A stretch of DNA of 27,935 nt. It comes from a virus. The position numbers and the translations under genes were made by a program. Where the stretch lies: the UHGV virus genome UHGV-0119398, one strand, 5' to 3'. The notes under the pieces were generated by a model. It saw only the letters and a program-made list of their open reading frames with translations, was not told the origin of the DNA and ran no database searches. The number at the start of each line of letters is the position of its first letter. The first letter of the stretch is position 1. Below, one piece after another: positions 1 to 27,935 of the stretch.

Positions 1-49
1 CATACAAAACAATTAGTTAAAGTAATTTTTAATGCAATGAATTGCAGTA

Positions 50-1099
50 TTATGCAACCTCTGCCGCCATATTGTCGCCAACATACAGCGATAACGGATT
101 AAGGGTTACAGCTTGTTCAAGGTGGTCAGGAGCAAAGTGTGCATACTTCATTGTTTCTCGAATATTGGCATGCCCGAGAATTTTCTGCAGTACCAGTATA
201 TTCCCGCCGTTCATCATAAAATGCGCACCAAAAGTATGACGCAAAACGTGCGTCTTCTGCCCTTCCGTCAATTCAATATTCGTTAGTTTGAGCATCTTCT
301 TAAACTCCTGATAGCAGGGTTTAAACATTCTGCCTTGACGTACGGACAACTCGTCGTACAGCCATTTAGGAATAGGAACTGTGCGATTCTTCTTACCTTT
401 GGTTTTGGTGAACGTCAGTTTATATGGAGAAAGTTGAGGGCGGGTCAATCTCTCCGCTTCCCCCCATCGAGCGCCGGTTGCAAGGCACACCTTAACAATC
501 ATGGTGAGGTCTTCTTTGCCGTATTGCTCGCAGGCTCGAAACAGCTCCGGGAACTGAGACAAAGTTAGCCAGGACATTTCTTTCTCAGCCTCTTTGAATA
601 CTCGGATCCCATCAAGTGGATTGGGTAGGCTCCACTCCCCTAACCGGCGGAGCTCATTAAACACTGCTTCTAGGTATTGTTGTTCGCGATTGACGGTTAT
701 AGGTTTGGCGATCCATTTCGAGGGGTCTTTATGATAACCGTTGTCTATTTCACCACGTAATCGACGGTCACGATAATGAGCCCAGTCTTTCGCGGTAAGG
801 CGAGATGCAATCGGGTCACCAAGCCCATTACATACGATTTGAAGCTTTGCTAACCTCGACTTACTGGCGACTAACGCTTGACCGTGCAAATTGTGCCAAA
901 GCTGAATAATCTCGCTTAAGCGTCGGCGGTCTTCTTTCTTGCCGAGCCACGGCTTATCTTCACTCTCGCTTTTGGTAAATGCTTCAAATGCCTCGGCCTC
1001 ACCTTTGGTATTGAATTGCCGACGTATACGCCGCCCTTCTCGACCATTTGGATAGAGTTCACACAACCATTTTCCACTTTTTTGTTTACTTACAGTCAT
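50..1099 (-). CDS. int: Tyrosine integrase (P2 Int-like)
   Basis: 349-aa ORF; strong resemblance to P2 Int as I recall it, including LATGARWGEA and the C-terminal HVLRHTFGAHFMMNGGNILVLQKILGHANIRETMKYAHF recombinase motif block. Confidence 0.93.
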   Translation of the reverse strand: MTVSKQKSGKWLCELYPNGREGRRIRRQFNTKGEAEAFEAFTKSESEDKPWLGKKEDRRRLSEIIQLWHNLHGQALVASKSRLAKLQIVCNGLGDPIASRLTAKDWAHYRDRRLRGEIDNGYHKDPSKWIAKPITVNREQQYLEAVFNELRRLGEWSLPNPLDGIRVFKEAEKEMSWLTLSQFPELFRACEQYGKEDLTMIVKVCLATGARWGEAERLTRPQLSPYKLTFTKTKGKKNRTVPIPKWLYDELSVRQGRMFKPCYQEFKKMLKLTNIELTEGQKTHVLRHTFGAHFMMNGGNILVLQKILGHANIRETMKYAHFAPDHLEQAVTLNPLSLYVGDNMAAEVA

Positions 1100-1123
1100 T
1101 GCGATACCGAGGCTAAAAGAAAA

Positions 1124-1462
1124 TTAATTACAAAGGGCTGTAGCGGCATCAATCACCGGTGAAATTGAAATTTTAACGCCGTCATACTCAGGGTCATCCT
1201 TCCATACGTCATCTAAGTTAGACCCCTCCAGCTTTCCTGATTTAACAGCATCTACCGCCATGCCATTCAGAGGATATCTATCATCAGTTTTGATGTCATA
1301 CACAAAAGCATAAGCACGGTTAACACATGATACTTTTGCCTTTTCAAAGGTTAGAGGCCACTTGTCACCATATGCAGCGCCGTCTATCTCTTTAAACTTC
1401 TCAGCGGCTATGGCTGAGGAAGAAAGTGCAATGCAGACTATCGCAAATATAAACTTTTTCAT
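1124..1462 (-). CDS. Small secreted protein of unknown function (candidate lysogenic-conversion moron)
   Basis: 112 aa; N-terminal Sec-type signal peptide MKKFIFAIVCIALSSSAIA/AEK; AAGGAG Shine-Dalgarno 7 nt upstream that overlaps the repressor stop codon; 24 nt upstream of int start on the same strand; AT-rich. Confidence 0.65.
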   Translation of the reverse strand: MKKFIFAIVCIALSSSAIAAEKFKEIDGAAYGDKWPLTFEKAKVSCVNRAYAFVYDIKTDDRYPLNGMAVDAVKSGKLEGSNLDDVWKDDPEYDGVKISISPVIDAATALCN

Positions 1463-1471
1463 TACTGCTCC

Positions 1472-2317
1472 TTAAACATGCTTTTCCAAAGTAAAAATAA
1501 CCGCACCTGATGGTGTGATATCTGAAATATTACATTCAAACTCAGCAGACTTATTTGATAACCTGACCTTTCCGCCTGGCAACCTGATTACGTCAAAAAC
1601 ATCGAGTGCGCCATCAATACCAATAAGCCAGCGACCATTTCCTATCTTCGAGTTAGAACTATCAACAAGCCAAGATGTGCTCACACCATCAATAAACACT
1701 AAATCATCAGTATTTGATGGAACCATAGATATATCAGGAGTCCAGCGTCCGATATCTTTGAGTTCGCCCGCCTCGAGGCGGCACTTTCTAATCGTTAAAG
1801 CATTTGCCGGTTCACCATCATTACTGTTACGCATCTGGCCTTTTCCGGTTGATAACCATTCTAACGATACGCCAGTATCAAGGGCGCAAGTGACAACCAC
1901 GTCACCGGGGAAAAAATCGCGTCTAACCCAAGTGCTTATAGTGCCGGAAGATATACCTAATAAATCTCCAAGCTCTTTTTGCAGAGTAAAACCATACGCA
2001 TCGAGAATCCGACGCAGAACCGCCCTCCCTCCATTTGCCATGATTTCATCATAGAGTTGCTTACCTTTAAGCTTAGTTTTCACCACTTCAGATCTTGCAT
2101 TTGCAAGCTCACCATTAATTAGCCATCGCAGGTCAGCTCCAGTATCAAGAGCACACTCAACGAAAACGTTGCTAGGGATTACGTTTCTAGCAAGCCAGCT
2201 ACTCACGTTGTTTGCATGTATGCCAAGCCTTTCGGCTAGTTCCTTTTGCTGCTTAAAGCCGTATGCAGAAAGGACACGTTCCAATGCGGCAGACGCATTA
2301 ACATCATTTTTAGACAT
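1472..2317 (-). CDS. Immunity repressor candidate with two tandem CI-type HTH domains and a C-terminal oligomerisation/S24-like domain
   Basis: Start set at ATG 2315-2317 (MSKNDV...), not the ORF-track start at 2506. Two internal ~60-aa repeats (LERVLSAYGFKQQKELAERLGI...CALDTGADLRWL and LRRILDAYGFTLQKELGDLLGI...CALDTGVSLEWL) resemble the 186-CI-type HTH domain; sits where the repressor sits in P2/186, divergent from the early operon. Confidence 0.8.
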   Translation of the reverse strand: MSKNDVNASAALERVLSAYGFKQQKELAERLGIHANNVSSWLARNVIPSNVFVECALDTGADLRWLINGELANARSEVVKTKLKGKQLYDEIMANGGRAVLRRILDAYGFTLQKELGDLLGISSGTISTWVRRDFFPGDVVVTCALDTGVSLEWLSTGKGQMRNSNDGEPANALTIRKCRLEAGELKDIGRWTPDISMVPSNTDDLVFIDGVSTSWLVDSSNSKIGNGRWLIGIDGALDVFDVIRLPGGKVRLSNKSAEFECNISDITPSGAVIFTLEKHV

Positions 2318-2338
2318 ATGACACCAACAAGAATTTTG

Positions 2339-2367
2339 TTTACAACCAAAATTTAGCGATCTATATT
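2339..2367 (+). promoter_or_regulatory. Candidate early lytic promoter (pR/Pe-like): -35 TTTACA, 17-bp spacer, -10 TATATT
   Basis: Hexamers at 2339-2344 and 2362-2367 in the 113-bp gap between repressor start and the Apl-like ORF, oriented toward the early operon. Confidence 0.4.
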
Positions 2368-2430
2368 GGTGCTCATCGACCAAGATGCACACCACTGCAC
2401 TACATTTCAAACAACAGGAGATAATGCGAT

Positions 2431-2802
2431 ATGTCAGATGCAAAATCAATCTCGACGCACGACTCGCAAAACTCACAAAATCAAACTGTGCTGCTAGATC
2501 CAACACAGTTTGATGCCATCGTTACCGCCATGCTGCCAGCTCTACAGACAATGATTCGCTCCGCTATGTCAGACACGATGACTGTGAAAGACTTCGCCGC
2601 TACTCGCGGTGTTAGCGAGCGTCTGGTCTGGCAATGGCTCGATGAGGGAGTCCTTCTCAAAGCTCCGACCAAAGACTTTTCCAACAAAGAGGAAGCCGGT
2701 AAACGAAGCCGCACCCTCGTAAACGTAAAAGCATGGCGCGACAAACTGACTCAACAAGCGATCGATTGTCGCTACATCGACCAGCGCACCGCTCTTAACT
2801 GA
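2431..2802 (+). CDS. Apl/Cox-like small HTH regulator/excisionase candidate (N-terminally extended)
   Basis: First gene of the rightward early operon, directly before cII; HTH-like segment TVKDFAATRGVSERLVWQWLDEG; AGGAG SD 9 nt before ATG 2431. True start could be an internal Met (2551 or 2578). Confidence 0.55.
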   Translation: MSDAKSISTHDSQNSQNQTVLLDPTQFDAIVTAMLPALQTMIRSAMSDTMTVKDFAATRGVSERLVWQWLDEGVLLKAPTKDFSNKEEAGKRSRTLVNVKAWRDKLTQQAIDCRYIDQRTALN

Positions 2803-2834
2803 ATTTGATTATGCAAGTTAGAGGGAACTTAACC

Positions 2835-3344
2835 ATGTTTGATTTTCAGATTTCCAAACATCCCCACTATGACGATGCGTGTCGTGCTTTCGCTCAACGT
2901 CACAACATGGCGAAGCTGGCCGAGCGTGCGGGTATGAACGTTCAAACGTTACGTAACAAGCTCAACCCGGAACAGCCTCACCAGTTCACGCCGCCTGAGT
3001 TATGGCTGCTGACAGACCTGACCGAAGACTCAACTTTAGTTGATGGTTTTCTGGCGCAGATTCACTGTCTGCCATGTGTACCGGTCAACGAACTGGCGAA
3101 AGACAAACTGCAGTCTTACGTCATGCGTGCTATGCGTGAGCTGGGAGAGCTGGCGAGCGGCGCGGTCTCTGATGAGCGACTGACCTCTGCCCGTAAGCAC
3201 ACCATGATTGAAAGCGTTAACTCTGGTATTCGCATGTTGTCTTTGTCGGCACTGGCGCTGCATGCGCGTTTGCAGACCAATCCAGCAATGACGAGTGTTG
3301 TCGATACCATGAGCGGTATTGGCGCGTCATTCGGTCTGATTTGA
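2835..3344 (+). CDS. cII: CII-like lysogeny establishment activator (186 CII family)
   Basis: Start moved to ATG 2835 (MFDFQISKHPHYDDACRAFAQRHNMAKLAERAGMNVQTLRNKL...), giving 169 aa; near-identical to 186 CII as I recall it; GAGGG SD upstream. Confidence 0.85.
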   Translation: MFDFQISKHPHYDDACRAFAQRHNMAKLAERAGMNVQTLRNKLNPEQPHQFTPPELWLLTDLTEDSTLVDGFLAQIHCLPCVPVNELAKDKLQSYVMRAMRELGELASGAVSDERLTSARKHTMIESVNSGIRMLSLSALALHARLQTNPAMTSVVDTMSGIGASFGLI

Positions 3345-3351
3345 GGTGCTT

Positions 3352-3552
3352 ATGCTGAAAAATGAACCATCATTCGCGTCTCTGCTAGTTAAACAAAGCC
3401 CCGGCATGCACTTCGGCCACGGCTGGATCGCAGGTAAGGACGGCAAGCGCTGGCACCCGAGCCGCTCACAGGCTGATTTACTGGCTGACCTGTCCACCAA
3501 AAAACAGGGGAAATCATGGCTATCGAAGCTGTTTCCGCGAATGTTCCGCTAA
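3352..3552 (+). CDS. Small early protein, unknown function (occupies the position of 186 fil)
   Basis: 66 aa from ATG 3352 (ORF track begins at GTG 3346); GAGG SD 5-6 nt upstream; function assigned by position only. Confidence 0.45.
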   Translation: MLKNEPSFASLLVKQSPGMHFGHGWIAGKDGKRWHPSRSQADLLADLSTKKQGKSWLSKLFPRMFR

Positions 3553-3854
3553 AGGCTGGCGAGCGTCTGGCTGGTCTCAATCACATAGCTGAATTACGCG
3601 CGAGATATTGGGGTGATAGCTGGAAAGAGGTTGAGCGCTTTGTCGATGATATGCGCGATAAACGCGATCCACAATTTGAAGAAAATACTCGGGCGCTGGC
3701 CGCTATTTTCTTTCTGGCAAAAATACCGGCGGCTCGTCATGAGCTCGAATTAAGTGAGCTGACTACTGACGAGAAAAAAGCATTGATTACAGCAATGAAT
3801 CATTTTCGTGCAGTGGTGAGCTTATTTCCAAAACGGCTAACCATGCCGAATTAA
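3516..3854 (+). CDS. Hypothetical early protein
   Basis: 112 aa; GGGGA SD before ATG 3516; overlaps the end of the preceding small ORF in another frame; early-operon position. Confidence 0.6.
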   Translation: MAIEAVSANVPLKAGERLAGLNHIAELRARYWGDSWKEVERFVDDMRDKRDPQFEENTRALAAIFFLAKIPAARHELELSELTTDEKKALITAMNHFRAVVSLFPKRLTMPN

Positions 3855-3921
3855 TCCAAACAGAAATTTAATGGCGTAAACCCGCCGGGCTTCTTATTGC
3901 CCGAAATCAGGAGAGTAAATT

Positions 3922-4149
3922 ATGCGTAATACCGAAATCCGTAGTTTTAACACCGATAGCGATGCGCTGGCCGTATTGCTGACCGATGCAAAAAAAGAGG
4001 AGCGTAAAGACCGCGCGCTCGCTGTTTCCATCCGCCTTGAGGCGCTGGCTATCCATATCACCAAAGAAGGTATGAGCGGCACCGAAGCTGCCGAACTGCT
4101 GCGCCGTGAAGCAACCCGCTTTGAGAATGAATCACAGGAGCTGCACTAA
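3922..4149 (+). CDS. Hypothetical early protein
   Basis: 75 aa; AGGAG SD upstream; stop overlaps the next start (TAATG). Confidence 0.6.
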   Translation: MRNTEIRSFNTDSDALAVLLTDAKKEERKDRALAVSIRLEALAIHITKEGMSGTEAAELLRREATRFENESQELH

Positions 4150-4370
4150 TGGCCGACGCAATGGATTTAGCACAACTGCGCGAGCAGGAAGACCGCGAAC
4201 GCCACATCAGCAACGCACGCACCCGTATCGCTGCACCTTCCCGTTTTCTTTGCGAGGAATGTGACGCACCAATCCCGGAAGCTCGCCGCATTGCGATTCC
4301 GGGCGTGGCTTTTTGCGTAACCTGCCAGCAAATCGCAGAGCTAAAAAACAAACACTATCGGGGGGTATAA
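4149..4370 (+). CDS. TraR/DksA-family C4 zinc-finger protein (P2 orf82-like)
   Basis: 73 aa with CEECDAPIPEARRIAIPGVAFCVTCQ (CxxC-N17-CxxC); sits just upstream of gene A as in P2. Confidence 0.75.
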   Translation: MADAMDLAQLREQEDRERHISNARTRIAAPSRFLCEECDAPIPEARRIAIPGVAFCVTCQQIAELKNKHYRGV

Positions 4371-4371
4371 A

Positions 4372-6594
4372 TTGGCTGTTCAATTCGCTTATCCGTGGAA
4401 CGTCCCACGGTCGGCAATCTCCAGCCCATACCTTACTTATGAGCAACAGCATCGCCGCGACCGTATGTTCGCGGCTTTGCTGCATGCAAAAAAGGTGCTT
4501 TCTCTCCAGCCCGACTGCGTGCGGTTAGATGTTTATCGCACTGCTGCGGTGCTGGAACAAAATCAGGGTAGTCAACGAGCCAATGCATTTTTAATCAGCT
4601 TCTGCAAAAAGGCATTGCCGCGTCTTGAACTGGTCGCAAAAAAATACGAATGCGCTGGTATCAACAGCAAGGTATCAACCGCTGTTTTTGGAAGTCATTT
4701 TGATACTCAGCAAATGCAATATCTGTCGTCACGCATGGTTAATATGGTCGCCCGATATAACCGTCTCCCGGACATGTCGCGCGCTGATGTTGACCTGTTG
4801 GCCGCTGATATTGCTAATTTCATTCGTGGTGAACTTGCCAACATTAATGACCACGGATTCGGCGAGCTTAAAACGCTGTACACCTGGTATATTCGTGCTG
4901 GCTTTATTTCCCTCCAATTCAACGTTATCCCACCACATTGGGAGCGGGTTGAAAAAAAATATGTCGGTGCGGATGAAATCGCACCGGCTATCGCCAAAAT
5001 GTTTAACGATGGGTGGTGGCGCGGTCTTTTGCGCCGTGTAGCAGCTACGTGGCGCGAACACCTGCAAATTGCAGTCGGCAACGTCAGTAAGAAAAAAAAC
5101 ACTTACGCGAGTAAAAACTGCGTGACTGACTGGCGTGAACAAAAGCGCCGCACTCGTGAATTTCTCAAAGGTCTGGATCTCGAAGACGAAGACGGCAACC
5201 GTATCAGCCTAATTGAAAAATATGATGGCTCAGTTGCTAACCCTGCGATTCGCCGCTGTGAGCTCATGACCCGCATTCGTGGGTTTGAAAACATCTGTAA
5301 TGAGCTCGGTTATGTCGGTGAGTTTTACACTCTAACCGCGCCGTCAAAATATCACGCCACGACTAAAGCCGGTTACCGTAACAGCAAATGGAGCGGTGCC
5401 AGCCCGGCTGACACGCAAAACTATCTAACCGGTATCTGGGCGCGTATCCGTGCCAAACTACATCGGGAAAATGTCCGTATTTTCGGTATTCGTGTCGCCG
5501 AGCCCCATCACGACGGCACTCCACACTGGCACATGCTGATGTTCATGCTGCCGGAAGATGTTGAATATGTTCGCTCCATCGTCCGTAAATACGCATGGAA
5601 AGAAGACCGCCACGAACTGAAAAGCGATAAATCCCAAAAAGCACGTTTCCACGCGGAGTCCATTGACCCGGAGAAAGGCAGCGCAACCGGCTATGTTGCT
5701 AAATACATTTCAAAAAATATCGACGGTTATGCTCTCGATGGTGAAACCGATGATGAAAGCGGTGAGCTGCTGAAAGAGACAGCCCCCGCCGTTTCAGCAT
5801 GGGCTGCGCGCTGGCACATCCGTCAGTTTCAGTTTATTGGTGGTGCGCCGGTGACGGTTTACCGTGAGTTGCGTCGCCTCGCTGATACCGAAACCGCGCA
5901 CGGTCTGAGCGTTGAGTTTGCCGCCGTCCATGATGCCGCCGACGCTGGTGACTGGGCTGGTTATGTTAATGCTCAGGGTGGGCCGTTTGTCCGTCGCGAT
6001 GATTTACAGGTGCGCACACTGTATGAACCGCGTACCGAGCTTAATCAGTACGGTGAGGAAACGGTATGTATTAAGGGGGTCTACGATTCCTCCATAGGTG
6101 CAGGAAGCCCGATTTTAACCCGGCTCACTCAGTGGAAGATTGTTCCGAAGCGTGCTGTTGATTTGGCCGTTGACCTTCAGGACGGCAAAGCCGTCCCTCG
6201 GAGTTCTGTCAATAACTGTACGGGAAGCGAAAGCGATCCACCGATACTGGATTTAACAAAACCACTGAGTCGGCGTGAAAGACGTGAATTGACCAACCGA
6301 CTCAGGAAGCAAAAGCCAGCAGCACGGCGAAAATTCATCCACGGAACGGATGAGCAAAACGCAGCTATAGCTAAAACTATCGATGAGATACATCTGACAA
6401 CCGGCATTAATATCAGCCGGGGCGAAGCCCTGCACCTGATGGCCGGTGGTAAAAGTTGTTTTGATGGTAAATGGCTACGCGGAACGGCCAAAGGAGAAAT
6501 ATTTTCCGCAGCACCATCGCATGAGGCTAAAGCTCGGAAAATCCTTAATCGTGTTGCGGCGATGGCTGAAGCATCAAAACCAATACATGAGTAA
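4372..6594 (+). CDS. A: Replication initiation protein gpA (HUH rolling-circle endonuclease)
   Basis: 740 aa; HUH motif VAEPHHDGTPHWHMLMF and catalytic tyrosine motif GYVAKYISKNIDGY as in P2 gpA; apparent TTG start at 4372 with G-rich SD, coupled to the upstream stop. Confidence 0.9.
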   Translation: MAVQFAYPWNVPRSAISSPYLTYEQQHRRDRMFAALLHAKKVLSLQPDCVRLDVYRTAAVLEQNQGSQRANAFLISFCKKALPRLELVAKKYECAGINSKVSTAVFGSHFDTQQMQYLSSRMVNMVARYNRLPDMSRADVDLLAADIANFIRGELANINDHGFGELKTLYTWYIRAGFISLQFNVIPPHWERVEKKYVGADEIAPAIAKMFNDGWWRGLLRRVAATWREHLQIAVGNVSKKKNTYASKNCVTDWREQKRRTREFLKGLDLEDEDGNRISLIEKYDGSVANPAIRRCELMTRIRGFENICNELGYVGEFYTLTAPSKYHATTKAGYRNSKWSGASPADTQNYLTGIWARIRAKLHRENVRIFGIRVAEPHHDGTPHWHMLMFMLPEDVEYVRSIVRKYAWKEDRHELKSDKSQKARFHAESIDPEKGSATGYVAKYISKNIDGYALDGETDDESGELLKETAPAVSAWAARWHIRQFQFIGGAPVTVYRELRRLADTETAHGLSVEFAAVHDAADAGDWAGYVNAQGGPFVRRDDLQVRTLYEPRTELNQYGEETVCIKGVYDSSIGAGSPILTRLTQWKIVPKRAVDLAVDLQDGKAVPRSSVNNCTGSESDPPILDLTKPLSRRERRELTNRLRKQKPAARRKFIHGTDEQNAAIAKTIDEIHLTTGINISRGEALHLMAGGKSCFDGKWLRGTAKGEIFSAAPSHEAKARKILNRVAAMAEASKPIHE

Positions 6595-6668
6595 TTCATA
6601 TCCATATCATGCACATACAGCAATCGCTCTATTCGTTTTTTTTCTTCCCATCTTTTGCCAATACGTGC

Positions 6669-6688
6669 TACTGTATAAATATACAGTA
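6669..6688 (+). promoter_or_regulatory. LexA (SOS) box TACTGTATAAATATACAGTA overlapping a promoter (-35 TTGCCA at 6655-6660)
   Basis: 19 of 20 match to the E. coli LexA consensus TACTGTATATATATACAGTA; sits about 20 nt upstream of the ORF at 6708, the architecture of the 186 tum promoter. Confidence 0.75.
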
Positions 6689-6707
6689 ACCCTGTGGGAG
6701 GGATTTC

Positions 6708-6890
6708 ATGGTTGGCGAACATTTCAGCCGAACGCAGCAAAAGTGGGCTTGTGTGCAATTTATTGCCGAGGTATCTCTGATTGCAAACTGCAAGCCATCA
6801 GACTTAAAGCTCGCGCTCACTCTCATTGCAGACCTAGCAAACAGCGAAAATAACGAAACCGAAGATGATAATTTTTATAAGGCTGATTAG
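6708..6890 (+). CDS. SOS-controlled small protein, possibly the N-terminal portion of a Tum-like antirepressor
   Basis: 60 aa; GGGAGGG SD; directly downstream of the LexA box; ends in TAG, in frame with the DinI-like ORF that follows one codon later. Confidence 0.55.
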   Translation: MVGEHFSRTQQKWACVQFIAEVSLIANCKPSDLKLALTLIADLANSENNETEDDNFYKAD

Positions 6891-6893
6891 ATT

Positions 6894-7127
6894 ATGAGAA
6901 TCAATATCACGTTGGATAAAGAGCAAAAAATTAGTCAGGCAACGTTGGATGCGCTTGAGGCTGAGCTGTACCGCAATCTGCAACCTATTTACCCAAAGAC
7001 CGCTATCCGCATTCGCAAGGGCTCCGCAAATGGCGTTGAGCTAAGCGGTTTGAAACTGGACGAAGATAAAAAACGAGTAATGGAAATCATGCAGCAGGTA
7101 TGGGAGGACGATAGCTGGTTGCATTAA
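6894..7127 (+). CDS. DinI-family protein (Tum C-terminal domain-like)
   Basis: 77 aa; MRINITLDKEQKISQATLDALEAEL...KKRVMEIMQQVWEDDSW aligns with E. coli DinI as I recall it. Confidence 0.8.
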   Translation: MRINITLDKEQKISQATLDALEAELYRNLQPIYPKTAIRIRKGSANGVELSGLKLDEDKKRVMEIMQQVWEDDSWLH

Positions 7128-7223
7128 CAAACGCCGCCGGTGCTGAAACTCGCTTTCAGTGCTGGCGGGGTTGAACAACGAGCCCCGCGAGGCGTTAGCC
7201 TGCCCCTTAGAGACTGCCCCCAA

Positions 7224-7249
7224 CCGGCACGATTAAAGCCGGTTTTTTT
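7224..7249 (+). terminator. Candidate rho-independent terminator ending the SOS operon
   Basis: CCGGC-loop-GCCGG followed by a T7 run; weak 5-bp stem. A larger hairpin without a U-tract lies at 7134-7168. Confidence 0.4.
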
Positions 7250-7409
7250 ATGCCATTTTTCCGCGATTTCTCCGCTTTTTAGCCGTGCATGCAACAGGTG
7301 CATGGTTTTGCATGCGTCGTGGTTGCCAGTTCTGGCCGTGCGCCGTCAGTGCTGGCGCGGATCAAGAGTGGTCATGCAACTGCATTAAAACCGACCCATA
7401 AAGCGGGCA

Positions 7410-7428
7410 GGCGTGGCGGGGAAAGCAT
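7410..7428 (+). other. cos cohesive-end sequence (19 nt) GGCGTGGCGGGGAAAGCAT
   Basis: Matches my recollection of the P2/186 cohesive end (P2: GGCGAGGCGGGGAAAGCAC); lies between the early/SOS region and the distal end of portal gene Q, the expected place and orientation. Confidence 0.6.
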
Positions 7429-7570
7429 TGCGCGCCAGCGGTGGTGCGTAATATTAAAAATTATCGTCTGAGCGCGTCGTGATGGCGCTGTCGTGATTGT
7501 TGTCGGTTCGTTGGTGGTCTGGTGTGGACGTGCTCGCGTGGCGCGTCTGAGGCGTGATGGTGGCGGGGTA

Positions 7571-7595
7571 TGAAAAAGCCGCCATGCTGGCGGCT
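7571..7595 (-). terminator. Rho-independent terminator of the Q-P late operon
   Basis: On the minus strand, AGCCGCC-AGCAT-GGCGGCT followed by TTTTT, 10 nt downstream of the Q stop. Confidence 0.55.
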
Positions 7596-7604
7596 TGAGG
7601 GGGA

Positions 7605-8627
7605 TTATTCCGGGTTGTCGAGGGTGTACTCTTTGAACCTGATGACCTCCATGCCGAGCCAGTCGTTTACCTCCCTGAACCTGTCCTGCAGGGGTGACAG
7701 CTCGTTACGTACAAAGACCTTTGCCACTTTCTCAACGTCACCGAGTGAGCCGATATTCTCGGGCTTGCCGCCCATGAGCTGGAACGGAACGCGGTGCGCG
7801 TCCATCAGGTCGGCGGCACTGGCTTTCTTGATGTTGAAAAAGTCATCCTTTGTGGCGACCTCGCTCAGTGGCACGATTTTGATGCCGTCAGGTTTTCCGC
7901 CGGGAGCGTAGAAAAACAGGTTCTTAAAGTTGCCGAGCCCTTTTGAGTTGCGCATCGCCTCGCGCAGCGATTCGACGTCGGTCGCGCTCTGCGCCGGGTC
8001 GGTCACATACATGATGTAACCCGCGTGCGCGCCGTTCTGGTAATACTTGCGGCGGAACAGCGTCGCGGATTCATTCAGCCAGGCGGAATTAAGCGCGCTG
8101 AGATATTCGGGCAGGCCATAAATCTCCTGATTAATGTCGGGCTCCAGCAGGTGAAACACGGTGTCAGGTGCGAACTCATGCGGTAGAGTGAAGTTTTCCA
8201 CAAACCAGAAAATCGAATCGTCGACCCCGCGCCGGGTGTATTTGGCCGGTGAGGCCAGCAGCTTGATTAACTGCCCGGTGACGCTGTGGCGCTGCTCAAG
8301 AAAGGCGTTGCCGAATACCAGATAGTCGAGCGCAAAGCGGCTGAAATCCTGACGGGACAGCAACGGGTGCGGAATGTAGGTGCTCGCGAGCACGTTGCGC
8401 TTAACGTAAATCGGTGAGCTGTGATGTACAGCAGAGCGCAGGCTCTTTGCCAGCCCGGAGAAGCTGACCGGCGGCTCGTACCATTTGCCGTTACTGATGC
8501 ACTCGACGTAATCCAGAATGTCACGCTTATCGAGTACCGGCACCGGCTCGCCGAAGGTGAACGCCTCCATTTTTTGCGGGGCGCTGGCGGTCGTGGCGAC
8601 TGTTTTGCGTGGCTTGCGCTTGCTCAT
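7605..8627 (-). CDS. Q: Portal protein (gpQ)
   Basis: 340 aa; EAFTFGEPVPVLDKRDILDYVEC...WYEPPVSF...GLAKSLRSAVHHSSP block as in P2 Q; start overlaps the upstream gene's stop (ATGA). Confidence 0.92.
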   Translation of the reverse strand: MSKRKPRKTVATTASAPQKMEAFTFGEPVPVLDKRDILDYVECISNGKWYEPPVSFSGLAKSLRSAVHHSSPIYVKRNVLASTYIPHPLLSRQDFSRFALDYLVFGNAFLEQRHSVTGQLIKLLASPAKYTRRGVDDSIFWFVENFTLPHEFAPDTVFHLLEPDINQEIYGLPEYLSALNSAWLNESATLFRRKYYQNGAHAGYIMYVTDPAQSATDVESLREAMRNSKGLGNFKNLFFYAPGGKPDGIKIVPLSEVATKDDFFNIKKASAADLMDAHRVPFQLMGGKPENIGSLGDVEKVAKVFVRNELSPLQDRFREVNDWLGMEVIRFKEYTLDNPE

Positions 8628-9370
8628 GCTGCCACCTCGCCCGCTGCAACAGCGAAAGACCAGTCGCAGCCAAAAAGCAGACGATAATCATCGTCGCTGT
8701 ATTCGCGTTTAATTTCCTCAGGCGCAAAGAGATTGCACCCGTTCTGGCATGCTGCATCCAGAGTGACCGACTGACGCCAGACACCATCCGTGCAAAATAC
8801 GCTGTCGCCGGTATTGATTAGCGGTGACGGTCGGTGATTGCGGAACGTGCCATTCCATACCCGGAAAGCGTCATGATTATCAGAGGGAGAGGTGAACATC
8901 TTCAGGCTGTGGCGCTTATGACAGGTGATACCCGCCGCGACTTTTGCCGCATTTCGCGGGTTACTGAACCACCCGAACTCATCAAGGTAGACGTTACCCG
9001 CCAGTGCGGCGCAATGGGATTCCTCGCCGACAAAGCTGATAACCGCCCCGTCGTCGAGCTGCAGGCTGTGGCCGTTGCTCGTCAGGCGGACACCGACGCG
9101 CGCTGAAAGGTTATTCATGTACATCAGCGCCACGCGCGCATGCTCAACGGTGTGAGCAAACCAGACCTGATTATCGCCCGTTGTCAGCGCATCGAGCAGC
9201 GCCTCGCGACTAAAGAGCTGCGTTGCGCCAATCTGGCGCGATTTGGTGATGCTGCGGTCGATATTGAGTTTCCCGACACGCAACCATGTTGCCTGATAGT
9301 CAAAGCTGTCATTGTGCAGAATATCGGCCATTGCCTGAATCTGGCTTTGTGAGAAAACGTTATTTTTCAT
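8624..9370 (-). CDS. Terminase large-subunit ATPase-domain paralogue (ATPase-only, no HTH or nuclease region)
   Basis: 248 aa; homologous to the ATPase core of the adjacent gpP (shared KSRQIGAT, Walker-B-like VYLDEFGW, GVWRQSVTLDAA, LFAPEEIKREYSDDDYRLLFGCDW); translationally coupled to P upstream and Q downstream. Confidence 0.8.
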   Translation of the reverse strand: MKNNVFSQSQIQAMADILHNDSFDYQATWLRVGKLNIDRSITKSRQIGATQLFSREALLDALTTGDNQVWFAHTVEHARVALMYMNNLSARVGVRLTSNGHSLQLDDGAVISFVGEESHCAALAGNVYLDEFGWFSNPRNAAKVAAGITCHKRHSLKMFTSPSDNHDAFRVWNGTFRNHRPSPLINTGDSVFCTDGVWRQSVTLDAACQNGCNLFAPEEIKREYSDDDYRLLFGCDWSFAVAAGEVAA

Positions 9371-11139
9371 TAATTAAACTCCAGAATAGATTTAGGCTGC
9401 ATGCCGCTACCGGCGGAAAGCGGTTCGTTTAACAGGGCGTGCATGGTCGCCCATGCGATATCGGCGTGACTGGCTTCCTCGGTGCGGCTGGCCTCGTAGG
9501 TGGCGCTGCGCCCACTGCTGGTCATGGTTTTGCGGATGGACATAAACGACTGCGTGACGTCTGTTGCCCCGGCGTCGTACTCCAGACAGCCCCGTCGAAT
9601 GGTGTCTTTTGCCTTGAGCACCATCGCGGTTTTCATTTCGGGCGTGTAACGGATGCCGCGTGCCGCCGGGTAGAATGAGCGCACCAACTGGAATACGCCG
9701 AGGCCGAGGCCGGTTGCGTCAATGCCGATGTATTCGACGTTGTATTTCTCGGTCAGTTTGCGAATGCCCTCGGCCTGAGCGGCAAAGTCCATGCCTTTCC
9801 ACTGGTGGCGCTCCAGCATACGGAACTTGCCACCCGAGACCACCGGCGGCGCGAGCACGACGCACCCGGCACTGTCGCCGGTGTGTGACGGGTCGTAGCC
9901 AATCCAGACAGGCCGCGAGCCGAACGGATGGTCGGCGAAAGGGGCAAAATCCTCCCATTCTTCCATCACGTCGACCATGCAGCGCTGTAGCTCCTCGAAC
10001 GGGAATACCGACGCTTTATCGTCGACAAACTCGCACATAAACAGGTTCTTAAAGTCCTCATCACTGTTTTCGCGTTTGAGCTGGTCGAGGTCGAACAGGG
10101 TGCAGCCACCGGTAAGGGCGTCCTCAATAGTGACAATCTGCCGCCACTGGCCATCGTCGCAGAGCTGACCACCGGCGAGCGCGCTGTGGCTGATGTCGAT
10201 TTCGATGCGGTCGGCAATACGGCTGCGCCCCTTGTTGAACAGCTCGCCAGACCAGAAGGGGTAAGCGCCGTGCGCCAGTGTTGATGGTGTCGAAAAGTAG
10301 GTCGAGCGCAGGTGCTTTTGCGAGGCCATGCCCGACGCGACTTTGCGCAGCTTCTGAAAATTCGGGATCCAGAATATTTCATCGACATACAGGTCGCCGT
10401 TATGGCTCTGCGCGGTGTTGGAATTGGTACCGAGAAAAATCAGCTTTGCGCCGTTGTTGCCGATGACAATCGGGTCACCGGTCAGGTCGACGTCGACCAG
10501 TCGCGCAAACTGGATGATGTATTCACGGAACACGTAAGCCTGCGTTTTACTGGCCGACAGAAATATCTGGTTGTGGCCGGTCTTGAGCGCGCGCAGCAGC
10601 GCCTCGCGGGAGAAATAGAACGTCGCGCCAATCTGACGGGATTTGAGAATGTCGCGAATACGGTGCGCCAGTCCTGCGCGGTACCACTGCAACTGGTACT
10701 CGAAAGACTGTTCGAAAAATAGTTCCTCCAGTTTTTCGATAGCCTCGTCGCTGAAAAAGTTCTTTTTCGGCTTCTTACGCTCGCCCTTGTTGCGGTTGGC
10801 GACATTGGGGTTAAGGTCGACCTCGTTACCGGTCTGACTGTAGCGGTTAACGCGCGCCAGTCGCTCAATCTGCCGCCCGAGCAGGTCAATCTCTTTGAAG
10901 TCGCCCCCTGACTTTTGCGGCTTGGCGATGAGCTGAATCAGGCGCGCCTCAAGGCTGCTTTCAACGCGGGAAATGGGTGCGATGCCGTCCCAGCCGTCGC
11001 GCTGCTTCCAGCTCTGCACGGTCGGGCGCTTGACCTGCAGCATGTCGGCAATCTGTGGCACGGAAAAGCCCTGCCAGTAAAGCAGCGATGCCTGCCGTCG
11101 CGGGTCATGCAACAAGGTTGTATCGGTGGAAATGGTCAT
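9370..11139 (-). CDS. P: Terminase large subunit (gpP)
   Basis: 589 aa; N-terminal HTH (LLYWQGFSVPQIADMLQVKRPTVQSWKQR), ATPase motifs KSRQIGAT and LYVDEIFW, C-terminal nuclease half; length matches P2 gpP. Confidence 0.92.
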   Translation of the reverse strand: MTISTDTTLLHDPRRQASLLYWQGFSVPQIADMLQVKRPTVQSWKQRDGWDGIAPISRVESSLEARLIQLIAKPQKSGGDFKEIDLLGRQIERLARVNRYSQTGNEVDLNPNVANRNKGERKKPKKNFFSDEAIEKLEELFFEQSFEYQLQWYRAGLAHRIRDILKSRQIGATFYFSREALLRALKTGHNQIFLSASKTQAYVFREYIIQFARLVDVDLTGDPIVIGNNGAKLIFLGTNSNTAQSHNGDLYVDEIFWIPNFQKLRKVASGMASQKHLRSTYFSTPSTLAHGAYPFWSGELFNKGRSRIADRIEIDISHSALAGGQLCDDGQWRQIVTIEDALTGGCTLFDLDQLKRENSDEDFKNLFMCEFVDDKASVFPFEELQRCMVDVMEEWEDFAPFADHPFGSRPVWIGYDPSHTGDSAGCVVLAPPVVSGGKFRMLERHQWKGMDFAAQAEGIRKLTEKYNVEYIGIDATGLGLGVFQLVRSFYPAARGIRYTPEMKTAMVLKAKDTIRRGCLEYDAGATDVTQSFMSIRKTMTSSGRSATYEASRTEEASHADIAWATMHALLNEPLSAGSGMQPKSILEFN

Positions 11140-11304
11140 TGATGCCTCGCCGTAGTGGATTCAGGGCAAGGCTACTTAATGGCCGTCAGTGATTCGCTAA
11201 GGTGCTGTTGTGTGGGCGGTTGTCCAGTCGTCATTGGTGGTCTGGTGTGTCCTGAGTCTGGAAACTGGCGGTGACCAGTAACCCCAACCTCAGGACTCCT
11301 GACA

Positions 11305-12159
11305 ATGGCAAAAAAAGTCTCAAAGTTCTTTCGCATCGGCGTCGAGGGTGATACCTGCGACGGGCGCATTATCAGCGCCAGCGATATTCAGGAAATGGCC
11401 GAAACCTACGACCCGCGCGTCTACGGTTGCCGTATCAACCTTGAACACCTGCGCGGCCTGCTGCCTGATGGCGTATTCAAGCGTTATGGCGATGTGGTCG
11501 AGCTGAAAGCCGAGAAGATTGACGACGATTCTGCGCTTAACGGCAAATGGGCGTTGTTCGCTAAAATCACCCCGACCGATGACCTTATCGCGATGAATAA
11601 AGCCGCGCAGAAGGTCTACACCTCAATGGAAATTCAGCCGAATTTTGCCAATACCGGCAAATGCTACCTCGTTGGCCTTGCGGTCACCGATGACCCGGCG
11701 AGCCTCGGCACTGAATACCTCGAATTCTGCCGCAACGCGAAGCACAACCCTTTGCAACGCTTTAAGGTCAACCCTGAAAACGTCTTTTCCGCCGCCACGC
11801 TGGCCGAGCTGGAATTTGAAGACGTTCCCGACACGGTGCTCAACAGCCTGGCCGATAAGGTGAAAGCCATTTTCAGTCGTAAGCAGGTCAGCGACGATGC
11901 GCGCCTGAATGATGTGCATGAGGCGGTGACCACCGTCAGCGAGCATGTGCAGACCAACCTGACCAAACAGGAGGAGCGCATTTCCGGTATGGAAGCCGCG
12001 TTTGCCTCTTTCAAACAGGAAGTGACCGGCAAAGTTGAAGAAACCAGCCAGGCATTTTCTGCCCTGAAAACCACCCTCGACAAAACAGAAAGTTTCAGCC
12101 AGCCGCGACGCACGAAAGCCAGTGGCGGTGGCAGCGATGAGCTGCTGACCGACTGCTGA
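11305..12159 (+). CDS. O: Capsid scaffolding protein (gpO)
   Basis: 284 aa; MAKKVSKFFRIGVEGDTCDGRIISASDIQEMAETYDPRVYGCRINLEHLRG is near-identical to P2 gpO as I recall it. Confidence 0.92.
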   Translation: MAKKVSKFFRIGVEGDTCDGRIISASDIQEMAETYDPRVYGCRINLEHLRGLLPDGVFKRYGDVVELKAEKIDDDSALNGKWALFAKITPTDDLIAMNKAAQKVYTSMEIQPNFANTGKCYLVGLAVTDDPASLGTEYLEFCRNAKHNPLQRFKVNPENVFSAATLAELEFEDVPDTVLNSLADKVKAIFSRKQVSDDARLNDVHEAVTTVSEHVQTNLTKQEERISGMEAAFASFKQEVTGKVEETSQAFSALKTTLDKTESFSQPRRTKASGGGSDELLTDC

Positions 12160-12234
12160 TAAACCGCAGACCGAAACCGGGCGGAACCCCCGCCCGATGC
12201 TGTGACTAACCGATTAATTCAAACAGGAAATACT

Positions 12235-13302
12235 ATGCGTCAGGAAACCCGTTTTAAGTTCAATGCCTATCTGACCCAGCTCGCCAAACTGAACGGCATC
12301 AGCGTTGATGATGTCAGCAAAAAATTCACCGTCGAGCCGTCCGTCACGCAAACGCTGATGAACACCGTGCAGGCGTCATCCGCGTTTCTGCAGACGATTA
12401 ACATTCTGCCGGTCGCAGAAATGAAGGGCGAGAAAATCGGTGTCGGTGTGACCGGCACCATCGCCAGCACGACCGACACCTCGGGCGACAAAGAGCGCCA
12501 GACCGCAGATTTCACCGCACTTGAGTCCAACAAGTACGAGTGCAATCAGATTAACTTTGACTTCCACCTGACCTATAAACGCCTCGACCTGTGGGCGCGT
12601 TTTCAGGACTTCCAGCGCCGCATCCGCGACGCCATTGTCCAGCGTCAGGCACTGGATTTCATCATGGCCGGGTTCAACGGTACCACCCGCGCTGATACCT
12701 CAGACCGCAGCAAAAACCCGATGCTGCAGGATGTGGCCGTCGGCTGGCTGCAGAAGTACCGCGACGAAGCCCCGGCGCGCGTGATGAGCAACATCACCGA
12801 CGCTGACGGGAAGGTCGTTTCGGCGGTGATTCGTGTCGGTAAGAACGGCGACTATGAGAACCTCGACGCGCTGGTGATGGACGGTACCAACACCCTGATT
12901 GACGAAATTTATCAGGATGACCCGAAACTCGTTGCTATCGTTGGCCGTAAGCTGCTGGCCGACAAATATTTCCCGCTGGTCAACAAACAGCAGGAAAACA
13001 CCGAGTCGCTCGCGGCGGATATCATCATCAGCCAGAAGCGCATCGGCAACCTGCCAGCCGTGCGCGTGCCGTACTTCCCGGCGAATGCGGTGTTCGTCAC
13101 CACGCTGGAAAACCTCTCTATCTACTTCATGGATGAGAGCCACCGCCGCAGCATTGATGAGAACCCGAAAAAAGACCGCGTGGAAAACTACGAGTCGATG
13201 AACATCGACTATGTGGTCGAGGCATATGCCGCCGGGTGCCTGCTGGAAAACATCACCCTTGGCGATTTCACCGCACCTGCAGCACCGGAAAGCGGAGAGT
13301 AA
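12235..13302 (+). CDS. N: Major capsid protein (gpN)
   Basis: Start set at ATG 12235 (MRQETRFKFNAYL..., AGGAAA SD) to match P2 gpN; 355 aa; the ORF-track start at 12202 is likely upstream read-through. Confidence 0.92.
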   Translation: MRQETRFKFNAYLTQLAKLNGISVDDVSKKFTVEPSVTQTLMNTVQASSAFLQTINILPVAEMKGEKIGVGVTGTIASTTDTSGDKERQTADFTALESNKYECNQINFDFHLTYKRLDLWARFQDFQRRIRDAIVQRQALDFIMAGFNGTTRADTSDRSKNPMLQDVAVGWLQKYRDEAPARVMSNITDADGKVVSAVIRVGKNGDYENLDALVMDGTNTLIDEIYQDDPKLVAIVGRKLLADKYFPLVNKQQENTESLAADIIISQKRIGNLPAVRVPYFPANAVFVTTLENLSIYFMDESHRRSIDENPKKDRVENYESMNIDYVVEAYAAGCLLENITLGDFTAPAAPESGE

Positions 13303-13306
13303 GACC

Positions 13307-14056
13307 ATGACGAGCCCCGCACAGCGTCACATGATGCGGGTCTCGGCCTCTCAAGCCGCGCAGCGGGAACAAGCCCCGCTGCGCCACGCAACCGCCTACG
13401 AGCAGATGCTGGTAAAGCTGGCCGATGACCGCCGCACGTTAAAAACCATCCGTTCAAACGAACTGAAAGCCGCGAAAAAGCGCGAGCTGCTGCCGTTCTA
13501 CGCGCCGTGGGTCGCCGGTGTGCTGGCTGATGGCCGTGGCGCACAGGATGACATTCTGATGACCGTCATGCTCTGGCGACTTGATGCCGGTGACGTTGCT
13601 GGCGCGCTGGAGATTGCGCCCTACGCGCTGAAATACGGCCTCACCTCTGACCATCGCCGCACCACGCCTTACATGCTGGTTGAGGAGGTGGCGCTTGCCG
13701 CGCTGCGCCTGCGCGATGCCGGTGAGCCTGTCGACCTCGCATTACTGCTAACCGCCCTCAGCCTGACCGACGGCGCTGACGTTCCCGATATGGTGCGCGC
13801 CCGTCTGCATAAGGTGACCGGTCTGACCCTGCGCGACGCCGGTCAGAACGCCGAAGCGCTGGCGCAGTTTCAGCGCGCGATGCAGCTCGACCGCAATGCC
13901 GGTGTGCGCAAAGAGATTGAACGACTGGAGCGCGCATTGAAGCCAAAGCCAGAGGCAGTACCCCGTAAAACGACTAAACCGCGCACGCGCAAACCTGCCA
14001 CCAAACCGGCGGCAAAGCGCGGGCGTCCACCAAAGGCGGTAAAAACCGCCGGTTAA
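13307..14056 (+). CDS. M: Terminase small subunit (gpM)
   Basis: Start set at ATG 13307 (MTSPAQRHMMRVSA...), 249 aa, matching P2 gpM; the ORF-track start at 13211 overlaps N. Confidence 0.9.
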   Translation: MTSPAQRHMMRVSASQAAQREQAPLRHATAYEQMLVKLADDRRTLKTIRSNELKAAKKRELLPFYAPWVAGVLADGRGAQDDILMTVMLWRLDAGDVAGALEIAPYALKYGLTSDHRRTTPYMLVEEVALAALRLRDAGEPVDLALLLTALSLTDGADVPDMVRARLHKVTGLTLRDAGQNAEALAQFQRAMQLDRNAGVRKEIERLERALKPKPEAVPRKTTKPRTRKPATKPAAKRGRPPKAVKTAG

Positions 14057-14149
14057 CTGAACGCTCCCCGAGCCGGGCGGCACGCCGGTCAAAGCGGGTT
14101 TTGACCCTGACGGCGACCGGCGTCCACCGCCCAACCTAATGAGGTTGTC

Positions 14150-14659
14150 ATGACGACAGTAATACTGAATCAGCCCGACGAACCGCAGGACGTACCGGGC
14201 GTGGTGATTCCCGCACCGGAGACGGGCGACGCAGTGATTAAAAACACGTTCTTTTTCCCTGATGTGGATCCGAAGCGGGTGCGCGAGCTGATGCGCCTTG
14301 AGCAGACGGTTTCCGATGCGCGTCTGCGTAACGCCATCAAGACCGGCATGGCGGAAACCAATGCGGAGCTTTACGACTACCGGCTGCGCCAGATTGCCGC
14401 CGGGTTTAAGGCACTGGCCGACGTGCCTGACGCTGAGGAAATCGACGGCGAGAATGTGCGCGTTTTCCACTACCTAAGCGCCGTGACGGCGATGGCGACC
14501 GCCACCCTGTATGAGCGTTATCGCGGCGTTGAGGCCACCGGCAAGGGTGACAAAAAAGCCGACAGCGTCGAAACCACCATTGATGACCTGTGGCGGGATA
14601 TGCGCTGGTCGGTCTCGCGCCTGCAGGATAAGCCGCGCTGCATCGTGGGTCAGCTCTGA
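14150..14659 (+). CDS. L: Head completion/stabilisation protein (gpL)
   Basis: 169 aa; MTT..LNQPDEPQDVPGVVIPAPETGDAVIKNTFFFPDVDPKRVRE... as in P2 gpL. Confidence 0.9.
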   Translation: MTTVILNQPDEPQDVPGVVIPAPETGDAVIKNTFFFPDVDPKRVRELMRLEQTVSDARLRNAIKTGMAETNAELYDYRLRQIAAGFKALADVPDAEEIDGENVRVFHYLSAVTAMATATLYERYRGVEATGKGDKKADSVETTIDDLWRDMRWSVSRLQDKPRCIVGQL

Positions 14660-14862
14660 TGAAAGTTTACGCGATGCAGGGCGACACCCTCGACGCGCTT
14701 TGCGCCCGGTATTACGGGCGCACTGAAGGCGTGGTCGAGACGGTGCTGCAGGCTAATCCCGGTCTGTCTGAGCTGGGCGTCATTCTGCCGCATGGCACGG
14801 CGATTGACCTGCCCGACGTAGAAACATCACCCACGGCGGAGACCCTGAACCTATGGGACTGA
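14659..14862 (+). CDS. X: Tail protein X (LysM-like)
   Basis: 67 aa, same length as P2 gpX; MKVYAMQGDTLDALCARYYGRTEG...; ATGA overlap with L. Confidence 0.85.
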   Translation: MKVYAMQGDTLDALCARYYGRTEGVVETVLQANPGLSELGVILPHGTAIDLPDVETSPTAETLNLWD

Positions 14863-14864
14863 GT

Positions 14865-15074
14865 ATGGAAAAAATCACCACGTTTATCGCCTACTGGCTG
14901 GCCGTGGGTCTGGCGTATTTCGGGGCAATGTCGCCCGAAAAGCTGGCGCTGTATGTGGGTAGTCTGTGCGCCATTTTTACGGCGGCGGTGAATTTCTGGT
15001 ACCGGCGCAAAACCTTTCGTTACCTGACCGAAATGGGAATCGACAAAGGGGTGACCCGTGAGCTCAATCGTTAA
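14865..15074 (+). CDS. Holin candidate (two predicted transmembrane helices)
   Basis: 69 aa from ATG 14865 (GGGA SD 6 nt upstream); two hydrophobic segments with a charged C-terminus; first gene of the lysis cassette after X. Confidence 0.6.
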   Translation: MEKITTFIAYWLAVGLAYFGAMSPEKLALYVGSLCAIFTAAVNFWYRRKTFRYLTEMGIDKGVTRELNR

Positions 15075-15570
15075 ACGTTGCAGCGTGGCCGCAGTGCTGG
15101 CGCTGGCGGCACTGATGCCTGATTTTCGTCTGCTGAATACCTCGCCTGATGGTCTGGCGCTGATTGCCGACCTCGAAGGGTGTCGCCTGAAACCTTACCA
15201 GTGCAGCGCGGGCGTGTGGACGTCAGGCATCGGCCACACTGCCGGGGTGGTACCGAAACGCGATATCACCGAGCGCGAAGCGGCGGCAAATCTGGTCGCC
15301 GACGTGCTGAATACCGAGCGCCGTCTCGCGGTCTGCGTACCGGTCACCATGCCGCAGCCGGTTTACGACGCGCTGGTCAGTTTCTCTTTTAACGTCGGCA
15401 CCGGCGCGGCCTGTCGCTCGACGCTGGTCTCTTACATCAAGCGTCATCAGTGGTGGCAGGCATGCGACCAGCTTACCCGCTGGGTGTACGTCAATGGCAC
15501 TAAAAACAAAGGGCTGGAAAACCGCCGCGCGCGGGAACTGGCGTATTGCATGAAAGGAGTAACCCAATGA
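15058..15570 (+). CDS. K: Endolysin, T4-lysozyme-like (GH24) with N-terminal signal-anchor-release (SAR) segment
   Basis: 170 aa from GTG 15058; Ala/Gly-rich weakly hydrophobic N-terminus (CSVAAVLALAALM); lysozyme core LEGCRLKPYQCSAGVWTSGIGHT matches the EG.RLK.Y....G..T.G.GH signature. Confidence 0.8.
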   Translation: MSSIVKRCSVAAVLALAALMPDFRLLNTSPDGLALIADLEGCRLKPYQCSAGVWTSGIGHTAGVVPKRDITEREAAANLVADVLNTERRLAVCVPVTMPQPVYDALVSFSFNVGTGAACRSTLVSYIKRHQWWQACDQLTRWVYVNGTKNKGLENRRARELAYCMKGVTQ

Positions 15571-15998
15571 AAAAATATTTACGTTCCCTGATGTTCGATG
15601 CCCTGCTGGCACTGTTGCTGCTTTGGGGGCTGGTATCGCCGCAAAGCGCTGCCGTTAATTTTGTGGCCGCATGGGCGTTGTTTGGCAGTTTTGTCTGCAT
15701 TACGGCGAGCCTAGCCGGTGTGGTCGCCTATGAGCACTGGCTGCGAAATACCGGCAAAAGTATTCCTGTCAATCCAGACCTGATGAAGGTCTTTCGCGTC
15801 GTCTTTTGTCGCAAACCTTCGCAGGCGCGCCACGCATGGTCTCTCATTATTTTCTCTGTTACCACGGGCTGTCTGCTTGGGGCTGGCTGGATCCTTACGG
15901 CTCTGATTTACCTGATTTGTATGCTGACCTTTAAGGCCGTTCGCGAGACCTACCGCCAGCGCATTGAGGGGGCTGGTCTGTGTCCAGAGTCATTGTGA
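15567..15998 (+). CDS. lysA: LysA-like multi-pass membrane protein (lysis timing)
   Basis: 143 aa from ATG 15567 (AAAGGAG SD); several hydrophobic helices; position after the endolysin as in P2. Confidence 0.65.
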   Translation: MKKYLRSLMFDALLALLLLWGLVSPQSAAVNFVAAWALFGSFVCITASLAGVVAYEHWLRNTGKSIPVNPDLMKVFRVVFCRKPSQARHAWSLIIFSVTTGCLLGAGWILTALIYLICMLTFKAVRETYRQRIEGAGLCPESL

Positions 15999-16408
15999 TG
16001 TTTCTGGCCTCTGCGCTGGTGCTGGCTGTGCTCGGGCTGCTGTGGTTGCACCATGAGAACGGCAATTTATCCCGCTCCTTTGAGACAGCAAACCGCGTCG
16101 CGAGCGAACAAAAGACGACGATTGGCATGCTGAAAAATCAGCTCAGTGTTGCCGGTCAGCTTGCCAAACGTAATGAATCTGCGCAGGTGGCACTGCGTGA
16201 ACAGCTCGCAAAGGCTAGCGAGGAAGCCAGCCGCCGTGAACAGACGATAACGAGGTTACTTAATGAAAATGAAGCCTTTCGCCGCTGGTATAACGCTGCT
16301 CTGCCTGACGTTGTGCGTCGGCTGCACACCCGCGCCGCCTGCGCCAGCGCCGGTGATTGTGGTCAGCGGATGCCCGAGGGTGAGCCTTTGCCCGATGCCG
16401 GGAAGTGA
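15980..16408 (+). CDS. lysB: LysB, Rz-like inner-membrane spanin
   Basis: 142 aa; N-terminal transmembrane helix then a charged coiled-coil-like region; apparent GTG start (ATG at 15998 is an alternative). Confidence 0.7.
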   Translation: MSRVIVMFLASALVLAVLGLLWLHHENGNLSRSFETANRVASEQKTTIGMLKNQLSVAGQLAKRNESAQVALREQLAKASEEASRREQTITRLLNENEAFRRWYNAALPDVVRRLHTRAACASAGDCGQRMPEGEPLPDAGK

Positions 16409-16553
16409 CCCGAAAACCAATGGTGACCTGAGCGCGGATATCCGCCGCCTTGAGGGCGCGCTGACCGCCTGCGCGCTGCAGGTCAAAACCGTCAAACACT
16501 GTCAGGATGAACTCGATGCAGAAGCACAAAAGCCTGCGCAAAGCGCTGATTGA
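16263..16553 (+). CDS. lysC: LysC, Rz1-like outer-membrane lipoprotein spanin, embedded/overlapping in another frame
   Basis: 96 aa; signal peptide with Cys cluster LTLCVGCTPAPPAPAP followed by a Pro-rich stretch; starts inside lysB and extends past it, as in P2 lysB/lysC. Confidence 0.7.
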   Translation: MKMKPFAAGITLLCLTLCVGCTPAPPAPAPVIVVSGCPRVSLCPMPGSDPKTNGDLSADIRRLEGALTACALQVKTVKHCQDELDAEAQKPAQSAD

Positions 16554-16983
16554 CGCCGTGCCGCAGCTCCGAAACAACCCCGATATGCTGCGCCTGTTTG
16601 CTGACAACGGCCATACAGATTCCCGGCTGGCGAGCTCGCTATCGTTTGAAAAAGTGTACGTGCTTAACGTGGTGGTGACCGACTTCACCGGTGACCTCGA
16701 TTTGATATTCGTGCCGGTGCAGGCGTGGCTGCGTGAGCATCAGCCGGACATTATGACCACCGACGACGGGCGGGAAAAAGGATTCACCTGGATTATTGAT
16801 ATCAATAACGACGATTCACTCGATATCAGTATCAGCCTGAGGCTCACCGAGCGCACGCTCGTCAAAGAGGTCGACGGCGCGCTGCATGTCAGCTATGCCC
16901 CTGAGCCGACGCTTCCTGAGCCGGTAACGCGCCCGGTCGAGCTTTACGTTAACGGCGAACTGGTGAGTAAGTGGGATGAGTGA
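16516..16983 (+). CDS. R: Tail completion protein R
   Basis: 155 aa from ATG 16516 (AGGATG SD); LRKALIDAV...NPDMLRLFADNG...SLSFEK.Y.LNVVVTDFTGD... matches P2 gpR. Confidence 0.85.
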   Translation: MQKHKSLRKALIDAVPQLRNNPDMLRLFADNGHTDSRLASSLSFEKVYVLNVVVTDFTGDLDLIFVPVQAWLREHQPDIMTTDDGREKGFTWIIDINNDDSLDISISLRLTERTLVKEVDGALHVSYAPEPTLPEPVTRPVELYVNGELVSKWDE

Positions 16984-17425
16984 GTTAACCGCGCTGCAGG
17001 AACGTCTTGCCGGTCTGATTGCCAGCCTGTCACCGGCGGCGCGTCGGCAAATGGCGGCTGAGATTGCGAAAAAGCTGCGTACCAGTCAGCAACAGCGCAT
17101 CAAGCGCCAGCAGGCACCCGACGGCACCCCGTATGCGGCGCGAAAGCGCCAGCCGGTGCGGAGCAAGAAAGGCCGCATTAAGCGCGAAATGTTCGCCAAA
17201 CTGCGCACCAACCGCTTTATGAAAGCCAAAGGCAGCGACAGTGCGGCGGCGGTGGAGTTTACCGGCAAGGTGCAGCGCATGGCGCGGGTGCATCAGTACG
17301 GCCTCAAAGACCGACCAAACCGCAACAGCCGGGATGTGCAGTACGAGGCGCGCCCGTTACTCGGTTTCACCCGCGACGATGAGCAGATGATTGAAGGCGT
17401 CATTATCAGGCACCTCGGCAAATAA
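16976..17425 (+). CDS. S: Tail completion/virion morphogenesis protein S
   Basis: 149 aa; position and length as P2 gpS; start overlaps the end of R. Confidence 0.85.
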   Translation: MSELTALQERLAGLIASLSPAARRQMAAEIAKKLRTSQQQRIKRQQAPDGTPYAARKRQPVRSKKGRIKREMFAKLRTNRFMKAKGSDSAAAVEFTGKVQRMARVHQYGLKDRPNRNSRDVQYEARPLLGFTRDDEQMIEGVIIRHLGK

Positions 17426-17493
17426 ATATTGTGTGAACCACCACCGGAGCCGCGCGAATTGGCGCGGCTCCAGACCAGAGGCATCCTTGCACT

Positions 17494-18129
17494 ATGAATA
17501 CGCTATCCACGATACAGGAGCTCGCGCGCGCGATTCGCAACCTCATCCGCTCAGGTGTGGTGACTGAGGTCGATACCGTGCAGGGGCTGTGCCGCGTACA
17601 AAGCGGCGGGATCCAGACTACATGGCTGAACTGGCTGACCACCCGCGCCGGTCGCTCGCGGACGTGGTGGGCTCCCTCGGTCGGTGAGCAGGTGTTGCTG
17701 CTGGCAATCGGTGGCGAGCTTGATACCGCTTTCGTGCTGCCGGGTATTTTCTCCGACGATAACCCCGCCCCGTCTGCCTCGGCGGATGCGTGGCATGTGG
17801 CTTTCCCTGATGGTGCGGTCATTGAGTACGAGCCCGAAACCGGCGCGCTGACGGTCAGCGGCATAAAAACGGCCGACGTGACGGCATCGGAGTCCATCAC
17901 CGCAACCGTGCCGCTGGTACTGGTGAAAGCCTCGACCAGTATCACCCTCGACACCCCGGAGGTGATTTGCACCAATAAGCTGACGACGGCGACGCTTGAG
18001 GTGCAGAAAGGCGGCAAGATGAGCGGAAATATCGAACATTCCGGCGGGTCACTGTCGTCTAATGGCAAGGTACTCCACACCCATAAACACCCGGGCGACA
18101 GCGGCGGGCAAACGGGGGCACCGTTATGA
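17494..18129 (+). CDS. V: Baseplate spike protein V
   Basis: 211 aa, same length as P2 gpV; first gene of the V-W-J-I-H-G block. Confidence 0.88.
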   Translation: MNTLSTIQELARAIRNLIRSGVVTEVDTVQGLCRVQSGGIQTTWLNWLTTRAGRSRTWWAPSVGEQVLLLAIGGELDTAFVLPGIFSDDNPAPSASADAWHVAFPDGAVIEYEPETGALTVSGIKTADVTASESITATVPLVLVKASTSITLDTPEVICTNKLTTATLEVQKGGKMSGNIEHSGGSLSSNGKVLHTHKHPGDSGGQTGAPL

Positions 18130-18473
18130 CGGCGCGCTATCAGGGTATGAACCGAAATACCGGCCTCGGCATCAGCGACACTGAGCACATCAGCCAGAGC
18201 ATGCGCGATATTCTGCTGACGCCGGTCGGCTCGCGGGTGATGCGTCGTGAATATGGCTCGCTCCTGTCGGCGCTGATTGATATGCCGCAAAACCCGGCGC
18301 TCAGGCTGCAAATTATGGTGGCGTGCTATTCGGCTATCCAGAAGTGGGAGCCGCGCATCAGGCTTACCTCTGTCAGCTTTGAGACCGGCGACGCTGGCGA
18401 GATGTATGTCGATATTACCGGGATGCGTACCGATACCGGTGCGTCAGTTTCAACCACTGTTTCACTGAGTTAA
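18126..18473 (+). CDS. W: Baseplate protein W (gp25-like)
   Basis: 115 aa, same as P2 gpW; ATGA overlap with V. Confidence 0.88.
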   Translation: MTARYQGMNRNTGLGISDTEHISQSMRDILLTPVGSRVMRREYGSLLSALIDMPQNPALRLQIMVACYSAIQKWEPRIRLTSVSFETGDAGEMYVDITGMRTDTGASVSTTVSLS

Positions 18474-18479
18474 ATCACT

Positions 18480-19388
18480 ATGGCAAACGTTGACCTGAGT
18501 CAGTTACCCGTTCCCGATGTGGTTGAGGAACTGGACTATGAAAACATCCTTGCGGAACGCATTGCGACGCTGATTTCGCTCTATCCCGAAGACCAGCAGG
18601 AGGCCATTGCCCGGACACTGGCGCTTGAGTCAGAGCCGATTGTTAAGCTGCTGCAGGAAAACGCCTACCGTGAAGTTATCTGGCGTCAGCGGGTGAACGA
18701 AGCCGCGCAGGCGGTAACGCTGGCCTATTCCGCCGGTAGCGACCTCGACGCCATGGCCGGGAACAACAATACCGAACGTCTGACCATCACCCCGGCGGAT
18801 GACACCACCATTCCGCCGACGCCTGCCGCTATGGAGTCCGATACCGACCTGCGTCTGCGCGCACAACAGGCATTTGAGGGGTTAAGCGTGGCGGGGCCGG
18901 TCGGCGCATATGAGTATCACGGTCGCAGCGCCGACGGGCGGGTCGCCGACGTTTCGGTCGCAAGTCCGTCGCCAGCCTGCGTGACGATTACGGTGCTATC
19001 GCGCGAGGGTGACGGCACTGCCAGCCCTGAACTACTGGCGATTGTTGATAAAGCGCTGAATGCCGAAGATGTGCGCCCGGTGGCCGACCGGGTGACCGTC
19101 CAGTCAGCCGAGGTTGTGTCATACCAGATTGACGCGACGCTCTACGTTTACCCCGGTCCCGAATCTGAACCCATCAGACAGGCATCAGAGCAGAAGCTGC
19201 AGAGCTACATCAGCGCGCAGCACCGCCTCGGTCGTGATATCCGTCTGTCGGCCATTTACGCGGCACTGCATGTTGAGGGGGTGCAGCGTGTCGAGCTGGC
19301 ATCACCGCAGGCCGATATTGTGCTGAGTAAGTCGCAGGCGTCGAACTGCACCGAGTATCAGATAACTATCGGGGGCTCGGATGAGTGA
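18480..19388 (+). CDS. J: Baseplate protein J
   Basis: 302 aa, same as P2 gpJ; conserved position. Confidence 0.9.
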   Translation: MANVDLSQLPVPDVVEELDYENILAERIATLISLYPEDQQEAIARTLALESEPIVKLLQENAYREVIWRQRVNEAAQAVTLAYSAGSDLDAMAGNNNTERLTITPADDTTIPPTPAAMESDTDLRLRAQQAFEGLSVAGPVGAYEYHGRSADGRVADVSVASPSPACVTITVLSREGDGTASPELLAIVDKALNAEDVRPVADRVTVQSAEVVSYQIDATLYVYPGPESEPIRQASEQKLQSYISAQHRLGRDIRLSAIYAALHVEGVQRVELASPQADIVLSKSQASNCTEYQITIGGSDE

Positions 19389-19989
19389 CCGATTGTTACC
19401 CGTTGGTTCGTCGCCGCTGGAGGTTGCCGCCGCTGCCGCGCTCTCTGAGATTCAGCGCGTGCCGGTACCGCTGCGCACCCTGTGGAACTGGCGCACCTGC
19501 CCGGTAAAACTTCTGCCGTATCTGGCGTGGGCGCTGTCGGTCGACAGGTGGGATGAGAAGTGGCCGGAGGCGACAAAGCGCAGCGTCTGTGCCTCCTCGT
19601 TTTTCGTCCATCAGCACAAAGGCACTATCAGCGCATTGCGTCGGGTGGTCGAGCCGCTCGGCTTTCTGATTGAGGTGCGCGAGTGGTGGCAGCTCGACGA
19701 GGAGCCAGGCACATTCCGCCTCGTTGTCGGCGTGCTCGATAGCGGCATCACTGACGAAATGTATCAGGAGCTTGAGCGCCTGATTGAAGACGCCAAACCA
19801 GCAAGTCGCCACATGACCGGGCTGGCTATCAGCCTGAGTGCAACCGGCGAGCTGTATGTCGGCGCGGGATGTTACGACGGCGACGCGCTGACCGTTTACC
19901 CCTACACCCCAGAGGAAATTGTCGTCGGCGGTGAATATTACCCGGCCTCGGCCATCCATTTGATTGATAACCTGAGAGTGAACGCATGA
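19381..19989 (+). CDS. I: Baseplate/tail protein I
   Basis: 202 aa; position between J and H; start overlaps the end of J. Confidence 0.85.
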   Translation: MSDRLLPVGSSPLEVAAAAALSEIQRVPVPLRTLWNWRTCPVKLLPYLAWALSVDRWDEKWPEATKRSVCASSFFVHQHKGTISALRRVVEPLGFLIEVREWWQLDEEPGTFRLVVGVLDSGITDEMYQELERLIEDAKPASRHMTGLAISLSATGELYVGAGCYDGDALTVYPYTPEEIVVGGEYYPASAIHLIDNLRVNA

Positions 19990-20942
19990 CCGCAAAATAT
20001 TTTGCCATTCTGACCAATCAGGGCGCGGCGCGGCTGGCGAACGCGGCGGCACTCGGTACCAAACTCAACCTGACGCAGATGGCCGTCGGTGATGCAAATG
20101 GTACGTTGCCGACTCCTGACCCGGCGCAGACGAAGCTCATTAACCAGAAGCGCATCGCGCCGCTGAACCTGCTGACCGTTGACCCGGCCAATCCCAGCCA
20201 GATTATCGCGGAACAGATTATTCCCGAGAATGAAGGTGGTTTCTGGATCCGCGAGATTGGTCTCTATGACGATGACGGCATTCTGATTGCCGTGGCGAAC
20301 TGCCCGGAGACCTACAAGCCGCAACTGCAGGAGGGAAGCGGCCGCACGCAGACCATTCGCATGATTCTGATTGTATCGAGCACGGCGGCAATCACCCTGA
20401 AAATTGACCCGTCGGTCGTACTGGCAACGCGTCAGTATGTCGACGATAAGGTTATCGAGGTGAAAGCCTATGCTGATGACCTGATGAAAAAGCACCTTGA
20501 CGACGCAAACCCGCATAAACAATACCCACTGATTGCAAATGCGCTTAAAGAAATGTCTGACGCAGGTCTGGTGACAAAGATTTTTGAGAATCTAGGTTTG
20601 GGTGAGGGAGCAAAATTAGCAGCAGCTCAGGTTGTTGCCAACGTCACAGGGTATCTGATATTGCCTGTGAAAGTTAACGGAGTGGAGAGGTCATTGATTG
20701 TGCAATGGTTCGGGGCTGCAACCAGTGATTATACGACACCAGTATCAGTGAATTTTCCAATAGCATTCCCTAATGAATGCCTAATTCCTTTATTCAGCGA
20801 CGTATCAACGGGGGCTGTGGATTTAAGCTCAACCGCTGCTTATAACCTTGCTGCCGGGCGGGCGTATTACACGTCGGTCACCAAAACACAAATAACGTGT
20901 GCGGGATACGGCGGTTTTAGAGTTCTGGCTATTGGGTGGTGA
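19986..20942 (+). CDS. H: Short tail fibre protein H (conserved N-terminal anchor, divergent AT-rich C-terminal receptor-binding part)
   Basis: 318 aa; N-terminal ~170 aa match the P2 gpH N-terminus (...MAVGDANGTLP...GGFWIREIGLYDDDGILIAVAN...YKPQLQEGSGRTQTIRMILIVSS); the rest is unrelated and AT-richer. Confidence 0.8.
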   Translation: MTAKYFAILTNQGAARLANAAALGTKLNLTQMAVGDANGTLPTPDPAQTKLINQKRIAPLNLLTVDPANPSQIIAEQIIPENEGGFWIREIGLYDDDGILIAVANCPETYKPQLQEGSGRTQTIRMILIVSSTAAITLKIDPSVVLATRQYVDDKVIEVKAYADDLMKKHLDDANPHKQYPLIANALKEMSDAGLVTKIFENLGLGEGAKLAAAQVVANVTGYLILPVKVNGVERSLIVQWFGAATSDYTTPVSVNFPIAFPNECLIPLFSDVSTGAVDLSSTAAYNLAAGRAYYTSVTKTQITCAGYGGFRVLAIGW

Positions 20943-20947
20943 TAAAT

Positions 20948-21379
20948 ATGAATATGAGTATCTATTTTTCTGCATTGGAAAATGCTTTTTATTCCACGGA
21001 ATTAAAAAATGATTACATAGCGGCTGACAGTTGGCCGAAAGATGCCGCGATGGTTGATTATGATGTTTTTTTAGAGTTCGCATTAAACGAACCGCCGGAA
21101 GGTAAGAGGAGAGTTGCTGGTAGAGATGGTCTTCCTGCATGGGCTGATATCCCCCCCTTGTCTTATGATGAACAGGTGGCTATAGCTACAAACAAAAAGG
21201 CCGCACTGTTGGCCGAAGCCCAGGGCACAATCAGCCTGTGGCAAACCGAGCTGCAGCTCGGCATCATCAGCGACGATGACAAAACCAGCCTGATTGCATG
21301 GATAAAATACATTCAGGCGCTGAACGCGGTCGACACTTCCACGGCTCCGGGTATCGAGTGGCCGGTTAAACCGGAGTAA
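20948..21379 (+). CDS. G: Tail fibre assembly chaperone (gpG/Tfa family)
   Basis: C-terminal block ...LWQTELQLGIISDDDKTSLIAWIKYIQALNAVDTSTAPGIEWPVKPE is typical Tfa; start uncertain (GTG 20936, ATG 20948 or ATG 20954). Confidence 0.75.
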   Translation: MNMSIYFSALENAFYSTELKNDYIAADSWPKDAAMVDYDVFLEFALNEPPEGKRRVAGRDGLPAWADIPPLSYDEQVAIATNKKAALLAEAQGTISLWQTELQLGIISDDDKTSLIAWIKYIQALNAVDTSTAPGIEWPVKPE

Positions 21380-21384
21380 CGCAG

Positions 21385-21409
21385 GGCGGGCTGATGCCCG
21401 TCTTTTTTT
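21385..21409 (+). terminator. Rho-independent terminator after the tail-fibre operon
   Basis: GGCGGGC-TGAT-GCCCGTC stem-loop followed by a T7 run, just after the G stop. Confidence 0.6.
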
Positions 21410-21510
21410 CAATTTGTTTATGTGCCATCGGCCACCCATCGCCGACAAATAGCCCCTCACCAGACCAGTCAGGACAATAACACTCGCCCACTAACCACGG
21501 AGTTAACCGG

Positions 21511-22698
21511 ATGAGTGATTTTCACCACGGCGTACAGGTGCTTGAGATTAACGACGGCACCCGCGTCATTTCAACTGTCGCAACCGCAATCGTCGGCATG
21601 GTCTGCACGGCCAGCGATGCGGATGCCGAAACATTCCCCCTCAATGAGCCGGTACTGATTACCAATGTGCAGAGCGCCATTGCGAAAGCCGGTAAAAAAG
21701 GCACGCTGGCCGCATCCCTGCAGGCTATCGCCGACCAGTCAAAGCCCGTCACCGTTGTCGTGCGCGTTGCCGAAGGTGTCGACGATGACCCGGATGCAGC
21801 TCAGGCGCAGACCATTTCCAACATCATCGGCGGCACGGATGAGAACGGTAAATACACCGGTATCAAAGCGCTGTTGACTGCCGAAGCGGTCACCGGCGTT
21901 AAGCCGCGAATTCTCGGCGTGCCGGGTCTCGATACGCAGGAAGTAGCAACCGCGCTCGCGTCGGTCTGTATCAGCCTGCGCGCATTTGGTTATATCAGCG
22001 CATGGGGCTGCAAGACCATTTCCGAGGCGATGGCCTATCGCGAGAATTTCAGTCAGCGCGAGCTGATGGTCATCTGGCCTGACTTCCTCGCATGGGACAC
22101 CACCACTAACGCCACCGCAACAGCCTACGCCACCGCTCGCGCGCTCGGCCTGCGCGCCTACATCGACCAGACTGTCGGCTGGCACAAAACCCTGTCTAAC
22201 GTCGGCGTGCAGGGTGTCACCGGCATCAGTGCCTCAGTGTTTTGGGATTTGCAGGCATCCGGCACCGATGCTGACCTGCTCAACGAGGCCGGGGTTACGA
22301 CGCTGGTGCGCAAGGATGGTTTCCGCTTTTGGGGTAACAGCACCTGCTCTGATGACCCGCTTTTCCTGTTTGAGAACTACACCCGCACCGCGCAGGTGCT
22401 CGCCGACACGATGGCCGAGGCGCACATGTGGGCGGTCGATAAGCCCATCACCGCATCGCTCATCCGCGACATTGTCGACGGCATTAACGCCAAATTCCGC
22501 GAGCTGAAATCAAATGGCTACATCGTGGACGGTGAATGCTGGTTCGACGAGGAATCGAACGACAAGGAAACCCTCAAGGCCGGGAAACTGTATATCGACT
22601 ATGACTATACGCCGGTTCCACCACTGGAAAACCTGACCCTGCGCCAGCGTATCACCGATAAATATCTGGTGAATCTGGCCGAATCGGTCAACAGCTAA
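21511..22698 (+). CDS. FI: Tail sheath protein FI
   Basis: 395 aa (P2 FI is about 396); conserved position. Confidence 0.92.
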   Translation: MSDFHHGVQVLEINDGTRVISTVATAIVGMVCTASDADAETFPLNEPVLITNVQSAIAKAGKKGTLAASLQAIADQSKPVTVVVRVAEGVDDDPDAAQAQTISNIIGGTDENGKYTGIKALLTAEAVTGVKPRILGVPGLDTQEVATALASVCISLRAFGYISAWGCKTISEAMAYRENFSQRELMVIWPDFLAWDTTTNATATAYATARALGLRAYIDQTVGWHKTLSNVGVQGVTGISASVFWDLQASGTDADLLNEAGVTTLVRKDGFRFWGNSTCSDDPLFLFENYTRTAQVLADTMAEAHMWAVDKPITASLIRDIVDGINAKFRELKSNGYIVDGECWFDEESNDKETLKAGKLYIDYDYTPVPPLENLTLRQRITDKYLVNLAESVNS

Positions 22699-22713
22699 GG
22701 AGCCTGAAATAAC

Positions 22714-23232
22714 ATGGCACTACCCCGCAAACTCAAATATCTGAACATGTTCAATGATGGCCTGAGCTACATGGGCGTTGTTGAATCCGTGACGCTGCCG
22801 AAGCTGACCCGCAAGCTCGAAAACTATCGCGGCGGCGGTATGAATGGTGCGGCGGCGATTGACCTCGGCCTCGACGACGATGCGCTCACCGTCGAATGGT
22901 CTGTCGGTGGCCTGCCCGATGTGGCGCTGTGGGCGCAGTACGCCGCGCCGGGTGCTGACGCTGTGCCGTTGCGTTTTGCTGGCTCTTACCAGCGCGACGA
23001 CACCGGCGAAATCATCGCGGTCGAGGTGGTCATGCGTGGCCGTCATAAAGAAATCGACGGCGGCGAAAATAAGCAGGGTGAAAACACCTCGACCAAACTG
23101 TCGACCGTCTGCACCTATTACCGCCTCACGATTGATGGTAGCGACGTCATCGAAATCGACACCGTCAACATGGTCGAGAAGGTGAACGGCGTCGACCGCC
23201 TGGAACAGCACCGCCGCGCAATCGGGCTGTAA
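22714..23232 (+). CDS. FII: Tail tube protein FII
   Basis: 172 aa, same as P2 FII; follows the sheath gene. Confidence 0.92.
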   Translation: MALPRKLKYLNMFNDGLSYMGVVESVTLPKLTRKLENYRGGGMNGAAAIDLGLDDDALTVEWSVGGLPDVALWAQYAAPGADAVPLRFAGSYQRDDTGEIIAVEVVMRGRHKEIDGGENKQGENTSTKLSTVCTYYRLTIDGSDVIEIDTVNMVEKVNGVDRLEQHRRAIGL

Positions 23233-23295
23233 TTCCCTGACCGGTCAGCACTGCTGGCCGGTTATTAATCCCCATTCAGAGCAGAGAAAAACATC

Positions 23296-23631
23296 ATGGC
23301 AAAAGCACCACGCAAAACCGCTGAATTTGTTGATACGGCTGGCAATGAAATTGACACCGTAAACCCGAACGTCGTGACCCTCGACAAGCCGATTAAGCGC
23401 GCCGGTCAGACGATTGATAAAGTCACCCTGATTGAGCCGAACGCCGGTACCCTGCGCGGTGTCAGTCTGGCAGCGGTGGCGCAGTCCGAAGTCGATGCAC
23501 TGATTAAGGTACTGCCCCGCATGACCTATCCCGCGCTCACTGCGCAGGAGCTTACCGCAATGAACCTGCCCGATATGCTGTCGCTGGCCGCGAAGGTGAT
23601 TGGTTTTTTGTCACCGGCTTCGGCGGAATAG
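23296..23631 (+). CDS. E: Tail assembly chaperone E
   Basis: 111 aa; sits before the tape-measure gene; carries the T TTT TTG slippery heptamer near its 3' end. Confidence 0.85.
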   Translation: MAKAPRKTAEFVDTAGNEIDTVNPNVVTLDKPIKRAGQTIDKVTLIEPNAGTLRGVSLAAVAQSEVDALIKVLPRMTYPALTAQELTAMNLPDMLSLAAKVIGFLSPASAE

Positions 23632-23783
23632 ATTTCCCGCCTGACCTGTCGACCGATGACCTGATGGCGGATATTGCAGTGATATTCCACTGGTCGCCAT
23701 CAGAGCTCTATTCCCTGAGCCTGACCGAGCTCATCACATGGCGCGAAAAGGCGCTGCAGCGTAGCGGAAATCACAATGAGTAA
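23296..23783 (+). CDS. E': E+E' fusion made by programmed -1 ribosomal frameshift at TTTTTTG (23604-23610)
   Basis: Hand translation of the -1 frame from the slippery site gives ...FVTGFGGIDFPPDLSTDDLMADIAVIFHWSPSELYSLSLTELITWREKALQRSGNHNE with stop TAA at 23781-23783, matching the conserved P2 E' extension. Confidence 0.65.
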
Positions 23784-26220
23784 TAACCTGAGGCTTGAGG
23801 TATTGCTGAAAGCGGTCGACCAGGCGACCCGACCGCTTAAATCCATCCAGACCGCGAGTAAAACCCTGTCGGGCGATATTCGCGACACACAAAAAGGGCT
23901 GCGTGACCTGAACGGGCAGGCCGCGAAAATCGACGGCTTTCGCAAAACCAGCGCTCAACTGGCCGTAACCGGCCAGTCGCTGGAGAAGGCAAAGCGCGAG
24001 GCTGAAGCGCTTGCCACGCAATTCAAAAATACTGAGCGCCCGACGCGAGCGCAGGCACAGGTGCTCGAATCCGCAAAACGTGCCGCTGAGGGGCTGCAGG
24101 TTAAATACAACAGCCTCACCGAGTCGGTTAAACGCCAGCAACGCGAGCTGGGTGCCGCCGGTATCAATACCCGCAATCTGGCAAACGATGAGCGGGGGCT
24201 TAAAACACGTATCAGCGAGACGACGGCGCAGCTCAACCGGCAGCGTGAAGCATTGGCGAAGGTCAGCGCACAGCAGGCGCACCTAAACCGAGTGAAAGAG
24301 CGATATAAATCGGGTAAGGAGCTTGCCGGTAACATGGCCGCTGCAGGTGCTGCCGGGGTCGGTATTGCGACAGCGGGAACGATGGCCGGGGTTAAATTGC
24401 TGATGCCCGGTTATGACTTTGCGCAAAAAAACTCCGAGCTGCAGGCCGTGCTTGGGGTCGATAAGCAGTCTCCAGAAATGCAGGCTCTACGCAAACAGGC
24501 GCGTCAGCTCGGCGATAACTCAGCGGCCTCAGCAGATGATGCCGCCGCCGCGCAGATTATCGTAGCCAAATCTGGCGCAGATAAAGACGGCATAGTGGCG
24601 CAAACACCGGCCATTCTGAATATGTCGCTGGCAAATAAAAAAACTATGGAGGAAAACGCCGCTTTGCTTATTGGCACCAAATCGGCATTCGGGCTCGCAG
24701 ATGACAAGGCATCGCATATAGCAGATGTCATATCGATGGCGATAAATAAAACACAGGCATCATTTGAGGGATTAAACGACTCACTTACATATGTTGGTCC
24801 AGTTGCCAAAGATGCCGGTGTCAGCCTAGAAGAAACCGCCGCGATGCTGGGTGCGTTACACGATGCAAAAATCATAGGTTCGATGGCAGGAACCGGTAGC
24901 CGAGCTGTTTTAAGTCGACTGCAGGCTCCAACTGGCAAAGCCTATGATGCCATTAAAGAGCTTGGCGTTAAGACGATGGATAAAAAAGGCAATACACGGC
25001 CAATCTTTACCATCCTGAAAGAAATACAAGCCAGCTTTAAGCGCAACAACCTCGGTACAGGTCAAAAAGCCGAGTATATGAAAACGATATTCGGCGAGGA
25101 AGCCAGTTCCGCTGCAAGTGTGTTAATGGCCGCAGCGGCCAGTGGAAAACTGGATGAACTGACCAAGATAATTAAGGATTCTGACGGTAAAACCGAGGAA
25201 TTGGTTAAGGTCATGCAGGATAACTTAGGTGGCGACTTCAAAGAGTTTCAATCCGCTTATGAGGCCGTCGGTACCGACCTCTACGACCAGCAAGATAGCT
25301 CATTGCGTCAGCTAACTCAGACAGCAACACGGTATGTGCTAAAGCTTGATGACTGGATCAAAGACAACAAGGAGTTAGCGGAAACTATCGGCATCATCGC
25401 CGGTGGTGCGCTGGCGCTGATTGGTATCATCGGCGGCATTGGTCTCGTTGCGTGGCCGGTTGTCATGGGGATTAATGCCATTATCGCCGCTGCTGGCGTG
25501 CTGGGTACGGTCTTTACTGTCGTCGGTAGTGCCATTGCGACAGCGCTCGGTGCGATTACCTGGCCGATAGTGGCCGTCGGTGCGGCGATTGTGGCGGGGG
25601 CGCTACTCATCCGTAAATATTGGGAGCCCATCAGCGCATTTTTCTCGGGAGTGATTGAGGGCATCATGAGTGCCTTTGTCCCAGTCGGGGAAATGTTCGC
25701 TCCACTGGCTCCCATTTTTGATGGTCTCGGCGAGAAACTGCGCGGCGTCTGGCAGTGGTTTAAAGACCTGATAGCACCGGTTAAGGCCACGCAGGAAACG
25801 CTTGATAGCTGCAAAAATGTCGGCGTCATATTTGGTCAGGCACTGGCCTCTGCCTTGATGGCTCCGCTCAATGTTTTTAACAAGCTGCGCAGCGGTGTCG
25901 ACTGGCTTCTCGAAAAGCTCGGCATCATCAACAAAGAGTCGGACAGCCTCGACCAGACCGCCGCCAAAACCAATGCCGCCACACAGGGTAATTCCTACAT
26001 CCCGGCAACCAGCACATATGGCGGCTATCAGGCTTATCAGCCAGTTACCGCACCGGCGGGGCGCTCTTACATTGACCAGAGCAAAAGCGAATACAACATC
26101 AATCTGCCGGGAGGTGTTGCGCCGGGGCATCAGCTTGACAGACAACTACGCGACACGCTCGAACAGATTGAGCGCGATAAACGCGCCCGCCAGCGTGCCA
26201 ACATGACCCACGACTATTGA
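23776..26220 (+). CDS. T: Tail tape-measure protein T
   Basis: 814 aa (P2 gpT is about 815); coiled-coil-rich N-terminus, Gly/Ala-rich membrane-like segment; conserved position. Confidence 0.9.
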   Translation: MSNNLRLEVLLKAVDQATRPLKSIQTASKTLSGDIRDTQKGLRDLNGQAAKIDGFRKTSAQLAVTGQSLEKAKREAEALATQFKNTERPTRAQAQVLESAKRAAEGLQVKYNSLTESVKRQQRELGAAGINTRNLANDERGLKTRISETTAQLNRQREALAKVSAQQAHLNRVKERYKSGKELAGNMAAAGAAGVGIATAGTMAGVKLLMPGYDFAQKNSELQAVLGVDKQSPEMQALRKQARQLGDNSAASADDAAAAQIIVAKSGADKDGIVAQTPAILNMSLANKKTMEENAALLIGTKSAFGLADDKASHIADVISMAINKTQASFEGLNDSLTYVGPVAKDAGVSLEETAAMLGALHDAKIIGSMAGTGSRAVLSRLQAPTGKAYDAIKELGVKTMDKKGNTRPIFTILKEIQASFKRNNLGTGQKAEYMKTIFGEEASSAASVLMAAAASGKLDELTKIIKDSDGKTEELVKVMQDNLGGDFKEFQSAYEAVGTDLYDQQDSSLRQLTQTATRYVLKLDDWIKDNKELAETIGIIAGGALALIGIIGGIGLVAWPVVMGINAIIAAAGVLGTVFTVVGSAIATALGAITWPIVAVGAAIVAGALLIRKYWEPISAFFSGVIEGIMSAFVPVGEMFAPLAPIFDGLGEKLRGVWQWFKDLIAPVKATQETLDSCKNVGVIFGQALASALMAPLNVFNKLRSGVDWLLEKLGIINKESDSLDQTAAKTNAATQGNSYIPATSTYGGYQAYQPVTAPAGRSYIDQSKSEYNINLPGGVAPGHQLDRQLRDTLEQIERDKRARQRANMTHDY

Positions 26221-26233
26221 GGGGGATTAAACG

Positions 26234-26719
26234 ATGATGCTTGCTCTCGGAATGTTTGTGTTTGAACTTCGCACCCTGCCTTACCAGTCGATGCAGCATT
26301 CGAAAGATTATCGCTGGGTGTCCAATGACCGGGTGGGTAAACCACCTGCCTATCAGTTTCTTGGCGAGGGGGAAACCTCTATACAGCTTGCTGGTACGCT
26401 ATACCCCGCTATCACTGGCGGTTGGATCTCACTTAAGGCTGTAGAGGTGATGGCCAATGAAGGCAGAGCGTGGCCGTTGATAGAGGGAACCGGAAATATC
26501 CTCGGGATGTATATCGTCGATAAAGTATCGACTACACGCACCGAGTTTTTCAGTGATGGTGCGGCCAGAAAGATTGATTTCACGCTTTCGCTAAAACGGG
26601 TTGATGAATCGCTGACAGAGATGTTTGGTGACCTGAATAAACAGGCCAGTGAGCTTCTCGGCTCTGCCGGTAATTTGACAGATAAACTGCAGGGTATGCC
26701 CGGAGGTTTCACTGCATGA
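26234..26719 (+). CDS. U: Tail protein U
   Basis: 161 aa; position and size as P2 gpU. Confidence 0.88.
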   Translation: MMLALGMFVFELRTLPYQSMQHSKDYRWVSNDRVGKPPAYQFLGEGETSIQLAGTLYPAITGGWISLKAVEVMANEGRAWPLIEGTGNILGMYIVDKVSTTRTEFFSDGAARKIDFTLSLKRVDESLTEMFGDLNKQASELLGSAGNLTDKLQGMPGGFTA

Positions 26720-27885
26720 TAACGGGGATGGCAATTGACGCCGGTGCCAGCCTTGCACCGGCTTTTATGCTGACGCTGAACAGTCAGGACATTACCAGCA
26801 ACTTCAGCGACCGGCTGATTTCTCTCACCATGACGGACAATAGGGGCTTTGAAGCTGACCAGCTCGACATTGAGCTCGATGACACCGATGGGAAAGTCGA
26901 GTTACCCCTGCGCGGGGCAGTGCTGACGTTGTGGCTTGGCTGGCAGGGTTCGGCGCTGCTGAATAAGGGGGATTTTACGGTCGATGAGATTGAGCACCGG
27001 GGGGCTCCTGATACCCTGACCATCCGGGCGCGCAGCGCGGACTTTCGCGGCACGCTAAATTCCAGGCGTGAAGAGTCATGGCACGACACCACCATCGGCG
27101 AACTGGTCAGTACCATCGCAAAGCGCAACAAACTGACGGCCAGCATTGCGGAATCGCTGAAAAAAATCCCGGTACCGCATATCGACCAGTCGCAGGAATC
27201 CGACGCGGTATTTTTGAGTCGACTGGCTGACCGCAACGGGGCAACGGTATCGGTGAAGGCAGGGAAACTGTTGTTTCTGAAAGCCGGTAGTGCGATGACG
27301 GCCAGCGGCAAACCCGTCCCGCAAATGACGCTGACCCGCAGTGATGGTGACCGTCATCAGTTTGCCATTGCCGACCGTGGGGCTTATACCGGCGTCACTG
27401 CTAAATGGTTGCACACCAAAGACCCGAAGCCACAAAAGCAGAAAGTAACGCTGAAACGCAAGCCAAAAGAGAAGCACCTGCGCGCACTGGAACACCCAAA
27501 AGCAAAGCCGGTCAGCAAAAAGACAAAGGTCAAAAAAGAACAGGAAGCACGTGAGGGTGAGTACATGGCCGGTGAAGCCGATAACGTGCTGGCGCTGACG
27601 ACGGTCTATGCCTCAAAGGCACAGGCGATGCGCGCCGCTCAGGCTAAGTGGGATAAACTGCAGCGAGGCGTTGCGGAGTTTTCAATCACACTGGCGCTAG
27701 GGCGAGCGGATTTATTTCCTGAGACGCCTGTACGCGTGTCAGGCTTTAAGCGCGTCATAGACGAGCAGGCATGGTTAATCAGCAAGGTGATCCACAACCT
27801 CAATAATAACGGTTTCACGACGGGCTTAGAGCTTGAGGTTAAACTCTCCGATGTGGAGTACAGCTCAGAAGAAAATGAGGAGTGA
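26716..27885 (+). CDS. D: Tail protein D
   Basis: 389 aa (P2 gpD is about 387); last late gene before the expected ogr/attR, which are outside the window. Confidence 0.88.
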   Translation: MITGMAIDAGASLAPAFMLTLNSQDITSNFSDRLISLTMTDNRGFEADQLDIELDDTDGKVELPLRGAVLTLWLGWQGSALLNKGDFTVDEIEHRGAPDTLTIRARSADFRGTLNSRREESWHDTTIGELVSTIAKRNKLTASIAESLKKIPVPHIDQSQESDAVFLSRLADRNGATVSVKAGKLLFLKAGSAMTASGKPVPQMTLTRSDGDRHQFAIADRGAYTGVTAKWLHTKDPKPQKQKVTLKRKPKEKHLRALEHPKAKPVSKKTKVKKEQEAREGEYMAGEADNVLALTTVYASKAQAMRAAQAKWDKLQRGVAEFSITLALGRADLFPETPVRVSGFKRVIDEQAWLISKVIHNLNNNGFTTGLELEVKLSDVEYSSEENEE

Positions 27886-27935
27886 AAAAGCAAACCAAAA
27901 CTTGCAAATGCAATTTTGAAGTTTATTATTCCCTC

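Follow-up and report, generated by a model that had tools for sequence, protein, structure and literature searches.

The immunity region of UHGV-0119398

The window that we analyzed is the whole 27,935-nucleotide stretch of viral genome UHGV-0119398. We found the following genes and regulatory site in and around its immunity region.

50-1099, minus strand: integrase gene, lysogenic operon
1124-1462, minus strand: DUF2511 gene, lysogenic operon
1472-2317, minus strand: cI, with ATG at 2317 and stop codon at 1472-1474; 281 amino acids by translation
2431-2802, plus strand: orf30-type first lytic gene, 123 amino acids, at the Apl/Cox position; homolog of PSP3 gp30
2835-3344, plus strand: gene for a cII-like establishment activator (PF06892, E value 1.7e-47); start set by the length of PSP3 cII
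6671-6686, plus strand: perfect LexA box CTGTATAAATATACAG preceding tumA, found by inspection of the sequence
6708-6890, plus strand: tumA, encoding a 60-amino-acid antirepressor homolog 98% identical to PSP3 TumA
6894-7127, plus strand: tumB, encoding a DinI-family protein (PF06183, E value 7e-24)

The plus-strand genes run in the order orf30, cII, fil, and replication gene A, followed by tumA and tumB. The int-DUF2511-cI order is the same in PSP3, SW9, SEN1, and Midge. A Pfam search with orf30 gave no match; orf30 fell into PHROG 3554, with a weak match to a Cox-like excisionase/repressor (E value 1.3e-4).

The cI product is an immunity repressor, a PSP3-type member of the coliphage 186 CI family. 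It belongs to PHROG 4 (transcriptional repressor, E value 6e-62) and occupies the immunity position, upstream of int and divergent from an apl/cox-like gene, cII, and fil. Its closest relatives among phage repressors are those of Salmonella phages SW9 and SI22 (91.5% amino acid identity). The repressors of PSP3, SEN1, 613R3, Midge, and Klebsiella RCIP0057 are 67 to 73% identical to it, with PSP3 CI at 73%. The same region is present in about 20 of 5,426 complete Escherichia coli genomes, with nucleotide identity reaching 98.8%, and the gene is annotated there as "phage repressor protein CI." Among P2-like prophages, the source falls in the 186/Eganvirus group and is PSP3-like. The cI gene itself is not new, as the PSP3-type CI group is large and already annotated.

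The cI frame is open without interruption across 1472-2317. Every peptide quoted in an earlier note on this DNA, which was written from the sequence alone, is present in the 281-amino-acid translation. A longer frame of 344 amino acids starts at a GTG at 2506. We rejected it because it spans the divergent promoter pR and the start of neighboring orf30 and because the annotated phage homologs begin at or near the ATG (281 amino acids in SW9).

CI carries two HTH domains and a 186-type association domain

The earlier note had described a repressor with a tandemly duplicated CI-type HTH and expected two Phage_CI_repr matches. Both were found, which confirms what the note had described, and the protein divides as follows.

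2102-2296, minus strand: HTH1 (amino acids 8 to 72, bounds from the domain HMM), fast-evolving N-terminal HTH; candidate reader of immunity specificity
2036-2062, minus strand: inter-domain helix (amino acids 86 to 94) just before HTH2, a helix in the AF2 model with the conserved motif KGKxLYDEIM
1835-2029, minus strand: HTH2 (amino acids 97 to 161), nearly invariant; counterpart of the 186 CI N-terminal domain
1475-1792, minus strand: C-terminal domain (CTD; amino acids 176 to 281), 186-CI-type association domain with a predicted LexA/lambda-CI-like beta fold and no catalytic dyad

Pfam placed PF07022 (Phage_CI_repr) in two stretches, with a whole-protein E value of 1.5e-47, and PF16452 (Phage_CI_C) at amino acids 176 to 269 (E value 4e-19). 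The two repeats, each of about 62 amino acids and bounded by the domain HMM at 8 to 72 and 97 to 161, align without gaps over 61 residues at 51% identity (E value 3e-24). The only solved relative, 186 CI (PDB 2fjr), aligns to amino acids 100 to 274, that is, to HTH2 plus the CTD (E value 4e-21). In an AF2 monomer model (mean pLDDT, 75; CTD, 75 to 89), three domains are folded and the linkers between them, at 72 to 81 and 163 to 171, are disordered; the pTM of 0.41 makes the model uninformative on how the domains are arranged. These results show that CI is a three-domain protein consisting of HTH1, a flexible linker, HTH2, a second flexible linker, and a 186-CI-type association domain. The helix at 86 to 94 is flanked in the model by the disordered stretch at 72 to 81. 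As a separate observation, single-HTH relatives start with a similar helix (MQLDELEGGK).

The protein thus has the PF07022 domain of the 186 CI family, present twice, and the PF16452 association domain with the 2FKD fold. It departs from the archetype in its number of heads. Coliphage 186 CI (PDB 2FJR and 2FKD) has one HTH per chain, whereas UHGV-0119398 CI has two and adds an N-terminal HTH and a linker of about 25 amino acids. The CTDs of the two proteins are only about 25% identical, and the first lytic gene is of the PSP3 orf30 type in UHGV-0119398 and is Apl in 186. In contrast, the repressors of PSP3 (NP_958086), SW9, SI22, SEN1, Midge, and RCIP0057 have the same full-length architecture at 67 to 92% identity. 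The PSP3 group also shares the operon, orf30, and the split tumA/tumB with UHGV-0119398, and we assign its CI to this group.

HTH2 is nearly invariant and HTH1 is variable

We determined the identity and pN/pS of each domain across 45 non-redundant two-HTH proteins and loci.

HTH1: mean pairwise identity, 61%; pN/pS, 0.33
Linker 1: mean pairwise identity, 47%; pN/pS, 0.51
HTH2: mean pairwise identity, 84% (minimum, 72%); pN/pS, 0.14
Linker 2: mean pairwise identity, 14%
C-terminal domain: mean pairwise identity, 50%; pN/pS, 0.45

Among these 45 loci, no part of the protein is more constrained than HTH2, and HTH1 is variable. The pS was about 0.73 in every domain, which indicates that synonymous sites are saturated. 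Because they are saturated in HTH2 as elsewhere, HTH2 has been frozen by selection and not by recent exchange, and we rejected recent recombination as the source of its conservation.

HTH1 varies chiefly in the turn and in the residues that open the recognition helix, which read IHANNVSSW in UHGV-0119398, IAKHSVSGW in PSP3, and VPSNSVSTW in Midge. In the DNA, the divergent positions form one unbroken segment that covers the pR -35 region with its arms and cI codons 1 to about 95. On the orf30 side, this segment borders a block that heteroimmune phages share at 87 to 100% identity, and at its other end it borders HTH2, which is 80 to 88% identical.

The candidate pR promoter carries variable arms and a conserved spacer box

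Between cI and orf30, we found a candidate promoter overlapped by two candidate half-site elements.

2339-2367, plus strand: candidate early lytic promoter pR, with -35 TTTACA (2339-2344), a 17-nucleotide spacer, and -10 TATATT (2362-2367); 10 of 12 matches in a sigma-70 consensus scan; points into orf30
2332-2353, no strand assigned: inverted repeat AATTTTG-N8-CAAAATT flanking the -35; candidate HTH1 half-sites
2356-2363, no strand assigned: conserved spacer box GCGATCTA, (T/A)GCGAT(C/T), filling the end of the spacer (2356-2361) and abutting the -10; candidate HTH2 half-site

The same pR geometry is present in 40 of the 45 related loci. We found that the arms vary along with HTH1. They are 33 to 37% identical between loci whose HTH1 helices are less than 60% identical and 77 to 90% identical where the helices are at least 85% identical. 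This covariation could reflect linkage rather than recognition, because the HTH1 coding DNA and the arms are physically adjacent. The CAAAATT half-site recurs, in DNA that has otherwise diverged, in one locus with the same HTH1 helix (L010) and in one with a related helix (L009). The latter contains CAAAATTAATTTTTG and, at a distance of 22 bp, another CAAAATT. In Pectobacterium and Brenneria types, the arms form palindromes of 24 to 32 bp, for example, TTTTCATAT-TTACAG-ATATGAAAA. With the exception of SW9 and SI22, the PSP3-group phages differ from UHGV-0119398 in both HTH1 recognition helices and pR arms and so are presumably heteroimmune to it. Judged by the same two elements, SW9 and SI22 look homoimmune with UHGV-0119398.

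The spacer box behaves differently from the arms. Between loci with unrelated HTH1 helices, the box is still 70% identical and the -35 is 99% identical. Over 40 loci, the CGAT of the box has an information content comparable to that of the -35 and -10 hexamers, although RNA polymerase requires no particular sequence there apart from a TG, which is absent. Spacer palindromes of 14 to 16 bp (AATCGCATTTGCGATT, TCGCATTTTGCGA, or ATCGCAATTGCGAT) occur in the Kosakonia, Serratia, Pluralibacter, and Erwinia types, and the box supplies their right arm. UHGV-0119398 pR has only one HTH2-type half-site.

Single-HTH repressors of the HTH2 clade provide a further comparison. The P0128 type (196 amino acids, about 30 viral contigs) has a recognition helix, SSGTISTWVRR, identical to that of HTH2 and a CTD of the same family. 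It is without HTH1 and linker 1, and there is no HTH in frame upstream. At these loci, the complete palindrome ACTTGCAAATGCAAGT, the probable operator, fills the 17-nucleotide spacer between TTGACA and TAGATT, where UHGV-0119398 has the GCGATC box. In the Dickeya and Lonsdalea loci, the HTH2 helix begins IAPG instead of ISSG and the spacer box is absent.

We considered other origins for these elements. Dam methylation does not account for the conserved spacer GATC, since a quarter of the loci have GATT and the single-HTH relatives are without GATC. The orf30 product is an unlikely reader of the box, since Serratia prophages retain the box although their downstream block and first lytic gene differ. 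We ruled out the inverted repeat at 2480-2514 as a CI operator, since it belongs to DNA common to heteroimmune phages and resembles 186 CII half-sites. A simple repeat search over 1000-3600 gave no operator-like families. Within the 28-kb sequence, we found no further copies of the composite operator or the arm inverted repeat above chance, and no flanking operators of the 186 kind (analogs of FL and FR) were identified in it.

A possible division of labor between HTH1 and HTH2

Few phage switches are understood at the structural and single-molecule levels. That of 186 is among them, and its repressor forms a 14-mer wheel with a single HTH on each chain. The two-HTH sister group, with heads that evolve at very different rates, raises the question of how immunity specificity is encoded and how it diversifies. 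We infer all operator assignments from comparison among loci. The explanation that we favor overall, with a probability of about 0.55, is that a PSP3-type CI acts on a composite pR operator, with HTH1 as the specificity domain, HTH2 as a common anchor, and TumA driving induction.

According to this model, CI subunits would associate through the CTD by analogy with 186 CI, in which dimers build a wheel (PMC3675496); wheel formation is assumed here from 25% identity to the 186 CTD. Repression of pR would come from CI bound to a composite operator lying across the promoter. In this operator, the immunity-specific inverted-repeat arms that flank the -35 (AATTTTG/CAAAATT in UHGV-0119398) would be recognized by the variable HTH1 domains, and the (T/A)GCGAT(C/T) half-site in the spacer beside the -10 would be recognized by the conserved HTH2. 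HTH2 would thereby add affinity and occlude RNA polymerase and would not set specificity. A symmetric dimer would leave one HTH2 with no evident site, because UHGV-0119398 pR has a single HTH2-type half-site.

Paired HTH units are familiar from other proteins. In POU domains and in AraC/MarA, two linked HTH units in one chain read adjacent sub-sites and allow composite or asymmetric sites, and such bipartite readers can assign specificity to one module and affinity to another. The likeness is an analogy only. These proteins are unrelated to CI in sequence and context and are mostly monomers, whereas CI would also oligomerize through its CTD.

HTH1 and the adjacent arms make up one contiguous divergent cassette, which suggests that immunity could be altered or exchanged without any change to HTH2, the association domain, or the antirepressor interface. 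We extend this, tentatively, to a large clade of 186-type phages in which recognition would be split, with a hypervariable head encoded next to its own operator arms as a swappable immunity cassette and a frozen head that reads a common pR-spacer box. This broader proposal is somewhat more apt to fail than to hold. If it is true, heteroimmune phages share an anchor head, an association domain, and a TumA antirepressor, and mixed oligomers and cross-induction between co-resident prophages are predicted. The protein would also offer a scaffold for orthogonal repressors made by exchanging one 65-amino-acid domain, and hence a modular repressor family for synthetic biology. If the split in function holds, it would explain how immunity changes in these prophages with oligomerization and induction untouched. 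If it fails, CI is an ordinary annotated repressor whose extra domain lacks an explanation.

The conservation of TumA bears on which part of CI does what. TumA homologs are present in 44 related loci, and TumA is 95 to 98% identical among phages with four different HTH1 types. Its identity tracks that of the CTD (rho, 0.70) and HTH2 (0.57) more than that of HTH1 (0.34). Because one TumA serves four HTH1 types and follows the CTD and HTH2 more closely, the antirepressor interface probably lies outside HTH1. The same data can be read in another way, in which HTH2 no longer reads DNA and has become a protein-protein surface that docks TumA, the CTD, or a host factor, while HTH1 alone binds the inverted repeat as a conventional dimer. 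The service of one TumA type to phages with different HTH1 types fits such a role, as does the correlation with HTH2, but TumA identity follows the CTD better than HTH2, and HTH2 is far more conserved (72 to 100%) than TumA (29 to 98%). Likewise, the UHGV-0119398 operator, a clean HTH1-type inverted repeat with only one box half-site, is what a conventional HTH1 dimer would use, but something must read the conserved CGAT box and the spacer palindromes of other immunity types. Single-HTH relatives that share the recognition helix must use it to bind DNA, and their palindrome is at the same place. We therefore consider a docking role for HTH2 in place of DNA binding unlikely.

We also judged it rather improbable that HTH2 is the main reader of pR while HTH1 reads another class of site, such as distal flanking sites, the late-activator promoter, or the attachment region, or reads the DNA of another phage, so that CI would control two regulons. 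The variable DNA lies exactly at pR, adjoining the HTH1 coding sequence, and CAAAATT half-sites flank the -35. Nor did the arms recur elsewhere in the 28-kb sequence, which does not include the late-activator ogr/B promoter. What speaks for two regulons is chiefly the kinship of HTH2, since 186 CI aligns to HTH2 plus the CTD and the single-HTH repressors fall in the HTH2 clade. In addition, 186 CI recognizes two distinct sequence classes and uses distal sites. The FL, pR-pL, and FR sites of 186 have been described (PMC3675496).

The C-terminal domain and probable induction by TumA

In our favored model, in which HTH1 sets specificity and HTH2 anchors CI, induction would not proceed by RecA-stimulated self-cleavage of CI. 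Instead, LexA cleavage during the SOS response would derepress tumA, and TumA would bind CI outside HTH1 and free it from DNA. The consensus of the LexA box is CTGT-N8-ACAG. The elements for a putative Tum-antirepressor route, tumA, tumB, and the LexA box, are present in UHGV-0119398. PSP3 tumA encodes antirepressor activity (personal communication cited in PMC3121763), and antirepressor activity of 186 Tum has been reported (PMC3121763).

The earlier note had seen a weak resemblance of the CTD to LexA/S24 and called the repressor S24-like but non-autocleaving. At the level of fold, the resemblance stands. In the AF2 model, the CTD has a LexA/S24 (lambda-CI-like) beta fold. At the level of sequence, it does not. 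The Peptidase S24 domain (PF00717), which the note had proposed to look for, was not among the Pfam matches to CI at E values of 1 or less, and hhalign of a profile of 32 family members against an E. coli LexA sequence gave a probability of 4%.

The note had also suspected that the catalytic Ser-Lys dyad is absent, and we agree. Across 32 diverse family members, the only CTD residues of UHGV-0119398 CI that are invariant are one Gly, one Pro, and one Cys. We found no conserved Ser or Lys at the candidate dyad positions 197, 213, and 244 in these 32 members, with equivalence to LexA taken from motifs and not from residue-level superposition. Position 197 is Ser in 9 of the 32, position 213 is variable, and position 244 is T, S, I, A, or E. 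The description as S24-like but non-autocleaving is thus supported at the fold level, with the exact LexA residue equivalences inferred.

These results make it very improbable that the CTD is a working S24-type autopeptidase, with the repressor inactivated by RecA-stimulated self-cleavage at Ala183-Gly184. The LexA-like fold and the LexA-like local motif pointed out in the earlier note would suit a peptidase, and the AG dipeptide at 183-184 lies in a strand, with Gly184 conserved in 29 of the 32 members, although the dipeptide is missing in 186 CI. However, a peptidase would need a dyad, and neither a conserved Ser or Lys at any candidate position nor a PF00717 match was found. Furthermore, 186 CI, the closest solved relative, is inactivated by an antirepressor (PMC3121763), and a LexA-controlled tumA is present in UHGV-0119398. 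We rejected a working S24 peptidase on these grounds despite the LexA-like fold. CI accordingly differs from LexA, lambda CI, and UmuD, whose CTDs are Peptidase S24 domains, in having neither the Ser-Lys dyad nor a sequence-level S24 signal, and RecA-dependent cleavage is not expected. The 186 counterpart of the S24-like domain builds a 14-mer wheel and not a simple dimer.

Distribution and origin of the two-HTH architecture

We found that the two-HTH architecture is not rare; it includes PSP3, SEN1, SW9, and E. coli prophages. A protein search gave more than 1,000 homologs (1,005 matches), of which the best 120 are all 270 to 289 amino acids long, have the same domains, and are 58 to 92% identical. 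When the CTD alone was used to search representatives of 50%-identity clusters, we obtained 71 clusters, and all nine representatives of 285 to 313 amino acids carry two PF07022 domains and PF16452. A scan of one genome per species gave 51 two-HTH loci in Enterobacter, Kosakonia, Serratia, Pectobacterium, Dickeya, Lonsdalea, Erwinia, Brenneria, Mixta, and others. The group is widespread and spans E. coli, Salmonella, Klebsiella, Enterobacter, Serratia, Pectobacterium, and others.

The idea that the tandem repeat is an artifact (two neighboring genes merged, a wrong start, or a decaying prophage gene) has as its sole hint the longer GTG start in a mechanical open reading frame list and is effectively excluded by the uninterrupted frame, the same length and architecture in more than 100 of the homologs listed (including isolated phages SW9, SEN1, Midge, RCIP0057, and others), the roughly 20 complete E. 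coli genomes that share the region at up to 98.8% nucleotide identity, and purifying selection on all domains. Both repeats are in one polypeptide in the best 120 homologs and in the 51 genomic loci, which rules out a frameshift or fusion and disposes of the concern, raised in the earlier note, that the true start lies elsewhere and the repeats belong to separate chains.

We found no description of the tandem-HTH arrangement in the accessible literature. Nilsson et al. noticed in 2011 that PSP3 CI is longer and explained this by "a longer C-terminal domain" (PMC3448106). A literature search for published functional studies of the PSP3, SW9, SI22, SEN1, Midge, or RCIP0057 repressors found none. 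The tandem-HTH variant of the 186 repressor, and especially its split into a hypervariable and a frozen head, appears to be uncharacterized.

In a neighbor-joining tree of HTH domains, the HTH1 domains of the PSP3 type form one long-branched clade. The HTH2 domains form a short-branched clade that also holds genuinely single-HTH repressors. In our model, the ancestor of these repressors would have had a single HTH, of the HTH2 type, and would have bound a spacer palindrome. The N-terminal HTH would have been added later as a specificity reader for new arms around the -35, with HTH2 kept as a common anchor on the spacer box. A Klebsiella Elveevirus-type protein (P0166, locus L007) has both of its HTH domains within the 186-like clade. 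The tree thus indicates that the tandem HTH arose at least twice. In the Elveevirus-type lineage, both HTH domains look conserved among the three members found, so the asymmetry between a variable HTH1 and a frozen HTH2 does not appear to be a general rule.

Two-HTH repressors in PSP3 and in a second lineage

A comparison of P2-like regulatory genes described the C-terminal domain of PSP3 CI as longer than that of 186 CI (PMC3448106). Contrary to that account, we found that the extra length of PSP3 CI is in fact an added N-terminal HTH domain. We also found two-HTH proteins of the 186 CI family of the Klebsiella Elveevirus type (311 to 313 aa), encoded at two related loci, L007 (1417-2358) and L217 (1501-2436), and represented by the homologous repressor P0166. 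Each of the two HTHs in these proteins has the 186-like ANRYxRDxFPxDW pattern, and neither varies much across the three members found. This is a second two-HTH lineage, of independent derivation.

The region from pR into orf30

Among seven heteroimmune phages, there was no nucleotide change across window positions 2370-2480. The following features lie in or beside this block.

2386-2390 and 2396-2400: TGCAC direct repeats, 10 bp apart, between pR and the start of orf30
2403-2408, minus strand: -35 of a weak candidate pL for cI, TTGAAA-17-CATCTT
2443-2448, minus strand: -35 of a weak candidate pL for cI, TTGATT-17-CATTAT
2480-2514: inverted repeat ATCAAACTGTGCTG / CAACACAGTTTGAT within orf30, its 7-mers about two turns apart

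The TGCAC repeats look like sites for a recombination directionality factor of the 186 Apl kind, and orf30 itself gave a weak, Cox-like match in PHROG. In 186, Apl sites lie between pR and pL (PMC7498355). Both pL candidates, which were read by eye only and fall below the scan threshold, lie at 2403-2448, within the invariant block, and face pR. The inverted repeat resembles the 186 CII half-sites and may mark pE, the CII-activated establishment promoter; its counterpart in SW9 and PSP3 is less symmetric.

Other genes of the prophage and related contigs

1124-1462, minus strand: DUF2511 (PF10709) ORF, 112 aa, part of the lysogenic operon and flanked by cI and int
6671-7127: tum, split into tumA (60 aa) and DinI-family tumB, with a perfect LexA box in front

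The DUF2511 ORF has a signal-peptide-like N terminus and is kept in PSP3, SW9, SEN1, and Midge. It is a candidate prophage-expressed moron or lysogenic-conversion gene. A split tum has likewise been reported in PSP3 and Fels-2. No Pfam family covers TumA, whose sole assignment was PHROG 1993, "unknown function."

Two related loci carry odd host labels: the prophage immunity region is Serratia-type in a contig labelled Pseudomonas lundensis (L038) and Kosakonia-type in one labelled Vagococcus sp. (L056). Both assemblies are probably contaminated or mislabelled.

Follow-up and report, generated by a model that had tools for sequence, protein, structure and literature searches.

The closest described relatives of the locus analysed here are SOS-controlled induction genes of temperate phages. 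In coliphage 186, the Tum protein inhibits binding of the CI repressor to DNA (PMC3121763, PMC7708051) and has been described as resembling a fusion of an antirepressor with DinI (Lemire et al. 2011, PMC3121763). The 186 record likewise annotates Tum as inhibiting CI binding to DNA and marks, along with the p95 promoter, a LexA site and tum itself, an internal GTG as the start of a truncated Tum, which ‘modulates SOS induction’, so that 186 too would make the DinI part separately. A two-gene version is present in the Salmonella phage PSP3 (Eganvirus PsP3), whose record (AY135486) describes tumA as ‘similar to 5' end 186 tum; UV induction of prophage’ and tumB as ‘similar to dinI and 3' end of 186 tum’; the upstream gene has antirepressor activity according to a personal communication relayed in a passage of PMC3121763. 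The tum gene of Fels-2 has also been reported as split (PMC3121763), and a delta-tum mutant of DuoHS, a prophage of E. coli HS, is non-inducible (PMC12055606). A more distant parallel is provided by the dinI-gfoA/gftA operons of the Salmonella prophages Gifsy-1 and Gifsy-2, which are repressed by LexA and, as predicted for the locus studied here, pair a homologue of DinI with a small antirepressor able to bind the repressor of the phage (PMC3121763, PMC5322425). These operons, however, start with dinI, belong to lambdoid phages, and encode antirepressors and repressors from families unrelated to the ones considered here.

The locus described here, from UHGV virus genome UHGV-0119398, is another copy of the tumA/tumB arrangement already described in the PSP3 annotation and in the literature (PMC3121763), and what we add is purely comparative, namely that the antirepressor module is autonomous, with the DinI module as an optional and exchangeable partner. 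When phage records were searched at the DNA level, the segment was recovered at 94–97% identity in PSP3, SEN1, SW9, SI22, Midge, RCIP0057, and vB_EcoM-613R3. The likeness to PSP3 includes an identical LexA box sequence, an identical junction between the two genes (TAGATTATG), the same position between gene A and cos, and near-identical products, with TumA 98% identical (the sole difference being I55N) and TumB 98.7% identical. Judged by its sequence, the element is thus of the PSP3 tumA-tumB type, with a predicted TumA of ~60 aa behind a LexA box, a TAG-ATT-ATG junction followed by dinI, and a PSP3-type CI.

The whole stretch of DNA analysed (27,935 nt, hereafter the window) makes up the greater part of a 186/PSP3-like (Eganvirus) prophage, and the features discussed below are collected in Table 1. 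The SOS module is placed between gene A and cos, exactly as p95-tum-orf97 is in 186, and the position of cos indicates that the window spans the joined cohesive ends, i.e., that it is in prophage or circular order. The predicted CI repressor carries two tandem CI-type HTH domains followed by a CI C-terminal domain (Pfam Phage_CI_repr, 2.8e-47, in two stretches; Phage_CI_C, 6.9e-19). It is of the same type as the 286-aa CI of PSP3, to which it is 73% identical, and differs from the CI of 186, which has 192 aa and one HTH and is 32% identical. The PSP3 protein has the same two-HTH build, and the two proteins diverge most in their first HTH. A DUF2511 gene separates int from cI on the lysogenic strand, as does gp28 in PSP3; it is annotated in Midge as a putative periplasmic protein and is possibly a lysogenic-conversion gene. 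No cargo separates tumB from cos (7128–7604), and the window has no homologue of orf97, which occupies this place in 186; PSP3 differs from the window in carrying gp37 and gp38 here, and Midge has three other small genes. The portal gene and the 589-aa terminase gene flank a 248-aa ORF that has a terminase large-subunit N-terminal domain. Because it is also annotated in 186, PSP3, EtG, and Midge, it is a normal feature of the group, which rules out an insertion.

Table 1. Positions of the genes, signals, and predicted elements of the window.
Feature	Coordinates	Strand	Details
Integrase	50-1099	-	
DUF2511 gene	1124-1462	-	
cI repressor	1472-2320	-	282 aa
Cox/Apl-like gene	2431-2802	+	
CII	2805-3344	+	
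Replication gene A	4372-6594	+	
SOS module (tumA/tumB)	6669-7249	+	
p95-like SOS promoter, predicted	6645-6674	+	-35 TTCCCA 6645-6650; -10 TACTGT 6669-6674; spacer 18 nt; by alignment to 186 p95
LexA operator (SOS box), predicted	6669-6688	.	overlaps the -10 element
Shine-Dalgarno GGGAGGG	6696-6702	+	strong; 5 nt before the tumA ATG; read from the sequence
tumA	6708-6890	+	60 aa; ATG 6708; TAG 6888-6890
tumB	6894-7127	+	77 aa; ATG 6894; TAA 7125-7127; 3 nt after the tumA stop
GC-rich 13-bp hairpin	7136-7166	+	directly 3' of tumB
Intrinsic terminator, putative	7222-7249	+	AACCGGC-loop-GCCGGTT, then T run; from fold and sequence
cos	~7410	.	mapped by aligning the left ends of 186, PSP3, EtG
Portal	7605-8627	-	
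Terminase gene, 248 aa	8624-9370	-	
Terminase gene, 589 aa	9370-11139	-	

A first-pass annotation of this DNA had placed an SOS box, a 60-aa ORF ending in TAG, an ATT codon, and a 77-aa ORF in the same frame at this locus, and all of these coordinates hold. The starts of tumA and tumB are 186 nt (62 codons) apart, and the two ORFs are therefore in one frame; a single codon, ATT (6891–6893), separates the tumA TAG from the tumB ATG, and reading through the TAG into tumB would give 139 aa. The Shine-Dalgarno of tumA is kept in position in PSP3 and aligns with the GGAGG that precedes the 186 tum start. For tumB, the only ribosome-binding signal is a weak AAGG located 11 nt upstream. Given this weak signal and a start so close behind the preceding stop, translation of TumB is probably coupled to that of tumA.

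The predicted LexA operator (TACTGTATAAATATACAGTA) agrees with the consensus TACTG(TA)5CAGTA at 19 of 20 positions and represents the single occurrence of CTGT-N8-ACAG in the 27.9-kb window, for a chance expectation of 0.23. All 32 related loci that were examined have a CTG-N10-CAG box 17–23 nt 5' of their tumA ATG (19 nt in the window), which shows that the box is not a chance match. The operator lines up with the LexA site annotated in 186 and with the -10 element of its p95, as part of a base-for-base alignment of the two upstream regions in which -35, -10, LexA site, and start codon are all in register; the -35 element is TTCACA in 186 p95 vs TTCCCA here. A generic sigma-70 consensus scan called no promoter upstream of tumA, the putative hexamers being poor matches to consensus, and the predicted p95-like elements were hence assigned solely by homology to 186 p95. 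The LexA-repressed p95-type promoter that characterizes 186 tum is thus represented in the window by a predicted site. Overall, the first-pass annotation was right in its general proposal, a Tum-like module under SOS (LexA) control whose second half is DinI-like.

At the other end of the module, a probable operon terminator was recognized in a stem followed by a T run (Table 1), which a terminator pattern scan had missed because the loop is 9 nt long and the scan was limited to 8. The RNA fold of 7120–7260 has a predicted energy of -51.4 kcal/mol (z -2.8), and a search against Rfam returned no RNA family anywhere in the window. The GC-rich hairpin directly downstream of tumB is contained in a ~70-bp segment (7129–7198) conserved in PSP3 and in other P2-like prophages of E. 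coli. Copies of this segment with 88–93% identity are also present at unannotated sites in many E. coli chromosomes, and in the one case inspected (locus L042), a similar segment is located ~350 bp 3' of a P2-like replication gene A and adjoins reverse-transcriptase genes. This segment may mark a conserved edge of the variable cargo region in P2-like prophages.

The first-pass annotation had further likened the two ORFs, taken together, to 186 Tum, a comparison which gave different outcomes for the two products. The 77-aa product, TumB, aligns with residues 71–145 of 186 Tum at 47% identity (E 5e-28), and its ATG aligns with the internal GTG start annotated in 186 tum. TumB also matches the Pfam family DinI (PF06183; E 7e-24, 84.3 bits vs a gathering threshold of 24.2, profile positions 2–63 of 63), E. 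coli DinI (PDB 1GHH; E 2.6e-9, residues 1–75), and phrog_189, ‘RecA filament binding protein DinI’. By analogy with these relatives, TumB would bind RecA filaments and modulate the SOS response. For the 60-aa product, on the other hand, BLASTP yielded no alignment to 186 Tum, a tblastn search of phages with TumA reached neither 186 nor Fels-2, and the match appeared only as a weak similarity between profiles. Specifically, hhalign aligned a TumA profile (117 sequences) with a profile of the 186-type N-terminal part (120 sequences) at 89% probability (E 2e-6) over 36 columns, matching TumA residues 15–50 (VQFIAEVSLIANCKPSDLKLALTLIADLA) to 186 Tum residues 13–48 (VEMIARLTAEGTCQERDREIALNLIAEIA). 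This points to TumA as a distant homologue of the N-terminal part of 186 Tum, and such a divergence is consistent with the different CI repressors of the two phages, i.e., the 282-aa protein with two HTH domains vs the 192-aa one.

The 186-type N-terminal module is itself found in two forms. In 28 phage records it forms a fusion with DinI, and it also occurs as a stand-alone protein of 63–67 aa, sometimes with no dinI after it, annotated as ‘Tum protein’ in Salmonella, Klebsiella, and Kluyvera prophages. Like tumA, these stand-alone versions are separate small genes located just past gene A; unlike TumA, they are ~80% identical to the 186 Tum N-terminus, and their kinship with TumA is recognizable at the profile level alone. 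The window and 186 thus have in common a homologous promoter and LexA operator, a matching start position, and a DinI-like C-terminal part, but 186 encodes the two modules in one 146-aa ORF, joined by a linker of ~20 residues, where the window has two cistrons. Hence, the element would work like 186 Tum, although as a split variant that lacks the single ORF of ~146 aa.

TumA matches phrog_1993, a PHROG without assigned function, and a Pfam search returned no family. We identified 208 relatives of TumA at E <= 10 in a large protein database, each a representative of a 90%-identity cluster. Nearly all of the 120 relatives listed are 60–61 aa long, and their hosts include Escherichia, Salmonella, Klebsiella, Citrobacter, Enterobacter, Cronobacter, Kosakonia, Pluralibacter, Buttiauxella, and others. 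In an exhaustive search with HMMER, 1.8 billion representatives yielded no true TumA homologue longer than 86 aa, and the 86–93-aa matches seen in both searches correspond to gene calls over-extended upstream. The homologues all finish with a conserved C-terminal FY(K/E)A(E/D) motif, after which the stop codon is TAG, TAA, or TGA depending on the lineage, at the same position down to 36% identity, and none of the 141 TumA-family matches listed has a DinI extension past this stop. The tumA gene is also under strong purifying selection, with dN/dS values of 0.06–0.12 against its orthologues, synonymous sites being saturated in these comparisons.

Residue 55 of TumA (6870–6872) is Asn in the window (DDNFYKAD) and hydrophobic (I, V, L, F, or M) in all 24 other homologues of the alignment. 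The variant is not confined to the window, since Asn55 is also found in phage vB_EcoM-613R3 and in Escherichia sp. E1V33. An AlphaFold2 (AF2) model of TumA is a two-helix hairpin (helices at residues 3–25 and 30–53; pLDDT 75). A Foldseek search of the PDB with this model returned non-specific helical hairpins alone, all with E >1, and a sequence search of solved structures gave one designed helical-repeat protein with no significant stretch. Two tumA loci with 84–90% identity carry unexpected labels, ‘Bacillota bacterium MAG’ (L013, a 1-kb contig) and ‘Chryseobacterium sp. 18061’ (L016), which most likely reflect enterobacterial contamination or mis-binning rather than real hosts.

We then compared the surroundings of tumA across 25 species-level genome loci, along with several metagenomic ones. 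The tumA ORF stops at the same position in every locus compared, and a dinI homologue is encoded downstream in 8 of the 25 species-level loci. The two genes are in frame with a 3-nt gap in four closely related PSP3-group loci and in one Atlantibacter MAG (L020), and are out of frame in Phytobacter (L028, 2-nt gap) and in Winslowiella (L032, 17-nt gap); the eighth of these loci belongs to the PSP3 group (L009) and combines a divergent dinI allele with the in-frame junction. As the gap measures 3, 2, or 17 nt depending on the lineage, there is no conservation of a shared frame. No dinI was found in the remaining 17 loci or in the more distant L005–L007, within the ~0.5–1.5 kb of downstream sequence, and a hairpin or unrelated genes come next to tumA instead. 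The complete tumA-tumB pair was detected in 37 complete genomes, and both genes are annotated as intact in the two E. coli RefSeq records inspected. E. coli HS was absent from the 60 matches listed for the tumA-tumB region in complete genomes.

In at least 23 complete E. coli genomes, the same tumA (99%) extends until ~40 nt into tumB (~6934) and is then followed by another dinI allele. The alternative allele found in L009 is ~47% identical to TumB at the protein level. Position ~6934 looks like a recombination breakpoint within tumB, shuffling the antirepressor and DinI modules.

This comparison bears directly on the meaning of the amber codon, for which the first-pass annotation had offered three explanations: two proteins, a nonsense mutation, or read-through. 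The first is supported by the constant stop position, by purifying selection, and by the occurrence of tumA without dinI; in the related prophages, the position of the TAG is a stop everywhere, and the two-gene arrangement is itself present among them. Together, these results identify the TAG as the native stop of TumA, a 60-aa protein that is autonomous and under selection. At the level of sequence, the predicted antirepressor module is thus autonomous, and the predicted DinI module is optional and exchangeable, as it is missing in most lineages, apparently swapped by recombination, and fused in 186.

A low level of amber read-through could nevertheless yield a minor 139-aa TumA-TumB fusion which, like full-length 186 Tum, would aid induction. 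The in-frame arrangement across a 3-nt gap is what such a product would call for, the PSP3 group retains the in-frame junction also where the dinI allele is a different one, and an amber codon in a TAG-A context is relatively well suppressed. However, the frame differs in the independent Phytobacter and Winslowiella lineages, the in-frame Atlantibacter locus ends tumA with TAA, a tight stop, and most tumA genes lack a downstream dinI that read-through could reach. The loci with the TAGATTATG junction moreover constitute one closely related lineage, and the breakpoint lies inside tumB, from which it follows that the junction would be inherited along with tumA. We know of no read-through-promoting structure for the context of the tumA TAG. 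Because frame, kind of stop, and presence of a downstream ORF are all variable, conserved read-through is unsupported, and we consider this explanation of the junction very unlikely. We also give little credence to a more restricted version, in which slight read-through in the PSP3 sub-lineage, enhanced in supE-type hosts, would produce a 139-aa fusion that tunes the induction threshold. If read-through did take place, the junction would represent a living intermediate, from which a single point mutation would lead to the 186-type gene fusion.

Another reading is that TAG does end a functional 60-aa protein, but one that is not an antirepressor and has some other SOS-induced function, with induction ensured by TumB or by another gene. 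The function of PSP3 TumA is documented by a database note and a personal communication alone, and the protein has neither a Pfam family nor an assigned PHROG function, along with its weak similarity to 186 Tum, all of which leave room for such a role. Several observations oppose it: tumA starts directly behind the same LexA-controlled promoter as 186 tum, the profile homology of TumA is to the non-DinI part of 186 Tum, and in most relatives the LexA box and tumA form a complete unit without dinI, as would be expected for an essential induction function. Homologues of DinI are not known to inactivate repressors of the CI type on their own. We regard a function other than that of an antirepressor as very improbable.

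Finally, inactivation of a fused, 186-like tum by a nonsense mutation, which would leave the prophage poorly SOS-inducible, has next to no likelihood in our view: while the ORFs are in frame one codon apart and their summed length is near the 146 aa of 186 Tum, TumA homologues stop at the identical place with any of the three stop codons, no listed member of the family runs on into a DinI domain, tumA evolves under the strong constraint described above, the same junction is found in the free-living phages PSP3, SEN1, SW9, SI22, Midge, and RCIP0057, and tumA is frequently found without a dinI downstream. A pseudogene created by such a mutation is ruled out by the stop present in every orthologue, by dN/dS, and by intact PGAP annotation in the records inspected.

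Returning to the two-gene reading, we consider it very probable that the locus is a tumA/tumB SOS operon of a PSP3/186-like temperate phage, with TumA as the antirepressor. In a lysogen, host LexA bound to the box overlapping the p95-type -10 element would keep the operon off, by analogy with 186. Upon DNA damage, active RecA would promote self-cleavage of LexA, allowing the synthesis of a short bicistronic mRNA whose end is probably set by the putative terminator. TumA, as a 60-residue helical hairpin, would then bind CI and block operator occupancy, resulting in lytic growth. The choice of CI as the target of TumA follows from the biochemistry of 186, and a requirement of TumA for SOS induction through inactivation of CI is suggested by the PSP3 GenBank note and the relayed personal communication. 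Ribosomes coupled to tumA would probably translate tumB, and TumB, being DinI-like, would act on RecA filaments and shape the SOS signal. The TAG simply ends tumA, whereas 186 carries both modules joined in one ORF.

The RefSeq E. coli records that were inspected, like most of the listed phage records, label this 60-aa gene ‘hypothetical protein’, and we propose the name TumA for its product. Based on its sequence relationships, the protein is in all likelihood the SOS antirepressor that makes widespread P2/186-like prophages inducible, and the autonomy of this module would be useful for predicting which P2-like prophages are SOS-inducible.

Follow-up and report, generated by a model that had tools for sequence, protein, structure and literature searches.

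A 186-type cos region with positionally conserved TGCAT repeats, candidate terminase recognition elements, in a P2/186-family prophage

The segment at 7286–7438 of the viral genome UHGV-0119398, of which a stretch of 27,935 nucleotides (the window) was analysed here, is probably a complete 186-type cos region in which the pentamer TGCAT acts as the specificity element and is read by a single phage-encoded protein, most likely the small terminase subunit (TerS). As a packaging site the element is already known and, judged from its sequence, it is one more copy of the 186-type cos. What the present comparison adds is a positional rule that appears to hold across the family, together with a concerted change of the pentamer between lineages, and both make docking of terminase on the repeats directly testable.

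By similarity the whole window is a phage-186-like prophage of the P2/186 family. It is 92–94% identical to Eganvirus-type phages across 85–94% of 25 kb, and its relatives of this type include Escherichia phage Midge, Klebsiella phage RCIP0057 and Erwinia phage EtG. The left part of the window carries an integrase gene (50–1099, minus strand) and a replication gene (4372–6594), the latter lying to the left of a DinI-like gene (6894–7127) with a match to PF06183. A Rho-independent terminator at 7222–7249 (plus strand; GC stem and T7 run) aligns with 't95b; p95 transcript terminator' of 186; it ends the early/accessory transcription unit and forms the left limit of the cos region. On the other side of cos, a perfect 9-bp inverted repeat at 7573–7596 (minus strand) aligns to 186 'tW' and is the equivalent terminator of the portal/terminase operon. 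This operon contains the ORFs for the portal protein (7605–8627, minus strand; homologue of P2 gpQ and 186 Orf2, named 'portal' in matching phage records) and the large terminase subunit TerL (9370–11139, minus strand; P2 gpP homologue, terminase large/ATPase subunit in matching records), which would be the subunit that makes the cos nicks. Past TerL the gene order is scaffold, capsid and then TerS (13307–14056, plus strand), a homologue of P2 gpM and 186 R with a match to PF05944 (Phage_term_smal, E=1.6e-39) and with 92% identity to 186 R and 75% to P2 gpM. The first-ATG ORF of TerS (13211) runs into the capsid gene, so the true start is probably at 13307. The layout is that of P2/186-type phages, with cos between the early/accessory genes and the portal gene and with divergent portal–TerL and scaffold–capsid–TerS operons nearby. 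The earlier note had placed the repeats on the early-gene side of cos, which agrees with the DinI-like and replication genes to the left and the minus-strand portal gene to the right.

The 19-nucleotide sequence GGCGTGGCGGGGAAAGCAT is present as a single copy in the window, at 7410–7428 on the plus strand, and 100 dinucleotide-preserving shuffles gave no match to it with three or fewer mismatches. The same note had taken it for a 186/P2 cohesive end, and the call is right: the sequence is identical to the misc_recomb cos feature at bases 1–19 of phage 186 (U32222), annotated as 'cos; cohesive end; top strand cut at 5' end and bottom strand cut at 3' end'. By blastn of 7100–7620, the right ends of the linear 186, EtG and SEN1 records were found to align exactly to 7409, the base just before the 19-mer. 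The top strand would be expected to be nicked 5' of 7410 and the bottom strand after 7428, a stagger that leaves 5' overhangs. The end is of the G+C-rich 19-nt P2/186 form, GGCG(A/T)GGCGGGGAAAGCA(C/T). The P2 and P4 version, GGCGAGGCGGGGAAAGCAC, differs at two bases from that of 186 and the window, and is also quoted in PMC3931495.

To the left of the 19-mer, and counted from its first base (7410), TGCAT was found at 7286, 7299, 7309 and 7381 (−124, −111, −101 and −29), and the inverted form ATGCA at 7289 and 7374 (−121 and −36). We name these copies R1 to R5. R1 (7286–7293, plus strand) consists of TGCAT at 7286–7290 and an overlapping inverted ATGCA at 7289–7293; R2 (7299–7303, plus strand) is followed at exactly 10 bp by R3 (7309–7313, plus strand), which comes after a T4 tract. 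A spacer of about 60 bp (7314–7373) separates R3 from the dyad ATGCA-AC-TGCAT (7374–7385, plus strand), made up of R4 (ATGCA, 7374–7378) and R5 (TGCAT, 7381–7385). The TGCATG motifs quoted in the earlier note are located where it had put them (GTGCATGCAACAGGTGCATGG at 7285–7305, TTTGCATGCG at 7307–7316 and GTCATGCAACTGCAT at 7371–7385); its repeat unit, a TGCATGCAAC-like decamer, was not upheld, the conserved unit being the pentamer TGCAT at fixed distances. Inside the window the cluster is marginal. Six copies of TGCAT on either strand fall within 7286–7385 against 2.1 per kb window-wide, 20 of 300 dinucleotide-preserving shuffles reach at least six copies in some 105-bp span (scan statistic), and the number of TGCATG copies in the window (24) does not exceed the 26 expected. 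The case for the repeats therefore rests on their positions across genomes, and it is position-specific conservation in other genomes, not the window by itself, that argues for more than chance.

To determine these positions, viral contigs were scanned for GGCGWGGCGGGGAAAGCAY, which gave 120 loci, and 72 non-redundant loci were retained after removal of arms more than 80% identical. Of these 72, 68 have same-strand TGCAT at −29, 59 have it at −101±1 and 59 at −111±1; the background, measured over 1.2 Mb of these loci, is 1.36 copies per kb per strand. As in lambda cosB, several short repeats lie by the nicking site at conserved positions (59–68 of 72 loci). R1 is the least fixed repeat, with TGCAT at −124 in 19 loci and at −121/−120 in 21, and R4 (ATGCA at −36) is found in 48 and absent from P2. 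The dominant spacing in the distal cluster is 10 bp (72 instances). Canonical P2 (AF063097) has TGCAT at −123, −111, −101 and −29, and canonical P4 (NC_001609) at −124, −111, −101 and −29. Four satellite-like loci lacking a portal gene keep two or three distal copies as well as R5. P4 shares essentially cos alone with its helpers (PMC9122126), and the repeats kept there thus argue for a role in packaging.

The profile of mean pairwise identity across the same loci separates the parts of the region. Identity is 0.27 in the unrelated flank far left of the repeats, 0.51 in the R2–R3 block, 0.34 in the R3–R4 spacer, 0.82 in the core from −37 to −1, 0.95 in the 19-mer and 0.85 from +19 to +28. The spacer has evidently drifted in sequence almost to background, while its length is still held to ±1 bp. 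Information content is high from −37 to −1, a stretch that includes the left half of the core in the window, TAAAACCGACCCATAAAGCGGGCA (7386–7409, plus strand), and remains high to about +28 through the right half, TGCGCGCCAG (7429–7438, plus strand), the natural right boundary of cos. The window fits the −37 to +28 consensus of the 72 loci and has the conserved core of about 55 bp. In PMC3931495, PMC5694545 and PMC5247547 the '55-bp core' of the P2/P4 cos is credited to Ziermann & Calendar 1990, and a packaging signal common to P2 and P4 is described in PMC9122126.

No conservation was seen left of about −125 or right of about +28 among the 72 loci. P4-like satellites and phages bearing cargo between cos and the portal gene diverge right after TGCGCGC, and the divergence of the latter defines the right edge of cos; from the places where both groups diverge, the natural limits of cos would lie at about −125 and +28. 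Direct repeats, CGTCTGAG..GTGATGG, were also found on the portal side at 7465–7487 and 7544–7565. They are conserved where the portal gene abuts cos, and were considered as a part of cos and rejected: satellites and cargo-bearing phages are without them, which places them outside the minimal cos. Unrelated cargo between cos and portal was observed in several relatives (L025, L031, L039, L057, L075, L088, L118 and L123:947–2249), for instance a TIR-domain gene that E. coli phage 500465-1 carries there; this cos-adjacent site is a known hotspot for cargo (PMC5694545, PMC9122126). The deposited genome of Yersinia phage vB_YenM_31.17 (NC_070918; L124:2244–2600) has its cos sequence split by a duplication of about 125 bp, which is probably an assembly artefact at the cohesive ends.

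More distant phages, with small terminases only 35–55% identical, were then compared. HP1, Mannheimia 1152AP and KS14 were left out, since either the cos region or the genome layout differs too much for a comparison. In the distant lineages one word is shared by the proximal sites (−29, with a further site at −36 to −38) and the distal sites (−100/−101 and −110/−111). The −111 site, the position of R2, is held in P2, P4 and phages of Ralstonia, Klebsiella, Pseudomonas and Shewanella, and the pentamer found there is specific to the lineage: YGCAT in Ralstonia RsoM1USA, E. coli 500465-1 and Yersinia 31.17, TGCAC/TGCAA in Klebsiella Kp4874-2 and ST16-OXA48phi5.4, YGCAG in phiCTX and YGCGT in Shewanella M16-3. 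A second scan, for cos variants, added 86 non-redundant loci to give 158 in all, and revealed further pentamer classes including CCGAC. In 127 of the 158 loci the 4-mer at −28 to −25 is repeated at −100±2 or −110±2, and 93 have it at both. Control positions repeat it in 6–13 of the 158, never at both, and when words were permuted among the loci recurrence was 72±3.5 with a maximum of 86. In the GCAC class, GCAC is present at R3 in 11 of 12 loci and GCAT in none of the 12. Since the words at the distal and proximal sites change together, the same specificity determinant would read both. It would moreover be phage-encoded, because Klebsiella phages bear either TGCAT (RCIP0057) or TGCAC (Kp4874-2) and phages of E. 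coli and Ralstonia share TGCAT. The concerted change points to one phage-encoded reader, most likely the small terminase.

The earlier suggestion that the repeats are candidate recognition elements for the terminase small subunit thus gains considerable support as far as recognition is concerned: the copies hold fixed positions in P2, 186, P4 and the 72 non-redundant loci, P4-like satellites keep them while sharing little else with their helpers, and distal and proximal copies change together in distant lineages. Docking of terminase on the repeats is a plausible reading, and by analogy with other phages TerS, the gpM homologue, would be the natural candidate for the reader. An AlphaFold2 (AF2) model of TerS is all-helical, with a pLDDT of 71.5 and weak generic TPR-like matches, and is of medium confidence, resting on a shallow alignment; the homologue search yielded no relative below 92% identity. 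No canonical DNA-binding domain was recognised in this medium-confidence model, no match to solved small terminases was obtained with it, and a PDB sequence search with TerS found nothing relevant. The C-terminus is predicted to be a disordered basic tail with an AT-hook-like KRGRPPK, and this tail and the N-terminal Arg-rich helices are plausible DNA-binding parts.

Three other readings of the repeats were weighed. In one, which we consider improbable, the repeats are packaging signals read by TerL (the gpP homologue) or by a terminase–portal complex, and TerS has a non-specific or regulatory part. It is favoured by concerted change and retention in satellites, which need only a helper-encoded reader, and by the absence of a canonical DNA-binding domain from the TerS model. 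Co-variation favours it too, since TerL and portal follow motif class no less closely than TerS does: class-discriminating positions number 4 of 249 residues in TerS (R26, R43, M85 and H168), 17 of 589 in TerL and 7 of 340 in portal. The motif classes are essentially clades, and all three proteins track them equally well. The attempt to single out TerS by co-variation was therefore abandoned, TerL and portal carrying proportionally as many such positions, and R26, R43, M85 and H168 are no evidence for TerS. Phage proteins that read the packaging site as small subunits are lambda gpNu1, SPP1 G1P, P22 gp3 and the TerS of HK97. It is the small subunit that recognises the site in every cos or pac phage studied (PMC9611059, PMC7617512), which stands against a TerL or portal reader. 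In addition, the model of TerS is not strong enough to rule out DNA binding, for which the Arg-rich helices and the KRGRPPK tail are plausible. We prefer TerS as the reader.

We consider it highly improbable that the repeats, rather than being sequence-specific sites for terminase, are bound by an architectural protein of the host or work through intrinsic DNA shape, by bending or by forming a cruciform in the supercoiled monomeric circles on which P2-type terminases act. Fixed spacing with free spacer sequence, the T4/A4 tracts and the palindromic cores (TGCA, GCATGC) would suit such a role, as would a GC-rich dyad in mid-spacer in some lineages, represented in the window by CCAGTTCTGG at 7326–7335 and CAGTGCTG(GCGCGG) at 7347–7361. 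However, the dyad is present in about 15–17 of the 72 loci only (as CAGnnCTG at −63/−64 in 17) and P2 is without it, so that it was rejected as a universal element; neither the window nor any of the 72 loci has the IHF consensus WATCARNNNNTTR between −140 and +30; and the pentamer varies within one host genus, as in Klebsiella, while TGCAT is the same in phages of hosts as different as E. coli and Ralstonia. We give hardly any credence to the third reading, that the repeats are not packaging elements at all but leftovers of common ancestry or promoter or terminator signals of accessory genes next to cos. What speaks for it, apart from the marginal clustering in the window, is that in P2 transcription of the old-tin mRNA begins about 150 bp to the left of cos, on the opposite strand (AF063097 33424–33426; L257), so that the old-tin promoter and the R1 region of the cos arm overlap, and that R1'/R2 could form a small hairpin followed by a T run. 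The hairpin was considered as a terminator and dismissed as a by-product of the palindromic cores, and no promoter-like site was found in 6800–7700. The neighbouring genes differ wholly, since the window has a DinI-like gene, P2 has old, P4 has psu and other loci carry defence cargo, yet the distances from the repeats to the cut stay constant, and the pentamers persist and change in concert where their surroundings have drifted to background identity.

With TerS as the probable reader, we propose the following model. After induction and replication, terminase would nick on either side of 7410–7428 to produce 19-nt 5' cohesive ends. The conserved core (about 7373–7438) would supply the cleavage site and its immediate context, and TGCAT at −29 (R5) and at −101, −111 and −124 (R3, R2 and R1) would be the specificity element, taking the role of lambda cosB. 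All copies of TGCAT would be read by one phage-encoded protein, most likely an oligomer of the TerS encoded at 13307–14056. R2 and R3 would present themselves about one helical turn apart and R3 and R5 about seven turns apart, with a spacer of fixed length and free sequence between. The R3–R5 and R2–R5 distances are 72 bp and 82 bp, which at about 10.3 bp per turn place the sites on the same helix face and suggest wrapping or looping. The DNA is probably wrapped or looped in this way, bringing distal and proximal copies into one protein assembly, and this assembly would set TerL in place over the nicking site, which lies 29 bp downstream from R5.

The cos region of the window is closest to those of 186, P2 and P4. 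Its flanks are 89–95% identical to 186-type phages, it occupies the same position between early/accessory genes and portal, and its TGCAT layout is that of P2 and P4. It shows no substantive difference from the 186 cos, whereas P2 lacks the R4 and GC dyad present in the window. The lambda cos (cosQ-cosN-cosB) is similar in having a nicking site with short, helically phased repeats on one side, which presumably anchor the small terminase, and possibly in a specificity that co-evolves with the phage. In contrast, the window sequence is unrelated to that of lambda, the overhang is 19 nt versus 12 nt, and the repeats are split into a proximal site and a distal cluster 72–95 bp away; lambda has gpNu1 R-sites and an IHF site, and the window has no IHF consensus. 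Unlike lambda cosB, the repeats of the window are at the end of the chromosome remote from the terminase and head genes, and the lambda TerS is a winged-helix protein whereas that of the window belongs to PF05944 and is predicted to be all-helical. The substrate of P2-type terminases is a monomeric circle, and that of lambda is a concatemer. Packaging polarity of P2/186 DNA was not found in the accessible literature. The cos of phiCTX (NC_003278), a distant member of the family, shares the architecture seen here, with a homologous G-rich cohesive end after repeats at −29/−38 and −100/−110, and differs in its YGCAG pentamer, its 21-nt overhang and an attP adjoining cos. Its record annotates 'R4, R5, R6 repeats' across cos, so repeats at a P2-family cos have been noticed before; no paper linking TGCAT repeats with cos was found in the open-access literature.

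Extended to all phages of the P2 family with a PF05944 TerS, the model becomes a more tentative one, which we think rather doubtful as a whole: cos would be recognised at three points, with one pentamer 29 bp from the nick and two or three at 101–124 bp, held in helical phase and written in a code that can be rewritten. In this family-wide reading the code has been rewritten several times, as TGCAT, TGCAC, YGCAG, YGCGT and CCGAC. If true, about 95 bp of DNA would be wrapped round an oligomer of an all-helical, TPR-like TerS unlike any solved one, a mode of recognition not described for terminases, and one that predicts which helper packages which satellite. To our knowledge, recognition of cos by P2-family terminases has never been worked out structurally. 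Fixed positions with a lineage-specific pentamer offer a concrete hypothesis that can be tested by mutation, and may also provide a sequence rule with which to judge helper–satellite compatibility and to design P2/P4 cosmid delivery vectors. For the window itself, cos would be the origin of packaging for a 186-like prophage that is apparently intact, and the prophage and any P4-like satellite present in its cell should therefore be packageable.

Two further features were observed around the repeats. An imperfect 19-bp hairpin is located at 7130–7172, directly after the DinI-like gene, and the region of its 3' arm (7151–7175, CGCTTTCAGTGCTGGCGGGGTTGAA) recurs at 80% identity in the cos spacer at 7341–7365. 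Paired GATC (Dam) sites, CGCATGATC..AAGGATC, come after R3 in the 500465-1-like lineage (L138, L220, L223, L237 and similar loci), at about −97 to −80 relative to cos, against a single GATC in the window, at 7360.

Follow-up and report, generated by a model that had tools for sequence, protein, structure and literature searches.

An orthologue of phage 186 W, a free-standing copy of the terminase ATPase domain, in the packaging operon of a 186-type prophage

The 248-aa ORF lying between the large terminase and portal genes of UHGV virus genome UHGV-0119398 is almost certainly orthologous to the W protein of coliphage 186 (gp2 of PSP3), hereafter W, and lies as such in the middle of the late operon that B activates in a 186-type (Eganvirus) prophage. 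The evidence supports a real kinship with the neighbouring large terminase, of which W is a paralogue consisting of the ATPase domain alone, its residues in Walker A, Walker B and the C-motif being intact. The analysed stretch, referred to as the window, consists of 27,935 nt of one strand of this genome, and all positions are those of the whole stretch.

Identity and operon context of W

A tblastn search aligns 96% of W to 186 W at 93.7% identity (E 8e-152), and a full-length alignment gives 94.0%, the 15 substitutions being allelic differences only, whereas identity to PSP3 gp2 amounts to 89.5%. All three proteins are 248 aa long and share the position between terminase and portal as well as the overlaps with both. 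Indeed, the 186 record describes the ORF between Orf2 (portal) and Orf12 (terminase) as "W protein; similar to Orf12" (AAC34147.1, U32222 1215..1961), and the PSP3 gene in the matching position, gp2 (AAN08364.1), is annotated as "similar to 186 W; similar to orf3". The flanking genes are closer still to those of 186, with 98.6% amino acid identity between the terminase and Orf12 and 98.5% between the portal protein and Orf2. In the records of EtG, Midge, SI22 and SW9, W is annotated as a second terminase subunit, the EtG genome note merely naming W and P "two subunits of terminase", and RefSeq calls it "terminase large subunit domain-containing protein".

Both the gene and its likeness to terminase were thus already known, having been on record for decades in the reference genomes of 186 and PSP3, so that the original prediction of an undescribed insertion is not upheld; W is a routine component that pipelines annotate, which covers most of what the prediction had named as its refutation, and it carries little weight as a discovery. 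The accompanying view that Q lies directly next to P in P2 and 186 is right for P2 and wrong for 186, where W intervenes (U32222). No paper on a biochemical role or function of W was found in the full-text literature within reach. The annotation of 186 W is said to come from Portelli et al. in 1998.

Reading of the ORF, which runs from ATG to TGA, and of its two junctions confirmed that it overlaps its neighbours in the packaging operon at both ends, as had been claimed. The terminase stop codon TAA (9372-9370) and the W start codon ATG (9370-9368) have one nucleotide in common within a TAATG junction (9368-9372), whereas the W stop codon TGA (8626-8624) overlaps the portal ATG (8627-8625) in a 4-nt ATGA junction (8624-8627). 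A GGAG sequence stands 5' of W at 9382-9379. Upstream of the portal start, a GAGG at 8638-8635 falls within the 3' end of W, this portal Shine-Dalgarno sequence being encoded by the conserved C-terminal tail of the protein (..GEVxA).

Judging from the correspondence with 186, and with the same near-certainty as the orthology itself, the B-activated operon would run from p12 through terminase (Orf12/gpP), W and portal (Orf2/gpQ) to tW. Identity to the 186 counterparts is 91-99% for the cos sequence, tW, p12, the B site and pV (Table 1). The coordinates of the control region were carried over from 186 with an offset of +7409, and tW was found through homology to 186, a simple terminator scan having missed it. 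A scan of 7100-11400 for sigma-70-like promoters found none inside, which argues against W as a moron.

Table 1. Features of the W region in the window
Feature	Position	Strand	Basis
cos cohesive-end sequence, GGCGTGGCGGGGAAAGCAT	7410..7428	+	identical to 186 positions 1-19, annotated cos
tW, rho-independent terminator closing the terminase-W-portal operon, AAAAAGCCGCCATGCTGGCGGCTT	7573..7596	-	identical to annotated 186 tW 164-187
Portal protein (186 Orf2 / P2 gpQ homologue), 340 aa	7605..8627	-	Pfam Phage_portal, phrog_68
W gene (186 W / PSP3 gp2 orthologue), ATPase-domain-only large-terminase paralogue, 248 aa	8624..9370	-	ORF, BLASTP, Pfam, AF2
W C-motif (coupling motif) codons, T160-S-P-S163	8882..8893	-	alignment to STPS of full-length terminases
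W Walker B codons, N126-V-Y-L-D130-E131	8978..8995	-	read from sequence
W Walker A / P-loop codons, K43-S-R-Q-I-G-A-T50	9221..9244	-	read from sequence
Large terminase (186 Orf12 / P2 gpP homologue), 589 aa	9370..11139	-	Pfam Terminase_5, Terminase_6N and Terminase_6C
Divergent late control region	11162..11274	.	99% identical to 186 positions 3721-3901, features annotated there
p12 promoter, leftward into terminase-W-portal	about 11162-11199		transferred from 186
B-activator binding site	about 11207-11226		transferred from 186
pV promoter	about 11237-11274		transferred from 186

Relation of W to full-length terminases

The resemblance of W to the ATPase core of the adjacent terminase, first put at 35-40% by eye, withstood formal alignment, BLASTP returning 92 identities over 248 positions (37%, E 1e-45), far beyond chance, with residues 2-237 of W facing residues 125-371 of P. 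Pfam finds Terminase_6N alone in W (E 1.9e-22), whereas P carries Terminase_5/HTH, Terminase_6N and Terminase_6C. Thus, no Terminase_5 or HTH module was detected by Pfam in W, which starts opposite residue 125 of P, nor any Terminase_6C, W ending opposite residue 371 of the 589-aa terminase. The loss of the HTH region and of the nuclease half noted in the original prediction is therefore real, but the missing N-terminal part comprises 124 residues and not about 150. Pfam, motif alignment and fold agree that W has the ASCE ATPase domain found at the N-terminus of TerL, its Walker A, Walker B and C-motif included.

Compared with P2-like large terminases (P2 gpP, 186 Orf12), W shares a homologous ATPase domain at 37-38% identity, including the Q-motif, the deviant Walker A KSRQIGAT, a Walker B of the hhhhDE type, the C-motif and DGxWRQxVT, and has neither the 124 aa with which they begin (HTH/Terminase_5) nor any of their RNase-H-like nuclease domain. 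The motif pairs quoted earlier are all present, namely KSRQIGAT in both proteins, VYLDEFGW against LYVDEIFW, and DGVWRQSVT against DGQWRQIVT. W also has a short tail of its own, WSxAxxAGEVxA. Residues K43, R45, Q46, I47, G48 and A49 are invariant in 35 W and P sequences, and K43, R45, Q46, G48, E131 and the Q-motif show little or no variation within the W clade. In Walker B, Y128 and E131 are invariant and D130 is kept in the 186/Hafnia/Pectobacterium clade, while S163 of the C-motif is invariant in one alignment (A2) and nearly invariant in another (A3).

Structure prediction, suggested earlier as a check, yielded an AF2 model of W with a pLDDT of 92.5 and a pTM of 0.90 that represents a complete terminase ATPase domain. 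Its best Foldseek matches are terminase ATPase domains, headed by that of T4 gp17 (2o0h, E 4e-8) and followed by those of D6E and P74-26. Across T4 gp17 (2o0h/2o0j), D6E and P74-26 TerL, E-values range from 4e-8 to 1e-6 and query-normalised TM-scores from 0.59 to 0.67, at 12-16% sequence identity to W; these domains are parts of full-length terminases or engineered fragments, whereas W is separately encoded. Neither NCBIfam models nor a PDB sequence search gave a match to W. Like W, phi29 gp16 and phi28 gp11 have a packaging-ATPase fold without nuclease domain, and Foldseek returned phi29-like ATPases as weaker matches (7jqp, E 3.8e-4; 5hd9, E 8e-4). However, the latter are the sole motor ATPase in phages packaging protein-primed unit-length DNA, whereas W coexists in a cos phage with a complete terminase encoded immediately upstream. 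The model also matches 8dgc_E, the terminase chain of an Avs3-terminase complex (E 1.5e-5).

Distribution and evolution of W

The terminase-W-portal arrangement, whose spread had been left to be checked, recurs beyond 186 and PSP3, being found in elements of Yersinia, Pectobacterium and Hafnia as well as in P2-like elements from metagenomes. The start/stop overlaps at both ends of W are conserved in Yersinia phage vB_YenM_56.17, in Pectobacterium, in Hafnia and in four metagenomic P2-like loci. The W-like proteins of vB_YenM_56.17 (gp020), Pectobacterium, Hafnia and the metagenomic loci share the architecture of W at 220-285 aa and are 25-54% identical to it. In at least eight genera, at identities between 95% and 45%, the W ORF itself is uninterrupted, with a length of 245-254 aa.

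Within the genus, W is dispensable, and it is an optional, moderately conserved accessory gene rather than a core one. It is carried by only 8 of 5,426 E. coli genomes, whereas 1,469 of them have a P2/186-type packaging region. Plaque-forming 186-type phages without W, including at least 12 Yersinia pestis phages, SEN1, FSLSP004, PHB48, RCIP0057 and vB_EcoM-613R3, have terminase and portal DNA 93-96% identical to that of the window. Around the cassette, phages with and without W differ only in about 25 N-terminal portal codons, and in phages and prophages without W the portal gene is coupled directly to the terminase stop. As these close relatives package their DNA and form plaques, any contribution of W to packaging must be non-essential or context-dependent.

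Such relatives weigh against the reading that equates W with the essential head gene W known from 186 genetics, with terminase and/or portal co-adapted to it, a reading that appears quite improbable. Hocking and Egan reportedly defined gene W in 1982 by conditional-lethal head-defective mutants. U32222 names the product "W protein" and tags its CDS gene=W, and the conservation of W length across genera under purifying selection fits an essential function. However, the GenBank and RefSeq records of 186 put gene=W on the portal CDS too, and records of 186-type Yersinia phages name the portal "W gene ... P2 Q-like", which makes the genetic assignment of W ambiguous. Besides, an amber mutation in the W ORF should have a polar effect on the coupled portal gene, which would presumably suffice for a head defect. 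The phages lacking W manage with terminase and portal DNA that is nearly identical beyond the N-terminal portal codons. A W-specific signature in the portal N-terminus, sought as a sign of co-adaptation, was not found, these N-termini being variable and basic both with and without W.

The P-Q junction was also considered as a hotspot of variable cargo because some relatives listed SIR2 genes or "hypothetical x4". It was rejected since these genes sit in the gpA-cos-gpQ hotspot and since the portal abuts the terminase in prophages without W. Among P2-like phages, the known defence hotspot of variable content is found from gpA to gpQ, beside cos (PMC9122126).

W is under purifying selection, with dN/dS values of 0.10-0.19; the terminase and portal of these genomes give 0.03-0.06 and 0-0.06, respectively. 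W thus changes at 3-5 times their rate, a further difference from the P2-like large terminase. Between genera, identity falls to 44-52% for W, compared with 72-83% for terminase and 67-78% for portal. These values bear on the idea that W arose by partial duplication of the terminase gene and is now decaying, devoid of protein function and kept only for delivering ribosomes to the portal start. Close relatives manage without W, its tail encodes the portal Shine-Dalgarno GAGG, and some distant W-like proteins have degenerate motifs, all in keeping with a relic. Yet a relic is very hard to reconcile with an ORF intact over such divergence, a dN/dS far under neutrality, catalytic residues invariant in the W clade and a confidently predicted fold; moreover, a spacer gene is unneeded where the portal is coupled straight to the terminase stop. 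It thus ranks as highly improbable.

The enterobacterial W clade is monophyletic with a bootstrap of 98/100. In a sister clade, the Yersinia or "GAD" clade, T50 of Walker A is changed to D and D130 of Walker B to G, S, A or P in all 12 cluster representatives, E131 being kept in 11 of the 12. From the alignment, this swap looks like an acidic residue that was relocated and then maintained across deep divergence. Several more distant W-like proteins in the equivalent position (loci L018 and L019 among them) have lost the Walker A Lys and/or the catalytic Glu, so that ATP hydrolysis is no universal requirement of the broader class. In a neighbour-joining tree, 39 of 44 W-like proteins fall into one group, but by nearest-neighbour distances several have a full-length terminase, not another W-like protein, as their closest relative, a pattern suggestive of repeated or separate origins. 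A single origin of all W-like proteins is not claimed owing to these distances, strong bootstrap support being confined to the enterobacterial core clade.

Possible functions

In the preferred but tentative reading, W may assist the packaging motor as an accessory that binds nucleotides, acting either as a partner or as a modulator. It would be made simultaneously with the full-length terminase and the portal protein, to both of which its translation appears coupled, and the nucleotide-binding and catalytic residues that it keeps would allow ATP binding. The lost N-terminal HTH module presumably contacts the small subunit or DNA. W might join the motor at the portal vertex and/or by ring contacts, ATPase to ATPase, with the full-length terminase, and could tune motor assembly or activity while neither cutting nor recognising DNA. 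A separate terminase ATPase domain co-expressed with the full terminase offers a handle on the assembly and regulation of the packaging-motor ring.

It is less likely, though still deserving some weight, that W is a conflict gene serving phage-host or phage-phage competition. In one version, W would be a decoy or sponge for host sensors of the terminase ATPase fold (Avs-type STAND receptors); in another, it would poison the motors of rival P2-like phages or satellites, which is the dominant-negative idea of the original prediction and has some evidence against it and none in its favour. Conflict would account for the rarity of W and its patchy presence among near-identical phages, for its dN/dS 3-5 times that of neighbouring core genes, for the loss of catalytic residues in some lineages while fold and position stay, and for the repeated origins suggested by W-like proteins nearer full-length terminases. 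The match to 8dgc_E also points this way, but it shows merely that Avs sensors target the terminase fold, and a free ATPase domain could equally trigger such a sensor as blunt it. Moreover, satellite P4 can use 186 as its helper, so its exploitation of the phage is not abolished by W. Typical morons or defence cargo also differ from W, which lacks its own promoter and forms part of a coupled late operon. PADLOC gives no match to W at E <= 0.1, and the P2-like defence hotspot is at gpA-gpQ and not at P-Q.

A broader proposal, which appears doubtful, is that W-like ATPase-only paralogues form a widespread, repeatedly evolved and fast-evolving accessory class of P2-like phages whose real job may be conflict. 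If so, 186 W would be the founding member of a class comprising dozens of 50%-identity clusters, with one subclade bearing a relocated active-site aspartate and other W-like proteins being pseudo-ATPases, and the class might blunt terminase-fold host sensors or disturb the motors of competing phages and satellites.

Absence from plaque formers, fast evolution, motif loss in distant relatives and the lack of a portal signature were counted against a role of W as motor accessory. W is conserved across Enterobacterales yet dispensable in sister phages, and the existence of relatives with a swapped Asp or a dead catalytic site suggests that the class does not just add "more motor". The near-identical phage pairs with and without W constitute ready-made isogenic comparisons.

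The W gene and its operon

The 248-aa ORF lying between the large terminase and portal genes, which the original prediction put forward as a candidate undescribed system, is the W gene of coliphage 186 (gp2 of PSP3), annotated before; the finding is thus not new. In phage genomes searched by tblastn, the protein matches at 93.7% identity in 186, 89.5% in PSP3, and 90-92% in EtG, Midge, SI22, SW9, and BIS20. The corresponding CDS of the 186 reference record U32222 is annotated 'W protein; similar to Orf12' and neighbours Orf2 ('capsid portal protein; P2 Q homolog') and Orf12 ('terminase subunit; P2 P homolog'), and PSP3 gp2 is annotated 'similar to 186 W; similar to orf3'. In P2, Q directly abuts P, whereas in 186 and in the window W stands in between, so that the adjacency of Q and P given in the original prediction holds for P2 but not for 186. 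The window shares 87-94% identity with Midge, EtG, PSP3, and relatives along most of its length and is, on sequence grounds, a 186-type (Eganvirus) prophage. Public records are inconsistent in their use of the gene name W. Indeed, gene=W is tagged on both the 248-aa CDS and the portal CDS in U32222/NC_001317 (196-1961), and in W-less 186-type Yersinia phages the portal is labelled 'W gene ... P2 Q-like' (e.g., PP516624). The head-defective W mutants of classical genetics may accordingly lie in either of the two CDSs.

The terminase, W, and portal genes are three successive minus-strand ORFs. One base is common to the terminase stop TAA (9372-9370) and the W ATG, and the W TGA and portal ATG run together as ATGA (8627-8624), which bears out the predicted coupling at both ends. 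Since translation of the portal is coupled to that of W, nonsense mutations in W are expected to have a polar effect on the portal. The proposed homology to the terminase ATPase core withstands formal alignment, as BLASTP against the adjacent terminase gives 92/248 identities (37%, E 1e-45). This alignment pairs W residues 2-237 with terminase residues 125-371 only, and W therefore corresponds to the ATPase domain alone; the nuclease half is absent as announced, and the N-terminal loss is of 124 residues rather than about 150. Overall, the observation is confirmed and its interpretation supported in part only, the gene being already annotated. Since control features of 186 are conserved (table below) and no sigma-70-like promoter is found within 7100-11400 of the window, W is predicted to be the middle gene of a B-activated late operon running from p12 through terminase, W, and portal to tW. 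The conserved tail at the C-terminus of W proteins (..A-G-E-V-x-A) is encoded over the portal ribosome-binding site, and through this overlap its conservation may lie at the RNA rather than the protein level.

Features of the window and of compared loci
Feature	Source	Position	Strand	Description
Integrase	window	50-1099
DUF2511 gene	window	1124-1462	-
CI-like ORF	window	1472-2506	-	344 aa
gpA-cos-portal interval	window	6595-7604
Small ORF	window	6708-6890		60 aa
DinI-family gene	window	6894-7127
cos	window	7410-7428		186 cos match, identical over 19 nt
tW terminator	window	about 7573-7596		identical to 186 tW
Portal	window	7605-8627	-	340 aa; Pfam Phage_portal
W	window	8624-9370	-	248 aa; Pfam Terminase_6N only, E 1.9e-22
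W C-terminal tail	window	8631-8660
Portal ribosome-binding site	window	8638-8635		GAGG
Large terminase	window	9370-11139	-	589 aa; Pfam Terminase_5/HTH, Terminase_6N, and Terminase_6C
p12/B-binding-site/pV control region	window	about 11162-11274		99% identity to 186
186 W	U32222	1215..1961
Portal labelled W	L012 (PP516624)	207-1253
'GAD' W-like gene	L006 (vB_YenM_56.17)	4001-4765
Split terminase	L009 (Hafnia paralvei prophage)	3229-5000		426-aa and 159-aa ORFs
P0167	L018	1419-2237		motif-losing W-like protein
P0116	L019	2581-3351		motif-losing W-like protein

Conservation and optional occurrence of W

In a large protein database, W proteins form a coherent family of 245-254 aa, from 95% down to 45% identity, found in Escherichia, Edwardsiella, Enterobacter, Hafnia, Pectobacterium, Symbiopectobacterium, and Yersinia, to which the phage search adds Salmonella (PSP3, SI22, SW9, BIS20). 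Below the family comes an identity gap and then full-length terminases at 37-38%. Terminase, W, and portal follow one another, with stop and start codons overlapping, in Pectobacterium and Hafnia prophages as well, in phage vB_YenM_56.17 of Yersinia enterocolitica (genus Duonihilunusvirus), and in P2-like loci from metagenomes that are more distant. In one Hafnia prophage, the terminase is split, with the W-like gene and portal intact; it is whole in a second Hafnia-type locus (L010).

Nei-Gojobori estimates for the three genes of the same genomes give dN/dS values in close pairs of 0.10-0.19 for W, 0.03-0.06 for the terminase, and 0-0.06 for the portal, with amino acid identities between genera of 44-52%, 72-83%, and 67-78%, respectively. 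Purifying selection on W is clear, with a constraint 3-5 times more relaxed than on its neighbours. It is a real, selected, and old gene. That W is a functionless relic merely relaying ribosomes to the portal is highly improbable, as its dN/dS values contradict this, its length is intact, and its motifs are invariant.

W is also optional. It is present in 8 of 5,426 complete E. coli genomes, versus 1,469 with a P2/186-type packaging region. In a phage collection, a terminase-W-portal query is covered fully in 10 records, and at 78%, with flanks 93-96% identical, in at least 12 Yersinia pestis 186-type phages as well as in RCIP0057, vB_EcoM-613R3, PHB48, SEN1, and FSLSP004. PMC11126057 describes the Y. 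pestis phages as lytic, plaque-forming isolates. When genomes with and without W are aligned, the terminase stop codon marks the exact start of the difference, which extends over about the first 25 portal codons; in those without W, the portal start directly follows the terminase stop. Portal N-termini carry no W-linked signature, being variable and basic in both groups. A strictly essential, co-adapted role of W in the phages that possess it is considered improbable.

Motifs, W-like proteins, and possible function

The AlphaFold2 model of W, built from a 35-sequence alignment, reaches a mean pLDDT of 92.5 and a pTM of 0.90. In the PDB, it best matches terminase ATPase domains, namely those of T4 gp17 (2o0h, E 4e-8), D6E, and P74-26; phi28 gp11 and phi29 gp16 match more weakly. 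Searching by sequence detects no solved structure. Across W and terminase sequences, K43, R45, Q46, I47, G48, and A49 of Walker A (KSRQIGAT) and Y128 and E131 of Walker B are invariant (W numbering). In the 21-sequence alignment A2, S163 (C-motif), the upstream F23/Q26/W29 motif, D195, R199, and Q200 are invariant too, several of them only nearly so in the wider 35-sequence alignment. With such invariant motif residues, the W of the window seems competent as a nucleotide-binding domain.

Searched exhaustively and without a profile, 1.84 billion cluster representatives yielded 278 matches. Local filtering of these, of the protein-database matches, and of the window's own W gave 60 complete ATPase-only proteins, 222-284 aa long, and 41 full-length terminases (the window's included). 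In the motif table, the Walker B DE pair is present in all 41 terminases and a KSRQIGxT-type Walker A in most. In the W clade of 186, Hafnia, and Pectobacterium (NJ bootstrap 98/100), the motifs are canonical. A 'GAD' clade, comprising the Yersinia W proteins and nine other cluster representatives, combines Walker-A T50->D with Walker-B D130->G/S/A/P in 12/12 members (P0028, P0029, P0031, P0044, P0048, P0060, P0061, P0064, P0074, P0077, P0079, P0109), E131 being kept in 11/12. The resulting motifs are KxRQxGAD and ..[GSAP]E[YF]AW, and the combined swap, found in 0/41 full-length terminases, looks like a maintained relocation of an acidic residue (metal-site carboxylate). K43 and/or E131 are missing from several more distant W-like proteins (P0088, P0116, P0131, P0167, P0177, among others), and losses of the Walker-A lysine and/or catalytic glutamate also occur among P0124, P0142, and P0188. 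These are apparent pseudo-ATPases, two of which (P0167, P0116) occupy a terminase-X-portal slot. Some of them resemble full-length terminases more than 186 W, a hint of repeated origins. More generally, several W-like proteins have full-length terminases, not other W-like proteins, as their nearest relatives, and the broader class probably has more than one origin.

Catalytically dead relatives, patchy distribution, and fast evolution would suit a conflict gene, W serving as an immune decoy or interfering with competitors, yet this is unlikely given that W is embedded in the late operon and has no match in PADLOC, and that 186 is able to help satellite P4. The best-supported reading, still a tentative one, makes W an accessory to the packaging motor, as its nucleotide-binding partner or modulator. 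W would be made together with terminase and portal, stoichiometrically coupled to both, and would act via ATPase-domain contacts, with no part in DNA recognition or cleavage. The remaining interest of W is solely its biochemical function; the by-products of the survey, namely a widespread W-like class, an Asp-swapped clade, pseudo-ATPases, and natural pairs with and without W, are modest yet worth recording.

Other genes of the window

The gpA-cos-gpQ interval is a known defence hotspot of P2-like phages (PMC9122126). The P-Q junction was rejected as the site of the extra genes of relatives (SIR2, hypotheticals), since these sit in that hotspot. In close E. coli relatives, the hotspot holds up to four additional genes, a SIR2-family gene among them; the interval of the window is almost empty. 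The mechanical CI-like ORF displays two separate CI-repressor HTH matches and one CI C-terminal domain. The CI of 186 is about 190 aa, and the ORF is either over-extended or bears a tandem/duplicated N-terminal HTH. The DUF2511 gene, between the integrase and this repressor, may be lysogenic-conversion cargo.

Follow-up and report, generated by a model that had tools for sequence, protein, structure and literature searches.

The window analysed here, a stretch of 27,935 nucleotides of the viral genome UHGV-0119398, very probably carries a horizontally exchanged, mosaic host-recognition cassette, which consists of the tip of the tail fibre H and the N-terminal domain of the adjoining chaperone Tfa and is set into the backbone of a 186/PsP3-type Escherichia coli prophage. 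The cassette is marked by a step in base composition and by breakpoints in homology to close relatives, its domains are recognizable, and related cassettes occur in other phage backbones. Modular host-range cassettes of this kind are well known; the one in the window is a new allele, and its tip variant is rare. The features of the locus are listed in Table 1.

Table 1. Features of the fibre and chaperone locus (positions in the window)
Feature	Position	Strand	Remarks
Tail fibre gene H, 318 aa	19986..20942	+	ORF; PF12571 and PF21882; directly 3′ of the gpJ and gpI baseplate genes
H anchor domain, aa 1–150	19986..20435	+	PF12571, E 1.1e-63, profile 1–150 of 150; GC3 0.70
Low-GC block	20435..21200		Best two-change-point fit, 44.6% GC
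H neck, aa 151–198	20436..20580	+	Predicted helical; AT-rich (GC3 0.49); more diverged than anchor
Degenerate Din-family crossover-like sequence (possible relic), TTTTTGAGAATC-TA-GGTTTGGGTGAG	20581..20606	+	Encodes ..FENLGLGE..; left cassette junction
Predicted receptor-binding tip of H, aa ~208–318	20607..20939	+	Gp53-like_C jellyroll foot, aa 237–318, at 20694–20939
tfa gene, 143 aa from ATG 20948	20948..21379	+	Alternative starts GTG 20936, ATG 20954
Tfa N-terminal alpha/beta domain, aa 1–~71	20948..21160	+	Variable half, in cassette; lowest GC3 (0.33)
Tfa C-terminal helical domain, aa ~72–143	21161..21376	+	Conserved half, backbone (EtG) type; GC3 0.67
Terminator-like hairpin and T-run after tfa	21383..21414	+	Followed by FI at 21511

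RESULTS

The window belongs to an Eganvirus-like prophage of E. coli

The host is E. coli, as positions 9986–27935 are 100% identical to a scaffold that continues into the E. coli rplS-trmD-rimM-rpsP genes. The window is 92–94% identical in nucleotide sequence to Escherichia phage Midge (PV287706), Klebsiella phage RCIP0057 (OR532851), 613R3 and Erwinia phage EtG (MF276773) across 83–94% of 25 kb; the identity to the Eganvirus EtG is 93.2% over 83% of 25 kb, and that to PsP3, SW9 and SEN1 is 87–89%. Both similarity and synteny place it among the Eganvirus-like Peduoviridae (186/PsP3/EtG group), and it carries P2-type int, repressor, replication, head, lysis and tail genes. Around the fibre the gene order is Baseplate_J (PF04865, 18480–19388), Tail_P2_I (PF09684, 19381–19989), H, tfa (Caudo_TAP) and the sheath gene FI (21511–22698).

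A low-GC block spans the end of H and the beginning of tfa

An earlier note on this DNA had described the stretch from about H residue 170 to about codon 60 of tfa as AT-richer than the flanking late genes. The GC profile bore out the difference, with 44.6% GC inside the fitted block and 58.6% in the flanks (19000–22700), and the change-point fit indicates that the true block is slightly wider than the 20500–21120 given at first. The narrower stretch has 44.4% GC versus 56.8% for the late-gene region (7501–27935; z = −6.2); 0.5% of the 621-nt windows of that region are equally low, and every one of these starts within 20397–20580. Over the whole window only three 600-nt stretches are lower in GC than the dip, all of them in the lysogeny/early region.

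The GC3 values showed the same step. Along H, GC3 was 0.70 (aa 1–150), 0.49 (aa 151–195) and 0.42 (aa 196–318), and along Tfa it was 0.33 (aa 1–66) and 0.67 (aa 67–141), with FI and FII at 0.71–0.73. The fall from 0.70 to 0.33–0.49 indicates that the dip sits at synonymous positions and is not an amino-acid effect. Its edges, however, were displaced from those proposed earlier: low GC begins at about H residue 151 rather than 170, and the foreign stretch, which does extend into Tfa, ends at about residue 70–76, in the inter-domain linker, instead of at about 60. The AT-rich zone thus begins about 150 nt 5′ of the sharp homology junction described below, within a neck common to the clade, implying that a single event with two breakpoints does not account for the entire dip. 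The homologous cassette in a Mu-like backbone of 57–58% GC is likewise AT-rich (47.8% in the S tip, 40.5% in the N-half of U).

Homology to close relatives is lost in H and regained in tfa

Comparison with Midge, RCIP0057 and EtG showed 92–100% identity up to about 20460 and unrelated sequence from 20581. Homology is lost at 20486–20596 and returns inside tfa at 21194–21329 (from 21194 in EtG), and the left transition is abrupt, taking place within about 60 nt. The anchor-coding sequence is 92–100% identical to those of Midge, RCIP0057, EtG and the P2-like prophage L021. Divergence starts at about H residue 160; in the neck bins 20461–20580 the identity to relatives falls to 67–90%, and that to EtG to 40–68%. 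The sharp junction lies at about residues 196–205 (NLGLG), a position shared with other backbones. This loss of homology between near-identical backbones, and its return in the second half of tfa, supports the horizontally exchanged receptor-binding cassette that the earlier note had proposed.

H carries a conserved anchor and a Gp53-like tip

The ORF and the full-length match to PF12571, the phage tail-collar fibre N-terminal family, confirmed that H is a 318-aa protein with the conserved N-terminal baseplate-anchoring region claimed for it. As a monomer the anchor was modelled with pLDDT <50, and this part of the model was left uninterpreted; in the neck region the AlphaFold2 model has helices at aa 160–170, 180–192 and 196–202. 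The extreme C-terminus matches PF21882 (Gp53-like_C; E 6e-10, 39.9 bits versus a cut-off of 24.9, profile 6–84 of 84). The tip model reached a pLDDT of 82–94 at aa 200–270 and 85–93 at aa 290–318, with 49–59 at aa ~271–290, and shows a jellyroll fold like that of the solved feet. Its five top Foldseek matches were R1/R2 pyocin fibres (6CL5, 6CL6, 6CT8 and 6CXB) and gp53 of Acinetobacter phage AP22 (4MTM), with E values from 2e-7 to 3e-4 and target-normalised TM scores of 0.50–0.58 versus foot-only chains. At the sequence level, aa 234–318 match the foot of the R1 pyocin fibre (6CXB/6CL5). The R-pyocin foot is a lectin-fold domain for which lipopolysaccharide (LPS) binding via distal loops has been proposed (PMC6363177); by analogy, the receptor of the H tip may be an LPS sugar.

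The tail fibre protein H of phage P2 is 669 aa long, and the short H of the window had been taken for a reduced form of it. This interpretation did not hold. The plaque-forming relatives have fibres of 324–327 aa, and in a comparison set of the 120 closest database proteins, with anchor and neck at least 91% identical to those of H, the lengths range from 237 to 358 aa with a median of 320 aa, indicating that a short H is normal in this clade and that no truncation has occurred. The long shaft and C-terminus of the P2 type (~669 aa) are lacking in the 318-aa H, whose tip is Gp53-like. A tblastn search of 50,697 phage records with the tip as query gave no match.

The junction motif N[LV]G[LV] is present in 110 of the 120 proteins, whose tips form 38 clusters at 50% identity; the tip of the window is common to only its own protein and one other (75%). 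A protein identical to H (P0149) is present in public metagenome assemblies. It was retrieved with the anchor as query and overlooked by a word-indexed protein search with the tip. The tip allele was found on 11 public contigs. Megablast of the tip against 5,426 complete E. coli genomes gave nothing beyond the first ~140 nt (neck), and tip scans of one genome per species, IMG/VR and JGI metagenomes gave no relative closer than 75–77% and identified no donor.

Tfa joins a variable N-terminal to a conserved C-terminal domain

Tfa matches PF02413 over aa 15–147 (E 7.1e-35, profile 3–131 of 131). The tfa start codon lies 6 nt past the H stop, with GGTGG 7–9 nt upstream of 20948, and a 143-aa protein called on a related contig (P0029) is 99% identical over the 141 aa compared. 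The Tfa model (pLDDT ~95) has an alpha/beta fold at aa 5–67 and helices at aa 73–103 and 109–127, with the domain boundary at aa 68–72, and Tfa shows a two-domain build of a variable N-terminal and a conserved helical C-terminal domain. The N-half is 57–58% identical in amino acids to that of the Tfa (U) behind related tips in Mu-like and P2-like prophages, versus 20–27% to the N-halves of Midge, RCIP0057 and EtG. The C-domain is 87% identical to an abundant family of 198-aa Tfa proteins (P0098) and 81% identical to EtG over aa 74–141, and among relatives the C-halves are 73–87% identical and the N-halves only 20–55%. These values, the full PF02413 match and the GC3 of 0.67 agree with the earlier observation that a conserved Tfa C-terminus resumes after the AT-rich stretch. 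In described Tfa proteins the N-domain is variable and fibre-binding and the C-domain is conserved (PMC9608196), and by analogy the N-domain would be the fibre-binding half here too.

The intergenic region between tfa and FI contains no cargo genes. Reverse-strand ORFs across the block (20829–21140, 21083–21460 and 19938–20522) have no Pfam match and were discarded as spurious.

The cassette is found behind unrelated fibre N-termini

The nearest relatives of the tip (73–77% aa identity) are in E. coli Mu-like and P2-like prophages, where the related tip follows either an S N-terminus of the Mu type or a third, unrelated one. Against the Mu-like prophage, identity was 75–76% in the tip, 57–58% in the Tfa N-half and 31–32% in the Tfa C-half, whereas against EtG it was 19%, 20% and 75%, respectively. 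The occurrence of the same block of tip and Tfa N-half behind unrelated Mu-like fibre N-termini is further support for horizontal exchange. The best tip relatives are 72% identical in nucleotides and 75–77% in amino acids, and no near-identical cassette was found in a different backbone. Tfa N-domains of the window's type (50–57%) also occur alongside tips just 14–32% identical, suggesting that the pairing of tip and Tfa is class-level and not one-to-one. Tail-fibre recombination hotspots have been reported in Eganvirus (PMC8986868), tail fibre and tfa gene swapping together with invertases at the Z/fun hotspot of P2-like phages (bioRxiv 10.1101/2024.10.15.618418), and horizontal exchange of fibre C-termini and chaperones by Haggard-Ljungquist et al. 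(1992), as cited in PMC8986868.

The left junction coincides with a degenerate crossover-like sequence

Related loci carry inverted-repeat sites, CTCTCGAAAACC-TT-GGTTTGGGAGAG, at the codons that encode the junction peptide. Scored with a position weight matrix, the sequence at 20581–20606 is the best site in the window, its score being reached in 1 of 100 shuffles, at 17.0 bits versus 26–31 bits for the sites of related loci; 4 of its 12 dyad positions match and its core is TA, not TT. Inverted-repeat and matrix scans found no inverted partner for it in the window. No PF00239 invertase was found in ORFs of at least 100 aa in 1–7600 or in the portal, J, I, H, Tfa, FI and D proteins, and the contig that is identical to 9986–27935 has none among its precomputed annotations either. 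None adjoins the block, where tfa is followed only by the terminator and FI, and there is no second, oppositely oriented tip and tfa, the reverse-strand ORFs in 19938–21460 being without Pfam match.

DISCUSSION

The origin of the block

Transfer would be unnecessary if the tip and the Tfa N-half had diverged in place under diversifying selection, with the low GC due to codon constraints that were relaxed or of another kind. Receptor-binding regions are indeed fast-evolving, the tips of Midge and RCIP0057, though different, are also lower in GC (GC3 0.42–0.52), and at 30% identity the Gp53-like tips are all linked. This explanation is nevertheless improbable. The flanks are 92–100% identical and the tip is without detectable nucleotide homology, with an abrupt change between the two; a tip and Tfa N-half 72% identical in nucleotides sit on unrelated Mu-type N-termini with a different Tfa C-half; the Tfa C-half is 87% identical to a family with a wholly different N-domain; and the identities of tip, anchor and Tfa halves are already visibly incongruent. 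Even less credit is due to the view that H is a truncated or decayed gene of a defective prophage and the AT-rich stretch degenerate, since the reading frames are intact with full-length Pfam domains in both proteins, the models of tip and Tfa are confident, the window retains its P2-type gene set, and the plaque-forming isolates Midge, RCIP0057 and EtG share the same architecture, in line with the median length of the relatives. Decay would be in keeping with an H of less than half the P2 length and with an element known from metagenome and sequencing-run (Logan) assemblies only, with no isolated phage.

Horizontal exchange as the preferred explanation leaves the manner of exchange to be considered. 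The closest relatives of the cassette are nearly always in invertible segments beside a Resolvase/HTH_7 invertase and an opposite second tip and tfa, with both orientations seen, and a crossover-like sequence lies at the junction of the window. An active phase-variable segment with two alternating tips, like Mu G, P1 C or e14 P, was nevertheless rejected as very improbable, because neither an invertase in the scanned ORFs nor an alternative tip or reverse-strand tfa was found, and the lone, low-scoring site has no inverted partner. It is possible, although we hold this only tentatively, that a Din invertase made the left junction between the crossover sites of co-resident prophages and that the cassette became frozen afterwards, when the invertase and the alternative arm were lost; the window may then preserve a frozen invertible-segment cassette that entered via a crossover site between Mu-like and P2-like prophages, with the degenerate 26-mer as its scar. 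The break in homology to every relative falls in or beside this 26-mer, the P2-like prophage L039, with an anchor 97% identical, still has the invertible arrangement, and another locus (L020), whose Tfa′ is truncated and whose invertase survives as an 80-aa fragment, looks like a decayed intermediate; a similar proposal by Sandmeier is cited in PMC8986868. However, the site forms part of the homologous cassette and of its conserved NLGLG peptide, and descent alone would lead one to expect it there; at the right junction, within tfa, no such site exists, which calls for one or more homologous or illegitimate events; and the upstream neck is likewise diverged and AT-rich.

A model for the exchange

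On the preferred reading of a horizontally exchanged cassette, H would be a short trimeric fibre whose anchor plugs into the gpI/gpJ baseplate and whose helical neck (aa 151–200) leads to a jellyroll foot (aa ~205–318) of the Gp53/R-pyocin type, which, judging from its homologues, most likely binds an LPS sugar. Tfa would fold this fibre, its N-domain (aa 1–~70) gripping the cognate tip, as homologous chaperones suggest, and its helical C-domain (aa ~72–143) driving trimerisation. Because tip and Tfa N-domain must match, they would move as one DNA block (~20581–21170). Recombination at two conserved junctions may have brought the block into the backbone, the left one being the NLGLG-coding sequence, a Din-family crossover site in relatives, and the right one the inter-domain linker of Tfa. 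The block would come from an AT-rich cassette pool common to enterobacterial P2-like and Mu-like prophages and would be fixed in one orientation here. Host range would be set by the tip and not by the near-identical backbone, and a host range differing from that of P2/186, as the earlier note predicted, is plausible.

Mosaic fibre/chaperone cassettes among P2-, Mu-, P1- and lambda-type phages are long-established biology, and horizontal tip exchange is a real but familiar route of phage host-range change. The locus described here is a cleanly bounded example of the smallest unit for receptor change, tip plus chaperone N-domain, with each junction placed to a precision of a few codons. Boundaries of this kind can serve in host-range engineering of P2-like phages, tailocins and phage-derived particles, and they aid host-range prediction from prophage sequence. 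If the tentative reading as a frozen cassette were general, Din sites would be universal docking points for tip trade among unrelated myoviruses, and the NLGLG peptide of many fibres would be a by-product of a DNA site.

Comparison with known systems

The backbone relatives Midge, RCIP0057 and EtG have an identical anchor, fibres of 324–327 aa and the same locus layout, but the tip and the Tfa N-half are particular to each phage, the tips being 19–29% identical to that of the window. In EtG the tip is not of the Gp53 type, Tfa is 197 aa long and, unlike in the window, two extra genes lie between tfa and FI.

The R-pyocin feet (6CL5, 6CL6, 6CXB and 6CT8) and AP22 gp53 (4MTM) are the best structural matches of the tip and share PF21882 with it, but the sequence identity is only 12–25%, the LPS-core specificity of the pyocins is not transferable to the H tip, and the pyocin fibres, of about 700 aa, have head and shaft domains that H lacks. 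For the chaperone, the counterpart is Tfa U of phage Mu (TfaMu, 5YVQ), of which residues 107–175 of chain 5YVQ_B match Tfa aa 70–141 (E 7e-7). Both proteins combine a conserved C-domain with a variable N-domain, which in the Tfa of the window is predicted to bind the fibre, although no sequence or fold match was detected between the two N-domains.

Din-type segments (Mu G/Gin, P1 C/Cin and e14 P/Pin) are found in E. coli Mu-like (L013–L015) and P2-like (L021 and L039) prophages, and these segments carry the closest relatives of the window's tip (75–77% aa) and Tfa N-half (57%). In Din-type segments the crossover site encodes the junction peptide NLGLGE, which is the same in the window. The window differs from them in having no invertase, second cassette or partner site, in its degenerate site and in a Tfa C-half of another type.

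The H/G module of P2, with its homologues Mu S/U, P1 S/U and lambda stf/tfa, is the classic example in which fibre C-termini and chaperones have been exchanged horizontally. The window resembles it in the order J-I-H-tfa-FI, in PF12571 in H and PF02413 in Tfa, and in a mosaic fibre C-terminus with an adjoining chaperone, the cassette being common to Mu-like prophages. Unlike in the 669-aa fibre of P2, the Gp53-like foot of the 318-aa H is placed directly on a short neck, and unlike in P2 H/G, only the N-half of Tfa moves with the tip.

A low-GC block spans the end of H and the start of tfa

Open reading frame mapping and Pfam scans show that the window is a P2-family prophage with the gene order integrase, DUF2511 gene, CI-type repressor, CII/CP76, replication protein A, portal, head, lysis and V-W-J-I-H-tfa-FI-FII-E-T-U-D. 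Over 25 kb, it is 92-94% identical at the nucleotide level to Escherichia phage Midge, Klebsiella phage RCIP0057, Escherichia phage 613R3 and Erwinia phage EtG (classified by ICTV in Eganvirus), and 87-89% identical to PsP3, SW9 and SEN1. An ENA metagenome scaffold matched positions 9986-27935 at 100% and, just past gene D, ran into rplS-trmD-rimM-rpsP, 100% identical to E. coli, indicating that the host is E. coli. In the repressor ORF, the CI C-terminal domain is preceded by two helix-turn-helix stretches in tandem, both matching Phage_CI_repr (PF07022); read from the internal Met it would give about 280 aa, with a duplicated DNA-binding domain. The DUF2511 gene, between integrase and repressor, resembles accessory cargo.

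The earlier note had proposed that a low-GC stretch at 20500-21120 is a horizontally exchanged receptor-binding module. The GC profile confirmed the stretch, with slightly wider boundaries given by the best two-change-point fit. In 200-nt sliding windows, GC fell from 0.55-0.65 to 0.40-0.475 in nine consecutive windows (starts 20400-21000) and had recovered by about 21200. The GC of 20500-21120 was 44.4% compared to 56.8% for the late region (z = -6.2), and the 0.5% of equal-sized late-region windows that were as low all overlapped the H-tfa locus. Third-position GC was 0.70, 0.49 and 0.42 in H aa 1-150, 151-195 and 196-318, and 0.33 and 0.67 in Tfa aa 1-66 and 67-141, demonstrating that synonymous sites, rather than amino-acid content, carry the step. 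Other GC dips of the window are listed in the table; the island that follows replication gene A may be a further cargo hotspot.

Coordinates and properties of the features discussed
Feature	Position (nt)	Length	Observation
DUF2511 gene	1124-1462 (-)
Lowest-GC segment of the window	1115-1714	600 nt	40.3% GC; DUF2511 gene inside
CI-type repressor ORF	1472-2506 (-)
Second-best matrix match	387-412		TTCTTCTTACCTTTGGTTTTGGTGAA; 16.5 bits; inside integrase gene
Low-GC island	6491-7090		42.8% GC; within 6446-7130
Largest ORF of 6446-7130 island	6446-6853		No Pfam match
H	19986-20942	318 aa	PF12571 and PF21882 matches
Two-change-point block	20435-21200		GC 44.6% inside, 58.6% outside
Identity to backbone relatives	to ~20460		92-100% per 60-nt bin; one bin 88-90%
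Identity, neck	20461-20580		67-90%; EtG 40-68%
Identity beyond neck	from 20581		None for Midge, RCIP0057 and EtG
Crossover-like site	20581-20606		TTTTTGAGAATC-TA-GGTTTGGGTGAG
tfa	20948-21379 (+)	143 aa	ATG 20948, start as set by gene callers on identical contigs
Tape-measure gene interior	24500-25500		Milder GC dip, ~0.50

The block encodes a fibre tip and the N-domain of its chaperone

In H, PF12571 covers aa 1-150 (the anchor) end to end and PF21882 (Gp53-like_C) matches aa 237-318. In an AlphaFold2 model built from 54 sequences, the anchor, which normally forms an interdigitated trimer, was poor, the neck was predicted to be helical and the tip was confident, with pLDDT values of 82-94 over aa 200-270 and 85-93 over aa 290-318 and lower ones at aa ~271-290. 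The top five Foldseek matches were R1/R2 pyocin fibres (6CL5, 6CL6, 6CT8, 6CXB) and Acinetobacter phage AP22 gp53 (4MTM), and phmmer aligned aa 234-318 to the R1 pyocin foot. The jellyroll foot of R pyocins is a proposed LPS sugar-binding domain (PMC6363177). The earlier note had also called H short in comparison with P2 H. The length of 318 aa stands, but H is not a cut-down P2 H: three isolated relatives (Midge, RCIP0057 and EtG) have 324-327 aa and the 120 closest database proteins 237-358 aa (median 320). A short fibre is the norm in this clade.

The tfa start codon is preceded by GGTGG, and the product matches PF02413 (E 7e-35). The Tfa model was very confident (pLDDT 95): aa 5-67 form an alpha/beta N-domain, and long helices follow at aa 73-103 and aa 109-127; a solved Mu Tfa chain aligned to the C-half only (5YVQ_B residues 107-175, E 7e-7). 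For Mu Tfa and Pam3 gp25, fibre binding has been assigned to the variable N-domain and trimerisation to the conserved C-domain (PMC9608196). Among eight H/Tfa pairs, a small and non-independent sample, identity to the window's tip tracked Tfa N-half identity (Spearman 0.77) but not C-half identity (-0.32). N-halves of the window's type (50-57% identical) were also paired with tips just 14-32% identical, implying that tip and Tfa are matched by Gp53-like tip class and not one to one.

Boundaries and relatives of the cassette

Identity per 60-nt bin was computed against Midge, RCIP0057, EtG and L021, a P2-like metagenomic relative. BLAST homology broke off on the left at 20596 (Midge), 20567 (RCIP0057) and 20486 (EtG), and was regained at 21329, 21290 and 21194, respectively. 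The C-half of Tfa (aa 74-141) is 87% identical to an abundant 198-aa Tfa family (P0098, 448 contigs) with a different N-domain, and 81% identical to EtG Tfa, placing the right junction in the Tfa inter-domain linker (~nt 21150-21195). Between tfa and FI, EtG (L003:3725-4485) carries two reverse-strand genes, one for a putative membrane protein and one for a DUF1493 family protein; in the window, this position, a known P2-like cargo hotspot, holds just a terminator and ~130 nt.

No tblastn match to the tip was found among 50,697 phage records, and the exact allele was not found in 5,426 complete E. coli genomes. The closest tips in a large protein collection were 73-77% identical, although the lack of a closer hit needs caution, as a word-indexed search with the 128-aa tip missed P0149, a protein identical to the window's H that was found by the anchor query only. 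These tips stood behind three N-termini: a P2-type anchor, a Mu-type S ('MHRIDTKTAQ...') and a third type ('MAGTNDFKAF...'). The loci of Mu type are tail modules that include homologues of Mu gp45-48. After the fibre gene come, in this order, a Tfa of 139-143 aa, a second Tfa and fibre tip in convergent orientation, and a Resolvase/HTH_7 invertase, the classic G-segment layout. The same layout occurred in the third context and in several P2-like loci, and in those loci the cassette lay either way relative to the anchor.

The window's cassette was 72% identical to a Mu-like cassette at the nucleotide level over 20570-20950, an unbroken stretch that includes the H stop and the start of tfa, and its Tfa was 57-58% identical to Mu-like prophage Tfa in the N-half and just 31-32% in the C-half. 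The homologous cassette is equally AT-rich in a Mu-like backbone of 57-58% GC, indicating that the 'foreign' composition is a property of the cassette pool.

In P2-like relatives with 68-97% identical anchors (L021:3000-5560, L020:3000-5560, L039, L040, L024 and L026), a Din-invertase invertible segment that holds two tfa genes and a pair of alternative Gp53-like tips separates H from the sheath gene. An E. coli contig (L043:1317-4028) combines the related tip and an alternative tip of Collar type with two tfa genes and an invertase, directly adjoining the chromosomal-looking genes YCII, 4HBT, IspA and UPF0259. No other phage genes were called on the ~3 kb beyond this invertase, and none of any kind in the 1.3 kb that precede the fibre gene; the segment is possibly a stand-alone remnant of an invertible fibre module.

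Origin of the junctions

Taken together, the results support the interpretation of the block as a horizontally exchanged host-range cassette made of a tip and the fibre-binding half of its chaperone. Anchor and neck are conserved on one side of it, and the Tfa C-domain on the other. Homologous recombination on conserved junction sequences would be the simplest account of the exchange. Among 120 proteins sharing at least 91% identity with the window's anchor and neck, an N[LV]G[LV] motif was present at the junction position in 110, and the tips fell into 38 clusters at 50% identity, the window's tip grouping with one other protein.

For the left junction, capture through an invertase site, followed by invertase loss, is a live alternative. 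Segments in invertible relatives are bounded by 26-mer inverted repeats (CTCTCGAAAACC-TT-GGTTTGGGAGAG, encoding ..ENLGLGE..), which we take to resemble hix/gix/cix sites, and the window has a similar sequence at the exact end of homology to the backbone relatives. With a matrix derived from four sites of invertible relatives, it scored 17.0 bits compared to 26-31 for those sites, the top score in the window and one reached in 1 of 100 shuffles. A decayed intermediate exists in L020, a degraded counterpart of L021 in which the second tfa is truncated and the Resolvase (invertase) is an 80-aa fragment. The window's site has poor dyad symmetry (4/12) and a different core dinucleotide (TA vs TT), no partner was found in the window and no invertase was encoded among the scanned ORFs. 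We read this site as a relic that came with the cassette and not as a working site. The second-best match is probably due to chance. The neck upstream of the left junction is AT-rich and more diverged, suggesting that the exchange history comprised more than one event.

As cited in PMC8986868, phages of the P2, Mu, P1 and lambda types have mosaic fibre and chaperone genes in common, known since 1992; the same paper reports Eganvirus tail fibre genes as a recombination hotspot. Swapping of fibre/tfa genes and frequent invertases have been described at the P2-like hotspot before FI (bioRxiv 10.1101/2024.10.15.618418). The block is thus a known kind of fibre/chaperone mosaic, and what is new here is a rare allele at this locus.
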